Shown here: positions 1 to 32,339 of the stretch, piece by piece | Layout: each line of letters starts with the position of its first letter | Numbering within the stretch: the first letter of the stretch is position 1 | Source of the DNA: Thermomicrobiales bacterium | Lineage (GTDB): Bacteria; Chloroflexota; Chloroflexia; Thermomicrobiales; UBA6265 | Reading direction: 5' to 3' | Assembly (NCBI GenBank): GCA_041745115.1 | Contig: JBGTJM010000016.1 | Coordinates: 1-32,339, forward strand | DNA: 32,339 bases | Position numbers and translations under genes: made by a program | The notes under the pieces: model-generated | Seen by the model: only the letters and a program-made list of their open reading frames with translations | The model's database searches: none | What the model was told of the DNA's origin: nothing

Positions 1-276
1 GTGATACCAGCAATGTCGATCGAAGCAGCAACGACAATGGCACTGCTGAAGTGGCGACCGGAGTCAGTCGAGTTGCCACTCGTTCTTGCGGGAGTCGTGG
101 CGGTCGTCGCTGTCTGGCTGCTCACTATTCTGGTGCAGGTGCCGCAGCATCAGAAGCTTGCTGGTGGATACGACGCTGAAACGATCAGATCGCTGGTTCG
201 ATTTAACTGGCTCAGGACCGCGACCTGGACATTTCATGGGGCGATTGTGCTGGCCATCATGTCGCAGGTTGTTTGA
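1..276 (+). CDS. DUF1772 / anthrone-oxygenase-like integral membrane protein, probably a C-terminal fragment with its true start upstream of the window
   Basis: The ORF is open from base 1. Two hydrophobic helices (LPLVLAGVVAVVAVWLLTILV, ATWTFHGAIVLAIM) are separated by a QKLAGGYD...NWLRT loop, the pattern I associate with DUF1772. Confidence 0.45.
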   Translation: MIPAMSIEAATTMALLKWRPESVELPLVLAGVVAVVAVWLLTILVQVPQHQKLAGGYDAETIRSLVRFNWLRTATWTFHGAIVLAIMSQVV

Positions 277-495
277 TTCGTTTGCAGGATCAAGTCCGAC
301 CGGAACGCTTTTGGCGATCTGCTCGGCAGTTCAACCCGCCAGCTCGCTACTGAACAAAGCATCCGTGTTGTGCGGTAGCATTGAGAGTTCCTGCATCATC
401 CCATCTGGACCGTGCGGGTAACGCGAACGTATGCACTTGACTGGCCAGAATATGCCCTCCAGTCGCACTAACCCTACTGAGGAGGAAGTCAGCCC

Positions 496-2790
496 ATGAT
501 CCGCCTGCATCCTGGCCGATTCGCTGTCGTCGCACTGGTAGCCGCTATCGTCGCGAGTGGGCTAGTAGCGTCTCTCTCAACATTGGCCCAGGAAGCCACC
601 CCCGAATCCGAGCCGAGCACGTCACTGCCAGCATTTACCGACACTGGTTCGCCTGTCGCTTCGCCAGTCGCGTCGCCCGTTGCATCCACGCCGTATGAAA
701 CATCTGAGTTTGTGTCAGGTATCTGGCGAATTGGCATCGTCACCGCCGAGCGAGCAAACGAATTTCCCGACCTGGACCTTCCAGCTCGGCCTGACAAGGA
801 CTGGGTAGTGGTCATCGCCGATGTGATCAACTGGGGCCGATCGGATGAACGCCTCGACCTGCGCGAATTTGCAATCGAGGTTGCTGGCCCGGATGACCCT
901 CGAGGATTTGCGCGTCGAAGCACTGAAGGTGCTGCTGCTGTACTTGGTCTCCAGCCCGAAGATGTGGGAGATGGTGTTCCGATCAGCCCCGGCGAAACCG
1001 ACCGCGTGGTGATGGTGCTGGAGATGCCGATTGATTCGATCAACCCGTCGTTGTTCATCGACGGCGTGGCGATGTCGCTCCAGCCCGCGATCGACGGCGG
1101 TCCAGCATTCGATGATCTCCCTGCGGTTTCTGAACCTGGGCCAACCGGCCGACAGCGCGTCGATAGTGTCGTTTCCGGTAGCGTCATTGCGCTTGGGTCG
1201 AATGCGGACGAGGTGCCGCTTTCGTTTGTTGATGCTCCTGTGGAAACGGAGTGCTTCGCCGATCAGTCGGCGTCGAACTTGCGCCGCATCCTCACAGAGA
1301 GGGTGTTCGTGGAGCAGGATGGTGAAAACACGCTGATCTGGACAGAGGAAGATGATGGTAGCCGCCGACTGCTGAATTACGAGCAGATTCGAAGCGGTTT
1401 TGCCGCAACTGCCGAAGATCTGAGTGGTCGATTTGCGCAGTGGCTTCAGGATGCCGAGTCTCAGGCGCAGGCCTCGAGCGGCGGCCTTTGGGAGGCATGC
1501 ACCGGGGTTCACGGCGTAACCCGCACGACAGGGCCTGAGCGCACGTTGATTCGGATGAGCGACGGTCAGGGCAGCACAACTCCCTATCGTGTCTGGCTTG
1601 AGTGGTCTCCAGAACTCGTAACGACACCGGATGGTGGTGCGTGGGCGTTTTTTAGTGCACTCGCCGACAGAGGGCCCCTGCAGGACCAGCAGCGCCTTTA
1701 TGCGTCGCGGTTCGATCCGACCACGGGTCGGTGGCTCGACGCGGAAGTCATGCCCGCTGGAGAGATTCAGTTTGGTGCAACAGCTGTAGTCGACAGCAAG
1801 GGTCTGGTTCATGTTGTTTACTCAGCGCGAGAGCAAACGGGTCCGGAGTATCTCAGTACGCTGATCTACACCAGAGAGGATGGCAGGGGTGGCTGGGTGC
1901 CTCCGATGTCGGTGTCGCTGGATCAACGCGCTGGCCATCAACTGGCCCCCTCTCTGGCAATTGATGCGAGTGACACGCTGTACGTCGCCTGGCAGGACCA
2001 ACGCGCATTTGGCGACGGTGGGCGCGCCGCCTCACCGTTGAATGCTGATGTCTTCGTGAGTCAGAAGTCGCCTGACGCTGGCTGGTCAACACCGGTACTC
2101 ATCAACAATCACCTTCCAACCGCGGCAGCGCTGCTCCCCAAACTCGTTGTAGACGGAGACCGGCTCGTCGCCGTCTGGTCGGTTTACACATCCGCGATGG
2201 GACCAGAGAACGCGGCGCGAATGGAATGGGCCTGGCGAGCGATAGACGACGAGATCGTCAATTGGAGTGCTCCTGCGCTGTTTGCCAATGGCCGCGGGGA
2301 CAACTTTGGTGGTCGGTTCGTCGACATGGTCGCCGATCCGACCGGGGGGGTCATCGTCGCCTACGCCCGCCGCGGAGTCGATACGTTCCTGTTTGCCAAA
2401 CGCCTTGCCGCGGGATCCACACAGTGGGGCTCTGACACGCTCATCGCATTTGGCAACCGGGGAGCATTCCCCACCATAGCCGTAAACAAGGATGGCATTG
2501 CCTTTATCGGGTTCAATGCTGAAACGGGCACGTTCGGAGACGGCAGTGGCATCCTCGTCGACATTGCGGCGACGGCCATCAATTACCGTTCGATTGAGCC
2601 CGGCGCTGAGGTGATTCTCACGCGAGACGACCCGAACTCCCAGGGACGAGCTGCCGTGGCGATCGACGTCACTGGCAAGCCGTGGTTCGTGTTCTTTGGG
2701 GAGATCCCCGGTTTTCCGGCAACTCAGGTTGGCGCGCTCAGAAATGCCAATATACCGCTCTCGCCAATTACCGATGTGATTGGCAATTAG
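496..2790 (+). CDS. Secreted mosaic protein: signal peptide, SPVA linker, DUF4352-like beta-sandwich, degenerate staphylococcal-nuclease-like domain, BNR/sialidase-like beta-propeller
   Basis: SD GAGGAGGA lies about 9 nt upstream of ATG 496. The N-terminus is a signal peptide (MIRLHPGRFAVVALVAAIVASGLVASLSTLAQEA). An SNase-like segment runs VDSVVSGSVI...VPLSFVDAPVETECF...LLNYEQIRSGFA...GGLWEAC. The C-terminal ~400 aa carry repeated blade-like motifs (VVDSKGLVHVVYS, AIDASDTLYVAWQ, VVDGDRLVAVWS) and Asp-box-like turns (TREDGRGGW, SPDAGWSTP). Confidence 0.8.
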   Translation: MIRLHPGRFAVVALVAAIVASGLVASLSTLAQEATPESEPSTSLPAFTDTGSPVASPVASPVASTPYETSEFVSGIWRIGIVTAERANEFPDLDLPARPDKDWVVVIADVINWGRSDERLDLREFAIEVAGPDDPRGFARRSTEGAAAVLGLQPEDVGDGVPISPGETDRVVMVLEMPIDSINPSLFIDGVAMSLQPAIDGGPAFDDLPAVSEPGPTGRQRVDSVVSGSVIALGSNADEVPLSFVDAPVETECFADQSASNLRRILTERVFVEQDGENTLIWTEEDDGSRRLLNYEQIRSGFAATAEDLSGRFAQWLQDAESQAQASSGGLWEACTGVHGVTRTTGPERTLIRMSDGQGSTTPYRVWLEWSPELVTTPDGGAWAFFSALADRGPLQDQQRLYASRFDPTTGRWLDAEVMPAGEIQFGATAVVDSKGLVHVVYSAREQTGPEYLSTLIYTREDGRGGWVPPMSVSLDQRAGHQLAPSLAIDASDTLYVAWQDQRAFGDGGRAASPLNADVFVSQKSPDAGWSTPVLINNHLPTAAALLPKLVVDGDRLVAVWSVYTSAMGPENAARMEWAWRAIDDEIVNWSAPALFANGRGDNFGGRFVDMVADPTGGVIVAYARRGVDTFLFAKRLAAGSTQWGSDTLIAFGNRGAFPTIAVNKDGIAFIGFNAETGTFGDGSGILVDIAATAINYRSIEPGAEVILTRDDPNSQGRAAVAIDVTGKPWFVFFGEIPGFPATQVGALRNANIPLSPITDVIGN
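649..684 (+). repeat. In-frame 12-nt x3 tandem repeat encoding (SPVA)3 linker
   Basis: The units tcgcctgtcgct / tcgccagtcgcg / tcgcccgttgca are read directly from the sequence. They lie just after the signal peptide of the 496-2790 CDS. Confidence 0.85.
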
Positions 2791-4214
2791 TGTTGATCGG
2801 GCCCGATGCCACTCAGTCCGTGAGCGCAGGGACCACGGTGATTACCGGTGGTCGTGTTGTCAACGAGAACGAAACGTTTCGAGCCGATATTACGATTCGG
2901 AACGGCCGTGTTAGCGAGTTCGGCTTCGAAGCCAGAATCGCTGAATCCGACACCCGTATCGATGCATCAGGGCTCATGGTGTTGCCCGGTGTGCTCGATG
3001 TCCACACGCATTTTCGGGAGCCAGATCCGAACACATTTGAGGGGTTTGCCACCGGTAGCGCCGCCGCGGCAGCGGGCGGCGTCACCACTGTTATCGAAAT
3101 GCCGCAAGCAGGACCGACGACGAAAAACCTGGACGACTTCCAGGAAAAGATCGCAGCCATCGGACGGTCGTCGACGATAGACATGGCCCTTTGGGGAGGA
3201 ATCATCGGAGGCGACGAACGTGATGAAGACGCCATCCGGGACATGGCCAGGAATGGAGCCGTCGCGTTCAAGTCGTTCATGGCACCTTCGAGTCCATCCT
3301 TTCCCGCAGTCGATACCGCGAAACTCCGCTGGGCCATGGCAGTCATTGCAGAAATTGGCCTGCCGTACGGGCTCCACGCTGAAGACGATCCTTCCCTGCA
3401 GTCAGGTATCCAGAGAATGAAGAGTTCAGGGAGGACCGATGCGCTGGCGCACGCGGAATCCCGGCCAACGCTTGTCGAAACGGTGGCGGTGCGAGCGGCC
3501 ATCTTGCTGGCGGAGCGGACTGGTTGCTGGCTCTACATCTGCCACTGTGCCTCCGCCGATGCACTCGAGTTGATCGCGGATGCCAGATCAGGCGGACTCA
3601 AAGTAACGATTGAAACGTGTCCTCAATACCTCGCAATGGCGATCCCGGATCTCGAAAGGCTGAAGGGTTTCGCTCGGTGCGCGCCAGCAATTCGGGATGA
3701 AGACGAAGTCGAGCGGATTTGGAATCATGTTCTGCAAGGTCACGTGGACATCATTTCCTCCGATCATGTTGCGACTTCTGCGGTCCTCAAGGAGGCTGGC
3801 GAGTCGAACATCTTTGACGCTCCCAATGGCCTGCCCGGAGTGCAGACGATGTTTCCAATTCTCTGGGACAGCGGGGTGAAAAACCGGGGGATGAGTCCGA
3901 ATCGGTTGGTTCAGATGATCTGTTCCAATCCTGCCCGCACCTTTGGCCTGTTTCCCCGAAAGGGGAGTCTTGCGCTCGGCGCTGACGCAGACCTGGTGAT
4001 ATTCAATCCTGATGAAACCTGGACGATTCGCAGTACCGATATGCGCTATCGTCAGAAGTGGACACCCCTGGAGGGTAGAAGTGTTGCTGGCAGAGTGAAA
4101 CGGACAATGGTGCGCGGCGAAACGGTCTACCTCGATGGCCCGAAGCAACACGCTGACGACAGCAGACCGCGCGTGGCAGGTCAGTTCCTGCACCACGGTT
4201 ACGGCTCGACCTGA
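2790..4214 (+). CDS. Allantoinase / dihydroorotase-type cyclic amidohydrolase (metal-dependent)
   Basis: Motifs seen: DVHTHFREP (HxH metal ligands), EGFATGSAAAAAGGVTTVIEMP, AFKSFMA (carboxylated-Lys position), GLHAED, ICHCAS, ETCPQYL, ISSDH. The start is uncertain. GTG 2790 overlaps the upstream TAG by 1 nt, and GTG 2820 (VSAGTTVITGGRVV) is an alternative. The part of the listed ORF from 2682 overlaps the previous gene and is unlikely to be coding. Confidence 0.8.
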   Translation: MLIGPDATQSVSAGTTVITGGRVVNENETFRADITIRNGRVSEFGFEARIAESDTRIDASGLMVLPGVLDVHTHFREPDPNTFEGFATGSAAAAAGGVTTVIEMPQAGPTTKNLDDFQEKIAAIGRSSTIDMALWGGIIGGDERDEDAIRDMARNGAVAFKSFMAPSSPSFPAVDTAKLRWAMAVIAEIGLPYGLHAEDDPSLQSGIQRMKSSGRTDALAHAESRPTLVETVAVRAAILLAERTGCWLYICHCASADALELIADARSGGLKVTIETCPQYLAMAIPDLERLKGFARCAPAIRDEDEVERIWNHVLQGHVDIISSDHVATSAVLKEAGESNIFDAPNGLPGVQTMFPILWDSGVKNRGMSPNRLVQMICSNPARTFGLFPRKGSLALGADADLVIFNPDETWTIRSTDMRYRQKWTPLEGRSVAGRVKRTMVRGETVYLDGPKQHADDSRPRVAGQFLHHGYGST

Positions 4215-4485
4215 TCGTTCTCCAGACTTGCAATCGATCGATGCCGGTCATTGACGACGGGTGCCGAGATTTCGCTCCTTGCATCGCTGGTGTATCAAAC
4301 GATCCAACCATTGACTCTCCTGAGATAGAACTGTGCCACGTGCCTGGCACGCAAGGTGCAGTCCGTTAGGGGGCAATAGTTGACGTTCTCGATCGCAATC
4401 GATCGAATCGCAGTTTGATACGACGCAATCCAGCGAATGACTCACTTCGCAAGTGGCGAGCGATAGGCAAAGGAATGACCCGAAC

Positions 4486-5238
4486 ATGGATAGCAATCGA
4501 TTTGATCAGCTGCCCCGGAAGTTGGCACAGCGGCACTCTCGGCGTGGCGCCGTTAGGATTCTTGTCGGCAGTGTGGCAGCAGCTATTGGCCTGTCTCGAG
4601 CTGCAGATCGCAGTTTCGCCCAGGACGGCCCACGCAATTGCCTGGAGATTTGTGCACGGGCATATTCTCCAGGCTTCGAACGTGATAACTGCGTTCAATT
4701 GGGTCAGCGGGGTGAAGGGCTATGCTACCTCGATCAGATCATGGTTCGACCAACGATTCGGGACTGTGACCCCGATAGTGACGACGATGGGATCGATACT
4801 ACGGACAATGACGGATTCGATACCACGAGCAACGATGGGGTTGACACTACCGACGGGGACGGGATCGACACCACTAGCGATGATGGAGTAAACACCACTG
4901 ACGGGGATGGGATCGACACGACAGACAACGACGGATTCGATACCACCGACAACGATGGGTTCGATACAACGGATGGTGATGGATTCGATACCACTGACAA
5001 CGACGGATATTCCACGCCGGAAGAGTCCGACAGCGACACGGACGACTGTATAACACCGATAACAATTCAACCGCTTCCTCCAGCGACCAGCGGACCTCAG
5101 TCTCTCGACGACGATTCGACGTCGGACGATTCTGGCTGGGCAGGAACCTCCGGCAGCGCAACCGTGAATACCGGCGGAGCCTCGACCTGGTACGACAGTC
5201 CGTCAGATGATTCCTGGTCAGCAGACAGCGATTCGTAA
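4486..5238 (+). CDS. Tat-signal, Cys-containing, highly acidic protein with ten D-x-D-G-x-D-T-T octapeptide repeats
   Basis: ATG 4486 gives MDSNRFDQLPRKLAQRHSRRGAVRILVGSVAAAIGLSRAA, which has a twin-arginine motif plus a hydrophobic core. A 5-Cys segment, ten octapeptide repeats and a D/S-rich tail follow. The listed GTG 4453 is a less likely start. Confidence 0.75.
   Translation: MDSNRFDQLPRKLAQRHSRRGAVRILVGSVAAAIGLSRAADRSFAQDGPRNCLEICARAYSPGFERDNCVQLGQRGEGLCYLDQIMVRPTIRDCDPDSDDDGIDTTDNDGFDTTSNDGVDTTDGDGIDTTSDDGVNTTDGDGIDTTDNDGFDTTDNDGFDTTDGDGFDTTDNDGYSTPEESDSDTDDCITPITIQPLPPATSGPQSLDDDSTSDDSGWAGTSGSATVNTGGASTWYDSPSDDSWSADSDS
4777..5016 (+). repeat. Ten head-to-tail 24-nt coding repeats (consensus gac aac gac gga ttc gat acc acc)
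   Basis: Read directly. The peptide units are SDDDGIDT-T, DNDGFDTT, SNDGVDTT, DGDGIDTT, SDDGVNTT, DGDGIDTT, DNDGFDTT, DNDGFDTT, DGDGFDTT, DNDGYSTP. All three antisense frames are also open here purely because of the repeat. Confidence 0.95.
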
Positions 5239-5304
5239 TTCGGAACACCTCGTTCGAATCGATGCGTTCGAGCGTTTTCCGAACCTGAACATCAACAGTT
5301 GCGC

Positions 5305-5337
5305 AAGCCGATCCGGAAACGGGTCGGCTTTTCGATT
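5305..5337 (+). terminator. Intrinsic terminator after the repeat-protein gene
   Basis: The stem is GCCGATCCG(5307-5315)/CGGGTCGGC(5320-5328), 9 bp with one G-U pair, and the loop is a GAAA tetraloop. It is followed by TTTTCGATT. It sits 67 nt downstream of the stop. Confidence 0.75.
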
Positions 5338-5394
5338 GGATAACAACCACAACCAGCAGCCTGCCGGTGAGTTGAGGCTGGTATTCTTCGGTTC

Positions 5395-6066
5395 ATGAGA
5401 ACGCCACGGCACACATTGATTTCACTGGCGGTCGCAGCTGCCACGGCCGCGATCGCATGGGCTATCGGGGTCAATCAGGGCTCCGCGATCATCGCTGGGG
5501 CGCTAGGAGGCATCCTGGCAAGCGTAGTCATGCAGCGTCGTACAATGCGTGAGGCAACTGGGGCATCGTTTTCCACCGAGCCGGAAGATCTGGAAGCGGC
5601 ATTTGAAACAGCGGCTGAGACCATCCTCCAGTTTCAGGCGCAGGCAGCAGAAGTAGTGGAAGATGGCGCTCGGGAGCTTGCGATGAGCCTGGGCGCACAA
5701 CTTACGAGGATTCTGACCCTGAGTCAGAGCGGTAATCGTGAAGCGACCTTGCCGCTGATTCTCGATCAGCTGATCGAGCCGGCCCAGGCGTTGATGACTG
5801 ATTATCTCTTTCTCCAGAAGCGTGGTGGTACCGCTGCAACCGACGCGATGACCAAAATCGCTTCCCGTGACTTGCCGGCCGCGGAGTATGCTGCCAGACA
5901 GGTTCTTGCCGAGTTCGATCGCTCCGGCGACGTTGACCTGAACGCCATCCGGCGGGCGGTCGACTTCTCCTTTTCGTTCGGTGGAGAAGCTGCTTCCCCA
6001 TCGTCCGAGATGTGGGGCAACCGGCAGCGACTCGTCGATGAAGCCGATCGCGCAAGAGAACAATAG
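5395..6066 (+). CDS. Hypothetical membrane-anchored helical protein (two N-terminal TM helices; possibly XpaC-like)
   Basis: The N-terminus LISLAVAAATAAIAWAIGV / AIIAGALGGILASVVM gives two predicted TM helices. The rest is Ala/Glu/Leu-rich and looks helical. The SD is weak. The family assignment is tentative. Confidence 0.55.
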   Translation: MRTPRHTLISLAVAAATAAIAWAIGVNQGSAIIAGALGGILASVVMQRRTMREATGASFSTEPEDLEAAFETAAETILQFQAQAAEVVEDGARELAMSLGAQLTRILTLSQSGNREATLPLILDQLIEPAQALMTDYLFLQKRGGTAATDAMTKIASRDLPAAEYAARQVLAEFDRSGDVDLNAIRRAVDFSFSFGGEAASPSSEMWGNRQRLVDEADRAREQ

Positions 6067-6105
6067 CGAACGCCGCGAGGGGATTTGCCGGGAGGCCTGG
6101 AACCA

Positions 6106-7041
6106 ATGGACATTGTCGTGATAGGAGCGGGATCCCTTGGCAGCTTTTATGGCTCACTTCTGGCCCGCAACGGTCACCATGTGACCTTTCTGGCGCGTGG
6201 TCGTACCCTCGAGGTGCTTGAGAATCAGGCACTACGAATCGAATCCAGACTCGTTGGTGACTTCGCAATACACGTCAACGCTACTAACGATGTGACAGCT
6301 ATCCCGACGCCTGATCTGGTCTTCCTCTCTGTCAAGACTTACGATCTGGACGGCGCCGCGAGGTCTGTTGCGCCGATATTAGGTCCGAAAACGTCGATTC
6401 TGGCCGTGCAGAATGGGGTCGATCATCCGCAGATCATCGGCCAGTACGTCGAACGCTCATGCATCGTCCCTGGGGTTGTCTATATCTCGGCAACAGTGGA
6501 GGCACCAGGACACATCAGGCAGATCGGTGGACCCGGGTGGGTCATGATCGGCGAACTCGATGGCGGACCGAATCCCCGGACGAACGCGATCAGGGAGGCG
6601 TTCGACGGAATTGGGATCGAGTGCACCGTTCACGAGAACATCGAAACAGTGATCTGGCAAAAGTTCATGGTTATCTGCGCCATGAGCGGCGTTACCGCGC
6701 TGACGCGTCTCACGCTCCAGCAGATCTTCGATGACGAAGAGACCACTCGCCTGTACCTCGCGGTGATGACAGAGGTTGCGGCTGTGGCAACCGCTCACGG
6801 CATTACGATTTCGGCTGAACAGGCTCGTGAAATGTGTCAGACCGTGATGAATACCAGACCACTGCCGGAGCGAGGCTCGATGGCGTATGACTTGCTCTCG
6901 GGCAGGCGCCTGGAGCTGAGCTCGCTCAACGGGGCGGCGGTTAGGCTTGGGCAGCAGAAGCATGTTTCAACTCCGATGAACTGGTGCATCACGGCCAGCC
7001 TGAGACCATACGAAAGTGGTACTCCGAACTCGGCGACATGA
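6106..7041 (+). CDS. panE: 2-dehydropantoate 2-reductase (ketopantoate reductase, ApbA/PanE family)
   Basis: MDIVVIGAGSLGSFYGSLLARNGHHVTFLARG is a Rossmann GxGxxG N-terminus. It is followed by VKTYD, VQNG and a WQKF...C-terminal helical domain typical of the family. SD GGGAGG lies upstream of ATG 6106. Confidence 0.8.
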   Translation: MDIVVIGAGSLGSFYGSLLARNGHHVTFLARGRTLEVLENQALRIESRLVGDFAIHVNATNDVTAIPTPDLVFLSVKTYDLDGAARSVAPILGPKTSILAVQNGVDHPQIIGQYVERSCIVPGVVYISATVEAPGHIRQIGGPGWVMIGELDGGPNPRTNAIREAFDGIGIECTVHENIETVIWQKFMVICAMSGVTALTRLTLQQIFDDEETTRLYLAVMTEVAAVATAHGITISAEQAREMCQTVMNTRPLPERGSMAYDLLSGRRLELSSLNGAAVRLGQQKHVSTPMNWCITASLRPYESGTPNSAT

Positions 7042-7961
7042 AAGCCGATCGGTCTGCGCCCTCGCATGTGGCTGCGATCGTCGGTTCAGTGCTCGTTGGC
7101 GCAGCGGTCGTGGCAACTCGATCGGCCGTTGATGAGATCGGACCGTTCAGTCTCGCGTTTCTGCGTTATCTGCAAGGCGGACTCATCCTGCTGGCACTAT
7201 TGGCATGGCGGGACAGGAGCGGAGTACGAGTCACCAGGTGTGACGCTCGAACCTTTGGCTTTCTCGGCCTGCTGATGTACGCGCTCTTTCCGGTCCTGTT
7301 CAACACTTCTCTGACGTTCACTACGGCCTCGCGAGGGGCGGTGATCCTTTCCACGATGCCACTCTGGGGAGCACTTCTGGCCCGTCGGTACACAAATGAG
7401 CGACTTGCCCCTGTCCAGGTTGGCGGAGTCATGATTTCCGTTGCAGGTGTGGCAACCGTTTTCGCCGAAAGCGGGCTCAATGACTTTGGAGGCGTGGAGG
7501 CAATTGCCGGAAACCTGCTGATGCTTGGCGCAGCAGTCGTGGCCGGATACTACGGTGTCCGAATGAAAGGGGTGCTGAAGCACCATTCGGCGTTGCAGGT
7601 TACCGCATTCGCTATGGCCATCGGCGCGCTCATTCTGGCGATTCCGGCTGTCGTTGAAGGACTCCTCAGAGACATTTTTCAGGCAAGCGGGCAAGCCCTA
7701 CTGCTGGTGGTCTACCTCGGAGTATTCGGAGGCGCGATAGCGTTCTACCTCTTTTCAGTTGCACTTACCCGCTTGTCCCCTACGCAGGCCCTGGTCTACG
7801 TGAACATCAACCCAATCGTGGCGACCCTGCTGGCCGCCCTTTTGCTCGACGAACCACTGACAGTGTTCTTCGGAGTTGGATTCGCGATGGTCGTGGCGGG
7901 ACTTCTCCTGACCAACATTCCCGGTCCGAAGCGATCGATTCAGTCAGTTACAGACGCGTAA
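7038..7961 (+). CDS. DMT-superfamily (EamA-type) transporter
   Basis: The protein has about ten hydrophobic helices and a duplicated EamA-like architecture. ATG 7038 overlaps the panE-family stop as ATGA, suggesting translational coupling. Confidence 0.8.
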   Translation: MKADRSAPSHVAAIVGSVLVGAAVVATRSAVDEIGPFSLAFLRYLQGGLILLALLAWRDRSGVRVTRCDARTFGFLGLLMYALFPVLFNTSLTFTTASRGAVILSTMPLWGALLARRYTNERLAPVQVGGVMISVAGVATVFAESGLNDFGGVEAIAGNLLMLGAAVVAGYYGVRMKGVLKHHSALQVTAFAMAIGALILAIPAVVEGLLRDIFQASGQALLLVVYLGVFGGAIAFYLFSVALTRLSPTQALVYVNINPIVATLLAALLLDEPLTVFFGVGFAMVVAGLLLTNIPGPKRSIQSVTDA

Positions 7962-8847
7962 TGTCCTTTCCGAACACAACGCACGCTGTTTCATCGCATC
8001 CTTTGATCCGGGCAGCCTGCCCGATGCGGACATCGCCTCTCGCACTGATCATCAGGTAGGCATCGGTCCGATCGAGTTTCAGCTCTCGCTGCAGAATCGT
8101 GATCATTTGCTCCACAGCGTCGTGCACGGCATCATCCAGCGACGCTCCCTGTCCAGTCGAGATCCATGCCTCATCCGAGTCGATCCATGGCCGCGATGGT
8201 GCCGCCCCCTTGATCAGATCGATCTTGACCATGACCTCGCCGCTGATTTCGACACCGGTACCGCTGACCTCACCATCTCCCATCGTAGCGTGCAAATCGC
8301 CAATTCCCAGTAATCCGCCGGCAACGTGCACTGGTAAATGGACCGTGGCCCCAGCCTTTGCAGCAGTGAAATCCATGTTGCTGCCCTGATGACCGGGGTG
8401 CGCTGTATAGATCGTGCCTTCTGCCGGAGCGGTGCCCAGCACCCCCACCATCGGCCGTGCTTTGCACCGAAGCTTGTCACCGAAGATCAGATTGTCACCG
8501 GCAACCTGAACCATCATGGCAGGGAGTTCTCGCAGGCCATCCTGGATCACGCCATTCCCGGACAAAGCTCGCACAAATCCGTAGGGGCCCAGCTGGATCG
8601 AGAGTATCTTGACTGCGAGTGCGTCTCCCGGTTCTGCTCCTTCGACAAAGATCGGACCCGCAGCGGGGTTCACCTTGAGCGGATCGCGAACCCGGATGAA
8701 CTCCTCGAAGTCCTCCAGTTTATGGATGCGGCCCGTCGAGGTGTCGTGCGTTTCAACGGTAATGAAATCGCCTGGGGCAATGGTCGCCACTGGCGGGGTC
8801 GCAGCATCGAACCCATACAAAAGCTTGTCGCGCGGAATGCGTGTCAT
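7948..8847 (-). CDS. Acetamidase/formamidase family (FmdA_AmdA) amidohydrolase
   Basis: MTRIPRDKLLYGFDAATPPVATIAPGDFITVETHDTSTGRI..., GPIFVEGAEPGD and GNMDFTAAKAGATVHLPV are typical of the family. ATG 8847 has SD GGGAG about 10 nt upstream. The listed ORF extension to 9126 overlaps the upstream SDR gene and is rejected. Confidence 0.8.
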   Translation of the reverse strand: MTRIPRDKLLYGFDAATPPVATIAPGDFITVETHDTSTGRIHKLEDFEEFIRVRDPLKVNPAAGPIFVEGAEPGDALAVKILSIQLGPYGFVRALSGNGVIQDGLRELPAMMVQVAGDNLIFGDKLRCKARPMVGVLGTAPAEGTIYTAHPGHQGSNMDFTAAKAGATVHLPVHVAGGLLGIGDLHATMGDGEVSGTGVEISGEVMVKIDLIKGAAPSRPWIDSDEAWISTGQGASLDDAVHDAVEQMITILQRELKLDRTDAYLMISARGDVRIGQAARIKGCDETACVVFGKDITRL

Positions 8848-8920
8848 CTGATTTGAGACTCCCGGTTTCATAGAGGGCCAGTAGCGTTCAACGGTATCCT
8901 GCCAGATTTGCGAGAAGTGG

Positions 8921-9703
8921 TCACTCTTCGGAGTCGCGTGATCCCCAGAACAAACCCATCCTTGCAGTCGTTCCTCCATCGACAAAAAGCGTATCGCCGG
9001 TGATCCAGCTAGCGTCGTTCGACGCCAGGAACGCGGTTGCTTTTGCAATGTCTTCGGGTGTGCCAACGCGCCCGAGCGGCACCATCGAGTCCCCACGCTC
9101 ACGGGTGTACCCCGGGAGGTCGGCATACCGAGGAACTTCTACTACACCGGGGCCAATCGCATTGACCCGAATCCTCCGTGGGGCCAGCTCGATTGCCAGC
9201 GAGCGGGTGAACATCACGACGGCCCCCTTGGTACCTGCGTATGCAGCGTGATTGGGGAAGCCACCGGCACCGTGGACCGAGGTGATATTGACGATGCTGC
9301 CGGTGCCTTCCGGCAAGTACCGCAATGCCCGCTGGGCGCAAAAGAAGTACCCCTTGATGTTGAGATCGAACATTTCGTCGTAGAGCTCTTCTGTCGTTTC
9401 CTCGAACGGCTGGGAACGCGTCACTCCGGCGTTGTTGACCAGAATGTCCAATCCGCCCAATCGCTCTGAGGCTTCATCGACCAGAGTCGTACAGCCATCG
9501 ACGTTCCGCAGATCTGACTGGATTGCATATGCCCTCCCGCCGCTGCTGCTGATGTCGCCAACCAGATGTTCAGCGCCGTCCTTGCTTCCGCCATAGTGAA
9601 CCGCGACCGCCGCCCCACAACGCGCAAGCTCTCGGGCAATGCCCTGCCCGATCCCTACTCCCGCCCCGGTTACCAAAGCCTTTCGACCTGTCAGATCAGG
9701 CAT
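8921..9703 (-). CDS. Classical SDR-family oxidoreductase (FabG / glucose-1-dehydrogenase-like)
   Basis: Motifs TGAGVGIGQG, NNAG and S...YAGTK (Ser-Tyr-Lys triad) are present, with PG downstream. Confidence 0.85.
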   Translation of the reverse strand: MPDLTGRKALVTGAGVGIGQGIARELARCGAAVAVHYGGSKDGAEHLVGDISSSGGRAYAIQSDLRNVDGCTTLVDEASERLGGLDILVNNAGVTRSQPFEETTEELYDEMFDLNIKGYFFCAQRALRYLPEGTGSIVNITSVHGAGGFPNHAAYAGTKGAVVMFTRSLAIELAPRRIRVNAIGPGVVEVPRYADLPGYTRERGDSMVPLGRVGTPEDIAKATAFLASNDASWITGDTLFVDGGTTARMGLFWGSRDSEE

Positions 9704-9762
9704 CTTTTCCTTCTTCCGCTACGATAGAGCACCGCATTTGCTGGTCCGAGTCCTGACCAGCG

Positions 9763-10191
9763 ATGATTGCACCATTGTCCCAGCATTGGAGGACGATCGA
9801 CGCAATGACACCGCAAGTACCTGACGCAAGCGCTATCGCTGACACGTTGCGTGAAGCGATGCTTGGCCAATTTGATGCTGAGGATTTCGACATCGAGATT
9901 GACCAGAATGAAACTTCGGTCACGCTTTCGACGGATGACTGGACGCTCTTTCTGGATAGATCGGAGCAGTTAACGGCCTGGATCGCTCTTGACGACGAAC
10001 CGGACTACCACCTCGATGTTAGAACTGTTCTTGACCAATCGCTTGGTGCCTCGAGCACAAATGCGATATCAGATGCGAATGAGCGGTTGGAACGGCTGAT
10101 CTCCGATGCGCTGATTCAAAGCAATGACCGGTTCAGCAGGATTGTGGCCGACTTTCTCACGGATGGTGCCGAACGACCCACGGAGCGATAG
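9763..10191 (+). CDS. Hypothetical small acidic protein
   Basis: The ORF has coding-like composition but no recognisable motif. ATG 9805, preceded by GGAGGA, is an alternative and perhaps better start. Confidence 0.45.
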   Translation: MIAPLSQHWRTIDAMTPQVPDASAIADTLREAMLGQFDAEDFDIEIDQNETSVTLSTDDWTLFLDRSEQLTAWIALDDEPDYHLDVRTVLDQSLGASSTNAISDANERLERLISDALIQSNDRFSRIVADFLTDGAERPTER

Positions 10192-10236
10192 ATAGAATCT
10201 GGTTGGTCAGACTGATCACCAGGAGGAGTTGCATCC

Positions 10237-10986
10237 ATGCGCCTTGAGTCCGAACCAGTCAGACAGCGAGTGGTCAATCTCGATCCGGTGGTTCCTTTGC
10301 CACCGGCACTCCTGCCTTGCCGTACCCCAATTGAGGGGCGGTGGGCCACCGTCGAGCCCCTCGATGCGAGGAAGCACGGATCAGACCTCTACGACGCCTC
10401 GCATGATCGCCCTGAGGCCGAGCAGATCTGGGCTTATCTTCCCTATGGCCCATTTCCTTCGCTCGATTCCTATGTGGGATGGCTCAGATCATGCTCCGCG
10501 GCCCCTGACCCGCTGTTCTTTGCGATTCGAGATCACGCATCTGGCATGGCAAGTGGTCTGGCCAGCCTGATGTCCATCGAACCACTTCATGGGTCGATAG
10601 AGATCGGTCATATCATGTTTGGGCTACCACTCCAGAATACCGTCGCGGGTACTGAAGGTTTGTATCTTCTGATGAAACACGCCATGGATGACCTTGGAAA
10701 CCGCCGGCTGGAATGGAAATGCGACGCCGGGAATGAGCCGTCCAGACGCGCCGCTCGACGCCTGGGTTTTGCATTCGAAGGCGTCTTCTCTCAGCACCGG
10801 ATTGTCAAAGACCGCAACCGTGACACAGCCTGGTATTCGATCATCGACAGCGAGTGGACCACGATACAGGCAAGCTTCGAGCAATGGCTCGACCAGGAAA
10901 ACTTCGACGCCAATGGCAAACAGAAGAGCTCGTTGAGCTCCATGACCCAAGCGGATCGAGACCGCCGGAGTCAGTCAACCAGTTGA
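10237..10986 (+). CDS. GNAT-family N-acetyltransferase (RimJ/RimL-like, Acetyltransf_3 type)
   Basis: SD AGGAGGAG lies upstream of ATG 10237. Diagnostic segments: GSIEIGHIMFGLPLQNTVAGTEGLYLLMKHAMDDLGNRRLEWKCDAGNEPSRRAARRLGFAFEGVF. Confidence 0.8.
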   Translation: MRLESEPVRQRVVNLDPVVPLPPALLPCRTPIEGRWATVEPLDARKHGSDLYDASHDRPEAEQIWAYLPYGPFPSLDSYVGWLRSCSAAPDPLFFAIRDHASGMASGLASLMSIEPLHGSIEIGHIMFGLPLQNTVAGTEGLYLLMKHAMDDLGNRRLEWKCDAGNEPSRRAARRLGFAFEGVFSQHRIVKDRNRDTAWYSIIDSEWTTIQASFEQWLDQENFDANGKQKSSLSSMTQADRDRRSQSTS

Positions 10987-11047
10987 GGTCGGAACTGTTC
11001 GCAGACCCTCAAATTCCATCTGCAGCTATTTGCCACTGGTGCTGCAT

Positions 11048-11983
11048 TTACCGGCCGAGATACTCCAGCGATCTGGCTGACCACTCGAGGCCCTTCATCG
11101 TATTGGGATCGAGCATGATCTGTATTTCTGACACTCCCGCCTCGGCGTACGTCAGCATGAACTCGGCCAGTTCCTCGGGGGTCCGTGCCTTCAATCCCGG
11201 CTTGTCCTCGCTCGGTCTTCCTGTCGCATCCGGAGTGTCGACCAGCAGAGTGACGGATCGCTCGACGGTCGCGGGATCGCGCCCTGCCAGCTCCATCGCG
11301 GTGTCGACCTTCTGCCGGTGATCTTCGAGCTCGGCGAGCGATTGCACGGCCCACGCGTTCCAGCTGTCGCCGAAGCGTGCGAGCGTTTGCAGCATTCGAG
11401 GAGCGCTCGATCCGATCATGATTGGAAGGCCATCTGGTCGAGGACCCCTGGGCCGCAATTCGCAGTCTCGCGCAGCGTAAAAGCGGCCCGCGAAATCAAC
11501 ATGGCCCTTGTGCAGAAGTCCGTGAATGATCTCCACAGCTTCCTCAAAACGACTGACGCGGTAGTCATACGGAAATCCAAATGCGGAGTAGTCTGACTCA
11601 AGCCAACCTGCTCCGAGACCCAGAGTCAGACGCCCGCCGCTAATCTCATCCACGGTTTCGGCCATTTTTGCGAGCAGAGCAGGGTTGCGGTAGCCCGTGC
11701 AACACACGACTGGACCGATGTCGACTCTCTCCGTGATCGCCGCCAGCGCAGCGAGGTTCGACCAGCACTCCCACGGGCCCTGAGACGGTTTCCCTTCAAA
11801 TCGATACAGGAGGTGGTCGAACACCCACACCGAATCGAATCCGGCGCGTTCAGCAGCAACCGCCATCTCGGAAATGTCAGACCATCGCGGTGTATCGCCT
11901 CCCATTTCCCACTCAGTGTCGGGCAAGATCACACCGACTCGAAGCTGTTTCCGATGTTCTGGCTCAGGCGTTCCCTCGCGCAT
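11048..11983 (-). CDS. Luciferase-like monooxygenase (LLM) class flavin/F420-dependent oxidoreductase
   Basis: The TIM-barrel LLM pattern is present: LRVGVILP...AERAGFDSVWVFDHL...GGRLTLGLGAGW. The cofactor (FMN or F420) cannot be decided by eye. Confidence 0.8.
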   Translation of the reverse strand: MREGTPEPEHRKQLRVGVILPDTEWEMGGDTPRWSDISEMAVAAERAGFDSVWVFDHLLYRFEGKPSQGPWECWSNLAALAAITERVDIGPVVCCTGYRNPALLAKMAETVDEISGGRLTLGLGAGWLESDYSAFGFPYDYRVSRFEEAVEIIHGLLHKGHVDFAGRFYAARDCELRPRGPRPDGLPIMIGSSAPRMLQTLARFGDSWNAWAVQSLAELEDHRQKVDTAMELAGRDPATVERSVTLLVDTPDATGRPSEDKPGLKARTPEELAEFMLTYAEAGVSEIQIMLDPNTMKGLEWSARSLEYLGR

Positions 11984-12099
11984 TCAATAAGCCTCCGCGC
12001 TATTCCAACTGACCAGCAGCAAATGATGCACGATGGCCGAGTGTCGTGTCGTTGGACGCGTTCCGGTCCAGAGTGAGAGCCGGTTTGCTCGATTCACGG

Positions 12100-12108
12100 T
12101 GTTACAAT
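12100..12108 (+). promoter_or_regulatory. Candidate extended -10 element (TGTTACAAT) for the sugar-uptake operon
   Basis: A TGnTACAAT motif lies 86 nt upstream of ATG 12194 in the divergent intergenic region. I could not find a good -35. A 5-6-5 inverted repeat TTCTGaatcgaCAGAA lies downstream of it. Confidence 0.3.
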
Positions 12109-12193
12109 GCTGTTATACGCAAGAAGTGTGCACAACGCCCTTCTGAATCGACAGAATCGGTATGTGCAACACAAACCAAAAAGGAGTTCGTGC

Positions 12194-13627
12194 ATGATGA
12201 GTGACAGAGTCGTCACGCAGCTTGTCGACGAGGCGACCCGGCGACATTACAGTCGGCGTCAGATCATTCAGCGCGGCGTAGCGCTTGGACTGGCTGCACC
12301 CGCAATTGCTACGGCAGTGTCTGCCGTTCGCCCAATGCCGACATTTGCGCAGGACGCATCCAATCCACTCGGAGTGGATCCTGCAGCGCCGCTCGATGTG
12401 GTGATATTCAAGGGTGGCTTCGGTGACAACTATGCGTTGAACGTCAACGAGATGTACAACCAGCTGTATCCCGATGCAGAGATTACGTACATCGGCACGC
12501 AGCGGCTCGGGCCTCAGTTCCAGCCGCGATTCGTCGCAGGCAACCCTCCCGACGTGATGGATAACTCCGGCGCCGAAAACCTGCCGATCGCCACGCTCGT
12601 CGCTGAAGGCCAGCTTGCTGATCTTGCAGACCTGATGACAGCGCCAGCTTATGACACCGAAGGCGCGACATTTGTCGATACGCTCGTGGCAGGATCCCAG
12701 GGGAATGGCGTCTACGATGGCACTCAGAATGTGCTGCTGTATGCGCTTACGGTCTACGGCATCTGGTACAACCAGGCATGGATGGAGGAACAGGGCTACA
12801 CCTATCCAACCTCCTGGACCGAGATGCTGAATCTCTGTGAGGAGATCAAAGCCCAGGGAATTGCTCCATGGACCTATCAGGGGCAATATCCACAGTACAT
12901 GCGGTTGCTGTTCGATCAGATGGTGCCGAAGCACGGCGGTATCGAAGCGCTCGTTGCGCTCGACAACCTCGAAGACGGTGCCTGGTTGTCTGAGCCGGTG
13001 TTTGAGGCTGCTTCGGCTCTTCAGGCGCTCTACGAAAACGGTTACATCATGGAAGGCACTGAGGCTCTGTCGCACACTGAGTCCCAGGCAGCCTGGTTGC
13101 AGGGCGACGCAATTTTCCTTCCGTGCGGAACATGGCTCGAGAATGAAATGACCGATCTGATTCCGGAAGGATTCACGATGCTGGTCAACCCATCTCCGTC
13201 GCTGGAAGGCGACACGATTCCGTTCGAGGGTATCGGGGCATGGGCCGGCGAAAACTTCCACGTCTCCGAGCAAGGCGCAAACGTCCAGGGTGGAAAAGAG
13301 TGGTTGCGTCTGCTCTTCTCCCAGGAGGGCGCCCGTTTCTTCTCGGAGGACACTAAAGCCCTGACCGTTGTCAATGGCGCTGCCGAGGGACTCGATCTTG
13401 GTGCGTCGTTCCAGTCAGCCCAGGATGCAATCGCCAACGCTGGAGACAACACCTTTGCTTCCCGGTACGCTGACTGGTACCCAGAACTGAGCACCGACTC
13501 GAGAGATCAGTTTGGACTGCTCATGACTGGCCAGATAACCGTCGAGGAGTTCCAGCAGAACGTCCAGGATTCGGCCGATGCTGTAAAGGCGGACGATTCG
13601 ATTCCGAAGTACACACGGGAGATCTAG
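12194..13627 (+). CDS. Carbohydrate ABC transporter substrate-binding protein, NgcE-like (GlcNAc/chitobiose type), Tat signal
   Basis: SD AAGGAG lies 7 nt upstream of ATG 12194. The twin-arginine signal is SRRQIIQRGVALGLAAPAIATAV. Mature-protein segments FKGGFGDNYA...FVAGNPPDVMDNSGAENL...LVAEGQLADLADLM resemble the NgcE family as I remember it. Confidence 0.8.
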   Translation: MMSDRVVTQLVDEATRRHYSRRQIIQRGVALGLAAPAIATAVSAVRPMPTFAQDASNPLGVDPAAPLDVVIFKGGFGDNYALNVNEMYNQLYPDAEITYIGTQRLGPQFQPRFVAGNPPDVMDNSGAENLPIATLVAEGQLADLADLMTAPAYDTEGATFVDTLVAGSQGNGVYDGTQNVLLYALTVYGIWYNQAWMEEQGYTYPTSWTEMLNLCEEIKAQGIAPWTYQGQYPQYMRLLFDQMVPKHGGIEALVALDNLEDGAWLSEPVFEAASALQALYENGYIMEGTEALSHTESQAAWLQGDAIFLPCGTWLENEMTDLIPEGFTMLVNPSPSLEGDTIPFEGIGAWAGENFHVSEQGANVQGGKEWLRLLFSQEGARFFSEDTKALTVVNGAAEGLDLGASFQSAQDAIANAGDNTFASRYADWYPELSTDSRDQFGLLMTGQITVEEFQQNVQDSADAVKADDSIPKYTREI

Positions 13628-13670
13628 GCGTTTCTCGATTCTGCCTTTTCAGGCAGGATCAACGCTGGAT

Positions 13671-13698
13671 TCGGGACGCCGACTTGTCGGCGTCCCGA
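13671..13698 (+). promoter_or_regulatory. Intercistronic GC-rich stem-loop after the binding-protein gene
   Basis: TCGGGACGCCGA-cttg-TCGGCGTCCCGA is a perfect 12-bp stem. No U-tract follows it. A weaker hairpin CTGCC-ttttca-GGCAG lies at 13641-13656. Confidence 0.7.
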
Positions 13699-13755
13699 TT
13701 CGTACCACCGCTGCGATGCTGTTGGACTCGTCAGGAAACGTGAACGGAACCGCGT

Positions 13756-14643
13756 ATGAATCACGGAAAGTACCGACTGATCATTCCGTTCCTGGCACCT
13801 GCCCTCATCCTCTACACCGTGTTCGTTCTCTACCCATATGCCAGTGCCGTAAGAAACTCTTTCTATTTGTGGCGTGGTGTTAGCGCAAATAAGACCTTCA
13901 TTGGTTTAGACAACTATCGAAAACTCTGGGACGACGACAATTTCCGCACCGCTCTGACCCACAACGGGCAGATGCTGATCGTGCTGCCACTCTTTACGAT
14001 CAGCATTGCGATGTTGTTTGCCACGCTCTTCGTACAGGGCGGCAAGGGGGTGCGAGGCGCGGGGTTCTACCGGGTCGTGTACTTCTTCCCGCAAGTGATG
14101 TCTGTCGTTATCGTCGGCGTTCTCTGGCAATACATCTACAACCCCAACAGCGGCATTCTGAATGAAGCACTGCGAGCGGTTGGGCTTGGCAGTCTTGCCA
14201 GATCCTGGCTGGGCGATGCGAGCTACGCGCTGTGGGCTGTTGCAGCGGTTGTCATCTGGCAGTCGGTTGGTTTTTACATGGTGCTCTTCGTCGCCGGAAT
14301 GCAATCGATTCCGTTTGATTTCTACGAAGCGGCTCGGCTCGACGGCGCCAGCAGGTTCGCGCAATACAAGGACATCACAGTCCCGCTGATGTGGGAGAAC
14401 ATCCGAGTCGCCGTGATCTATATCGCCATCGCTGCTCTCGACCTGTTCACCATCGTCCAGGTCATGACGGAAGGCAAGCCAAACAGATCGTCAGACGTGG
14501 TTGCCAGATTCATGTACGAGCAGGCCTTCACCAATAGCCAGTTCGGCTACGCATCTGCGATTGGGGTGGTGCTCCTCATTCTGACGTTCATACTGGCCAT
14601 GATCATGCTCGTCCTTTCTCGCCGCGACCGGCTCGAGTTTTAG
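13756..14643 (+). CDS. Carbohydrate ABC transporter permease (MalF/UgpA-like, CUT1)
   Basis: The protein is a six-TM permease with an EAA-type loop (YEAARLDGASRFAQYKDITVPL). Confidence 0.85.
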   Translation: MNHGKYRLIIPFLAPALILYTVFVLYPYASAVRNSFYLWRGVSANKTFIGLDNYRKLWDDDNFRTALTHNGQMLIVLPLFTISIAMLFATLFVQGGKGVRGAGFYRVVYFFPQVMSVVIVGVLWQYIYNPNSGILNEALRAVGLGSLARSWLGDASYALWAVAAVVIWQSVGFYMVLFVAGMQSIPFDFYEAARLDGASRFAQYKDITVPLMWENIRVAVIYIAIAALDLFTIVQVMTEGKPNRSSDVVARFMYEQAFTNSQFGYASAIGVVLLILTFILAMIMLVLSRRDRLEF

Positions 14644-14653
14644 GAGACTGTCG

Positions 14654-15574
14654 ATGAGCGCACCGCCTGTATTCACACCAGGACCAGATGCTCCGACGCC
14701 CGGCAACCCTGAAACGTTCACGGAAAAGCGTCGGAATCTTCTCTCGGGCGAGAGCATCTTTGGCGGCGTTTCTCAGGTTGTTCTGGTCATTTGGGCGCTG
14801 ATGGTGATCTTGCCATTTGCCTGGATGGTCATGACCTCGTTCAAGACGGACCCAGAGATCATCTTTAGTCCGTGGAGCTTTCCCGACTCACTGCAATGGA
14901 ATAACTTCCAGAGAGCGTGGGACGAAGCGCGAATTGGCACGTATTTCAAGAACACGATCATCGTTGTCAGTTTCTCGGTGTTTTTCACGCTGCTGGTTTC
15001 TTCAATGACCGCCTACGTTCTGGCGCGTTTTGAGTTTCCCGGTTCCCGCTGGCTGTTCTACCTGTTTATGGCCGGCCTGATGTTTCCAGTGTTTCTGGCT
15101 CTGGTGCCGCTATTCTTCGTCGTCAAAGATCTCGGAATGCTGGGGACGTATCGCGGACTGATCCTCGTCTACGTCGCATATTCTCTGCCGTTCTCCGTGT
15201 TCTTCCTGACGGGATTCTTCAAGACCCTGCCCAGCGAGCTTGCTGAGGCTGCGATCGTCGATGGCGCTTCTCACTACCGGGTGTTTTTCGGCATCATGCT
15301 GCCGCTTGCCAAGCCTGGGCTGCTTGCGATCGGAATCTTCAATGTGCTTGGGCAGTGGAATCAGTTCATTCTGCCCCTCGTACTTAATCCCGACCCCAAT
15401 AACTACCTGCTCACTCAGGGGCTTGCGTTTCTGGCAATCCAGCAGGGATACCAGAATGACTACAGCGCGCTCTTCGCCGCCCTGACTATCACGATGATTC
15501 CGATCCTCACCGTCTACATCATCTTCCAGCGCAGGTTGGAGGCGGGTCTCACTGCTGGCGCCCTGAAGGGATGA
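14654..15574 (+). CDS. Carbohydrate ABC transporter permease (MalG/UgpE-like, CUT1)
   Basis: SD AGGAG lies upstream of ATG 14654. The EAA loop is ELAEAAIVDGASHYRVFFGIMLPL. Confidence 0.85.
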   Translation: MSAPPVFTPGPDAPTPGNPETFTEKRRNLLSGESIFGGVSQVVLVIWALMVILPFAWMVMTSFKTDPEIIFSPWSFPDSLQWNNFQRAWDEARIGTYFKNTIIVVSFSVFFTLLVSSMTAYVLARFEFPGSRWLFYLFMAGLMFPVFLALVPLFFVVKDLGMLGTYRGLILVYVAYSLPFSVFFLTGFFKTLPSELAEAAIVDGASHYRVFFGIMLPLAKPGLLAIGIFNVLGQWNQFILPLVLNPDPNNYLLTQGLAFLAIQQGYQNDYSALFAALTITMIPILTVYIIFQRRLEAGLTAGALKG

Positions 15575-16368
15575 GCGACGCGTCGAATGGGACTGCGGAT
15601 CCATCCAACGTTCCATGGTCTGGCAAGAGGGCTCTGGTCACCGGCAGCACGCGTGGGCTTGGTCGAACCATTGCCGAACACCTCGCTCAGCGAGGGGTTA
15701 CCCTCGTGCTCAGCGGTCGCACTGAGCAGGAAGTACACAAATCCGTTTCCGAACTGTCGTCCTTTGGTGTGCAAATCACTGGCATTCCAGCAGATTTGAG
15801 CAACACCTCTGAGGCCCACCGGCTTGCGGAGGCCGCGATAGACGCAGTTGGCAAACTCGACATTCTCGTCAACAATGCCGGAATGAGCATTCGATCCGAC
15901 TTCTGGAGTGTTTCTGACAAGGATTGGGATCATCAGGTTAACGTTAATTTTCGATCACCATTCATCTTGGCGCAGTATGCAGCCAGAAACATGATCGATT
16001 TGCAAACAAGAGGCCGCATTGTCAATGTCGGCACAATTGGTGCTCGGCGGTGCCATTCGAATGCCTGCGTCTACGACATGGCCAAGGGGGGAGTCGAAGT
16101 GATGACCCGCAACATGGCGTATGAACTTGGTCCTCATGGCATAGCAGTCAATTGCGTGGTTCCAGGAGCAATTCCGATACGCCCTGGATCTTCATTTGAT
16201 GCCAACTCCAACCAGCGATATCTCCGGCATGTTCCGATCGGTCGTTTTGGGACAGCGGACGATATCGCAGCGGCGGTCATGTATTTCTGCGATCCTTCCA
16301 CGGAATTCACCACAGGGCAGTCACTCCTCGTCGATGGTGGACACGCGACCTGGTTACCAGTCTTCTAG
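15571..16368 (+). CDS. SDR-family oxidoreductase (operon-encoded)
   Basis: The start overlaps the permease stop as ATGA. Motifs TGSTRGLG, NNAG and YDMAK (YxxxK) are present. The residue 13 positions before the Tyr is Thr (NVGT), not the usual Ser. Confidence 0.85.
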   Translation: MSDASNGTADPSNVPWSGKRALVTGSTRGLGRTIAEHLAQRGVTLVLSGRTEQEVHKSVSELSSFGVQITGIPADLSNTSEAHRLAEAAIDAVGKLDILVNNAGMSIRSDFWSVSDKDWDHQVNVNFRSPFILAQYAARNMIDLQTRGRIVNVGTIGARRCHSNACVYDMAKGGVEVMTRNMAYELGPHGIAVNCVVPGAIPIRPGSSFDANSNQRYLRHVPIGRFGTADDIAAAVMYFCDPSTEFTTGQSLLVDGGHATWLPVF

Positions 16369-16377
16369 ATCGAGTTT

Positions 16378-17370
16378 GTGATTTTGCAGCGGAGGGAGAA
16401 CACCATCGTTACCGCGACAATCCGAGGAAGAGCAGCGGACCATATCTCCAGTGTGGAAAAGCCACATGATTTTGACGAATTCTGGAGGGATTTGCTGAAA
16501 CGAGCGAGCGAAACGCCCCTCGACCCCACGATCGAACCAGTAACACTTCGCTCGAATGATCATGTCGAAACCTACGAAATCCATTACAACAGTATCGATG
16601 GCGTGAGGATCGCCGGTTGGTACTGTCGCCCGACCGAGCAACATATCGCTCCACCGTACCCAGCGTTGCTGCTCGTCCCTGGCTATATCTCTGAACCGAC
16701 GCTCCCGAAAAGCTGGGCAAAGCTCGGTTACGCGGCCGTGGGGGTTGCTCCGCGGGGCAAGCTGCGATCCAACGGTCAGTTCAACCCTGGTTATCCCGGC
16801 TTACTCACCCATAACATCGTGGACCGGGAGACCTACAGCTATCGGGGGTTCTACATTGATGCGTGTCGTGCCGTCGATTTTGTGCAGTCCCGGCCCGAGG
16901 TTGATCAGACGCGCATCGGGGTGCACGGAAGCAGCCAGGGCGGCGCACTAACCATCACCACTGCAGCGCTTCGCAACGATGCCATCACCTGCGGAGCGGC
17001 AGGAGCCCCATACCTTGTCGGCTTCATGGACGCTGCGTCCCTGACGCACTCGAATCCGTATGAGGAGATGAATAATTACTTGCGACTCTATCCTGAACGC
17101 GAGCAGGCGATGCGGGAGACCGTCGCCTATTTCGATGGCGTCAACTTTGCACCGATGATCAAGGCGCCAATGCTCGTCTACGCGGGCCTTGGTGACGATG
17201 TCTGTCCACCAGAGACCGCATTCGATCTGGTGAATGCAATGCCAGGACCGGTCGAGTTTCTCACCTATCCCCGATGTGCTCACGACGCCGGAAACTACTG
17301 GTGCATGCCAAGGGTCGAAGCCTTTCTCGCAGACCACCTGAAACCCGCCACCCGTGAGGTTTCGAGATGA
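16378..17370 (+). CDS. CE7-family acetyl esterase (acetylxylan esterase / cephalosporin-C deacetylase, AXE1)
   Basis: DFDEFW lies near the N-terminus. The nucleophile elbow is GVHGSSQGG, with Ser186 encoded by agc at 16933-16935. GLGDDVCPP supplies the acid and CAHDAG the His. The exact start is uncertain (GTG 16378, or in-frame ATC 16405 preceded by GGAGGGAG). Confidence 0.85.
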   Translation: MILQRRENTIVTATIRGRAADHISSVEKPHDFDEFWRDLLKRASETPLDPTIEPVTLRSNDHVETYEIHYNSIDGVRIAGWYCRPTEQHIAPPYPALLLVPGYISEPTLPKSWAKLGYAAVGVAPRGKLRSNGQFNPGYPGLLTHNIVDRETYSYRGFYIDACRAVDFVQSRPEVDQTRIGVHGSSQGGALTITTAALRNDAITCGAAGAPYLVGFMDAASLTHSNPYEEMNNYLRLYPEREQAMRETVAYFDGVNFAPMIKAPMLVYAGLGDDVCPPETAFDLVNAMPGPVEFLTYPRCAHDAGNYWCMPRVEAFLADHLKPATREVSR

Positions 17371-18269
17371 TCAGTACGTCAAGGCCAGCTGATTTTGATG
17401 ACTTCTGGAACGCTGTCGACGACGAGCTTGCCAGGTTCGATCCTGCACCCGAACTTGAAGTGTCGCACCTCAGATCGACTGAGTTCTCGACTACTTATGA
17501 CGTCCGGCTAACCAGTGTCGGCCCGTATCGGATCTTTGCCTACCTGAGTGTGCCGAAGGGGAACGGGCCGTTTCCGGCATTGTTCAATGCTCCCCGCTAC
17601 GGAAGTGTCAATAACCCGCCGCACTACGACGATCGTCAGCGTTATGTGGTGATGACCCTGATGCATCGCGGTCAAAGGCTCGCAGATCAACCCTATGCCG
17701 CGGCGTATCCGGGGCTGCTGACAGATGGAATCGAGGACCCGCAGTCGTACATCTACCGTGGCATCGTCGCCGATTGTTTGCGGGGAGCTGAATTTCTGCT
17801 TTCACGCCCTGAGGTGCAGGGCCAGCCGGCAGGTATCGTTGGTGACGACCTGGCGATCCTGACCGCGTCTCGTCGACAAGGGTTCACCGCGCTTCATGTC
17901 AGCGGATTGATGTTCTACCGGATGCTGGAGGCGGCTCGAAGAACTGGCTCGTATCCCCTCGAAGAAGTCAACGATCATCTGGCGTTTTTTCCGGAATCCG
18001 CATCTCGGGTTGCAACGACGGTCAGCTACTTTGATCCGCTTCACCACGCCTCCCGCGTAAGTGCCCACACGCTTCTCGATCTCGGGGATCCGGGAACGCT
18101 CAGTGGCCCGGAGTTCGTCGAGCCGTTGTGCCGTGCGTTTGCAGGTGAAGTCGACCAGTATGTGCTGAGCCACGAAGGCGGCACCGATCGCGACGCGACC
18201 GACGCCTGGCTGGCAGCGAAACTCGGCAGTGTGCCTCGACCGAGACTCTGGGCGGAGGCGATGGGATGA
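17367..18269 (+). CDS. CE7/AXE1-like paralog with Ser->Asp at the nucleophile elbow (pseudoenzyme or Asp-nucleophile hydrolase)
   Basis: The start overlaps the upstream CE7 stop as ATGA. The N-terminus ADFDDFW and the segment YRGIVADCLRGAEFLLSRPEV align with the upstream paralog. The elbow reads GIVGDDLAI, with D161 encoded by gac at 17847-17849. RGQ and HE motifs are present. Confidence 0.8.
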   Translation: MISTSRPADFDDFWNAVDDELARFDPAPELEVSHLRSTEFSTTYDVRLTSVGPYRIFAYLSVPKGNGPFPALFNAPRYGSVNNPPHYDDRQRYVVMTLMHRGQRLADQPYAAAYPGLLTDGIEDPQSYIYRGIVADCLRGAEFLLSRPEVQGQPAGIVGDDLAILTASRRQGFTALHVSGLMFYRMLEAARRTGSYPLEEVNDHLAFFPESASRVATTVSYFDPLHHASRVSAHTLLDLGDPGTLSGPEFVEPLCRAFAGEVDQYVLSHEGGTDRDATDAWLAAKLGSVPRPRLWAEAMG

Positions 18270-19384
18270 CCAGCATTTACGAAGAACTCGATATCCGGCC
18301 CGTTATCAACGCCTCGGCCACACTCACAAAACTCGGTGGTTCCCTGATGCCGAAACCGGCGGTCGAAGCGATGAGCCAGGCAGCTGCCCAGTTCACAGAT
18401 CTCTTCGAGCTCCAGGAAAAGGCCGGCCGACGGATCGCCGAGCTCACTCACAACGAAGCGGCCTACATTTCATCAGGAGCGGCGGCCGGTATTGCGCTGT
18501 CCGTCGCTTCCTGCATTGCAGGCACAGATCCGGAGCTCCAGCAGGATTTTCCATATCTTGAGAATGCTACAAAGTGCGAAGTGATTGTTTACCGCGGTCA
18601 GCGCAATGGATATGACTACGCGGCCCGGCAGACTGGCGCTCGACTCATCGAAATCGAACCAGACGGAGATCAGCTCGAGATGAGCCTGTCAGATCGCACG
18701 GCGTGTGTGCTGTTTTTCGCGGGCTCGCATTATGCAGAAGAGGCACTGCCGCTCGAGGAGGTTGTGTCGATTGCTCATACCATGAGCGTGCCGGTGATCG
18801 TCGACGCTGCAGCGCAGATTCCACCGATTTCGAATCTCTGGCATTTCACCCGCGAAGCGGGGGCGGATGCAGCCATCTTCAGCGGTGGCAAGGGCCTGCG
18901 CGGACCTCAGTCCAGTGGAATCGTGGTAGGTACGCAAACGATCATCGATGGAATCAGGCCCAACGCGGCGCCAAATCAGAGTCTCGGCAGGCCAATGAAG
19001 GTCGGCAAAGAAGAGATCGCCGGGTTGCTGGCAGCTCTCGAATGGTCACTCCAGCAGGATGAGCCCGCGGTCCTCAAGTCGTATGAGGATCGCGTCCAGT
19101 TCTGGATTGACGGCCTTGCCGGGATTCCGGCAGTGACCGCGGAGCGGCGGTTCCCGAGCGAAGCAGGACAGCCGCATGGACGCACGGTCGTCCATTTCAG
19201 CGACGCCTCAGGCATCGGACGAGATGCCGTCGTCGAAGCGCTGTGGAACCGGAACCCCCGCATCGCTGTCAGTCCGGTGGACGAAGACGCGATTGCGCTT
19301 AATCCGCAAACCATAGAAGATGGCGAAGAACAGATCGTGCTGGATGCGCTCATCGAAGTTCTGGGCGCTGCAGCTAATGGATGA
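18266..19384 (+). CDS. SelA-fold (DgaE-like) PLP-dependent enzyme, putative amino-sugar-acid ammonia-lyase
   Basis: The start overlaps the upstream stop as ATGA. The N-terminus reads IYEELDIRPVINASATLTKLGGSLMP...EAAYISSGAAAGIALSVA. FSGGKGLRGPQSSGIVVG carries the PLP-lysine motif of the SelA/DgaE family. At 372 aa it is too short to include the SelA N-terminal tRNA-binding domain. Confidence 0.7.
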   Translation: MTSIYEELDIRPVINASATLTKLGGSLMPKPAVEAMSQAAAQFTDLFELQEKAGRRIAELTHNEAAYISSGAAAGIALSVASCIAGTDPELQQDFPYLENATKCEVIVYRGQRNGYDYAARQTGARLIEIEPDGDQLEMSLSDRTACVLFFAGSHYAEEALPLEEVVSIAHTMSVPVIVDAAAQIPPISNLWHFTREAGADAAIFSGGKGLRGPQSSGIVVGTQTIIDGIRPNAAPNQSLGRPMKVGKEEIAGLLAALEWSLQQDEPAVLKSYEDRVQFWIDGLAGIPAVTAERRFPSEAGQPHGRTVVHFSDASGIGRDAVVEALWNRNPRIAVSPVDEDAIALNPQTIEDGEEQIVLDALIEVLGAAANG

Positions 19385-19394
19385 AAGGAAGACC

Positions 19395-19853
19395 ATGTCC
19401 CCCGAAGAGAAATTGAAGCAACTTGGCTACGAGCTGAAACCGCGGGAATCGTTTGCTCCGGCGATGGCAATTGGAAAGATCACCGGCAATTTGCTCTATC
19501 TCTCCGGCGCCACGCCATCTGACAAAGACGGTAAACCATGGGTTGGCAGGGTAGGGGAGACGTACACCGTCGAAGAAGGTTACGAGGCCGCTCGGCTTAC
19601 CGCCGTTGCTCAGCTCGAAATGGCCTGGACCGTTCTTGGCGACCTGGGCCGGATCAAACAGGTTGTGAAGGTCCTGGGCATGGTCAACTGCGTGCCAGGA
19701 TTCCCCGACACCCCCGCCGTGATGCATGGCTTTTCCGATCTCTACCTGGAGGTCCTGGGTGAGAAAGGCAAACATGCCCGCTCGGCGGTAGGTCTGCAAG
19801 CTCTGCCTGGCAACACACCGATCGAGGTAGAGACTATCTTCGAGATCGACTGA
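19395..19853 (+). CDS. RidA/YjgF/L-PSP family reactive enamine-imine deaminase
   Basis: SD AAAGGAAG lies upstream of ATG 19395. The sequence GNLLYLSGATP...ARSAVGLQALPGNTPIEVETIFEI is typical of the family. The longer listed ORF from 19320 overlaps the previous gene. Confidence 0.8.
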   Translation: MSPEEKLKQLGYELKPRESFAPAMAIGKITGNLLYLSGATPSDKDGKPWVGRVGETYTVEEGYEAARLTAVAQLEMAWTVLGDLGRIKQVVKVLGMVNCVPGFPDTPAVMHGFSDLYLEVLGEKGKHARSAVGLQALPGNTPIEVETIFEID

Positions 19854-20028
19854 GTCGAACGAGGGATCGTCTCATTCGTAGTTGCTGCAGATTCGGATCG
19901 AGGCACCACAAGACCTGATTCGGGTCAACAGCTCAGGCTTCTGAACCGCCTGCTGCCACCAACATACTGGCTTGGTGCTCTCCGGTTTCGGCGGTACGCC
20001 GTGTCCTCTTTGCGATTCGGCTGTTGAT

Positions 20029-20595
20029 TCAAAGGTAGCTTTCGCCGACCGCGGTCTGATAGATGATCAAGAGCCCGAGGAACACGAAGAGTGCCCCGGC
20101 GGCGATTTCGGCGAGATGCTCGGCATGTGCCCCGAGTCGTTGGCCCAGGCTCAGGCCGAGCATCGTGGCGACAAAGCTGATCACCACGATCCAGGCGATA
20201 AGCGGTGTTGCAGATGCATCGATGAAGGCGATCGTCAACCCTACCGCAAGTTTGTCGATGCATACGACCACGCCCACCAGAACAATCGCCGTCACGTCGA
20301 ATGATCTGGCAATCACTTCTTCGTCGCGTTCACCGAGCAGTCCATCCGCCAACGCTCTGAAGCCGACGATCAGCAGCACAGCACCGGCGATATAGGAAGC
20401 GTGGTCGCCCAGGCGATCGCCCAGTAACCGTCCGAACAGCACGCCGAGCGACGTCATCAGGAACGCGATGGCTCCAAAGATCAGGGCCGTCCGCGCCCAG
20501 CCGGTTCGCTCCAGTCCGCCTACACCCAGCGACAGCCCTCCGGCAAACACGTCGAGGCCCATCGATATTGCGAGCAATAGCATACCGAGCGTCAT
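20029..20595 (-). CDS. mntP: Manganese efflux pump MntP (DUF204 x2)
   Basis: The 188-aa protein has six TM helices. The duplicated motif is AISMGLDVFAGGLSLG and VVCIDKLAVGLTIA. SD GAGGA lies upstream of the ATG. Confidence 0.8.
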   Translation of the reverse strand: MTLGMLLLAISMGLDVFAGGLSLGVGGLERTGWARTALIFGAIAFLMTSLGVLFGRLLGDRLGDHASYIAGAVLLIVGFRALADGLLGERDEEVIARSFDVTAIVLVGVVVCIDKLAVGLTIAFIDASATPLIAWIVVISFVATMLGLSLGQRLGAHAEHLAEIAAGALFVFLGLLIIYQTAVGESYL

Positions 20596-20680
20596 TGGAT
20601 TCCTCGTTGTCGGTGGGGCTGGCGTTTCCGCTGGTCAGCAAGCATCCGATCGAACGTGAACGGGCCGATACGATGAATTG

Positions 20681-21712
20681 TCACGCCAGGTCCCTGGCAC
20701 GCTGGAGGGAGCTGGTCACGACGTTCCAGGTCGCGTTGATGTCTTCCGACCAGAGTTTCGACATTGGTTCGCAGGCCCGGAAGCTCCAGATGCCAATGTC
20801 GTTCATCCCTTCATCCAGCGCAATCTCGATCGCATCCGCGATTTCGTGCTCGCTCCCTTTCGGGAATCCATACCCTTGCAACCAGAACTGGCTACGCAGT
20901 CCGAATTGTTCGCAGAGGCTTCGCACCGCAATGGCGTTCGGCCGAACGTAGGATTCCATAGGCACGGTTTCCCCCGCCCGCCAATACGGATCTGTGCCAA
21001 AGACGTCAAGTCCCGTAATCGCGCCAAACGGTTGCCAGTCGGTCACGCCGACAAGGTCGAACGTGATTCCGTGCGGTAAGAGGCAGAGACTGGTCGTAAC
21101 GTATTTATGTTTTGCGTATCTGATCAAATCGGATGTGAGGCGCAGCACAGCATCGTCGCGAAATGCGCGCACCTCGTCGTCGAGGCTATGTGGCATGTCA
21201 TGCCCAAACTGGTCTCGAAAGAGCTCCCGGCACACGCGACACCGGCAGCTCCAGCGCCTGGCCGGATCTCCCTTCGGCACGCCGATGTACCACAAGTCGC
21301 CCGGGTACCAGTGCGGTTCATCGAAAAAGAGGACATCAGCCCCTATGTCAATGGCGGCATCGATCCACTCTTTCATAAACGACAAGAGCACCGGCTGATT
21401 GAGACAGGTCACGCCAATGGATGAGCCATCGGCCAGCACCTGACAGGAGCTCATCTCCCACGCAACGAACTTGCTCAGGGCTTCGCCGCCGAAAACACCG
21501 GCGACGCCCCAGGGATCGAGATGAACCTCAAGACCAAGGTCCTTCGATATGCGGACGATCTCCCGCATCGATTCGATGCCCCAGAAGAGGTCGCTTTCGG
21601 TGAAGCAGTGCACAACATAATCAAAGCCGACCAAGGAAATCTCTTCCATGTCCGACCGAACGTGCCGCAGCGTTCGGTTGCCAAAGTAGGAAACTCCGGA
21701 TCGAATTTGCAA
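20681..21712 (-). CDS. Hypothetical glycoside-hydrolase-like TIM-barrel protein with a CxCxxC cluster
   Basis: Only the C-terminal ~340 codons of the listed 666-aa ORF look coding (GVSYFGNR..., FFDEPHW, WSCRCRVCRELF, FGTDPYW). The upstream part lies antisense to the 21839-23110 gene. The start is either TTG 21712 or ATG 21649. Confidence 0.6.
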   Translation of the reverse strand: MQIRSGVSYFGNRTLRHVRSDMEEISLVGFDYVVHCFTESDLFWGIESMREIVRISKDLGLEVHLDPWGVAGVFGGEALSKFVAWEMSSCQVLADGSSIGVTCLNQPVLLSFMKEWIDAAIDIGADVLFFDEPHWYPGDLWYIGVPKGDPARRWSCRCRVCRELFRDQFGHDMPHSLDDEVRAFRDDAVLRLTSDLIRYAKHKYVTTSLCLLPHGITFDLVGVTDWQPFGAITGLDVFGTDPYWRAGETVPMESYVRPNAIAVRSLCEQFGLRSQFWLQGYGFPKGSEHEIADAIEIALDEGMNDIGIWSFRACEPMSKLWSEDINATWNVVTSSLQRARDLA

Positions 21713-21838
21713 GTCACTAGTCCCTGACTGTTCGCGCCCTTGATGAACCTCATGGTGGCATCCCTGTATTGTACGAGGTGCATGGTGTTGCGCGCGGCGC
21801 GGTGACGATGCCGTATCGTTCTCCCTGGGAGATTGGTC

Positions 21839-23110
21839 ATGGTCCGAATTGGTGCCTACGCCGCACTGTTGCTCCTGGTCTTGAGTCTCCTCGCTCCTCA
21901 ATCGCTGGCTTCTGCCGCTCAACAGCCACCCATCCTGGCGCACGAGCCCGGACTGCCATTGGTCGCCACTACGTTTGCGACGGGGCTGAACTTTCCGACC
22001 GGAATGGTCGAGCTGCCAGACGGCTCTCTTATTGTTGGAACGAGCAATCCAACCGGCGGGAGTTTCTTTTCGTCTACTGGTGAGCTTGTTCGAGTTGTCG
22101 ATCTTGATGGCGACGGAATCGCCGATGGGGAACCTCAAGTCGTTGCAACTGGGCTGGCCGGCGCCGTGACTGCGGTCGCTATGCAAGGCAATCTCGTATT
22201 TGTGACCTCGGTCGAGTCGCGCAAGGAGCGCATCCAGATACTTCGGGGTGGGGGAGATTGGTTGGGACCCTACGATCAGGTGAACGAACTGATCTTCAGT
22301 TTCGCGGGGTTCGCTCACCAGTCCTATGGCCTTGCGACGAGGATCTCGCCGGACGATCCTGACGTGATCGAGCTGTATTTCAACATCGGAGCGCGGGGCA
22401 ACGATACCGGCGGTGGAGCCGTGCAAGTAGGAGGAGCAGTGTCGGCACGGTTGATGGATTCGAGTATCCACATGGTGCCTGTCACTGATGATGGTGAACA
22501 CGTGGAGATTGCCGAACCCGTACAGATCGCCACCGGCCTTCGAAACGCCATGGGGTTTGGCTTCCATCCGGAAAGCGGCGACCTCTGGATCACCGACAAT
22601 GGAATTGATGGATTCGAAGATGTCTGGTCTGCGTACAGTGCCGATGAGCTGAACGTGATTCCGGCCGAACAGATTGGCCAATCAGTGTTCGACTTTGGTT
22701 TTCCTCACTCATATACGCTTTATTCCACCGGAGAAGTCATTGGATCCGGCGGCGCCCAACCAGTCGTTGCATTCGTTCCACAAGGCGGAAACGAGAGCGA
22801 AGGTGCCGCCTCACTTGCGTTTACGCCCGCGTCATTCCCGGATGGGTTCAACTCAGGGGTATTCGTCGGTTTCCACGGACAGTACGATCTGTCGGGATCC
22901 GAAAACGAAGAAAACCCGTTGCTCCACATTGATCTGAAGACCCTGGAAGTCACCACCATCGTATCGGTCGATGCGCCCGGAATCGGACACCTCGATGGAC
23001 TTCTGTCGACGAACGATGCAGTCTATGTCGCGGACCTCTGCGCCGGATCTTCACTTGCGAGTGCTGACCCGTGCGGCACGATATTCCGGATCGTTCCGGC
23101 TCGGGGCTGA
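21839..23110 (+). CDS. Secreted PQQ-dependent sugar (glucose/sorbosone) dehydrogenase-like beta-propeller
   Basis: The signal peptide is MVRIGAYAALLLLVLSLLAPQSLASA. Family-like segments are FATGLNFPTGMVELPDGSLIVGT and ATGLRNAMGFGFHPESGDLWITDNGIDG...DELNVI. Confidence 0.75.
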   Translation: MVRIGAYAALLLLVLSLLAPQSLASAAQQPPILAHEPGLPLVATTFATGLNFPTGMVELPDGSLIVGTSNPTGGSFFSSTGELVRVVDLDGDGIADGEPQVVATGLAGAVTAVAMQGNLVFVTSVESRKERIQILRGGGDWLGPYDQVNELIFSFAGFAHQSYGLATRISPDDPDVIELYFNIGARGNDTGGGAVQVGGAVSARLMDSSIHMVPVTDDGEHVEIAEPVQIATGLRNAMGFGFHPESGDLWITDNGIDGFEDVWSAYSADELNVIPAEQIGQSVFDFGFPHSYTLYSTGEVIGSGGAQPVVAFVPQGGNESEGAASLAFTPASFPDGFNSGVFVGFHGQYDLSGSENEENPLLHIDLKTLEVTTIVSVDAPGIGHLDGLLSTNDAVYVADLCAGSSLASADPCGTIFRIVPARG

Positions 23111-23169
23111 ACGATCATCTTGCTTCAGCCTGAGCTACAACAAAAGGTGAGCGTGTATTTCTGGAGTCT

Positions 23170-23202
23170 AGGCGGACATGTACCAGGGACGCACGTCCGC
23201 CT
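23170..23202 (+). terminator. Possible weak terminator hairpin after the dehydrogenase-like gene
   Basis: AGGCGGAC-17 nt-GTCCGCCT forms an 8-bp stem followed by TATTGAT. The loop is large and the U-tract is poor. Confidence 0.3.
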
Positions 23203-23353
23203 TATTGATGCTGGCTCACCCCATCCTCAATCACTGTTGGCATAAATCCAGGAAGTGTCGGAAGTGCGAGTCACGTATCATCGCGATCTTGCTGGCACTT
23301 GCCGGTTCGAGAGCTGTGTCGCTTTTTTCGCCTCGAGGAGGATTGATTCAGAC

Positions 23354-24331
23354 ATGCAGGCGCGAATAGGGATGTCCTACGACGATATCAAGCGCATTGA
23401 AGCTGCTCTGTTCTTCGAGCCGCCGATGATGAGACAACGACTGATCCGGTTTGCTGTTCTCATCGTTCTCTCGTCGATCATTGCCACAGGTGGGCTGCTC
23501 AGCAACTCGGTCGCGACCATCATCGGCGCGATGATCATCGCGCCCCTGATGACTCCAATCATGGGGATTGTGGTGGCGTTGATTCTCGGAAGTCGGAGCC
23601 GCTGGACGAAGTCCGCGATTATCGTGACAGCGGGTGTGGCCCTCTCCATTTCAGTCGGCTGGATCATGGCCAAACTAATGCCAGGCGGGTGGAATCCTGC
23701 GAGTTCAGCGCAGATCATCGACCGAACCACTCCGGGGCTGCTTTCTCTAATCATCGCTCTGGCATCGGGCGCTGCAGGCGCATATGCTTTGAGCCGCTCG
23801 GATGTCGCCGACTCTCTGCCCGGCGTGGCAATCGCAATTTCCCTCGTTCCTCCCTTGAATAACGTCGGTATCCTGCTTGCTGAGCGAGAGCGGGATCTTG
23901 CTGCGGGTTCTGCACTGCTGTTCGTAACAAACTTTGCCGCCATCCTTCTCGCAGGTACCGTTACGTTCTTCCTGACTGGACTGGCCGAAGGCGTACATCG
24001 CGAACCGCGGGAGATGCGCAGCTCAATGCTGGCAATCGGGGTGCTTGTCTGCCTCGTGGCCATCCCGCTTTTCGCGAACACAGAAGTGTTTTGGCACAAC
24101 GCGAATCGGGAAGACGCTGCTATCGGAATCGTCAATGAGTGGCTGGCGGATAGCGACTGGGAGGTCTATCGAGTGAGCGTCGACGGCAACGAAGTCGAGG
24201 TGCTGGTGGGTGGTGAAGGCGAGCTTCCACCTGCTGGAGACTCGCTCCTGAAACTCGAAGAGGCTATGAACGGAAACATGGAACTTACGGTGAGAGTCCT
24301 GGGCGTGCGAAAGGTAGTGATTACGACATAA
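23354..24331 (+). CDS. DUF389 family integral membrane protein
   Basis: SD GAGGAGGA lies about 13 nt upstream of ATG 23354. The sequence LSNSVATIIGAMIIAPLMTPIMG...LPGVAIAISLVPPLNNVGILLA is typical of DUF389. Confidence 0.75.
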   Translation: MQARIGMSYDDIKRIEAALFFEPPMMRQRLIRFAVLIVLSSIIATGGLLSNSVATIIGAMIIAPLMTPIMGIVVALILGSRSRWTKSAIIVTAGVALSISVGWIMAKLMPGGWNPASSAQIIDRTTPGLLSLIIALASGAAGAYALSRSDVADSLPGVAIAISLVPPLNNVGILLAERERDLAAGSALLFVTNFAAILLAGTVTFFLTGLAEGVHREPREMRSSMLAIGVLVCLVAIPLFANTEVFWHNANREDAAIGIVNEWLADSDWEVYRVSVDGNEVEVLVGGEGELPPAGDSLLKLEEAMNGNMELTVRVLGVRKVVITT

Positions 24332-24440
24332 CCCAACGCGACTGTGGTTCCCAAGTGCCGCAGGATCGAACGGTCGTTCCGCCGTCAATCGTCAGATGTC
24401 CTGCGACTGTTGACTTGATCAACGTCCCAATCAGCGCTAA

Positions 24441-25082
24441 CTAGCGGCCAACAGCTCCAGCTCTTGCTGCAGGAGTCAAGATCTCCAACCCACGGAAGAT
24501 AAGGTCTACCGAAAGCGCCAGTATCGTGATCGCAACGGTACCTGCCAGTATCATCGATGGGTTGTTTCGGGAGATACCGCTGAAAAGTAATGTGCCCAGT
24601 CCTCCAGCGTTGATCCAGGCGGTAATGCTTGCGAGGCTAATCGTGCTGACGGATGCAATTCGCAGACCTGCAATCAGCACAGGGAGTGCCAGGGGAAGCC
24701 GGACCTTCAGAAATCGCTGCGACCCTGTCATGCCTACGCCTGCTGCGGCTTCCATGAGAAGTGGATCGACGCCAGTAAGACCCGAGGAGATATTGCGCAC
24801 CAGTGCCAGCTGGGCGTACGCCGCCAGCACGACCAGGGCAGGGTCTCTGCCCAAACCGAGGCTTGGAATGAGAAGAGCGAGAAACGCCAGACTCGGAATC
24901 GTATAGATTGCGCCGAGTGAAACAAGCACCGGCAGTCGCAAACGCTGCCAGCTGGCGGCAGCGATTCCAATCGGAATTGCAATGATCAATGCGAGTCCGA
25001 GGGCAAGAAAGCTCAGCTCGATGTGCTCCCATGTCAACTCCAGGACTCGCCGCCAGTTCTCAAACAGATAGTCGAAACTCAT
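24441..25082 (-). CDS. Glycine betaine/choline-type (OpuC/OpuB-like) ABC transporter permease
   Basis: ATG 25082 overlaps the ATPase stop as ATGA. The 213-aa permease has the loop MEAAAGVGMTGSQRFLKVRLPLALP. Confidence 0.85.
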   Translation of the reverse strand: MSFDYLFENWRRVLELTWEHIELSFLALGLALIIAIPIGIAAASWQRLRLPVLVSLGAIYTIPSLAFLALLIPSLGLGRDPALVVLAAYAQLALVRNISSGLTGVDPLLMEAAAGVGMTGSQRFLKVRLPLALPVLIAGLRIASVSTISLASITAWINAGGLGTLLFSGISRNNPSMILAGTVAITILALSVDLIFRGLEILTPAARAGAVGR

Positions 25083-26086
25083 GGTCGCTCAGCTCGTTCT
25101 CTTGCAACGGCCGCGACCTCCCAGATCGTTTCGATATCCACGGTGCCATCTGCCTGGCCGTCCTCTCCCTGGACTGCAACGGCGGTCTCGCCTGTGCGCA
25201 GAAAGTGATCGAGAACCTGACGCAGATCCGTGTCGGCACTCACAACGTGATCGATGCTGCCTGATTCCTCTCCTCTTCGCATCACCGAAGTAACGTCGAT
25301 CAGGCCGAGGCGGCGCAGCGCATCTCCGCCTCCTACGAGGTCGCTTACGAATGCATCGGCCGGATTCGTGACGATGTCAAGCGGTCTTCCCGACTGCACA
25401 ATCTCACCTGCTCGCATAACTACGATCAGATCGGCCAATCGCACCGCTTCATCGATATCGTGAGTGACGAAGAGAATGGTCTGCCCCAATTGCCGGTGAA
25501 TTCTCAGAAGCTCGCCCTGGAGGCGGCTCCGCGTGATAGCGTCGAGCGCCCCAAACGGTTCATCCATCAGCATCATCGACGGATTGACCGCCAGCGCCCG
25601 CGCCAGGCCCACACGTTGCTGTTGTCCTCCGGAAAGCTGAGTGGGATAGCGGTGCCGGTATTCGGACGGAGGCAGACCGATCAGGTCGAGCAACTCATCC
25701 ACTCGGTGATTGATCTCCTGCTTTTTCCACCCCAGCAGCTTCGGCACTACAGAGATGTTGTCTGCAACGCGCATGTGTGGGAAGAGGCCGGTTTGCTGAA
25801 TTACATAGCCAATCCGCCGGCGGAGCTGGGATGCCCGCACCGATTGAATGTCCTCGCCGTCCAGCAGTATTCGGCCATCCGAAGGCTCGATCAGGCGGTT
25901 CACCATTTTGAGCAGCGTGGTCTTCCCGCATCCCGAGGGACCGAGCAACACGACAAACGCACCGGGCTCGACGTCAAGTGACACTTGATTGACCGATGCG
26001 ATCTCTGCCCCGGGGTAGTGCTTTGACACCCGATCAAAGGTGATCGAACTTCCAGGAGCCTGGCTTTGTCGACCGTCGGAATCGAT
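25079..26086 (-). CDS. Compatible-solute ABC transporter ATP-binding protein with C-terminal CBS pair (OpuCA-like)
   Basis: Walker A GPSGCGKTT, signature LSGGQQQRV, Walker B MLMDEPF and a CBS-like C-terminus are present. I extended the 5' end to ATC 26086 because the conserved first strand ITFDRVSKHY lies upstream of the listed GTG 26029. SD GAAGGAG lies 7 nt before the ATC. Confidence 0.8.
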   Translation of the reverse strand: MDSDGRQSQAPGSSITFDRVSKHYPGAEIASVNQVSLDVEPGAFVVLLGPSGCGKTTLLKMVNRLIEPSDGRILLDGEDIQSVRASQLRRRIGYVIQQTGLFPHMRVADNISVVPKLLGWKKQEINHRVDELLDLIGLPPSEYRHRYPTQLSGGQQQRVGLARALAVNPSMMLMDEPFGALDAITRSRLQGELLRIHRQLGQTILFVTHDIDEAVRLADLIVVMRAGEIVQSGRPLDIVTNPADAFVSDLVGGGDALRRLGLIDVTSVMRRGEESGSIDHVVSADTDLRQVLDHFLRTGETAVAVQGEDGQADGTVDIETIWEVAAVARERAERP

Positions 26087-26125
26087 GGTCTTGCTCCTTC
26101 TCGGCTGCAGCGAGCGAACGTATCA

Positions 26126-26152
26126 GACAGGCGCGGAGTTACCGCGCCTGTC
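26126..26152 (-). promoter_or_regulatory. Intercistronic perfect stem-loop between the binding-protein and ATPase genes
   Basis: GACAGGCGCGG-taact-CCGCGCCTGTC (minus strand) is an 11-bp perfect stem with a 5-nt loop. No U-tract follows. Confidence 0.75.
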
Positions 26153-26176
26153 GATTGCTTCGAGAACAGATTGCCC

Positions 26177-27139
26177 CTAGCCGGCGGCGATCATACCTTC
26201 GGCAATAAGAAACTCGCGTGCAACCACGTCGGGTTCCATGGCTTCATCGCCGACCACCTGGCCATTGAGTCCAATCATCACTTCATCGGTGATCATCGGT
26301 GCAAGTGCGTTCAGAATCTCTGCAATCTCGGGATAGGCATCGAGCGCAGACTGCCGTACTACTGGCGAGACGTTGTACGGCGGCCAAAGTGCTGCATCGT
26401 CCTCAAGAACCACAAGGTCGTTGAATGCGATCTCGGCATCCGTTGAAAACGCCAGAACCACGTTCGCGTCGCCGTCAACCAGTGCCTGATACTTGATCCC
26501 TGGAGCAACGCCGTTGACGCTGGCATCGAACTCGCCGTATGCGGTGCGGAGTCCTAGAAGACCGTCTTCTCGCTCCTCAAAATCGACTGGCGCCGAAAAG
26601 ACGAGATTGACATCCGATGCCAATGCCACCAGATCTGAGATCGTGCTCAGGCTGTGCTCTTCGGCGAAGTCCCGCCGAACGGCCAGAGCCTGGGAGTTAC
26701 TCATCGGTGTCCGGTCGAGCCAGTTGAGGTCGAACTGCTCTTTGTACTCATCTCGGACAAAGTTGAACACCGATTCAGCCGTGTCGACAGCTTCCGGAGT
26801 TCCATCGGAACCGTCTCCACTGCCAACTGCATCCTCAACGGACGCTCCGAGCACCACGAGCAAACCGGTGCCGGTGTACTCCGGGTAGATATCCAGCTCA
26901 TCGTTGACCAATGACTCGTGCGCGATGACCGTGCCGCCGAGATTCATCAAACGGTCGACGCTGATCCCTGCATTTTCCAGCAGGAGAGCGTACATCTCGC
27001 CGATAATGATCGATTCCGGGAAGTCCTTGGAACCTACCCGCACTGCGCCATCCTGTGCCAGGGCGGGAGCAAACCGCGCTGATGCCAGAACTGCTGGAAC
27101 CGCGGCTCCTACCTTGATAACCGTTCGACGTGTGACCAT
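26177..27139 (-). CDS. Glycine betaine/choline/osmoprotectant ABC substrate-binding protein (OpuCC/OsmF-like), Tat signal
   Basis: SD AAAGGAG lies upstream. MVTRRTVIKVGAAVPAVLASARFAPALAQD is a twin-arginine signal. VRVGSKDFPESIIIGEMYALLLENAG...YPEYTG is typical of the family. Confidence 0.85.
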   Translation of the reverse strand: MVTRRTVIKVGAAVPAVLASARFAPALAQDGAVRVGSKDFPESIIIGEMYALLLENAGISVDRLMNLGGTVIAHESLVNDELDIYPEYTGTGLLVVLGASVEDAVGSGDGSDGTPEAVDTAESVFNFVRDEYKEQFDLNWLDRTPMSNSQALAVRRDFAEEHSLSTISDLVALASDVNLVFSAPVDFEEREDGLLGLRTAYGEFDASVNGVAPGIKYQALVDGDANVVLAFSTDAEIAFNDLVVLEDDAALWPPYNVSPVVRQSALDAYPEIAEILNALAPMITDEVMIGLNGQVVGDEAMEPDVVAREFLIAEGMIAAG

Positions 27140-27190
27140 GCTGGTCGGCTCCTTTCGCCCATTCAGGGCAATAACACGGGAATATCCCGC

Positions 27191-27937
27191 TCAAGTTGTC
27201 GATGCTGGAGGCGTCACAAGCCGTTCGAGACCTGCCAGCGATACCTCAGCAGTCAACGCAAGTAGAGTAACGGGTACCGCTCCGACAAGCAGTAACCTGA
27301 AGTCATACAGGGTAAGGCCACTCGTGATGAACCGCCCTAAACCACCTGCACCGACAAATGCCGCCAGCGTTGCGCTGGCAATAAGTTCGACAGCGGCGGT
27401 GCGAATGCCAGCAATCATCACTGGCAAGGCGAGTGGTAGTTGAACCTGAAAAAACACCTGAATCTCGTTCATTCCGAGACCTCGGGCGCTCTCGAGAACG
27501 AAGGCATCGACCCCACGCAGCCCTGCGTCCGCGTTGATGATCAGCGGCGGACCTGCCAGAAGTGTCAATGCCACAAACGCGAGGGTAAAGGACGTCGACC
27601 AGAACGGAATGATCTCGCTGATCTGCCTGCGGTATGGATAAAGCAGGAAGAGCACGGCAATACTTGGCACGACCCTTGCGGCAGCTACTGAACCTACCAG
27701 GACCGGCCCGCCTTTCCGCCAGCGAGACGCGAGGACGCCGAGTGGCAGGAAAATCAGCATGGCGAAAAGAAGGGAGTAGAGACTGAGCTCGATGTGCACT
27801 CTGAGTGCTTCGAGAAATCGCTCCTGATTCTCCTGGATGTACTCCCAGCTTTCGCTCAAAAGTTCCACGGTTGCTCTTGTTACCCCTCCCGATAGATTCC
27901 CGGAACCGCATACCACACATTTCATGCCACCATCCAC
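27191..27937 (-). CDS. Compatible-solute ABC transporter permease (second membrane subunit)
   Basis: The protein is homologous in layout to the 24441-25082 product (WEYIQENQERFLEALRVHIELSL versus FENWRRVLELTWEHIELSF). The start is uncertain (GTG 27937, ATG 27925 or an internal GTG). Confidence 0.8.
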   Translation of the reverse strand: MDGGMKCVVCGSGNLSGGVTRATVELLSESWEYIQENQERFLEALRVHIELSLYSLLFAMLIFLPLGVLASRWRKGGPVLVGSVAAARVVPSIAVLFLLYPYRRQISEIIPFWSTSFTLAFVALTLLAGPPLIINADAGLRGVDAFVLESARGLGMNEIQVFFQVQLPLALPVMIAGIRTAAVELIASATLAAFVGAGGLGRFITSGLTLYDFRLLLVGAVPVTLLALTAEVSLAGLERLVTPPASTT

Positions 27938-28060
27938 ATGAACACCGAAGATGACGACTCAGGTATTGATTAACTAGCGGGGTGTGGAGGCTGGAGTGAC
28001 GATAGCCTATCATGGGGTCAAAGGTCATGTTGAGCGAGGACAACTGCGAAGGAGACGACA

Positions 28061-28423
28061 TTGGGAACCGGGCTTAAGATCGCATCGGATTCAGTCAACG
28101 CACTGCCATTGAACGACTCGGCTACCTATTCCGGTATCGACGGAGCAAGTATTCAGACCAGGGAGCTTGAATCCTGGTCAAATGCTAGTGAAAGTGTCTC
28201 AACCGGGGTCTGGGAATGCGAGCCGGGTCGCTTTCAATCGAAGTTTGCAAAACATGGTGAGTTCATTCACATCATTAGTGGCGAACTAGAAGCAACGGCT
28301 GATGACGGCACCGTGACTACGGTGGGCCCCGGCGATTCGATGACCTTTCCTCCTGGCTGGAGCGGCGAGTGGCACGTCAAAAGCCGGTTGCGGAAACTGT
28401 ACTGTGTGTTTCCAGCAGAGTAG
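28061..28423 (+). CDS. DUF861 (cupin_3, EutQ-like) small cupin protein
   Basis: SD GAAGGAG lies 6 nt upstream of TTG 28061. GVWECEPGRF...GEFIHIISGELE...GPGDSMTFPPGWSGEWHV is typical of the family. Confidence 0.75.
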   Translation: MGTGLKIASDSVNALPLNDSATYSGIDGASIQTRELESWSNASESVSTGVWECEPGRFQSKFAKHGEFIHIISGELEATADDGTVTTVGPGDSMTFPPGWSGEWHVKSRLRKLYCVFPAE

Positions 28424-28584
28424 GTGTCGATTTCAGACACGCCTGCAACGCAACATGTTGCTCGCGACTGACAAGATTTTCTGATGATATTGTCAAGTCG
28501 ATTTTGGACTTAGGTGCAATCGAATCCCATTGCGGGCTGTCTTGACGGTTGCACAGGAGTATCTGATCGAATCGGAGTTGCGCA

Positions 28585-29094
28585 ATGCCTATCCCGTTTA
28601 ACTCCAAGGCCGACGTCATAGCTGCAATCGATGACGAGCAATCGAAGTGGAACGATCTCGTTCGTCGCGTCGGGAATGCGCGCATGGAGATTCCTGGCGC
28701 TGCCGGTGATTGGACCTTCAAGGACGTCACCGCCCACCTGTCATTCTGGATGGAACCGGCGCTATTGAAACTGGAATCGCTTGCGAATCAGGATTCGTTG
28801 GCACCTGTGCATCCCTGGCCGCAAGAGCTCACCGACCCAGACTCCATCAACACCTGGGCATACGAGCAAAGCCGGGACCGATCGGTTGATGACGTGCTAT
28901 CTGAAGCGAATGACGTGTTTATCCGGATGCGAACCGCATGTGAAGCCATTCCAGAGGAGACCTTGAATGCCCTCGACCTTTTCGACTGGCAGAACGGCGA
29001 GCCTTTTTCGCAGTGGATCGTAGACAGGCGCATGTTCAACCACTACTACCTTGAGCACGAAGAGGACATCAGGCACTGGATGGCCAGTCGCTAG
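28585..29094 (+). CDS. ClbS/DfsB (DUF1706) or DinB-like four-helix-bundle protein
   Basis: The N-terminus PIPFNSKADVIAAIDDEQSKWNDLV and the segment WTFKDVTAHLSFW resemble the ClbS/DfsB family. The subfamily is uncertain. Confidence 0.55.
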   Translation: MPIPFNSKADVIAAIDDEQSKWNDLVRRVGNARMEIPGAAGDWTFKDVTAHLSFWMEPALLKLESLANQDSLAPVHPWPQELTDPDSINTWAYEQSRDRSVDDVLSEANDVFIRMRTACEAIPEETLNALDLFDWQNGEPFSQWIVDRRMFNHYYLEHEEDIRHWMASR

Positions 29095-29146
29095 AAGACG
29101 TTGGGATCCGTTGTCGCTCCCGTACCTTCGCTGAAGGTGAGCAAGC

Positions 29147-30553
29147 TCATTCCAGAGCGTTCACGATCTGAGACACTAGCGACTCGACATGCCCTTCGTG
29201 CTCTGGCTTCATCAGAACGCTTCGAAATGTTGTCAGAATGTCGGTATCCCACTCCAGATCGTGGCTCCTTAGTTGACTCGGTGAGACCTGCAGGGTTGCC
29301 AGATAGAGTGGATTCTGCCGATCCTGCATCAGCTTTTCGAAGACAGCATTCGTGAGGTCAGAGATCGTGGAAGTTCTCCGAACCCCGAATGCGGGCAACG
29401 GATAGAAACACACGATATCGAGCTCCGGTTCGACCACAAGCTGGAGGCGGTCACTCTCATTGACCAGATCAGCCATTCGTCGCGCTGCCAGCAGGGTTTT
29501 CTGCAGTATTGGCCCGAATCCTGACTCGGCCTTAAGCGGAAAAGCCTGGAGAGTTGCCCAGAGCGCTGCCGCGGCGGCTCCAGGTCGAGAGCATTCCAGG
29601 CTGATCTCGCCGAGATGCAGGTCGCCCGAAGTGAAATAGGTGTATGGCGAATCATGCTGGTAGAAGCGTCCCACGCTTGCGTCCCGAAACAGTATCGAAC
29701 CGCACCCGTACGGCTGCAGTCCGTGCTTGTGCGGATCGACGACGACGCTATCTGAATCTGCGATAGCGTTGAATGGCTCAAGCGGAAAGTTGGTTGGAAC
29801 AGGCACTGGCGATGCGCCGTTTTGCGCCAGCGTGGCGAAAAAGCCCCCATAAGCCGCGTCGACATGCACTCTTGCGTCAAATGCTTTCGCATTCGCCACG
29901 ATCTCATGAATCGGGTCTATTGCGCCAAACGACGTGGTGCCTGCTGTGGCTACGACGGTTCCGATTTCTCCACGTCGCAGTTCTGTTTGGAGATGATCGG
30001 TGTCCATTCGGCCACGTTCATCGACGTTGATCTCGATACTCGCGACACCCAGGAGGTCACACATTCTGCGGTGGGTGTAATGAGCGGCCTCGGAAAACGC
30101 AATTGCCTTGCGTGGGTGAGTTTCACGCGAGATCCACAGTGCTTCCAGGTTGGCAATCGTTCCGCTCGATGTCAGGTGGCCCAGGGAGCTCTCCGGTTCA
30201 TATCCGAACATCGCGGTGAGCTGTCGAATGACTTCGATTTCCAGAAATGACGTGGCTGGCCCCCCATCGAGGGCATGAGCGTTGGGGTTGATTCGTTGAG
30301 CCATTGCATATGCAGCGAGAGCAATTGGATGGGGCGGTTTGAGCATTTGCCCCGCATAGCGGGGGTGAAAGAAGGGATAATTGTCGTGCAGGCGCTGGCC
30401 AAGCTCAGCAATGATCCTGCTGGCATCTTCGGGCGCAATCTGAAGCGCAGGATCCAGATCGAAGGTCGGCCAGCCGGCCTCCCAGTCAGCGATGAGTTGC
30501 TGACCCTGAATCAGCAGTTCGAGAATCTCGGTCTTGTTTTCATGAGTGGCCAG
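29147..30553 (-). CDS. Group II pyridoxal-dependent (amino-acid) decarboxylase, 5' end extended to a putative CTG start
   Basis: HLTSSGTIANLEAL, HVDAAYGGF and DPHKHG (PLP lysine) are present. The conserved FFHPRYAGQM motif straddles the listed ATG 30346, so translation must begin upstream. The frame is open up to the MFS stop, and SD AAAGGAG lies 8 nt before CTG 30553. Confidence 0.75.
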   Translation of the reverse strand: MATHENKTEILELLIQGQQLIADWEAGWPTFDLDPALQIAPEDASRIIAELGQRLHDNYPFFHPRYAGQMLKPPHPIALAAYAMAQRINPNAHALDGGPATSFLEIEVIRQLTAMFGYEPESSLGHLTSSGTIANLEALWISRETHPRKAIAFSEAAHYTHRRMCDLLGVASIEINVDERGRMDTDHLQTELRRGEIGTVVATAGTTSFGAIDPIHEIVANAKAFDARVHVDAAYGGFFATLAQNGASPVPVPTNFPLEPFNAIADSDSVVVDPHKHGLQPYGCGSILFRDASVGRFYQHDSPYTYFTSGDLHLGEISLECSRPGAAAAALWATLQAFPLKAESGFGPILQKTLLAARRMADLVNESDRLQLVVEPELDIVCFYPLPAFGVRRTSTISDLTNAVFEKLMQDRQNPLYLATLQVSPSQLRSHDLEWDTDILTTFRSVLMKPEHEGHVESLVSQIVNALE

Positions 30554-30556
30554 TGC

Positions 30557-31909
30557 TCAATCTCCTTTGACGGCGGAAACGGAAGCAGGTGTCGCCACGA
30601 CCTCTGGGTCGCTTGATTCGCCGCTATGCTTTCGGCGGCTGAATTGAGCAACCTCGTCATCGGTCGGCAGCAGCATCGCGAGAAAGATCGCTCCTGCCGC
30701 AATCACAGCCCAGGCGCGCATCGCATTCTGAATTCCGTAGACATCTGAGAACGCTCCCATGACCGGCACACCAATCGCACCCATTACAAATCCCAGTCCG
30801 AGAATAAGGCCAGATGCCACACCCTGGCGACCAACCATCATCTGCTGGGCCATGACGAGCAGAAGCGGACCTGTCGACGCAGCGAGCAACCCTATGAGCG
30901 CGCCCGTCACGAATCCAGGGCCACCGGGGAACTGGGCGAACAGCAGGATCACAGGTACAGAAAGCACCGATGACCAGACCAGCATTGGACGTCGTCCATG
31001 TCGATCAGCTAGTGATCCGACGCCTATTGTGCCCAGCGCGCTGGCTATCAGAACGGTAGTGGAAAGGAGTGCGTAGTAAAACTTCCCATACCCTAGCTCC
31101 GCGTACCAGAGCGGAATGAAGGCACTGATGCCAAAGAGAACCCAGGCCCTGAGCATCATCAGAGAGATGACGACCGACATGGGTTTCCAGGGGATCGGTG
31201 GTGCCGATCCATCCGCCGACGATCGCCGGTGCAATCGTTGGGAGATAGTACGCATTTCGAAGAGCAACCAGATCGCGATGAGCGCTCCTGGAACGATGAG
31301 CGCAATGGTGCCGCCGAGTCCAAAGAGCACAAAGATCACCGCCCCGATCAGGGGCCCGATCGCCACACCCAGGGTCCCGCCGGTGACATAGAGCGACATC
31401 GCCACGTTGCGCTGACCGTCGGCAATAACCGCATAGGCATTCATCGCCCCCATTGGGTGGTAGGCACCGGAGCCGATTCCCGCCAGGCCAGCAAGAACGA
31501 GTAAAACCGCTAAGTTGGGCGCCCAGCCGAGCAGTGAAAACGTGACGGCTGTCCACATCAGACAGAGACCAATCAGCCTGGTTCCTCGCCGATCAGCGAT
31601 GTAACCAAAAAGTGGCTGGGTGAGCGCCGCCATCCCGCTGTATGCCAGGGACACCAGTCCCACCGTCTTGAGATTGAGATCGAACTTGTCGGTGAGAAGG
31701 GGATAGAGGATTGGCAGCACGCCGGCGTACATGTCTACCGTGAAGTGACCCAGCATGAGGGTCATGAGGGAACGATTTCTCAGGACATCGAGGCGCCCGA
31801 CATTCCTGGGCTTGTTCTGTTCAGTCACGGCAAACTGCTGAGCCGCCTCTCGACAACGCTGGCACTCGGATGAATAGACGCACTCCGCAACCTCAGCAGC
31901 CTGCGACAC
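30557..31909 (-). CDS. MFS transporter (12-TM type)
   Basis: The protein is hydrophobic throughout, starting SLMTLMLGHFTVDMYAGVLPILYPLL, with an MFS-like loop ADRRGTRL between TM2 and TM3. The start is uncertain: GTG 31909 or an internal GTG about 29 codons downstream. Confidence 0.8.
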   Translation of the reverse strand: MSQAAEVAECVYSSECQRCREAAQQFAVTEQNKPRNVGRLDVLRNRSLMTLMLGHFTVDMYAGVLPILYPLLTDKFDLNLKTVGLVSLAYSGMAALTQPLFGYIADRRGTRLIGLCLMWTAVTFSLLGWAPNLAVLLVLAGLAGIGSGAYHPMGAMNAYAVIADGQRNVAMSLYVTGGTLGVAIGPLIGAVIFVLFGLGGTIALIVPGALIAIWLLFEMRTISQRLHRRSSADGSAPPIPWKPMSVVISLMMLRAWVLFGISAFIPLWYAELGYGKFYYALLSTTVLIASALGTIGVGSLADRHGRRPMLVWSSVLSVPVILLFAQFPGGPGFVTGALIGLLAASTGPLLLVMAQQMMVGRQGVASGLILGLGFVMGAIGVPVMGAFSDVYGIQNAMRAWAVIAAGAIFLAMLLPTDDEVAQFSRRKHSGESSDPEVVATPASVSAVKGD

Positions 31910-31982
31910 CTGCGACGGTCCATCCTACCAGCGCAGCTTTCTCAGAACAATCTGCGCTGTTCTCCAAGCAATTCAGGTCAAT

Positions 31983-32001
31983 TGCGTGGGTAGTGCGTGG
32001 G
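31983..32001. promoter_or_regulatory. Direct repeat TGCGTGGG-tag-TGCGTGGG (11-bp phasing), candidate transcription-factor site
   Basis: Read directly. It lies 74-92 nt upstream of the annotated MFS start, in the divergent intergenic region. Confidence 0.4.
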
Positions 32002-32044
32002 AATCGCTCATGTTCACTCAGCCCCGTCTGCCACAAACTGAGAG

Positions 32045-32125
32045 TGCGGTGACAAAAGGATGCGCCTGGACGCCAGCCCAGCCACATCACAGCCAGCATT
32101 GGAAACCCGGGCGCATCCGTCACCG
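32045..32125. other. Long imperfect hairpin (about 20 bp of pairing) in the divergent intergenic region
   Basis: GCGGTGAC-aaaa-GGATGCGCC-TGG ...37 nt... CCG-GGCGCATCC-GTCACCGC. Neither strand has a U-tract after it. Confidence 0.6.
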
Positions 32126-32229
32126 CCCTGTTGTGGACCTGAATTCACGGTGATCGGTGGCCAGGTGCCAGAACTCGAACGAACCAAACCGTTTTTCGAG
32201 TCAGGTAGAGGTTGGCGAAGGAGGCTAAG

Positions 32230-32339
32230 GTGGAGTCGTTTATACCACAGATCCGAATTGAGGCGAACATCGGTTTCTACCAGACAACCAAAGGTGCGCT
32301 GGTCGTCCTGGCAGGACATGATTTTGTTGGAGCGATTTT
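32230..32339 (+). CDS. 5' end of an unidentified protein-coding gene running off the window
   Basis: SD GAAGGAGG lies 5 nt upstream of GTG 32230. The frame is open to the window end (VESFIPQIRIEANIGFYQTTKGALVVLAGHDFVGAI). It is too short to appear in the ORF track. Confidence 0.4.
   Translation, partial: MESFIPQIRIEANIGFYQTTKGALVVLAGHDFVGAI

Follow-up and report, generated by a model that had tools for sequence, protein, structure and literature searches.

Twin-arginine leader, four-cysteine head, and acidic octapeptide array in a Thermomicrobiales protein, a candidate multivalent binder of divalent cations

Introduction

What kind of protein carries ten acidic octapeptides behind a twin-arginine N terminus, and what might it do for the cell that makes it? 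The question is raised by an open reading frame (ORF), here called P0001, in a contig of 32,339 nucleotides from a Thermomicrobiales bacterium of the phylum Chloroflexota (GenBank assembly GCA_041745115.1, contig JBGTJM010000016.1); this whole stretch of DNA is referred to below as the window. A first-pass annotation, made from the sequence alone, had read the ORF as the gene of an exported, hyperacidic repeat protein that might bind Ca2+ or other metals or interact with mineral surfaces. The computational evidence assembled here supports the coding and export parts of that claim, splits the product into two modules with separate relatives, and leads us to a functional proposal that we hold with a probability of about 55%.

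Results

The gene and its surroundings

P0001 is read without interruption as a 250-amino-acid precursor. We favored the ATG at position 4486 as the start over a GTG at 4453 because its product begins as most of the aligned family members do (MDxxRFD or MExxRFD). The gene and its flanks comprise the following features.

4215 to 4485, + strand: 5' intergenic region, 271 nt
4230 to 4241 and 4395 to 4406, + strand: GCAATCGATCGA, present twice in the 5' intergenic region
4470 to 4474, + strand: AAGGA, Shine-Dalgarno-like, about 11 nt ahead of the ATG
4486 to 5238, + strand: P0001 coding sequence, stop codon included (uninterrupted translation, ORF list)
5296 to 5338, + strand: terminator-like hairpin with an inner 11-pair stem (5305 to 5330) and an outer 6-pair stem (folding)

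The 271-nt gap upstream, together with a gap of 156 nt and a hairpin downstream, makes a monocistronic unit plausible. No sigma-70-like promoter was found, a search of positions 4150 to 5450 against Rfam gave no match, and the predicted fold of the 5' region was not significant (z, -1.7). The hairpin carries a GAAA loop at 5316 to 5319 and, with its outer stem, reaches -25.1 kcal/mol (z, -5.7); it had been described as a clean GNRA-loop terminator, and the hairpin and loop are indeed there, but the U tract is weak (UUUUCGAUU) and a consensus terminator scan did not call it.

An identical 250-amino-acid protein is encoded in the Logan assembly of run SRR28170462, on a contig that is 99.9% identical over 4244 nt; this run may also have fed the assembly of the window, so that the agreement counters an assembly artifact only weakly. 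Proteins at least 90% identical to those of the window are labeled "soil metagenome." No ortholog of P0001 was present among 40 relatives, and a scan of JGI metagenomes with P0001 gave 73 pattern matches, none of which proved to be a relative by tblastn; these absences weaken the case for long-term selection on the P0001 fusion and count against the main explanation offered below. Synteny was not established in genomes of the same genus, where the neighboring amidohydrolase shares only about 32% identity.

The octapeptide array and the acidic tail

The repeats and the segment that follows them occupy the C-terminal part of the precursor.

4765 to 4767 and 5047 to 5049, + strand: codons of Cys94 and Cys188, which bracket the repeat array
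4780 to 5019, + strand: ten 24-nt units encoding D-[N/G/D]-D-G-[F/I/V]-D-T-T, residues 99 to 178 (Tandem Repeats Finder, codon comparison)
5020 to 5235, + strand: acidic, low-complexity tail rich in Ser, Asp, and Trp, residues 179 to 250, net charge of -16

The ten contiguous units reported earlier at 4777 to 5016 are the same array in a register one codon off. In order, they encode DDDGIDTT, DNDGFDTT, SNDGVDTT, DGDGIDTT, and SDDGVNTT (units 1 to 5), followed by DGDGIDTT, DNDGFDTT, DNDGFDTT, DGDGFDTT, and DNDGYSTP (units 6 to 10). Tandem Repeats Finder reported a 24-nt period (4780 to 5008, 9.5 copies) and a higher-order 120-nt period (4779 to 4995), units 6 to 10 being a partial duplicate of units 1 to 5. 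The array contains 28 Asp residues and has a net charge of -28.

At the DNA level the units are only 46 to 92% identical to one another, and each of the invariant or near-invariant amino acid columns (D3, G4, T7, and T8) is spelled by two to four codons. Pairwise comparison of codons counted 141 synonymous and 108 nonsynonymous differences; the nonsynonymous ones are concentrated in columns 1, 2, 5, and 6, and the earlier description of the units as differing mostly at synonymous or conservative positions is largely correct. Mismatches to the unit consensus are distributed over the three codon positions as 15:7:34 (chi-square P = 3e-5), an excess at the third position that constitutes a coding signature in the frame of P0001.

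Within P0001, the exact pattern Dx[DN]xDG occurs once (DSDDDG, residues 97 to 102), and seven other sites begin with Thr instead (TTDNDG or TTDGDG). In the TxDxDG register, position 12, where an EF-hand has its acidic bidentate ligand, is taken by N, G, or D from the following unit. The array contains no Glu and lacks the Cys-Glu of the Excalibur motif (DxDxDGxxCE). AlphaFold2 modeled the repeats as coil with low confidence (pLDDT of about 35 to 68), and a model of the repeat segment from a purpose-built, low-diversity alignment gave no fold (pLDDT, 38.5); AlphaFold2 models no ions. The single canonical Dx[DN]xDG site and the coil predicted for the repeats both count against the main explanation.

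The repeats had earlier been left outside any named family, and searches bear this out. Neither P0001 nor relatives with 40 to 52 units matched anything in Pfam or NCBIfam, and P0001 had no sequence match in the PDB. For Pfam, thrombospondin type 3 (TSP3; PF02412) and RTX (PF00353) repeats were among the models without a match to P0001 at E values up to 1, and six relatives with up to 52 units gave no match, TSP3 included, at E values up to 10. Regular expressions found neither GGxGxD nor DxDxDGxxDxxD in P0001, the latter in agreement with the earlier remark that the spacing departs from the TSP3 consensus.

The D/S-rich tail noted previously is present and contains neither an LPXTG motif nor a membrane anchor. 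A sixth cysteine, Cys188, which had gone unmentioned, lies C-terminal to the repeats and could form a disulfide with Cys94 that closes the array into a loop; the pair occurs in no homologue, which leaves this idea unsupported by conservation. The putative mature protein, starting after SFA45, has 205 amino acids, a charge of -47, 48 Asp residues, and no Lys.

Leader and export

The N terminus of the precursor is a candidate export signal with the following parts.

4486 to 4620, + strand: predicted Tat-type signal peptide, residues 1 to 45 (family alignment, AlphaFold2, tat genes)
4498 to 4527, + strand: conserved n-region RFDQLPRKLA (family alignment)
4540 to 4545, + strand: twin arginine R19-R20, invariant in 34 aligned members

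The twin-arginine N terminus claimed at the outset (HSRRGAVRILVGSVAAAIGL...SFA/QD) was confirmed, and a signal peptide is present. It combines a Tat motif with an h-region of weak hydrophobicity and a site of the AxA type (HSRRGAVRILVGSVAAAIGLSRAADRSFA/QD); the h-region reads ILVGSVAAAIGL, the c-region reads SRAADRSFA, and the putative cleavage site SFA/QD was placed by eye, guided by the AxA-like sites of the aligned family. AlphaFold2 predicted helices at residues 8 to 15 and 19 to 35. Across the family, the leader follows the pattern MDxxRFDxLxxxLAxxxSRR, then x-x-L/V-K/R, a Gly/Ala-rich h-region, and an AxA-like site; F6, D7, R19, and R20 never vary among the 34 members of the alignment, whose consensus SRRxxLK is similar to the Tat motif SRRxFLK.

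The genome encodes two TatC proteins (190 and 184 bits) and two TatA proteins (60 and 48 bits), all above the cutoffs. P0001 did not match the Tat-signal models PF10518 (Pfam) and TIGR01409 (TIGRFAM), for which its relatives scored 13 to 15 bits, below the cutoffs of 22.7 and 16.7; this counts against the main explanation. A weak profile match (E = 0.03) linked the leader to that of the methylamine dehydrogenase light chain (3c75_L), itself a Tat leader. The same genome yielded 16 leader matches, with at least 12 ORFs carrying the leader, mostly Cys rich, and 2 of these ORFs end in LPXTG-like sorting signals, which points to envelope proteins. Tat routing, flagged earlier as an oddity of P0001, is thus no peculiarity of this protein, the leader being common to about 50 clusters and to this set of proteins from its own genome. 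We consider the leader to be lineage restricted and most likely to send P0001 through Tat. Tat is the pathway for folded proteins, and its use by a family with mostly disulfide-rich cargo is counterintuitive and counts against the main explanation.

The four-cysteine head and its family

The N terminus of the putative mature protein is formed by a short cysteine module.

4639 to 4725, + strand: four-Cys module, C52-x3-C56-x12-C69-x10-C80 (alignment A1, AlphaFold2)

In a search of 1.84 billion proteins, about 50 of 116 matches covered residues 1 to 82 only. They define a leader/head family that is scattered through the phylum of the window, comprises about 50 clusters when grouped at 50% identity, and has a profile that matches the window with an E value of 6e-28. 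Judged by its sequence, P0001 is a member of this family, with residues 1 to 82 aligning throughout. C52, C56, C69, C80, G63, and G78, invariant in the 34-sequence alignment A1, are all present, and AlphaFold2 placed helices at residues 50 to 59, 64 to 74, and 79 to 86 with a pLDDT of 92 to 96. Five cysteines (52, 56, 69, 80, and 94) do precede the repeats, as had been stated, but what had been called a five-Cys segment is for the most part a conserved helical module of four. The head would comprise about 35 residues and is likely to hold two disulfides.

The module had no relative in Pfam, NCBIfam, or the PDB, either in sequence searches or in a Foldseek comparison of the model; the best E value of the full AlphaFold2 model against the PDB was 7.4. 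Ten family members and the repeat proteins of other genomes, run against Pfam and NCBIfam, gave only subthreshold matches (TAT_signal, Stig1, and C_rich_MXAN6577) and compositional ones. Further homologue searches with region 1 to 90 and with alignment A3 added almost nothing, since few exact words are common to the N terminus of P0001 and its relatives and the list of candidates was swamped. The other members found continue after the head into Cys-rich or Thr-rich sequence, and none runs into acidic octapeptide repeats; among the sequences searched, the two modules are joined only in this genome.

Repeat relatives in other genomes

The octapeptide itself was found in 15 loci of other genomes, in 3 to 52 copies and always in frame, and the P0001 array (residues 99 to 178) is 56 to 83% identical to these arrays; copy number differs among related proteins without any break of frame. 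The loci come from metagenome-assembled genomes (MAGs) of sponges and of fossil bone (hydroxyapatite) and encode secreted or membrane-anchored proteins. As far as sequence matches indicate, the octapeptide outside this genome belongs mainly to marine-sponge symbionts. P0001 shares the defining unit of this TDxDGxDT family (period 8, with D1, D3, G4, D6, and T7 conserved), and a D/S-rich acidic C-terminal tail is likewise common to the repeat proteins of other genomes.

The closest parallels are sponge Chloroflexota proteins of the Dehalococcoidia, SAR202, and Caldilineaceae with the repeat TDxDG[IV]DT[TP], which match P0001 in octapeptide, period, conserved positions, and extracytoplasmic targeting; small TDSDGVDT proteins from fossil-bone Actinomycetota MAGs have the same octapeptide. 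The sponge Chloroflexota versions differ from P0001 in having ordinary hydrophobic N-terminal signals or anchors in place of the FD-RR leader and four-Cys head, and 14 to 52 units arranged in super-repeats of 8+10 residues instead of ten units; they also carry PT linkers and sometimes FN3 domains. The leader/head module was lacking in nine repeat-carrying genomes. A gene for an APH-fold kinase, weakly matching the peptide Ser/Thr kinase LxmK, lies directly downstream of the repeat gene in all 10 Chloroflexota loci with downstream DNA, and tblastn found no homologue of it in the window or in the whole genome of P0001. Many repeat-region matches from the large HMMER search reflected nothing but composition, such as runs of TTP, GSGTDTT, and KDGSKTR, in some cases within proteins that have integrase or BIR domains, and were discarded.

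Discussion

Judged by its composition, P0001 is most likely a multivalent binder of Ca2+ or other divalent cations. We suggest, at roughly 55% probability for the proposal as a whole, that it is an exported two-module polyanion whose disordered repeats bind about ten divalent cations. The FD-RR leader would route the precursor through Tat, and cleavage after SFA45 would free the 205-residue mature protein with its four-Cys helical head, the remaining 150 or so residues (ten TDxDGxDT octapeptides and the acidic S/D/W tail) being intrinsically disordered in the apo state. In each octapeptide, three carboxylates would be accompanied by a turn-forming Gly, a single hydrophobic residue, and a pair of Thr hydroxyls, and in the register T-x-D-x-D-G-x-D-T-x-D, successive units would form overlapping EF-loop-like sites. 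The array would then hold some ten ions of Ca2+ or another divalent metal at low to moderate affinity and would probably become more compact in doing so. A likely role for such a protein is the capture or buffering of cations in the cell envelope, or else adhesion to calcium-bearing mineral or matrix surfaces, as a protein counterpart of the wall polyanions.

The same array could instead be an extended, hydrated spacer or brush, its chain held open by negative charge, as part of a mucin-like envelope coat in which the DTT and DTP threonines are O-glycosylated or phosphorylated and cation binding is incidental. The AlphaFold2 coil would suit this, as would the Thr-rich linkers that directly follow the head in the family members P0026 and P0028 (TTTEAPV and TTTTxxP runs) and the sponge Chloroflexota proteins, in which PT linkers and FN3 domains are interspersed with the repeat and the gene always precedes the weakly LxmK-like kinase. 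We nevertheless regard a spacer as fairly unlikely: P0001 lacks both a distal domain that a spacer would hold out and a wall anchor, its genome has no homologue of the kinase, and strict conservation of D3, G4, and D6, together with hydrophobicity at position 5, exceeds what a spacer needs. Much less credible is a divergent member of a known Ca2+ repeat family, be it TSP3, the RTX beta-roll, or the dockerin/EF-hand/Excalibur group; DxDG cores, DSDDDG at residues 97 to 102, and the T-x-D-x-D-G sites do resemble the first half of EF and TSP3 loops, and the acidic composition is suitable, but a period of 8 is at odds with all of these families, the Excalibur Cys-Glu is missing, the TSP3 and RTX signatures are absent from P0001, and the profile and PDB searches came back empty, the former even for relatives with 40 to 52 units.

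Two further alternatives concern the route and the reality of the product. Export by Sec, or tethering to the membrane by an uncleaved leader, with RR and FD serving, for example, a family-specific maturation or sorting factor, would accommodate disulfide-rich cargo, which suits unfolded export and later extracytoplasmic oxidation; the curated Tat-signal models were not reached, and GAVRIL after the RR of P0001 deviates from the F-L-K consensus. This route seems to us unlikely given an RR that is invariant in all 34 aligned members, the family consensus SRRxxLK, a Gly/Ala-rich h-region, basic residues in the c-region, and duplicated Tat components in the genome; small unstructured hydrophilic passengers, moreover, are reportedly tolerated by Tat (Richter et al. 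2007, J Biol Chem). Least credible of all is a noncoding array, or one produced by recent slippage or misassembly, with a fortuitous ORF. Several further frames on both strands are open through the array, and relatives lack an ortholog, but this explanation is already contradicted by the tests run, namely, the codon-position bias, the divergence of the DNA units under a conserved peptide, the placement of the N-terminal 82 residues, in the same frame, within a conserved protein family, and the agreement of a separate assembly.

A broader reading, which we offer as speculation, is that TDxDGxDT is a new ion-dependent structural repeat of overlapping EF-like loops that share ligands with their neighbors, folding only on Ca2+ or mineral surfaces and recruited by several lineages (sponge symbionts, fossil-bone Actinomycetota, and this soil bacterium), and that the FD-RR leader marks a dedicated Tat branch for envelope proteins, perhaps served by a chaperone that binds the leader or by one TatC paralogue of the two. 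The dedicated Thr/Ser kinase of the sponge symbionts would then make a phospho-acidic surface coat.

The analysis defines two protein modules that are outside Pfam and NCBIfam and have no sequence relative in the PDB. The acidic octapeptide, found in symbionts of sponges, in bacteria from fossil bone, and in a soil bacterium, is a candidate high-capacity Ca2+- or mineral-binding unit; should it bind these ligands, it would provide a handle on how uncultured Chloroflexota make contact with host matrix or mineral surfaces, as well as a compact, easily produced polyvalent cation-binding tag. The twin-arginine leader with its conserved F-D n-region tags an entire group of Cys-rich envelope proteins, and if it is truly Tat dependent, it raises the question of why disulfide-rich and disordered proteins use a pathway for folded ones.

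Comparison with known systems

The closest precedent for the leader is that of MauA, the precursor of 3c75 chain L, in which F-D...L-S-R-R-V-A...S-R-R-G-A-I...L-G precedes a Gly/Ala-rich h-region and the passenger is likewise small and very disulfide rich; the match is weak and confined to the leader, however, and the passengers are unrelated.

For the array, TSP3 offers contiguous, helix-free, Asp-rich loops with a DG turn that wrap many Ca2+ ions (Kvansakul et al. 2004, as cited in PMC3123361), and P0001 may act similarly, although it lacks the TSP3 signature, the 13/23-residue periods, the disulfides, and a match to the HMM. EF-hand and Excalibur loops (PMC3123361, PMC8391695) are resembled by DSDDDG and by the seven TxDxDG sites, after each of which a backbone position, Asp, and Thr come in loop-like order; P0001 differs in having Thr for the first Asp ligand, no bidentate acid at position 12, no flanking helices, and sites that overlap every 8 residues. 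Sites of the Dx[DN]xDG type evolve readily in acidic regions (PMC3123361). RTX proteins are likewise exported by bacteria and built from short tandem repeats of Gly and Asp, which stay disordered until Ca2+ binds and makes them fold, but their period is 9 rather than 8, their consensus is GGxGxDxUx, and they use a type I C-terminal signal in place of an N-terminal RR leader.

The acidic, disordered proteins of biomineralization, such as Starmaker (PMC8391695), resemble P0001 in dense Asp, interspersed hydrophobic residues, predicted disorder, and an expected low-affinity, multivalent binding of Ca2+. "Condensed-charge" and "Excalibur-like" motifs have been named for acidic disordered Ca2+ binders, and disordered stretches that are rich in Asp and dotted with hydrophobic residues bind Ca2+ in the range of about 50 to 100 uM (PMC8391695). 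Proteins of the Starmaker type are eukaryotic, nonhomologous, and mostly irregular, whereas P0001 is strictly periodic and carries a bacterial export leader.

The repeat gene and its flanks

The repeat gene (window 4486 to 5238, + strand) runs for 250 codons without interruption, and its product, P0001, is the sole ORF with two or more repeat units in its own genome. Tandem Repeats Finder detected a 24-nt period at 4780 to 5008 together with a 120-nt super-period; in the register 4780 to 5019, the array comprises ten units of the form D-[N/G/D]-D-G-[F/I/V/Y]-D-T-T, with columns D3, G4, and T7 invariant and T8 almost so. DNA identity among the units is just 46 to 92%, each of these four columns uses two to four codons, and mismatches to the unit consensus are distributed over codon positions 1, 2, and 3 as 15:7:34 (p = 3e-5). 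Codon variety at constant residues, together with this bias, therefore indicates that the peptide rather than the DNA is conserved and that the array frame is coding, in agreement with the first-pass annotation. The same bias argues against a non-coding artefact, a reading to which we attach almost no weight; more weakly, so does the presence of an identical protein in the Logan assembly of run SRR28170462 (contig 99.9% identical across 4.2 kb). Units 2 and 7 share 92% identity and units 1 and 6 share 79%; the array points to a five-unit block that was duplicated long ago and has since diverged. The corresponding 120-nt (five-unit) period spans 4779 to 4995 with about 80% matches.

P0001 contains six cysteines, at residues 52, 56, 69, 80, 94, and 188; the five that had been described ahead of the repeats are all present, and the sixth brings the total above that count. 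Following putative cleavage at SFA45/QD, the predicted mature protein would have 205 residues, 48 of them Asp and none Lys, with a net charge of about -47; the array carries -28 across 80 residues.

Features flanking the repeat gene
4230-4241 and 4395-4406, 12-mer GCAATCGATCGA, two copies in the 271-nt region 5' of the gene, each containing the palindrome TCGATCGA
4333-4350, inverted repeat GTGCCAGGCACGTGGCAC, between the two copies
5305-5330, hairpin with GAAA loop, between the repeat gene and the next ORF
5395-6066, + strand, ORF of 223 aa with hydrophobic N-terminal region

The paired 12-mers may form an operator pair. The hairpin, previously read as a GNRA terminator, is real and stable, but its U-tract is weak and it is unlisted in a consensus terminator scan. 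No family matched the downstream ORF above threshold, the best weak hits being ATP-synt_I, BaxI_1, and DUF7519.

A probable export leader and four-Cys head

An exhaustive HMMER search with P0001 over 1.84 billion representatives returned 116 matches in two disjoint classes, about 50 of which cover residues 1 to 82 alone. These define the FD-RR leader/head, a twin-arginine leader followed by a four-Cys helical head, with the consensus MDxxRFDxLTRxLAxGxSRRxxLxxLGG...GNSxCAxFCxxxFPPGxERGxCISxGAxGEGPC and invariant F6, D7, R19, R20, C52, C56, G63, C69, G78, and C80. Because most members begin MDxxRFD or MExxRFD, we place the start of the repeat gene at ATG 4486. Beyond the module, members diverge fully, continuing into regions rich in Cys or Thr. 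Neither Pfam nor NCBIfam has a model, curated Tat-signal models included, that reached its cut-off on the module. Searched against PDB, the module profile drew a single weak hit (3c75_L, E 0.03), which lies in the Tat leader of methylamine dehydrogenase light chain. The matched region corresponds to window 4498 to 4560, leader residues 5 to 25. AlphaFold2, with a 41-sequence alignment, predicted leader helices at 8 to 15 and 19 to 35 and head helices at 50 to 59, 64 to 74, and 79 to 86 (pLDDT 92 to 96); Foldseek found no PDB neighbor of the P0001 model.

The P0001 genome (85% complete) holds 16 matches to the module profile, of which three (on contigs C16, C478, and C574) also cover the four-Cys head. 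A motif scan found at least 12 ORFs sharing the leader; besides P0001, at least 11 open with MDxxRFDxLTRxLA...SRR.

Leader-bearing ORFs from the motif scan of the same genome (strand not given unless stated)
C20:2842-5115
C41:5781-6296
C60:2519-3160, C60:3512-4852, and C60:7875-end
C85:789-2555
C134:2485-3141, - strand
C183:428-1312 and C183:2203-end
C354:5541-end
C478:530-1144, - strand

Most of these ORFs are rich in Cys in the mature region, and several are extreme in this respect, with CC and CxxxC repeats and lengths of up to 757 residues. Two carry a sortase-type wall-sorting signal at the C terminus, in which LPSTG or LPDTG precedes a membrane segment and a basic tail; disulfide-rich wall proteins with twin-arginine leaders are unexpected. 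Among 40 relatives, leader or head matches are confined to the taxonomic family of the P0001 genome (13 of 41 genomes), and a 301-genome sample of the phylum yielded matches in 19 genomes of several families.

Tat genes in the same genome
C66:8383-9003, - strand, TatC
C333:1902-2522, + strand, TatC
C33:1491-1637, + strand, TatA
C198:4513-4635, - strand, TatA

Features of the leader point to Tat as the most likely export route of the leader-bearing proteins: RR is invariant, the consensus reads SRRxxLK, the h-region is rich in Gly and Ala, and the c-region is basic. Export of P0001 by Sec, or tethering to the membrane, is an unlikely substitute. No leader-bearing gene lies on the tatA or tatC contigs. 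Bacillus subtilis has two TatAC pairs with distinct substrates, and by analogy one TatA/TatC pair might be specialized for the FD-RR leader class.

Relatives of the repeat and a neighboring kinase

A word-index search recovered proteins that combine FN3 domains and TDNDGIDTT runs, one of them under the name Caldilineaceae bacterium. A two-unit pattern, back-translated and run against 185,579 species genomes, matched at 15 loci.

Loci from the repeat pattern scan, taxon per record
Dehalococcoidia, 7
SAR202, 1
Caldilineaceae, 3
Chloroflexota, 1
Actinomycetota, 2
Leptolyngbyaceae, 1

The P0001 repeat is related to these TDxDGxDT arrays, with 56 to 83% identity between arrays. The related frames hold 3 to 52 units, in frame without exception, and encode N-terminal signals or anchors of hydrophobic character, stretches of acidic residues, PT linkers, and tails rich in D and S at the C terminus. 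Versions from Dehalococcoidia MAGs (L020, L030, and L031) have an 18-residue super-repeat, TDNDGVDT plus TDNDGIDTPY, and those from Actinomycetota fossil-bone MAGs (L021:487-777 and L033:4748-5062) are proteins of about 100 aa with no recognizable signal peptide, in which MxExDxSLxDEDIRT... precedes eight or nine TDSDGVDT units. The SB06xx bin series, to which one locus belongs, is also the source of sponge-associated Entoporibacteria bins (PMC7883664). The two "Dino_bin" MAGs derive from the fossil bone of a Centrosaurus, where the habitat is hydroxyapatite (PMC8067395). Several other repeat-bearing bins presumably come from sponge metagenome studies as well. For the window itself, database proteins that share 90% identity or more with its proteins bear the label "soil metagenome."

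Neither Pfam nor NCBIfam matches the related proteins. The first-pass interpretation was supported in part: its description of P0001 as an exported acidic repeat protein outside any named family was right, while metal binding stays putative. Since nine repeat-bearing genomes lack the FD-RR leader/head and no full-length ortholog was found among the 40 relatives or in a JGI metagenome scan, P0001 is, as far as these searches reach, a unique pairing of two modules whose distributions otherwise never overlap.

All 10 Chloroflexota loci whose sequence extends downstream of the repeat gene carry, within about 25 nt 3' of it and on the same strand, a gene for a conserved 405-residue protein (50 to 95% identical between loci).

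Genes for the 405-aa APH-fold kinase, downstream of and adjoining the repeat gene
L019:3015-4232, + strand
L028:988-2205, - strand
L020, L022, L023, L025, L026, L027, L031, and L032, equivalent positions

The protein has an APH phosphotransferase fold (PF01636, E 7e-8) and a weak match (E 2e-7, far below cut-off) to LxmK, which acts as a Ser/Thr kinase in making class V lanthipeptides; the PDB holds no sequence relative. The arrangement suggests possible phosphorylation of Thr or Ser in the sponge-type repeat proteins, with the 405-aa protein perhaps acting as a kinase specific to their Thr-rich repeats. Neither suggestion extends to P0001, whose genome has no homologue of the 405-aa protein.

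Function of the array

Multivalent binding of Ca2+ or other divalent cations is the best-supported function that we infer for the array, because of the regular D-x-D-G-hydrophobic-D-T-T unit, its charge density, and the Ca-rich habitats of relatives. Disordered, Asp-rich segments in which hydrophobic residues are interspersed ("Excalibur-like") have been shown to bind Ca2+ at about 50 to 100 uM and can compact as they do so (PMC8391695), and Dx[DN]xDG-type sites arise easily from acidic regions (PMC3123361). AlphaFold2 rendered the array as coil (pLDDT 40 to 68 in the full model, 38.5 with a dedicated repeat alignment), in ion-free models and from a repeat alignment of little diversity. Membership in the TSP3, EF, or RTX families is highly improbable: the TSP3 signature DxDxDGxxDxxD and the RTX signature GGxGxD are absent. 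P0001 has a single canonical Dx[DN]xDG site (DSDDDG at 97 to 102), and seven sites read T-x-D-x-D-G. A Thr-modified, mucin-like spacer is the least improbable of the alternatives, although still doubtful.

In the cation-binding scheme, P0001 would be exported Tat dependently and cleaved after residue 45, and its four-Cys head would be oxidized to a small disulfide-stabilized helical domain, possibly for docking or oligomerization. The polyanionic, disordered tail of about 150 residues would bind roughly ten or more divalent cations, buffering those of the envelope or attaching the cell to Ca-bearing surfaces; more speculatively, Cys94 and Cys188, which flank the array, could close it into a loop.

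P0001 is thus the product of a coding gene with a modular architecture that belongs to the leader/head family, in a genome with Tat genes. Methylamine dehydrogenase light chain likewise pairs a long Tat leader with a small, very disulfide-rich passenger. Exported tandem-repeat proteins that are acidic and probably bind Ca2+ are already known as a kind; what is new in P0001 is its build from two uncurated modules.

Follow-up and report, generated by a model that had tools for sequence, protein, structure and literature searches.

A candidate kinase-free oxidative route for N-acetylated amino sugars in an eight-gene operon of a Thermomicrobiales bacterium

An operon of eight genes at positions 12194-19853 may encode a kinase-free oxidative route for an N-acetylated amino sugar, likeliest GlcNAc or a GlcNAc-containing unit, by way of import, oxidation at C1, deacetylation, PLP-dependent elimination and the action of a Rid protein. 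We prefer this reading tentatively, giving it a little less than an even chance. The operon consists of two modules, an NgcE-type ABC importer with an SDR, and a pair of CE7-family proteins (CE7a and CE7b) with a PLP enzyme and, in some loci, Rid. The chemistry resembles known chitin oxidation, the enzymes are unrelated to those of that process, and an unusual esterase pair has been kept across three phyla.

Layout of the operon

Within the window (the whole 32,339-nt stretch that was analyzed), the ORF listing and a reading of the sequence place eight tightly coupled genes on the + strand, in the order NgcE-type binding protein (SBP), two permeases, SDR, CE7a, CE7b, DgaE-related PLP enzyme and Rid. 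The junctions match those of the first-pass annotation, with 4-nt ATGA overlaps at 15571, 17367 and 18266, short gaps at 14644-14653 (10 nt), 16369-16377 (9 nt) and 19385-19394 (10 nt), and a single larger gap. The arrangement is not a product of chance, because the order recurs in other genomes and the CE7b and PLP genes abut or overlap in 29 of 38 loci. Profile HMMs upheld all eight family assignments and, as had been claimed, detected no ATPase, kinase, aldolase or regulator domain among the eight products. The operon also contains neither a KDG kinase nor the glycosidase that would be needed if a disaccharide were imported. Both flanking genes are unrelated and lie on the opposite strand, the upstream one encoding an F420-type LLM oxidoreductase and the downstream one MntP. 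The host is a soil Chloroflexi bacterium.

The larger gap (128 nt, 13628-13755) separates the binding-protein gene from the first permease gene. It had been described as holding a stem-loop; the structure is there, but folding resolves it into two strong, adjacent, GC-rich hairpins (13627..13701, + strand; MFE -58.5 kcal/mol, z = -4.0, with none of 200 shuffles equally stable) rather than one. They have no match in Rfam, no U-run can be read after the second stem, and they are probably an intra-operon attenuator or an mRNA-stabilizing element. The end of the operon can be placed tentatively at a weak terminator-like hairpin with a T-rich tail (19989..20011, + strand), found by a consensus scan, with a 5-bp GC stem and lying 136 nt past the Rid stop codon; it should be read as a terminator candidate only, since the region has no more sites of this kind than shuffles would lead one to expect.

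The importer and the enzymes

The SBP of this CUT1-type sugar ABC importer (12194..13627, + strand) passes the equivalog cutoff of TIGR03851, chitin_NgcE (497.8 bits, cutoff 399.65), and also matches the SBP_bac_1 profile HMM. The sequence AAAAGGAG lies 5 nt upstream of its ATG, and the N-terminus carries a twin-arginine-type signal (RRQIIQRG); the product is predicted to be a secreted binding protein of the GlcNAc/chitobiose type. Its best match in the PDB, 9H0N (E 5e-29), is a binding protein of Bifidobacterium described in work on the uptake of type-1 human-milk oligosaccharides. The first permease (13756..14643, + strand; BPD_transp_1, 55.6 bits) occupies the NgcF-like position, and its orthologues (57-87% identity) come after the SBP in sister loci. 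The second (14654..15574, + strand; BPD_transp_1, 72.4 bits) occupies the NgcG-like position, its end overlapping the SDR start by 4 nt.

NgcEFG of Streptomyces is a GlcNAc/diacetylchitobiose ABC importer energized by MsiK. The operon resembles it in having an SBP above the TIGR03851 cutoff followed by two CUT1 permeases and, as the first-pass annotation had noted, no ATPase gene of its own; uptake would use a shared MsiK-type ATPase encoded elsewhere. Unlike NgcEFG, the importer is transcriptionally fused to five catabolic genes, and the ligand of its SBP may be an oxidized derivative. In Actinomycetota, the CE7-PLP genes are accompanied by a different SBP_bac_1 protein and a MalK-type ATPase of their own.

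The next gene (15571..16368, + strand) encodes a classical SDR (adh_short_C2, 186 bits) with the YxxxK motif. Its best NCBIfam model is glucose 1-dehydrogenase, at 200.6 bits and so under the cutoff of 215; it has no specific similarity to characterized hexosamine dehydrogenases, and its best PDB matches are generic. We propose that it is the C1 dehydrogenase for the imported N-acetyl-hexosamine, which it would oxidize to the lactone and then to the N-acetyl-amino-aldonic acid (GlcNAc1A). Among the 52 loci with enough flanking sequence, the SDR is present solely alongside an NgcE-like SBP (10/10), although these roughly 10 loci come from one order and are phylogenetically non-independent observations.

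CE7a (16378..17370, + strand; GTG start; AXE1, 211 bits) is a serine hydrolase with a fold-level match to the CE7 acetyl esterases (PDB 1L7A and 1VLQ, E about 1e-50), a group including Thermotoga maritima TM0077 and Bacillus subtilis cephalosporin-C deacetylase. It shares with them the GxSQG nucleophile motif and the triad Asp and His and, as is usual for CE7, has no signal peptide. No orthologue of 40/40 departs from the Ser, the Asp or the His, so that CE7a is catalytically complete by its triad residues; its role as a deacetylase is our proposal. Unlike the acetyl esterases, it has RGK in place of the RGQ motif (again 40/40) and mostly HD in place of HE.

CE7b (17367..18269, + strand; AXE1, 66 bits) is a divergent paralogue with 31% identity to CE7a, and its start and stop codons each overlap the neighboring gene by 4 nt. 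It had been taken for a plain second esterase, a view that does not survive the alignment: in 36/37 orthologues an Asp, with a two-residue deletion, stands at the position of the nucleophilic Ser in the nucleophile elbow, and the triad Asp is lost, while the His (34/37) and RGQ (32/37) are retained. We propose that CE7b is a partner subunit in a heteromer in which CE7a is the catalytic Ser hydrolase, and that together they would deacetylate GlcNAc1A to glucosaminate, a D-alpha-amino acid with its amine free. Their adjacency and their coupling to a PLP lyase also set these proteins apart from the acetyl esterases, although at least one pair (locus L087) has no PLP gene. We know of no earlier account of a pair like this among CE7 proteins, nor of any CE7 enzyme that hydrolyzes an amide.

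The fold-type I PLP enzyme (18266..19384, + strand) has DgaE as its closest characterized homologue. Residues 3-369 align with DgaE in PDB entry 7LC0 (E 4e-33), a full-length match that bears out its earlier placement in the DgaE-related branch; 8T7J follows at E 1.5e-31. Assignment as SelA or an aminotransferase was rejected, the score to the SelA model being only 39 bits. Identity to DgaE is ~30%, and scores fall under the cutoffs of both DgaE models (188 bits against 385 for TIGR01437; 148.7 against 600 for the other equivalog). K209 and D180 are invariant; the PLP lysine is common to both enzymes, as is the proton-donor position (H155 aligning with DgaE His-163), while Ser or Ala stands at the position of His-162. 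The docking model of DgaE puts three arginines around the 6-phosphate; R306 is retained here, the equivalents of R332 and R346 are missing, and two of the three are absent in 76-80 of 80 family members. A non-phosphorylated substrate, as first suggested, is therefore plausible; unlike the DgaE system, moreover, the operon has no PTS, so the substrate would not be phosphorylated on entry, and no DgaF aldolase. A point against our reading is that the residue aligned with the proposed carboxylate-binding Arg-226 of DgaE is Thr here, though Arg or Lys in 71/80 relatives. By homology, the reaction expected is alpha,beta-elimination on a D-configured 2-amino-aldonate with loss of the C3 hydroxyl, and we propose a 2-amino-2-deoxy-aldonate ammonia-lyase.

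The last gene (19395..19853, + strand) encodes a Rid-family protein (PF14588, YjgF_endoribonc, 58.9 bits, cutoff 35) that matches PDB 3D01 (E 7e-25) and the Rid protein PA0814. Its ARS motif lines up with Arg105 of E. coli RidA, and with this catalytic Arg motif retained the earlier assignment stands. DgaE reportedly protonates the enamine itself; here a Rid gene is present, and its product is proposed to be the enamine/imine deaminase that would hydrolyze the lyase product to ammonia and the 2-keto-3-deoxy-aldonate (KDG). Cleavage or phosphorylation of KDG would fall to enzymes encoded elsewhere; RraA-like (HMG/CHA-type) aldolases adjoin PLP/Rid in five loci, sister loci among them.

Two modules and the order of steps

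The eight genes had been expected to be conserved as one unit, but the neighborhood survey shows two modules, which recombine with other transporters, dehydrogenases and deacylases. CE7a, CE7b and the PLP gene are adjacent in 34 of 63 loci from Chloroflexota, Dormibacterota and Actinomycetota (carriers include Thermomicrobiales, Roseiflexaceae, Nonomuraea, Kribbella, Actinopolymorpha and Actinophytocola), and a Rid gene lies downstream of the PLP gene in 17/68. GFO/IDH/MocA dehydrogenases also recur beside the PLP gene; with an SGL lactonase they adjoin PLP orthologues of 66-69% identity, which fits an oxidation step in the route. The full set occurs in only a few related Thermomicrobiales genomes, which, together with the lack of a regulator and of terminal enzymes in the operon, would suit an ordinary chitobiose importer co-transcribed with unrelated detoxification or housekeeping enzymes. 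This is very improbable in our estimation, given that conservation and translational coupling of the sub-modules extend over three phyla and that partners vary while functional classes (transporter, dehydrogenase, deacylase, lyase, Rid, aldolase) stay constant.

The neighbors also bear on the substrate. It could be a different acylated D-alpha-amino-beta-hydroxy acid or a small compound resembling a peptide or an antibiotic, with CE7a/CE7b a deacylase or peptidase-like and the PLP enzyme a D-Ser/D-Thr-type dehydratase: the latter scores far under the DgaE cutoffs, the Peptidase_S9 and S15 profiles hit CE7a as well, and some triad loci have Opp/Dpp-type (SBP_bac_5) transporters or nearby creatininase or M20 peptidase genes. 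We consider this improbable, since the SBP of the operon clears the NgcE cutoff and SBP_bac_5 proteins also transport oligosaccharides, e.g., chitobiose. The regulators adjoining triad loci (LacI, GntR/FCD) are of sugar or sugar-acid types, and CUT1 transporters, MalK-type ATPases, GFO/IDH/MocA, SGL, SIS-domain and RraA-like neighbors likewise point to sugar or sugar-acid metabolism.

With an amino sugar as the preferred substrate, the order of steps can be argued from the 26 loci in which the triad occurs without an SDR. There the CE7 product must feed the PLP enzyme directly, which favors oxidation ahead of deacetylation, the latter acting on the N-acetyl-amino-aldonate, and reverses the order first suggested. 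That earlier order, in which CE7a/CE7b convert GlcNAc to GlcN and the SDR then makes glucosaminate ahead of elimination and Rid, fits the same gene set (the window alone fixes no order), and a CE14/CE4-first sequence has been proposed for natronoarchaea (PMC12343721). It is nonetheless rather unlikely, because the lyase needs an alpha-carboxylate, making GlcN a dead end in the SDR-less loci, and because the SDR travels with the transporter and not with the CE7 pair.

In sister loci whose SBP (57-59% identity) and SDR (60%) are orthologous, a cog3964-type amidohydrolase/deacetylase (NF006689, 384.5 bits, cutoff 371) takes the place of the CE7 pair, which looks like non-orthologous displacement. 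Such enzymes reportedly deacetylate alpha-acetylated (R)-carboxylates in vitro. The EF_0837 clusters of Firmicutes and Proteobacteria (TIGR03583/TIGR01437) likewise pair a deacetylase-family hydrolase, of this same NF006689 family, with a DgaE-family lyase; unlike them, the operon itself has no such amidohydrolase. Two loci (L021 and L025) have both types, so the cog3964 deacetylase and the CE7 pair may not be simple substitutes.

This coexistence bears on a reading we rate as unlikely, if the least so of those set against ours, namely that the CE7 pair is a lactonase opening the SDR-made hexosaminolactone, or an O-acetyl esterase acting on the imported sugar, the free amine coming from imported GlcN/chitosan units or from a deacetylase elsewhere. 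To our knowledge, ester hydrolysis is the sole documented CE7 chemistry, and every relative in the PDB is an acetyl esterase; an SGL lactonase and two GFO/IDH/MocA dehydrogenases, with no deacylase, lie beside those PLP orthologues of 66-69% identity, and L015 has an Amidohydro_2 (lactonase-type) gene ahead of CE7a. Against this, the 26 loci have a transporter but no nearby dehydrogenase, and an imported lactone is unlikely; the close translational coupling of CE7b to the PLP gene speaks for a lyase that acts on the CE7 product; and orthologous SBP, SDR and PLP loci place a deacetylase-family amidohydrolase at the position of the CE7 pair.

Comparison with known routes

The first-pass annotation knew of no characterized pathway with this composition. 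That holds for the gene set and not for the reaction logic, which is known from the ong pathway for C1-oxidized chitin products in Pseudoalteromonas prydzensis (OngB, OngC, OngD and KdgK; PMC9537276, PMC12017989). There, GlcNAc1A is turned into KDG by the deacetylase OngB, the PLP deaminase OngC and OngD, an essential RidA protein, with no phosphorylation ahead of KDG (PMC9537276). On the preferred reading, the operon would encode a non-orthologous counterpart, in which an N-acetyl-amino-aldonate would also be deacetylated and PLP-deaminated to KDG with RidA-family help. The catalysts share no homology: where the operon has the CE7 alpha/beta-hydrolase pair, ong has OngB, a D-aminoacylase-like metallo-amidohydrolase, and where the operon has the DgaE/SelA-like fold-type I enzyme, ong has OngC, annotated as a D-amino-acid deaminase. 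Uptake by ong uses TonB receptors and an SSS symporter, whereas the operon has an ABC importer, and its SDR would let the route begin with the reducing sugar instead of an LPMO-made acid. The ong clusters are reported almost only in Gammaproteobacteria, unlike the phyla that carry the present module.

A GlcNAc route through a glucose dehydrogenase, a DgaE homologue and RutC has been predicted from the chitinase clusters of chitinotrophic natronoarchaea (PMC12343721). It is similar in the C1 oxidation of an amino sugar, deamination by the DgaE homologue and the Rid/RutC-family gene. It is a prediction only, postulates an unknown kinase acting ahead of a 6-phosphorylated substrate, and uses CE4/CE14 deacetylases with neither a CE7 pair nor an ABC-SDR module (PMC12343721).

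The operon is modular

The eight genes of the operon lie on the + strand between 12194 and 19853 and encode, in order, an NgcE-type binding protein, two permeases, an SDR, the catalytically complete CE7 paralogue CE7a, its divergent partner CE7b, a DgaE-related PLP enzyme and a Rid protein. This layout agrees with the first-pass annotation, as do the junctions: 4-nt ATGA overlaps at 15571, 17367 and 18266, and gaps of 10, 9 and 10 nt (14644-14653, 16369-16377 and 19385-19394, + strand). The 128-nt gap at 13628-13755 has the size reported, but it holds two adjacent GC-rich hairpins (MFE -58.5 kcal/mol, z = -4.0), not one stem-loop. Searches for a riboswitch or known RNA gave no Rfam match at E <= 0.1 in the leader or in this gap, and scans for sigma-70 promoters and terminators, which are uninformative in this phylum, returned shuffle-level results. 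The most likely start of the first gene is 12194, 5 nt past AAAAGGAG, and the encoded protein bears a twin-arginine-type signal.

The binding protein scores above the equivalog cutoff for NgcE (TIGR03851, 497.8 vs 399.65 bits; residues 51-473 aligned with model positions 26-450 of 450), which upholds the original assignment. It is followed by two CUT1 permeases (BPD_transp_1), and there is no ABC_tran domain in the operon; profile HMMs run on all eight products likewise bear out the claim that ATPase, kinase, aldolase and regulator are absent. The sole ATPase in the window is encoded on the - strand as part of a complete OpuA-type glycine-betaine ABC system (24441-27937: permease, ATPase, OpuAC binding protein and second permease); it differs from the MsiK/MalK type and probably does not energize the NgcE-type importer.

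The SDR gene (15571-16368) encodes a classical SDR, as first called, with a 186-bit Pfam match. The best NCBIfam match is glucose 1-dehydrogenase (200.6 bits, slightly below the cutoff of 215), and comparison with known hexosamine dehydrogenases gave no specific similarity, only generic SDR matches. Its codon log-odds score of 5.6 is far below those of its operon neighbours (36-119), and the antisense ORF at 15514-15933 does slightly better (8.3). The Pfam match together with the presence of orthologues confirms, on sequence grounds, that the gene is real despite its atypical codon usage.

One genome per GTDB species was scanned with a degenerate motif, which yielded at least 573 relatives of the PLP enzyme. 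The best 80 loci were examined by tblastn, our own gene calls (a GC-binned codon log-odds model, which recovered the PLP gene in 77 loci) and clustering, with all key counts re-derived from tblastn alone. Among these best 80 of at least 573, the eight genes do not form a broadly conserved unit; the full order was seen in a few Thermomicrobiales/Sphaerobacteraceae genomes only (complete in the surveyed loci L006, L007, L021 and L025, partial in L005 and L011). The operon is modular rather than unitary. CE7a, CE7b and the PLP gene are adjacent in 34 of the 63 loci with enough upstream sequence, and this triad occurs in Thermomicrobiales, other Chloroflexota including Roseiflexaceae, Dormibacterota and Actinomycetota (Nonomuraea, Kribbella, Actinopolymorpha and Actinophytocola). 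The junction between CE7b and the PLP gene is an overlap or a zero gap in 29/38 loci, with a mode of -4 nt. The SDR was found in 10 of the 52 loci with at least 7 kb of upstream sequence, always with an NgcE-like binding protein; in five loci of that survey it occurs without the CE7 pair, and the pair occurs without the SDR in 26 loci. The Rid gene comes after the PLP gene in 17/68 loci. In L001, from a related Thermomicrobiales MAG (L001 and L007 are one and the same locus), an IS200-type Y1 transposase gene (11239-11682) lies between the two and cuts Rid off from the remaining operon.

The transporters that accompany the triad are of three kinds: NgcE-type ABC, other SBP_bac_1 ABC and Opp-type SBP_bac_5. 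In Actinomycetota, the triad goes with a different SBP_bac_1 system that includes a MalK-type ATPase of its own, together with a large wHTH regulator, and the Opp-type systems adjoin LacI or GntR/FCD regulators. Loci with orthologues of the NgcE-type binding protein (57-59% identity) and SDR (60%) but no CE7 pair carry, beside the PLP gene, a cog3964-type "amidohydrolase/deacetylase family metallohydrolase" (NF006689, 384.5 vs 371 bits) and a small protein that we call c14. Elsewhere, an SGL lactonase and two GFO/IDH/MocA dehydrogenases are encoded divergently from PLP orthologues at 66-69% identity. Among 150 flanking proteins surveyed, the commonest extra families were GFO/IDH/MocA (7-8), amidohydrolases (5), RraA-like aldolases (4), glyoxalases (4) and creatininase-type amidohydrolases (3); an SIS-domain protein and an Amidohydro_2 protein also turned up.

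The c14 protein (~176 aa; L025 14389-14916, L036 11123-11650, L030 12437-12976) has no family match and is always paired with the cog3964-type amidohydrolase beside the PLP gene. Its C-terminal PCRFTVHVVDVP motif is similar to the PARSxV motif of Rid proteins; c14 was rejected as a cryptic Rid, the likeness not being significant (no BLASTP match, hhalign probability 0.4%, Pfam L-PSP E 0.17). A 387-aa protein with a weak, below-cutoff GHL10 match (E 8e-4) is encoded in L011 (6079-7242), L021, L025 and L077. In some full-length operons its gene lies between those for the SDR and CE7a; the window lacks it. If the imported sugar is a disaccharide, this protein could be the glycosidase required.

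Searching from CE7b mostly recovered the same triad. In one locus, L087 (8039-13347), no PLP gene accompanies the CE7a-CE7b pair; the next genes encode a dienelactone-hydrolase-like protein and two proteins of the glyoxalase fold, so that CE7a-CE7b can also be recruited outside the triad. CE7-linked and other contexts are intermixed when the PLP proteins are placed on a neighbour-joining tree. The lyase therefore looks, from its phylogeny, like one orthologous function with interchangeable upstream partners, and context cannot be used to divide the family into specificities. In L013 (10001-13214), L016 and L018, the triad is followed by a second, distant PLP paralogue (35-37% identity) and a creatininase-family amidohydrolase, which look like a putative second deacylase-lyase pair; in L016, a GFO/IDH/MocA gene comes after them as well.

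Residues of the lyase, the CE7 pair and Rid

The PLP enzyme, first described as having the SelA/DgaE fold, belongs on the DgaE branch: it aligns end to end with the DgaE structure 7LC0 (E 4e-33, residues 3-369) and weakly with SelA. Although related to Salmonella DgaE, it scores below both the equivalog cutoff (NF047797, 148.7 vs 600) and the family cutoff (TIGR01437, 188 vs 385.3). DgaE residues described previously (PMC9529869) were mapped onto the 7LC0 alignment and onto the 80 family members. The PLP lysine, K209, is invariant (80/80), as is D180, and the proton donor His-163 corresponds to H155, kept in 63/80 relatives; the "strictly conserved" His-162 of DgaE gives way to Ser in the window and, in most relatives, to Ala.

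In the DgaE docking model, Arg-301, Arg-332 and Arg-346 surround the 6-phosphate (PMC9529869). One of the three is kept here (R306, equivalent to Arg-301, in 77/80); Arg-332 falls in a segment that is missing, and the equivalent of Arg-346 is Gln in 76/80, whereas the solved homologue 8T7J retains Arg at that position. The loss of two of the three arginines would fit a non-phosphorylated substrate, as far as a docking model, as opposed to a substrate complex, can be used to define the phosphate site. Neither a mannose-type PTS nor a DgaF-type KDPG aldolase gene was found, whether in the window or among the 80 surveyed loci; the transporters present are ABC systems, and five of these loci have RraA-like aldolases.

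Both CE7 assignments hold, with AXE1 matches of 211 bits for CE7a (cutoff 21) and 66 bits for CE7b. All 40 CE7a orthologues have the catalytic Ser, Asp and His; the GxSQG motif is present, RGQ is replaced by RGK in each of the 40, and the HE motif reads HD in 27, HH in 11 and HE in 2. In CE7b, Asp takes the place of the nucleophilic Ser in 36/37 orthologues, the elbow is two residues shorter, and the position of the triad Asp is Gly or a gap, yet the His (34/37), the RGQ motif (32/37) and the fold-level AXE1 match are kept. The two paralogues are each other's closest relatives (31% identity, 117 bits); CE7b reaches only ~65 bits against any solved CE7.

The Rid call is also sound (PF14588, 58.9 vs 35 bits; PF01042, 31.8 vs 27.3), with a score below the cutoff for the archetypal RidA subfamily (TIGR00004, 18.4 vs 106). 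Its HARS motif aligns with PARS, which contains the catalytic Arg105, in what we take to be the E. coli RidA sequence. The arginine of the ARS motif, R129, is invariant in 16/16 orthologues.

A candidate route for amino-sugar acids

The classes that recur around the lyase are a sugar transporter, a sugar dehydrogenase, a deacylase, a DgaE-like lyase, a Rid protein and a 4-hydroxy-2-oxo-acid aldolase; read as protein families, they follow the logic of an amino-sugar-acid pathway. The first-pass annotation had placed deacetylation before SDR oxidation, an order at odds with the 26 loci that have the CE7 pair and the lyase but not the dehydrogenase. Because of this pattern and the translational coupling, the product of the CE7 pair should be the substrate of the lyase. 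That substrate must be a free alpha-amino acid; therefore, the CE7 pair most likely acts on an acylated amino-aldonate and not on GlcNAc.

Gene content, coupling, residues and the comparative pattern are what we observe of this pathway. Its chemistry, all of it predicted, would start with import by the NgcE-type system and C1 oxidation, in which the importer-linked SDR would make the acid from the imported reducing sugar. Lactone opening would be spontaneous or the work of an unassigned enzyme, CE7a/b would then remove the acetyl group, the PLP enzyme would carry out alpha,beta-elimination, and Rid would hydrolyse the resulting imine, with the 2-keto-3-deoxy acid KDG as the product.

A similar reaction scheme operates in the ong pathway of Pseudoalteromonas, where OngB deacetylates GlcNAc1A, the N-acetyl-amino-aldonic acid of GlcNAc, and the PLP enzyme OngC deaminates GlcN1A; OngD, a RidA protein, is essential to this pathway, in which phosphorylation has to wait until KDG has formed (PMC9537276). 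OngB is a D-aminoacylase-like amidohydrolase (PMC12017989), and no enzyme of that type is encoded in the operon. The likeness, in which a putative deacylase, a putative PLP deaminase and a RidA-family protein are encoded consecutively, is one of analogy and not of homology: going by family descriptions, the CE7 enzymes are unrelated to OngB, and by annotation the DgaE-like PLP enzyme is set apart from OngC, a D-amino-acid deaminase type. The operon also differs in its transporter, its extra SDR and its host phyla. The ong clusters, the sole characterized GlcNAc1A route, are reported almost only in Gammaproteobacteria (PMC9537276), and a route combining glucose dehydrogenase, a DgaE homologue and RutC has been predicted for natronoarchaeal chitinase clusters (PMC12343721). 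Our literature search turned up no account of a CE7 pair linked to a DgaE-like enzyme, or of this gene combination. Of the original interpretation, then, the family calls stand, and so does the novelty of the gene set as a combination; the step order and the unitary view do not, and the reaction logic has a precedent in ong (PMC9537276).

We tentatively propose, as an idea with a modest chance of being correct, that CE7a and CE7b form a hetero-oligomeric N-deacetylase with an obligatory Asp-for-Ser partner, the first amide-cleaving CE7, and that together with a DgaE-like lyase acting on non-phosphorylated glucosaminate they constitute the route by which Actinomycetota, Chloroflexota and Dormibacterota use GlcNAc1A released by chitin-active LPMOs and oligosaccharide oxidases. 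With the NgcE importer and the SDR, the triad would give Thermomicrobiales a complete, kinase-free oxidative GlcNAc pathway that bypasses NagK, NagA and NagB. The weakest link in this chain is amide hydrolysis by a CE7 enzyme. L021 and L025 hold both the CE7 pair and a cog3964 deacetylase, which keeps alive a role of the pair as a lactonase or O-esterase; we consider such a role unlikely.

The operon is of interest because abundant soil phyla share the conserved CE7a/CE7b(Asp)-lyase triad and because the link to LPMO-derived GlcNAc1A is testable. If the triad is a GlcNAc1A route, it would fill a gap in soil carbon and nitrogen cycling and could explain the use of this acid by the principal chitin degraders of soil and by abundant uncultured phyla there. 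CE7, a family of industrial perhydrolases and deacetylases, would gain new chemistry and a heteromeric architecture, and a non-phosphorylated-substrate branch of the DgaE lyase family would be defined. The same reading would correct the widespread mis-annotations "L-seryl-tRNA selenium transferase", "cephalosporin-C deacetylase" and "acetylxylan esterase".

Flanking genes and other ORFs

The window comes from a soil-metagenome contig, and its proteins have their nearest relatives in Thermomicrobiales MAGs (75-80% identity). Unrelated genes on the opposite strand flank the operon, with an F420-type LLM oxidoreductase on one side and MntP on the other. A divergent group immediately upstream (7948-10986) runs from an FmdA/AmdA-like amidase (7948-9126, - strand) to a GNAT acetyltransferase (+ strand) and includes an SDR (- strand) that passes the glucose-1-dehydrogenase subfamily cutoff (237.9 vs 215 bits) and a 142-aa protein with no family match. 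The group also adjoins the operon in L001/L007 and L006, but loci further removed lack this arrangement. Simple synteny may account for it, or the group may include an accessory amide-hydrolase/dehydrogenase pair. The amidase was excluded as a pathway member, being syntenic in the closest relatives only.

The sole amidohydrolase of the window (2790-4214) was discarded as a hidden pathway deacetylase because it is an allantoinase (TIGR03178, 409 bits vs 358). Directly upstream of it is a 764-aa ORF (496-2790) with a good coding score and no Pfam or NCBIfam match, and the ORFs at 4453-5238 and 5395-6066 have no family match either. At 20681-23110, a 666-aa - strand ORF with no family match overlaps a 425-aa + strand ORF with weak GSDH and ScyE-like matches; since the codon model prefers the + strand ORF, the 666-aa ORF is probably a shadow ORF.

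Follow-up and report, generated by a model that had tools for sequence, protein, structure and literature searches.

ORFs A and B, adjacent genes in the 32,339-nucleotide stretch of Thermomicrobiales DNA analysed here (the window), probably encode an obligate heteromer, a CE7-type alpha/beta-hydrolase with A as its catalytic and B as its probably non-catalytic subunit. The features of the two genes and of their neighbours are listed in Table 1. The motifs that a preliminary description of this DNA had given for the two proteins, namely GVHGSSQGG, RGK and HD in A, and RGQ, HE and an elbow carrying Asp161 in B, are all present in the sequence at the positions reported, as is the ATGA in which the two genes overlap. 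The same arrangement recurs between B and the downstream DgaE-like gene, such that the three genes are translationally coupled in the window.

Table 1. Coordinates of ORFs A and B, their motifs, and the neighbouring genes in the window.
Feature	Position	Strand	Remarks
ABC transporter	12107..15574	+	NgcE-type substrate-binding protein and two permeases
NgcE-type substrate-binding protein	12107-13627	+	TIGR03851, 497 bits, above the 399.65 cut-off
ABC permeases	13756-14643, 14654-15574	+	PF00528 matches
SDR oxidoreductase	15571..16368	+	Immediately upstream of A; PF13561, 186 bits
ORF A	16378..17370	+	RGK-type CE7/AXE1 serine hydrolase, 330 aa; presumed catalytic subunit
A R126-G127-K128	16753..16761	+	At the position of the canonical CE7 RGQ; read from sequence
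A Ser186	16933..16935	+	Codon AGC; nucleophile in GVHGSSQGG; counterpart of the catalytic Ser in 1l7a and 1vlq
A Asp273	17194..17196	+	Catalytic acid in GDDVCPP; aligns with the D of GLMDNICPP in TM0077 (1vlq)
A His302-Asp303	17281..17286	+	HD at the position of the CE7 HE
ATGA overlap, A stop/B start	17367..17370	+	Read from sequence
ORF B	17367..18269	+	Ser-less CE7 paralog, 300 aa; presumed non-catalytic partner subunit
B RGQ (R101-Q103) and following loop, about residues 101-128	17667..17750	+	RGQ codons 17667-17675; counterpart of the CE7 beta-interface (dimer-interface) loop
B remodelled elbow G159-D160-D161-L162-A163	17841..17855	+	4 residues shorter than that of A; Asp161 codon GAC, 17847-17849
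B Asp241 in LGDPG	18087..18089	+	The acid proposed in the preliminary description
B His269-Glu270 (HE)	18171..18176	+	Aligns with A His302
ATGA overlap, B stop/DgaE-like start	18266..18269	+	Read from sequence
DgaE-family PLP-dependent ammonia-lyase homolog	18266..19384	+	TIGR01437, 188 bits, cut-off 385.3
RidA/YjgF-family protein	19320..19853	+	PF14588, 58 bits

Either GTG at 16378 or TTG at 16384 may be the start codon of ORF A, whose product is a CE7/AXE1 protein with a PF05448 profile match of 211 bits (cut-off 21) and a Peptidase_S9 match of 52 bits; its closest solved relatives are the CE7 deacetylases 1l7a and 1vlq (E about 1e-50). An NCBIfam search of A gave sub-threshold matches only, the best being to a quorum-quenching lactonase (29 bits against a cut-off of 400), and these we judged uninformative. 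Ser186, Asp273 and His302 align with the catalytic triad of 1l7a and 1vlq, including the Asp of the GLMDNICPP loop of TM0077, which we take to be the catalytic Asp274. The full CE7 signature is RGQ / GxSQG / HE (PMC9606172), and of these motifs A keeps only GSSQG: the Lys of RGK is present in all 78 A orthologs, and His302 is followed by Asp in 66 of them, with His in 8 and Glu in 4. R126-G127-K128, S186, Q187, D273, D274 and H302 are 100% conserved among the 78 orthologs. By these sequence features A is assigned to a divergent CE7 subfamily.

B likewise passes the AXE1 gathering threshold, with a PF05448 match of 66 bits that is confined to profile positions 19–271 of 321, and searches of Pfam and NCBIfam matched it to no family other than AXE1. 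The two paralogs align over 269 residues with 31% identity (E = 5e-35). An AF2 monomer model of B (pLDDT 87.5, pTM 0.89) has the CE7 fold, and its top Foldseek matches are CE7 structures (TM 0.78–0.80, E about 1e-19 to 1e-20). The RGQ motif is well kept, with R101 and G102 in 81/81 orthologs and Q103 in 79/81, and the column of Tyr78, the oxyanion-hole Tyr in CE7, is retained. In a set of 30 sequences about 70 columns of B are invariant, and the HRGQRLAD and YPGLLT stretches do not vary.

The elbow of B is reorganized. Relative to A and to the solved CE7 enzymes four residues are absent, and no elbow Ser is found in B or in any of its 81 orthologs, none of which has the GxSQG motif. The placement of the gap differs between pairwise alignments; in a profile-profile alignment (hhalign) the SSQG of A lies opposite a 4-column gap and D160-D161 of B are aligned with the start of helix C. 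The Asp of B is thus at the elbow by topology and is not a Ser-to-Asp point substitution, and the alignment indicates that the elbow arose when a deletion of 4 residues took out SSQG. The AF2 models place the Asp where the strand meets helix C, either just ahead of the helix or at its beginning, and helix C is one turn shorter in B. Asp161 is nearly invariant (Asp in 80 and Glu in 1 of 81 orthologs), the preceding position is more variable (Asp 63, Asn 16, Gly 2), and the acidic elbow residue is also kept across most of the wider B superfamily. The preliminary description held that B keeps the small-x-nucleophile-x-small spacing, which is so for the window and its close relatives only, and it missed the deletion.

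The remaining catalytic columns of B vary within the family. In the His column, 61 of the 81 orthologs have His, 10 Asn and 6 Phe, and the others include Arg, Gln and Gly, and Glu270 is found in 51; among representatives at 50% identity the column holds His, Phe, Asn, Asp, Gly, Glu, Arg, Gln or Ser, and the acid loop is variable or deleted. Asp241 is Asp in just 56 of the 81 orthologs, its loop being deleted in actinobacterial orthologs, and in the profile-profile alignment it sits two residues upstream of the column of A Asp273, which is occupied by G243. That the acid and His positions of B are kept, as had been suggested, is therefore true of the close relatives of the window, where all 30 sequences have His269-Glu270 and at least 90% have Asp241, and not of the family as a whole. 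No pattern was seen when the HD/HE/HH variation of A was compared with the loss of the His in B. We note that the Tyr78 column, RGQ, the acidic elbow and the His269-Glu270 of the window lineage all count against a non-catalytic B.

A and B are consistently found together. A search with B yielded 2405 family matches, and an intact B ORF is present in at least 287 species-representative genomes of the Chloroflexota, Actinomycetota and Dormibacterota, with orthologs 51–79% identical across phyla. In all 77 informative genome loci from these three phyla, which are those with DNA upstream of B, an A ortholog lies directly upstream on the same strand, and the Ser-less B homologs, encoded beside a Ser-containing CE7 protein, make up a large conserved clade. 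The reciprocal search with an A profile found B downstream in 66 of the 69 metagenome loci having enough room; in one of the other three B is 1.8 kb away, and two are undecidable. Co-occurrence thus appears obligate from both sides. The distance between the genes ranges from about -22 to about +350 nt in related loci, and is less than 30 nt in most.

In many lineages the two genes are fused. There are six A-B fusions among the 50%-identity representatives and about 35 fusion clusters at 90% identity, with lengths of 560–670 aa and the order always A then B, and isolates with fusions include Amycolatopsis sp. cg9 (WP_370961563.1) and Actinopolymorpha pittospori. All of the approximately 35 clusters have RGK and GxSQGG in the N-terminal part and RGQ without GxSxG in the C-terminal part; in a scan of 39 long proteins RGK was found in the N-terminal half of nearly all, the exceptions P0339 and P0341 not being A-B fusions. 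An origin of the fusions as chance ORFs or frameshift artefacts was rejected, because fusions of identical length recur across many independent assemblies and isolate genomes. Adjacency and fusion are also seen for enzymes of consecutive steps, which counts against a heteromer. The natural fusion P0122 was modelled as a single chain with AF2 (pLDDT 92.6, pTM 0.93; five models 91.6–92.6), and these scores suggest a confidently placed interface between the A and B domains. The loop following RGQ in B has a pLDDT of 51–59 in the monomer model, and the equivalent loop in the fusion model has 73–75.

B shows dN/dS values of about 0.09–0.32 (median about 0.12), and A of 0.02–0.21, which shows that B is under purifying selection; with its lost catalytic residues it has the two properties expected of a pseudoenzyme. 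The idea that B is a decaying, functionless duplicate of A could draw on the lost catalytic Ser and on the weak and truncated AXE1 match (66 bits), but we give it practically no credence and regard it as refuted: at least 287 genomes carry B as an intact ORF, orthologs remain similar across phyla, invariant columns are numerous, B is retained within fusions, and the dN/dS of about 0.1 rejects a relic or pseudogene.

CE7 enzymes are described as homo-hexamers built as trimers of dimers, with the beta-interface loop after RGQ forming the dimer interface (PMC6209228). We infer a physical complex between A and B and a lack of catalysis by B. In such a complex the complete Ser186-Asp273-His302 triad of A would perform hydrolysis, and B, having lost the SSQG elbow and with neither a His nor an acid kept family-wide, would most likely carry out no canonical hydrolysis. 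B most likely binds A through the contacts used in the CE7 homodimer, these being the post-RGQ beta-interface loop, the N-terminal extension and the helical insertion, and the result would be A:B dimers and possibly an A3B3 ring. The near-invariant Asp or Glu of the B elbow probably has a non-nucleophilic role, which could be structural or could lie in binding a cationic or polar group of the substrate. The role of B as a non-catalytic partner of A was one of two proposals in the preliminary description, and comparatively it is strongly supported by the reciprocal pairing, the fusions and the low dN/dS.

The other proposal, that B is a hydrolase with Asp161 as its nucleophile, is disfavoured by the variable His column and acid loop. 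In a fuller form, which we consider quite improbable, B is an enzyme in its own right that employs Asp161 as nucleophile or general acid/base in the manner of a haloalkane dehalogenase, epoxide hydrolase or lactonase and catalyzes the step before or after A, with linkage and fusion reflecting channelling only. The acidic elbow of all 81 orthologs and most of the wider superfamily speaks for it, as do the retained Tyr78 column and RGQ, the conserved His269-Glu270 and largely conserved Asp241 of the window lineage, and the nucleophile-like position directly before helix C that the AF2 models predict for the Asp; moreover, a lactone in need of opening could come from the SDR, LLM or Gfo oxidoreductases of some loci. 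However, in haloalkane dehalogenases and epoxide hydrolases a conserved His is required for hydrolysis of the ester intermediate, and orthologs of B without the His still lie in complete A-B loci, several of which also have a DgaE-like neighbour. The acid loop varies or is missing among the 50%-identity representatives and Asp241 is outside the catalytic-acid column. In CE7 enzymes the backbone NH of the Gln after the nucleophile forms part of the oxyanion hole, and that Gln is among the four elbow residues lost from B, for which no Pfam or NCBIfam family beyond AXE1 was matched.

It is also conceivable, if rather unlikely, that A and B associate and that catalysis and specificity both depend on B because it forms part of a composite active or substrate-binding site, for example with its elbow Asp or its beta-interface loop reaching into the pocket of A. 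The pairing and fusion evidence applies equally here, and the Asp/Glu and the RLAD...YPGLLT loop are more conserved than a purely structural role seems to need. The probable product of the pathway is amino acid-like, and its ammonium could pair with the carboxylate. The CE7 beta-interface loop is also part of the substrate gate, but each active site of the CE7 hexamer is described as lying within a single subunit (PMC6209228). A composite site is a refinement of the heteromer with a non-catalytic B and not an alternative to it.

The genes surrounding A and B suggest a catabolic role. Neighbourhood statistics were obtained by tblastn with the proteins of the window, and the DgaE-like gene is the only frequent neighbour, adjoining the A-B pair in 62 of 73 informative loci and absent from adjacency in 11; transporters and oxidoreductases vary. 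The DgaE-like protein aligns over its full length with 7lc0, with the Lys aligned at the SGGK/SGAK motif, but it falls below the NCBIfam cut-offs of both TIGR01437 (Table 1) and NF047797 (149 against 600 bits), and by these scores it is a homolog rather than an equivalog. The RidA gene, with a true start that is probably the ATG at 19395, as orthologs begin near MxPEQKL, occurs in 13 of 80 genome loci; in Actinopolymorpha the A-B fusion is followed by DgaE-like and RidA genes. An ortholog of the SDR gene is found in 10 of 80 loci, and the best NCBIfam match of the SDR protein in the window is glucose 1-dehydrogenase (200 bits, below the 215 cut-off). TIGR03851, the profile matched by the substrate-binding protein of the window, is that of N-acetylglucosamine/diacetylchitobiose binding proteins, and the transporters of other loci are CUT1-type in some and Dpp/Opp-type in others. 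Some A-B loci include peptidase or amidohydrolase genes, and some include SDR, LLM or Gfo oxidoreductases. In high-GC loci, greedy calling of ORFs also gave neighbour clusters 3, 7, 18 and 21, which are spurious antisense ORFs and do not enter the statistics.

The translational coupling of the A, B and DgaE-like genes behind a GlcNAc/chitobiose-type transporter and an SDR suggests that the complex probably releases a 2-amino-3-hydroxy acid. We infer a substrate and pathway in which the A-B complex would open a lactone, ester or amide to give such an acid, such as glucosaminate if the starting compound is an amino sugar in oxidised or acetylated form; deamination of the product would then fall to the DgaE-like PLP lyase, and RidA would act on the enamine/imine. 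The pair would thus usually work beside a DgaE-like PLP ammonia-lyase and RidA in a catabolic operon with a GlcNAc/chitobiose-type transporter. The substrate assignment is weak, because 11 of the 73 loci have no DgaE-like neighbour, the transporters differ, and peptidase or amidohydrolase genes are present in some loci. In chitin-degrading haloarchaea a route has been predicted that leads from glucose dehydrogenase through glucosaminate to a DgaE homolog and whose gene cluster includes a RutC/RidA-family gene (PMC12343721). The pathway proposed here resembles that prediction and a DgaE pathway (PMC9537276) in that an amino-aldonic acid would be released and then deaminated to a 2-keto-3-deoxy acid. 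No kinase or aldolase gene was recognised in the operon of the window. The deacetylase of the DgaE pathway study is reportedly OngB, of the D-aminoacylase family, and not a CE7 pair.

We regard as possible, though doubtful, a more far-reaching account, according to which this is an undescribed heteromeric alpha/beta-hydrolase, a CE7 ring or dimer of active and deletion-remodelled subunits, in which the invariant elbow carboxylate of B takes a direct part in recognising the substrate or in catalysis, for instance by pairing with the ammonium group of an amino-sugar lactone, ester or amide. It would be the entry enzyme of an uncharacterised route from A/B through the DgaE-like lyase to RidA, serving amino-sugar-acid or D-amino-acid-like catabolism that is widespread in soil Chloroflexota and Actinomycetota.

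Comparison with B. subtilis CAH (1l7a, 1ods) and T. maritima TM0077 (1vlq) shows that A and B share with these CE7 enzymes the N-terminal PxDFDxFW extension, the YPGxxT loop and the PYxEIN helical insertion, that A keeps the Ser-Asp-His triad and GxSQG, and that the B model superposes on CE7 structures. In contrast, the solved structures matched in PDB searches are all of a single CE7 protein with an intact GxSQG, whereas the RGK/HD-type active subunit of the present pair always has, as neighbour or fusion half, a Ser-less protein with no SSQG elbow, the full RGQ / GxSQG / HE signature is on neither protein, and the context is a DgaE-like deaminase operon rather than xylan or cephalosporin deacetylation. 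A and B most likely form a two-subunit enzyme of a kind not described for CE7, and a literature search found no heteromeric or pseudoenzyme CE7, nor the combination of CE7, DgaE and RidA.

Inactive paralogous subunits are known in other ring-forming enzymes, such as ClpR, which accompanies ClpP in cyanobacterial and plastid Clp rings, and the inactive beta subunits of the proteasome. B resembles these in being a duplicate without catalytic residues that purifying selection maintains and that is always encoded together with its active paralog, itself from a ring-forming enzyme family, but the fold and chemistry differ and the complex of A and B is a proposed one. DPP6 (DPPX) and DPP10 are non-enzymatic members of the S9 prolyl-oligopeptidase family in which the catalytic Ser is replaced by Asp and Gly, respectively. 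The likeness of B to DPP6 is in an alpha/beta-hydrolase fold related to CE7 and an Asp at the nucleophile position of a binding partner; unlike DPP6, with its point substitution and ion-channel partner, the elbow of B seems to have been remodelled by deletion and its presumed partner is an active paralog. With haloalkane dehalogenases, epoxide hydrolases and fluoroacetate dehalogenase B would, by the AF2 models, have in common an acidic residue at the strand/helix C junction, but these Asp-nucleophile hydrolases have a strict His and acid and form sequence families of their own, whereas B has no conserved His and no match to them.

CE7 enzymes are a textbook example of self-compartmentalising, homo-hexameric serine esterases, with industrial uses in cephalosporin deacetylation and perhydrolysis, and an obligate heteromeric branch, if true, would mean that gene duplication has also given this family active and inactive subunits. 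Hundreds of genomes of soil Chloroflexota, Actinomycetota and Dormibacterota contain members of the A-B branch, where they are annotated merely as acetylxylan esterase or cephalosporin-C deacetylase and are probably mis-annotated. The A-B-DgaE-like-RidA module would mark an uncharacterised catabolic step, plausibly in the turnover of chitin-derived amino sugars in soils. A expressed alone may yield an inactive or unstable enzyme, and the natural A-B fusions are ready-made single-chain constructs for structural work.

The CE7 paralogs A and B are 31% identical over 269 residues (E = 5e-35), and in public annotation both are called 'acetylxylan esterase' or 'cephalosporin-C deacetylase'. Both ORFs and every motif that the preliminary description listed for A and B, including the claimed ATGA overlap of the two genes, are confirmed on the DNA at the positions tabulated here.

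Positions of genes A and B, their motifs, and gene overlaps in the window
Feature	Position	Strand	Length	Basis or family match
A	16378-17370	+	330 aa	Pfam AXE1 PF05448 (CE7 family), 211 bits
A RGK motif	16753-16761	+		DNA reading
A Ser186 in GSSQG	16933-16935	+		DNA reading
A Asp273 codon	17194-17196	+		DNA reading
A His302-Asp303	from 17281	+		DNA reading
B	17367-18269	+	300 aa	PF05448, 66 bits, profile positions 19-271 of 321 only
B RGQ motif	17667-17675	+		DNA reading
B elbow G159-D160-D161-L162-A163	17841-17855	+		DNA reading
B His269-Glu270	18171-18176	+		DNA reading
Upstream permease (permease 2)/SDR overlap	15571-15574		4 nt
A/B overlap, ATGA	17367-17370	+		DNA reading
B/DgaE-like gene overlap, ATGA	18266-18269	+		DNA reading

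The canonical CE7 signature is RGQ / GxSxG / HE (PMC9606172), and B is four residues shorter than the solved CE7 enzymes at the nucleophile elbow. The gap is placed differently in pairwise alignments, with GGSQ deleted relative to 1vlq (TM0077) and Asp161 opposite Ser181 of 1l7a. When 30 B-family and 31 A-family sequences are aligned profile to profile, the SSQG of A faces the gap and D160-D161-L-A of B is matched to the G-A-L-T that opens helix C. The AlphaFold2 model of B (pLDDT 87.5, pTM 0.89) has a strand at 155–159, D160 as coil, and a helix at 161–169. A natural A-B fusion was modelled as well: the strand of its A half ends at G173, followed by S174 as coil and a 12-residue helix, and that of its B half ends at T479, followed by G480-N481-D482 as coil and an 8-residue helix. 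Foldseek matches the B model to 1ods, 1l7a, 3fvr, and 1vlq with TM scores of 0.78–0.80 at ~23% identity, placing the predicted fold firmly within CE7. The models put the Asp of B at the junction of strand and helix C, the nucleophile place, because the original elbow is excised and helix C is one turn shorter, and the alignments indicate that the B elbow arose by deletion and not by substitution. The description of Asp161 as lying at the elbow thus holds by position, but not as a replacement of Ser, since SSQG falls in the four-residue gap. What is distinctive in B is this deletion-remodelled elbow with a conserved carboxylate. A second Ser-less CE7 class (P0169, P0173, P0177, P0189, and P0198 among the homologues recovered) retains an elbow of full length in which Gly, Leu, or Ile takes the Ser place; its members read G-A-G-L-G-G (as in P0177 and P0189), G-D-G-I-G-G, or similar.

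B belongs to a widespread and constrained family. A search of 5.8 billion proteins with B gave 2405 matches, of which the top 120 are all ~300 aa, 59–79% identical, and derived from Thermomicrobiales, other Chloroflexota, and Roseiflexaceae; all top matches in which a scan located the motif have GDD[LM], mostly GDDLA, at the elbow. With each species represented by a single genome, a scan recovered relatives of B in at least 287 genomes, and the sources of the best 80 loci range over Thermomicrobiales, Chloroflexia, Roseiflexaceae, Caldilineaceae, Dormibacterota, Acidimicrobiia, Kribbella, Nonomuraea, and one Mycobacteriaceae MAG. Carriers that can be cultured are Kribbella, Nonomuraea, Thermalbibacter longus, and Actinopolymorpha pittospori. 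The Asp161 column holds D in all but one of 81 B orthologs, the exception having E; at residue 160 the same set has D (63), N (16), or G (2), and RGQ is near-invariant. Representatives of the B superfamily clustered at 50% identity all share the four-residue deletion, and most have an x-[D/E]-L-A elbow.

The remaining catalytic positions are less constant. In the profile-profile alignment His269 of B aligns with His302 of A, and Asp241 is two residues off the column of the catalytic Asp273 of A, which holds Gly243 of B. The His column is H in only 61/81 orthologs (the others having N, F, R, Q, or G), Glu270 is retained in 51/81 and Asp241 in 56/81, and actinobacterial orthologs have deletions in the acid loop; across the superfamily representatives the His column holds H, F, N, D, G, E, R, Q, or S. 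The preliminary description had the acid and His positions kept in B, which is correct for close relatives of the window protein but does not extend to the wider family. In 78 A orthologs R-G-K, Ser186, Gln187, Asp273, Asp274, and His302 are each 100% conserved.

The two genes are consistently paired. Upstream DNA is available for 77 of the best 80 genome loci, and in every one of these an A ortholog immediately precedes B in the same orientation, with spacings from a 22-nt overlap to a gap of ~350 nt, mostly below 30 nt. Reciprocally, metagenome contigs were searched with an A-family profile and the patterns APRGKLRSN and G[VL][HQ]G[SG]SQGG, and B is downstream of A in 66 of the 69 loci with at least 400 nt of downstream room; in one of the other three B is 1.8 kb downstream, and two have just 714 and 880 nt of room, too short to decide. 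Ser-less CE7 homologs of the B type do, therefore, sit beside a Ser-containing CE7, as the preliminary description had envisaged. It had also raised the case of B homologs occurring as lone relics with elevated dN/dS, which is contradicted by this pairing and by dN/dS values (Nei-Gojobori, unsaturated ortholog pairs only) of 0.09–0.32 for B, with a median of ~0.12; those of A are 0.02–0.21 (median ~0.075). With dN/dS of ~0.1 and conservation across so many genomes, B as a relic is excluded. One Chloroflexia locus has a tandem double A-B pair (L036:3846-5642 and L036:6979-8870), the upstream pair being just ~50% identical to the window proteins.

An exhaustive profile search also found single proteins of 573–627 aa containing A and B halves, and a follow-up search extended these to ~35 clusters at 90% identity. 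All are in the order A then B; their N-terminal half has RGK and GxSQGG, and their C-terminal half has RGQ but lacks GxSxG. One cluster has 18 equal-length members from independent assemblies, including the 609-aa Dehalococcoidia MAG protein MFP6570265.1; WP_370961563.1 is encoded in Amycolatopsis sp. cg9 on a contig of 10.45 Mb, and another fusion is from Actinopolymorpha pittospori. Assembly artefacts are ruled out by the identical-length recurrence in independent assemblies and by the isolate sequences. DgaE-like and RidA genes come after the Actinopolymorpha fusion gene, which is therefore part of the same module as in the window. The AlphaFold2 model of fusion P0122 (70-row alignment) has pLDDT 92.6 and pTM 0.93, with the five models at 91.6–92.6, and we infer that the inter-domain interface is confidently placed because such a pTM in a protein of two equal domains demands it.

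CE7 enzymes are doughnut-shaped hexamers, organized as trimers of dimers, with the dimer contact formed by a 'beta-interface' loop after the RGQ strand and further inter-subunit contacts by an N-terminal extension and a three-helix insertion (PMC6209228). The counterpart loop in B (~101–128, RGQRLAD...YPGLLT) is sequence-invariant, and is the lowest-confidence region of the monomer model (pLDDT 51–59); the equivalent loop in the fusion model has pLDDT 73–75. The loop is the same length in A and B, both shorter than in TM0077. We consider it fairly probable that A and B are subunits of an obligate hetero-oligomer in which A is catalytic and B serves as a non-canonical, probably non-catalytic partner. 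On the simplest reading, and in contrast to the homo-oligomers of known CE7 enzymes, an ancestral CE7 homodimer would have given rise to an A:B heterodimer after duplication, and B would have lost its catalytic machinery once the heterodimer had arisen. Active enzymes that keep an inactive paralog as partner are known, but such a case appears to be new for CE7; neither solved structures (PDB sequence and Foldseek matches) nor the literature searched yielded a Ser-less or heteromeric CE7 system.

A refinement of the hetero-oligomer reading, in which the carboxylate or loop of B helps to form a composite site, seems to us rather unlikely. The preliminary description had proposed B as either a hetero-oligomer partner or an Asp-nucleophile hydrolase, and the constant pairing and the fusions favor the former. 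That B is instead a separate Asp-dependent enzyme acting on a neighbouring step would fit the near-universal acidic residue at its elbow, its RGQ, and the retained Tyr78 column, but with no conserved His and acid and with the elbow excised, we regard this as unlikely.

A and B are encoded among transport genes and others with a putative role in amino-sugar use. Upstream are genes for an ABC substrate-binding protein, two permeases, and an SDR, and downstream those for a DgaE-family PLP enzyme and a RidA-family protein. The binding protein scores above the NgcE (N-acetylglucosamine/diacetylchitobiose) equivalog cut-off (497 bits, cut-off 399.65), and the best NCBIfam match of the SDR is a sub-cut-off glucose 1-dehydrogenase. 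Of 73 informative genome loci, 62 have a DgaE-like gene next to A and B (51 downstream, 11 upstream), and RidA, SDR, F420-type LLM oxidoreductase, CUT1-type or Dpp-type transporters, GNAT, amidohydrolases, and peptidases vary between loci. This organization resembles the route predicted in chitin-degrading haloarchaea, in which a sugar dehydrogenase gives glucosaminate that passes to a DgaE homolog; the gene cluster there also has a RutC/RidA-family member (PMC12343721). In the oxidative chitin pathway GlcNAc1A is deacetylated and deaminated by enzymes unrelated to those here (PMC9537276). Because of the operon context and these parallels, we tentatively suggest that the A/B complex would act on a lactone, ester, or amide derived from an imported amino sugar, freeing a 2-amino-3-hydroxy acid that would pass to the DgaE-like lyase.

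Three 4-nt start/stop overlaps (permease 2/SDR, A/B, and B/DgaE-like, the last two ATGA) and a spacing of 10 nt from the SDR stop to the A start are present, and from sequence the second permease through the DgaE-like gene looks like a single translationally coupled unit. The longest RidA-family ORF (19320-19853) shares its first 65 nt with the end of the DgaE-like gene; its true start is probably the ATG at 19395, because orthologs begin near 'M(S/T)PE(E/Q)KL'. Between SDR and A, four Thermomicrobiales loci have a ~394–403 aa protein without a Pfam family (L019:5637-6848, L082/L083:7715-8899), which is absent from the window. Just upstream of the transporter are genes for a GNAT acetyltransferase (10237-10986, +) and an F420-dependent LLM-class oxidoreductase (11048-11983, -; TIGR03619, 176 bits, cut-off 166.9). 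In L001 and L003 a GNAT gene again lies beside that of the binding protein, and a GNAT cluster is present in seven loci; LLM genes recur in six genome loci, and an FGD-like enzyme could be a source of sugar lactone.

Elsewhere in the window, no Pfam family matches a 666-aa ORF (20681-22681, -), of which just the C-terminal ~340 aa look protein-like; this ORF is overlapped on the opposite strand by a 425-aa ORF (21833-23110, +) with a weak sub-threshold match to glucose/sorbosone dehydrogenase. The longest ORFs of the acetamidase/formamidase-family and SDR genes (7948-9126 and 8921-9703, both -) overlap by ~200 nt, and one of them probably has a wrong start. A glycine-betaine/OpuAC-type ABC system (permease, ATPase, and binding protein) lies downstream (24441-27139, -) and appears unconnected with A and B.

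Follow-up and report, generated by a model that had tools for sequence, protein, structure and literature searches.

Where does a bacterial gene begin when its reading frame runs open for seventy codons upstream of the first ATG, GTG or TTG? A 32,339-nt stretch of Thermomicrobiales DNA (the window) raises this question at the junction of two genes on its minus strand, an MFS transporter gene followed by a gene for a PLP-dependent decarboxylase. The transporter gene matches PF07690 (E=1.7e-38), its longest open reading frame runs from a GTG at 31909 (30557..31909) and it ends in ...KGD-TGA; judging from the ortholog, its real start is more likely the GTG at 31828, which the two genes have in common. 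The TGA (30559-30557) lies 3 nt upstream of the position where we place the decarboxylase start, and is followed by a GCA spacer codon (30556-30554) and a CTG (30553-30551). The frame then continues: the interval 30556 to 30347 amounts to exactly 70 codons, none of them a stop and none an ATG, GTG or TTG, and the peptide that they encode ends in ...NYPFFHPRYAGQ-M, where M is the start listed by mechanical ORF finding (ATG 30346-30344, the first canonical start, giving 399 aa). A Shine-Dalgarno (SD) sequence, AAAGGAG (30568-30562), sits within the last codons of the MFS gene, separated from the CTG by an 8-nt spacer (ATTGAGCA). These features had been described in an earlier sequence-only reading, and the TGA, the CTG, the SD, the ATG at 30346 and the 70 open codons were all recovered at the same coordinates. 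Are the upstream codons protein? If so, what starts their translation? Is the transporter fused to the decarboxylase by read-through, or is the base that spoils the start codon an error, or the first sign of a dying gene?

The upstream codons as a genuine N-terminus

The protein is a group II PLP-dependent decarboxylase: it scores 102.4 bits against PF00282 (cut-off 27) and carries the invariant PLP-binding lysine motif D274 P275 H276 K277. The PF00282 match spans residues 34-384 of the extended protein and profile positions 8-372 of 375, and the alignments to PDB homologs begin at residues 34-59, so that both reach upstream of the listed start. Ten invariant residues lie inside the extension (W25, L52, L56, N59, P61, F62, P65, Y67, A68 and Q70). 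M71, the residue encoded by ATG 30346, is itself invariant in the 21 sequences aligned and belongs to the NYPFFHP.YAGQM block, which is invariant in the same 21 sequences and complete only when the 70-codon extension is translated; the ATG chosen by the ORF finder thus encodes an internal methionine of a conserved motif. The top 120 homologs are 449-515 aa long and cover 95-100% of the extended query. Because the Pfam and PDB alignments, the invariant residues and the lengths of the relatives all reach into it, the extension is best read as the real N-terminus of the enzyme, and the open frame upstream of 30346 is, on the evidence of its conservation, coding sequence. Two proposals of the sequence-only reading are borne out here: that a 399-aa product would be truncated, and that the upstream codons encode real protein starting near the MFS stop, the latter also from the start positions in orthologs. 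We infer that the 399-aa frame and the database gene call of 385 aa are both artefacts of permitting only ATG, GTG and TTG as starts, and that gene calling of this kind misses the N-terminal 68 codons (30347..30550).

Is the long run without a start codon itself peculiar? ATG, GTG and TTG make up 5.9% of in-frame codons in the genes of the window, which gives P ~0.015 for any one 69-codon stretch to hold none of them. Other genes in the window also contain start-free runs of 65-140 codons; the ortholog, too, has no ATG, GTG or TTG across the same 68 internal codons. The internal absence is unremarkable, and only the first codon is unusual.

The start codon in relatives

Comparison with orthologs narrows the problem further. 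The closest ortholog (L001/L163), which is syntenic and 81% identical in amino acid sequence, has TGA GTA TTG at the place of the window's TGA GCA CTG, and carries AAGGGGGA in place of AAAGGAG. The codon orthologous to the CTG is TTG in L001, L002 and L163 and ATG in L006 (TGA GGT ATG), so that canonical starts stand in orthologs at the same offset after TGA-NNN. Other relatives keep the genes close together with slightly different spacing: in L008, L164 and L165 the TGA is followed by 9 nt and an ATG. Stop-to-start distances are +3 nt in the window, L001 and L006, +9 in L008, L164 and L165, +2 at the P0004 locus, +16 in L166 and +30 in L007. A census limited to related loci with a complete N-terminal region (n=144) found in every one (144/144) an ATG, GTG or TTG that precedes the NYPF motif by 35 codons or more, which leaves the window as the sole locus of 145 without a canonical start. 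Since orthologs show TTG or ATG at this codon, the anomaly is, as the alignment has it, a single base, position 30553, at which the ancestral start codon now has C for T. The alignment of orthologous loci that the earlier reading had proposed gives a divided answer to its three points. The TGA is conserved in all MFS orthologs examined; frame continuity is not, and the missing canonical start is confined to the window.

Could another codon serve as the start? The other near-cognates at the beginning of the frame (ATT at codons 11 and 16, CTG at codons 14 and 15, ATC at codon 22) have no SD, and those further in leave too few residues before the invariant W25. Three acidobacterial loci (L036, L042 and L052) were considered as start-less parallels and discarded once a TTG or ATG had been found further upstream of their conserved W-E.

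Selection on the decarboxylase

The sequence-only reading had also listed a decaying gene among its alternatives. Against the ortholog, dN/dS of the decarboxylase is 0.155. When changes are polarised, 28 synonymous and 4 nonsynonymous fall on the branch of the window and 34 and 4 on that of the ortholog; within the first 70 codons, the window branch has 5 synonymous changes and no nonsynonymous one. A relative-rate test gives no sign of acceleration (18-26 vs 16-21 unique changes, chi2 <=2). No signal of decay was thus found by dN/dS, relative-rate test or polarised counts, and the 468 codons hold no stop or frameshift. The surroundings look equally sound: nine syntenic genes align to the ortholog over their full length, with no frameshift or premature stop and with dN of 0.02-0.12. 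By these counts, purifying selection is maintained on the window's own branch, which speaks against decay other than as a very recent event. The tests have no power to date the T-to-C change, and a recent null allele would pass them.

Proposed initiation at CTG

On balance, and with modest confidence, we favour the view that the decarboxylase begins at CTG 30553 and not at 30346, and that a 468-aa protein is still made. The coding sequence would then be 29147..30553 (468 aa plus a TGA stop; the ortholog P0002 is equally long). The CTG is singled out by the DNA alignment, the junction table and the comparison of start codons. The decarboxylase would come second, behind the MFS gene, in a closely packed operon, with its ribosome-binding site AAAGGAG in the tail of the MFS gene and its start one codon past the MFS stop (TGA-GCA-CTG). 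A single T-to-C change in this lineage would have turned the ancestral start (still TTG in the closest relative and ATG in one further removed) into the near-cognate CTG. The CUG would be read by initiator fMet-tRNA to give the 468-aa product, initiation being positioned by the SD that lies 8 nt before the codon, and ribosomes finishing the MFS gene at its stop, 3 nt away, may feed it. The yield would probably be lower than from TTG. Among the alternatives set out in the sequence-only reading, CTG initiation coupled to MFS termination emerges as the best supported, given that L001 (TTG) and L006 (ATG) start at this very codon, with TGA-NNN ahead of it and an SD placed in the end of the MFS gene.

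Such a non-standard start would be of a kind that is rare but on record. E. coli infC and pcnB use AUU, and the infC AUU is conserved and autoregulatory. To our knowledge, E. coli is the only organism in which CUG starts have been systematically measured, and there CUG is a weak start. The present case resembles the AUU starts and the measured CUG in that a selected, conserved gene has a sole start one base off AUG and a normal SD (here within 5-10 nt, the first in-frame canonical codon being codon 71, inside the invariant motif); the outcome in those systems is low but real initiation. The infC codon is conserved and regulatory, whereas the CUG of the window occurs in 1/145 loci and is here a predicted start. 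In E. coli, initiation from CUG reaches roughly 0.1-3% of the AUG level (Hecht et al., bioRxiv 10.1101/063800). Work of Belinky, Rogozin and Koonin (2017, PMC5622118) found a UUG-to-CUG switch between closely related genomes at 1/2,468 UUG starts (4e-4). Those switches, too, are single-base changes at orthologous starts between close relatives, but they were treated statistically; here no canonical start is on offer over 70 codons, which defeats annotation.

How might a weak codon be helped? Very short intergenic distances permit termination-reinitiation coupling (PMC10666635), and the junction has the layout of a coupled pair, with both genes on the same strand and a stop-to-start distance of a few nucleotides, which makes coupling itself a candidate. 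As in the pairs studied by Huber et al. [quoted passage not shown] However, coupled genes most often overlap (-4 or -1 nt), whereas the window has +3, and it is by extension that coupling may aid the CUG here. Strengthening of the SD as compensation for the weak codon was looked for against an assumed, generic anti-SD (not the one of this genome) and not found, the predicted pairing being about equal in window and ortholog (-9.7 vs -10.7 kcal/mol).

Alternative explanations

Must the decarboxylase have a start of its own at all? Reading through the MFS TGA would yield a transporter-decarboxylase fusion that needs none, and both frames are indeed continuous across a single TGA in the window and in four close-spaced relatives (L001, L006, L008 and L164/L165). 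Chance alone could, however, account for spacers of 3 or 9 nt that keep the frame in two or three independent lineages; the frames differ in L166, at the P0004 locus (2-nt gap) and in L003, additional stops follow the TGA in L166 (TGA TAA) and L007 (TGA TAG), and the gap widens to 140-397 nt in L003, L012 and L085. Among the top 120 homologs no fused protein turned up, lengths staying at or below 515 aa, and at the junction no Rfam family, SECIS or other read-through element and no unusual RNA structure was found (fold z=-1.0). Because frames, spacers and extra stops vary among relatives, the fusion that the earlier reading had considered goes unsupported, and we find it hardly credible. Only a little better placed, and still very improbable, is a one-base deletion in the A-run at 30540-30537 (AAAA for AAAAA). 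An out-of-frame ATG (30543-30541) stands directly before this run (30537..30543), an observation that the sequence-only reading did not contain; one extra A would bring it into frame and give an N-terminus of plausible length (MKNKTEILELL...). We rejected this start: the ATG is missing from the ortholog, whose start falls on the CTG instead, no SD lies nearer than 19 nt, the surroundings are not a classic slippery heptamer and the nine neighbouring genes show no indel errors.

Two explanations that turn on the single base at 30553 weigh more. The C may not be the real or dominant base, whether by a consensus or base-call error or as a minor strain allele picked up by a metagenome assembly; the true codon would then be TTG and the locus an ordinary one. 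A single substitution would restore a canonical start, the TTG of the nearest ortholog; moreover, a CTG state in only 1/145 loci is what an error, a minor allele or a fresh loss of function would look like. The decarboxylase is the single member of its protein cluster, and scans of metagenomes and GTDB genomes for the same species in other assemblies returned nothing beyond the 81% ortholog (the next match being at 66%), so that no second contig confirms the C. On the other side, the nine intact syntenic genes do not suggest an error-prone assembly, a random error would have had to strike one specific base, and the window holds a second start-less gene, an ABC ATPase, whose same feature recurs in four independent assemblies. 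Nothing speaks positively for the sequencing error raised in the earlier reading, and we regard an unreal C as rather unlikely, while granting error some small probability. Unlikely too, although to be taken somewhat more seriously, is a T-to-C change that is real and recent and that abolishes, or nearly abolishes, expression: a fresh null allele, as the first step of gene loss. The weakness of CUG in E. coli (~0.1-3% of AUG) would fit it, as would the canonical starts of 144/144 relatives, which imply selection against losing the start, and the lower conservation of the decarboxylase relative to its MFS partner (81% vs 94% aa identity). A null allele sits less well with nonsynonymous changes at 4/32 on the window branch vs 4/38 on the ortholog branch and none in the first 70 codons, with an uninterrupted frame of 468 codons in which every invariant family residue is intact, and with the preserved SD and coupling layout.

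A second gene without a canonical start

Is the decarboxylase alone in this? The window holds another gene without a canonical start, that of an osmoprotectant-type ABC ATPase (25079..26100, minus strand). Its SD is GAAGGAG (26100-26094), an AAG (26092-26090) takes the position of the ortholog's ATG, the candidate start is an ATC (26086-26084) and the first canonical codon is a GTG only at 26029. Relatives in four other assemblies have a conserved N-terminus and an SD followed by ATC, ATT or ACG, again with no canonical start. Avoidance or methylation of CATG was considered as a cause of the ATG-to-AAG differences; CATG is not depleted (observed/expected 0.86 in the window, 0.81 in L163). Because the ABC ATPase case recurs in four other assemblies, start-less but conserved genes appear to be real biology in this clade. 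A wider reading, which we hold to be doubtful, is that this Thermomicrobiales lineage routinely uses near-cognate starts, under selection, for operon-internal genes behind a strong SD: CUG in the decarboxylase, and AUC, AUU or ACG in the ABC ATPase at no fewer than five related loci. The cause might be tuning of subunit or enzyme dosage, or an initiation fidelity (IF3 discrimination) laxer than in E. coli. If this is true, standard gene callers would be consistently shortening one class of genes in these genomes.

The transporter partner and function

What might the pair do? The sequence-only reading had pointed to GadC/GadB and to OxlT with oxalyl-CoA decarboxylase, which resemble the present pair in having co-transcribed genes for a membrane transporter and a decarboxylase. 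By NCBIfam scores, the decarboxylase of the window is not a GadB (glutamate decarboxylase TIGR01788, 39.7 bits vs a cut-off of 380.4) and the MFS protein is not an OxlT-type antiporter (oxalate/formate antiporter TIGR00890, 27.1 bits vs 374.85), which reduces the comparison to an analogy. The best NCBIfam model for the decarboxylase is MfnA, at 149 bits, below the cut-off of 299 at which a substrate class would be assigned, and the PanP, tyrosine, DABA, histidine and glutamate decarboxylase models all score far below their cut-offs. The MFS protein is strongly conserved (94% aa identity to the L001 ortholog, dN/dS 0.055), and the decarboxylase family widely occurs without an MFS partner.

Implications

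The corrected coding sequence, 29147-30553 (468 aa), restores a conserved N-terminal segment that the automatic 385-aa call and the 399-aa frame both drop; expressing or modelling the truncated call would yield a dead enzyme. With no canonical start, an ancestral start known to the base and coding selection still visible, the locus would be a clean natural case, and one in which to test how much output a CUG may give when it is aided by an SD and by a ribosome terminating 3 nt away. The recurrent ABC ATPase case raises the question whether near-cognate starts may be under-counted in Chloroflexota.

The N-terminus of the decarboxylase

Re-reading of the minus strand bore out all junction coordinates of the sequence-only reading. 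The transporter frame (PF07690 match, E=1.7e-38) ends with TGA 30559-30557 within ...GTC AAA GGA GAT TGA GCA CTG GCC ACT CAT GAA AAC AAG..., and the same frame then passes through 70 codons (30556-30347) without a stop and without any ATG, GTG or TTG before it reaches ATG 30346, the first canonical start, from which a mechanical ORF list derives 399 aa. A Shine-Dalgarno sequence (SD), AAAGGAG (30568-30562), is separated by 8 nt from CTG 30553-30551; an ATG at 30543 that is out of frame and has AAAA behind it had been absent from that reading. The start of the MFS gene is itself ambiguous (31811-31909, minus strand): where the ortholog has its called ATG the window has AAG 31813, both genes have a GTG in frame five codons before it (window 31828), and the longest window ORF begins at GTG 31909.

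Do the 70 codons belong to the decarboxylase? By sequence comparison, this extension is coding. In the stop-to-stop translation (469 aa), Pyridoxal_deC (Pfam) spans residues 34-384 (profile positions 8-372 of 375), and alignments to solved group II decarboxylases begin at residues 34-59 of the extended protein. The best 120 homologs from a search of 5.8 billion proteins measure 449-515 aa and cover 95-100% of the extended query. In a 21-sequence alignment, W25, L52, L56, N59, P61, F62, P65, Y67, A68 and Q70 of the extension are invariant and the Met of ATG 30346 is the invariant M71 within NYPFFHP.YAGQM, so a product from this ATG would start partway through an invariant motif. Orthologs do not begin at this Met, and the suspicion that the 399-aa ORF is truncated and the codons upstream of it protein-coding is supported. 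The database's gene call, P0001, starts at ATG 30304 (30302-30304, minus strand) and has only 385 aa, without the conserved N-terminal segment. We are confident that 30553 is the true start position and that the 70 codons form the N-terminus.

The start codon in related loci

What do relatives carry at this position? The nearest, P0002 (81% identity, 468 aa), comes from the soil-metagenome MAG GCA_965611265.1; its locus (L001/L163) has an identical copy in L002, and the window protein counted from CTG is equally long. The DNA alignment sets GGGGGAT TGA GTA TTG AGC ACT of the relative against AGGAGAT TGA GCA CTG GCC ACT of the window; the relative's TTG start thus falls on the window's CTG codon, and both follow the stop plus one codon. 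Among the other loci, L006 (64% identity) reads TGA GGT ATG; L008, L164 and L165 have TGA, 9 nt and ATG; the P0004 locus has a 2-nt gap; L166 reads TGA TAA, 13 nt more and ATG; L007 reads TGA TAG and has its ATG at +30 nt; and L085, L012 and L003 have gaps of 140-397 nt. Metagenomes and GTDB genomes supplied 162 related loci, of which 144 are complete in the N-terminal region; all 144 have a canonical start 35 or more codons ahead of the NYPF motif, leaving the window as the sole exception. The relative's 68 internal N-terminal codons also contain no ATG, GTG or TTG, and stretches of 65-140 codons free of them occur within other window genes, so that the anomaly comes down to a single base, C for T at 30553. 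The orthologs in L001/L002/L163 and L006 have a canonical start at the CTG position; neither the frame continuity nor the missing start is conserved.

In an acidobacterial homolog (L036:2490-2530) the frame also continues behind the TGA of an unrelated upstream gene (GGG GAT TGA ACC ACG ACT...); it was judged not to be a true parallel, since its first canonical start, a TTG, follows after 10 codons and so still precedes the conserved W-E. The close homolog P0005 (L165:4001-5548, 515 aa) carries an insertion of ~50 residues in the loop after the AYGGFF motif.

Synteny, selection and function

The relative's locus is syntenic over ~12 kb, with MFS, decarboxylase, DUF1706 and cupin genes and an OpuA-like ABC transporter of four genes; in coordinates, a window block of ~9 kb (23354-32337) corresponds to L163:6686-17202. 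The transporter genes have diverged far less (amino-acid identity 94% for MFS, 92-96% for the ABC components) than the decarboxylase (81%), DUF1706 (80%) and cupin (84%). Beyond MFS, the relative and the P0004 locus have an EamA transporter gene and an Orn/Lys/Arg-type decarboxylase gene (PF01276), a region short of which the window ends.

Between window and L001, dN/dS is 0.155 for the decarboxylase, 0.138 for DUF1706, 0.055 for MFS and 0.04-0.09 for the ABC genes, and each of the nine shared genes aligns over its full length in one segment, with zero frameshifts. Unique amino-acid changes number 18-26 in the window lineage vs 16-21 in the relative (chi2 <=2, six different outgroups), and the same relative-rate comparison saw no acceleration in the first 70 residues. 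Single-base codon changes polarised with three outgroup loci are 28 synonymous and 4 nonsynonymous on the window branch and 34 and 4 on the relative's; the first 70 codons have 5 and 0 on the window branch. From dN/dS, rates and polarised counts, purifying selection has therefore acted on the whole gene, extension included, along the window's own branch.

The decarboxylase is a group II PLP enzyme whose closest solved structures are uncharacterised or diverse decarboxylases. By their source names, homologs occur in Thermomicrobiales, Acidobacteriota, Salinibacter and actinomycetes. Every NCBIfam equivalog score is far below its cut-off and an MFS gene lies immediately upstream in Thermomicrobiales-type loci only; therefore the earlier pairing with GadC/GadB or OxlT survives as an operational resemblance only.

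An ABC ATPase gene without a canonical start

Is the decarboxylase the only such gene? A survey comparing 12 start codons between window and L163 and, separately, checking 30 window ORFs between the preceding stop and the earliest canonical start flagged one more, the ATPase of an osmoprotectant-type ABC transporter. Its start region (26027-26125, minus strand) reads GAAGGAGC AAG ACC ATC (AAG 26092-26090) vs GAAGGAGC ATG ACC ATC in the relative (L163:14440-14530), and 31 codons of its frame pass without a stop and without ATG, GTG or TTG. The first canonical codon, GTG 26029, lies beyond the first beta-strand of the nucleotide-binding domain in AlgS and MalK alignments; the database's call, P0121 (316 aa), starts there (26027-26029, minus strand) and lacks the conserved N-terminal segment.

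A homolog search found several relatives' ATPase calls truncated to 288-318 aa, and in the four such loci examined, from other assemblies, the conserved GS[SA]I.F..V.K.YPG block also lies inside an open frame without a canonical start. Each examined locus has an SD 6-7 nt ahead of a near-cognate codon: GAAGGAG-caagacc-ATC in the window (ATC 26086-26084, minus strand, 7 nt after the SD), AGGAGG-ccggcc-ACG in L167 (1339-1500), AAAGGAG-actggcc-ACG in L171 (836-952) and AAAGGAG-taacgcc-ATT in L168 and L169 (1306-1500). These candidate starts precede the block by 11-13 codons (by 16 in L171), at the place of the Met, Val or Leu starts of other ATPase homologs. In MAG GCA_019637585.1, the NCBI-recorded ATPase P0134 (MEFDRV...) begins at an ATC codon (L170:1201-1203), with in-frame GTG and TTG 16 and 10 codons further upstream. 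The pattern looks like recurrent near-cognate initiation of this ABC ATPase subunit in a Thermomicrobiales clade.

Between the substrate-binding-protein and ATPase genes lies an 11-bp perfect stem-loop, GACAGGCGCGG-TAACT-CCGCGCCTGTC (26126-26152, minus strand), which L001 shares except for the loop; as a stabiliser or attenuator between the cistrons, it may set the ratio of binding protein to ATPase.

Proposed initiation at CTG and its alternatives

How would the decarboxylase be translated? It is co-oriented with MFS, 3 nt from stop to candidate start, and the SD sits within the MFS tail; the start position is orthologous to canonical starts and coding-sequence selection has been kept. CUG would pair with the initiator tRNA, and the SD would position a 30S subunit or 70S ribosome, drawing on ribosomes that end MFS translation at the neighbouring TGA. 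Coupling by termination-reinitiation works efficiently only where genes overlap or lie very close together (PMC10666635; PMC12548453), and the +3 nt spacing is compatible with it. Of the proposed CTG initiation coupled to MFS termination, the start position holds, given the TTG or ATG of orthologs, the SD and the spacing; we infer the use of CUG.

On balance we lean towards a CTG that is real and functional as the start, with more confidence because the start-less state of the ATPase recurs across independent assemblies. A recent null allele at the start codon is rather unlikely: the gene shows purifying selection, but the tests are blind to the date of the T-to-C change and would therefore let a very recent loss of function pass. 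Unlikely, too, is a substitution error or minor allele at 30553; searches of proteins, metagenomes and GTDB genomes found no second contig of the same species, but neither indels nor stops occur in nine neighbouring genes of the assembly. The latter also disfavours a miscounted A4/A5 homopolymer that would turn ATG 30543 into the start, a candidate rejected as this ATG is missing in the relative and no SD lies within 19 nt. Read-through of the TGA into a transporter-decarboxylase fusion was likewise rejected: continuity is not conserved, the frames being different in L166, the P0004 locus and L003, a second in-frame stop directly follows the TGA in L166 and L007, and several relatives have long gaps between the genes. 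None of the best 120 homologs exceeds 515 aa, the junction RNA is no more stably folded than shuffled sequences (z=-1.0), and Rfam has zero family matches across the whole window. Read-through and indel, taken together, are highly improbable.

The decarboxylase is then an ordinary gene with a mis-callable start and, judging from the aligned start codons, its CUG arose by a one-base switch at the ancestral start. Between close genomes, UUG has on rare occasions been recorded to switch to CUG, 1 in 2,468 (PMC5622118). Relative to AUG, initiation in E. coli is ~0.1-3% at CUG and 10-100% at UUG (bioRxiv 10.1101/063800); because CUG is the weaker, decarboxylase expression is probably reduced relative to that of the TTG ortholog. 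Within its tightly coupled operon, the gene adds one more example to a phenomenon that is rare but known, the near-cognate CUG start. The recurrence of the ATPase case in independent assemblies speaks for conserved genes that lack a canonical start being genuine in this clade.
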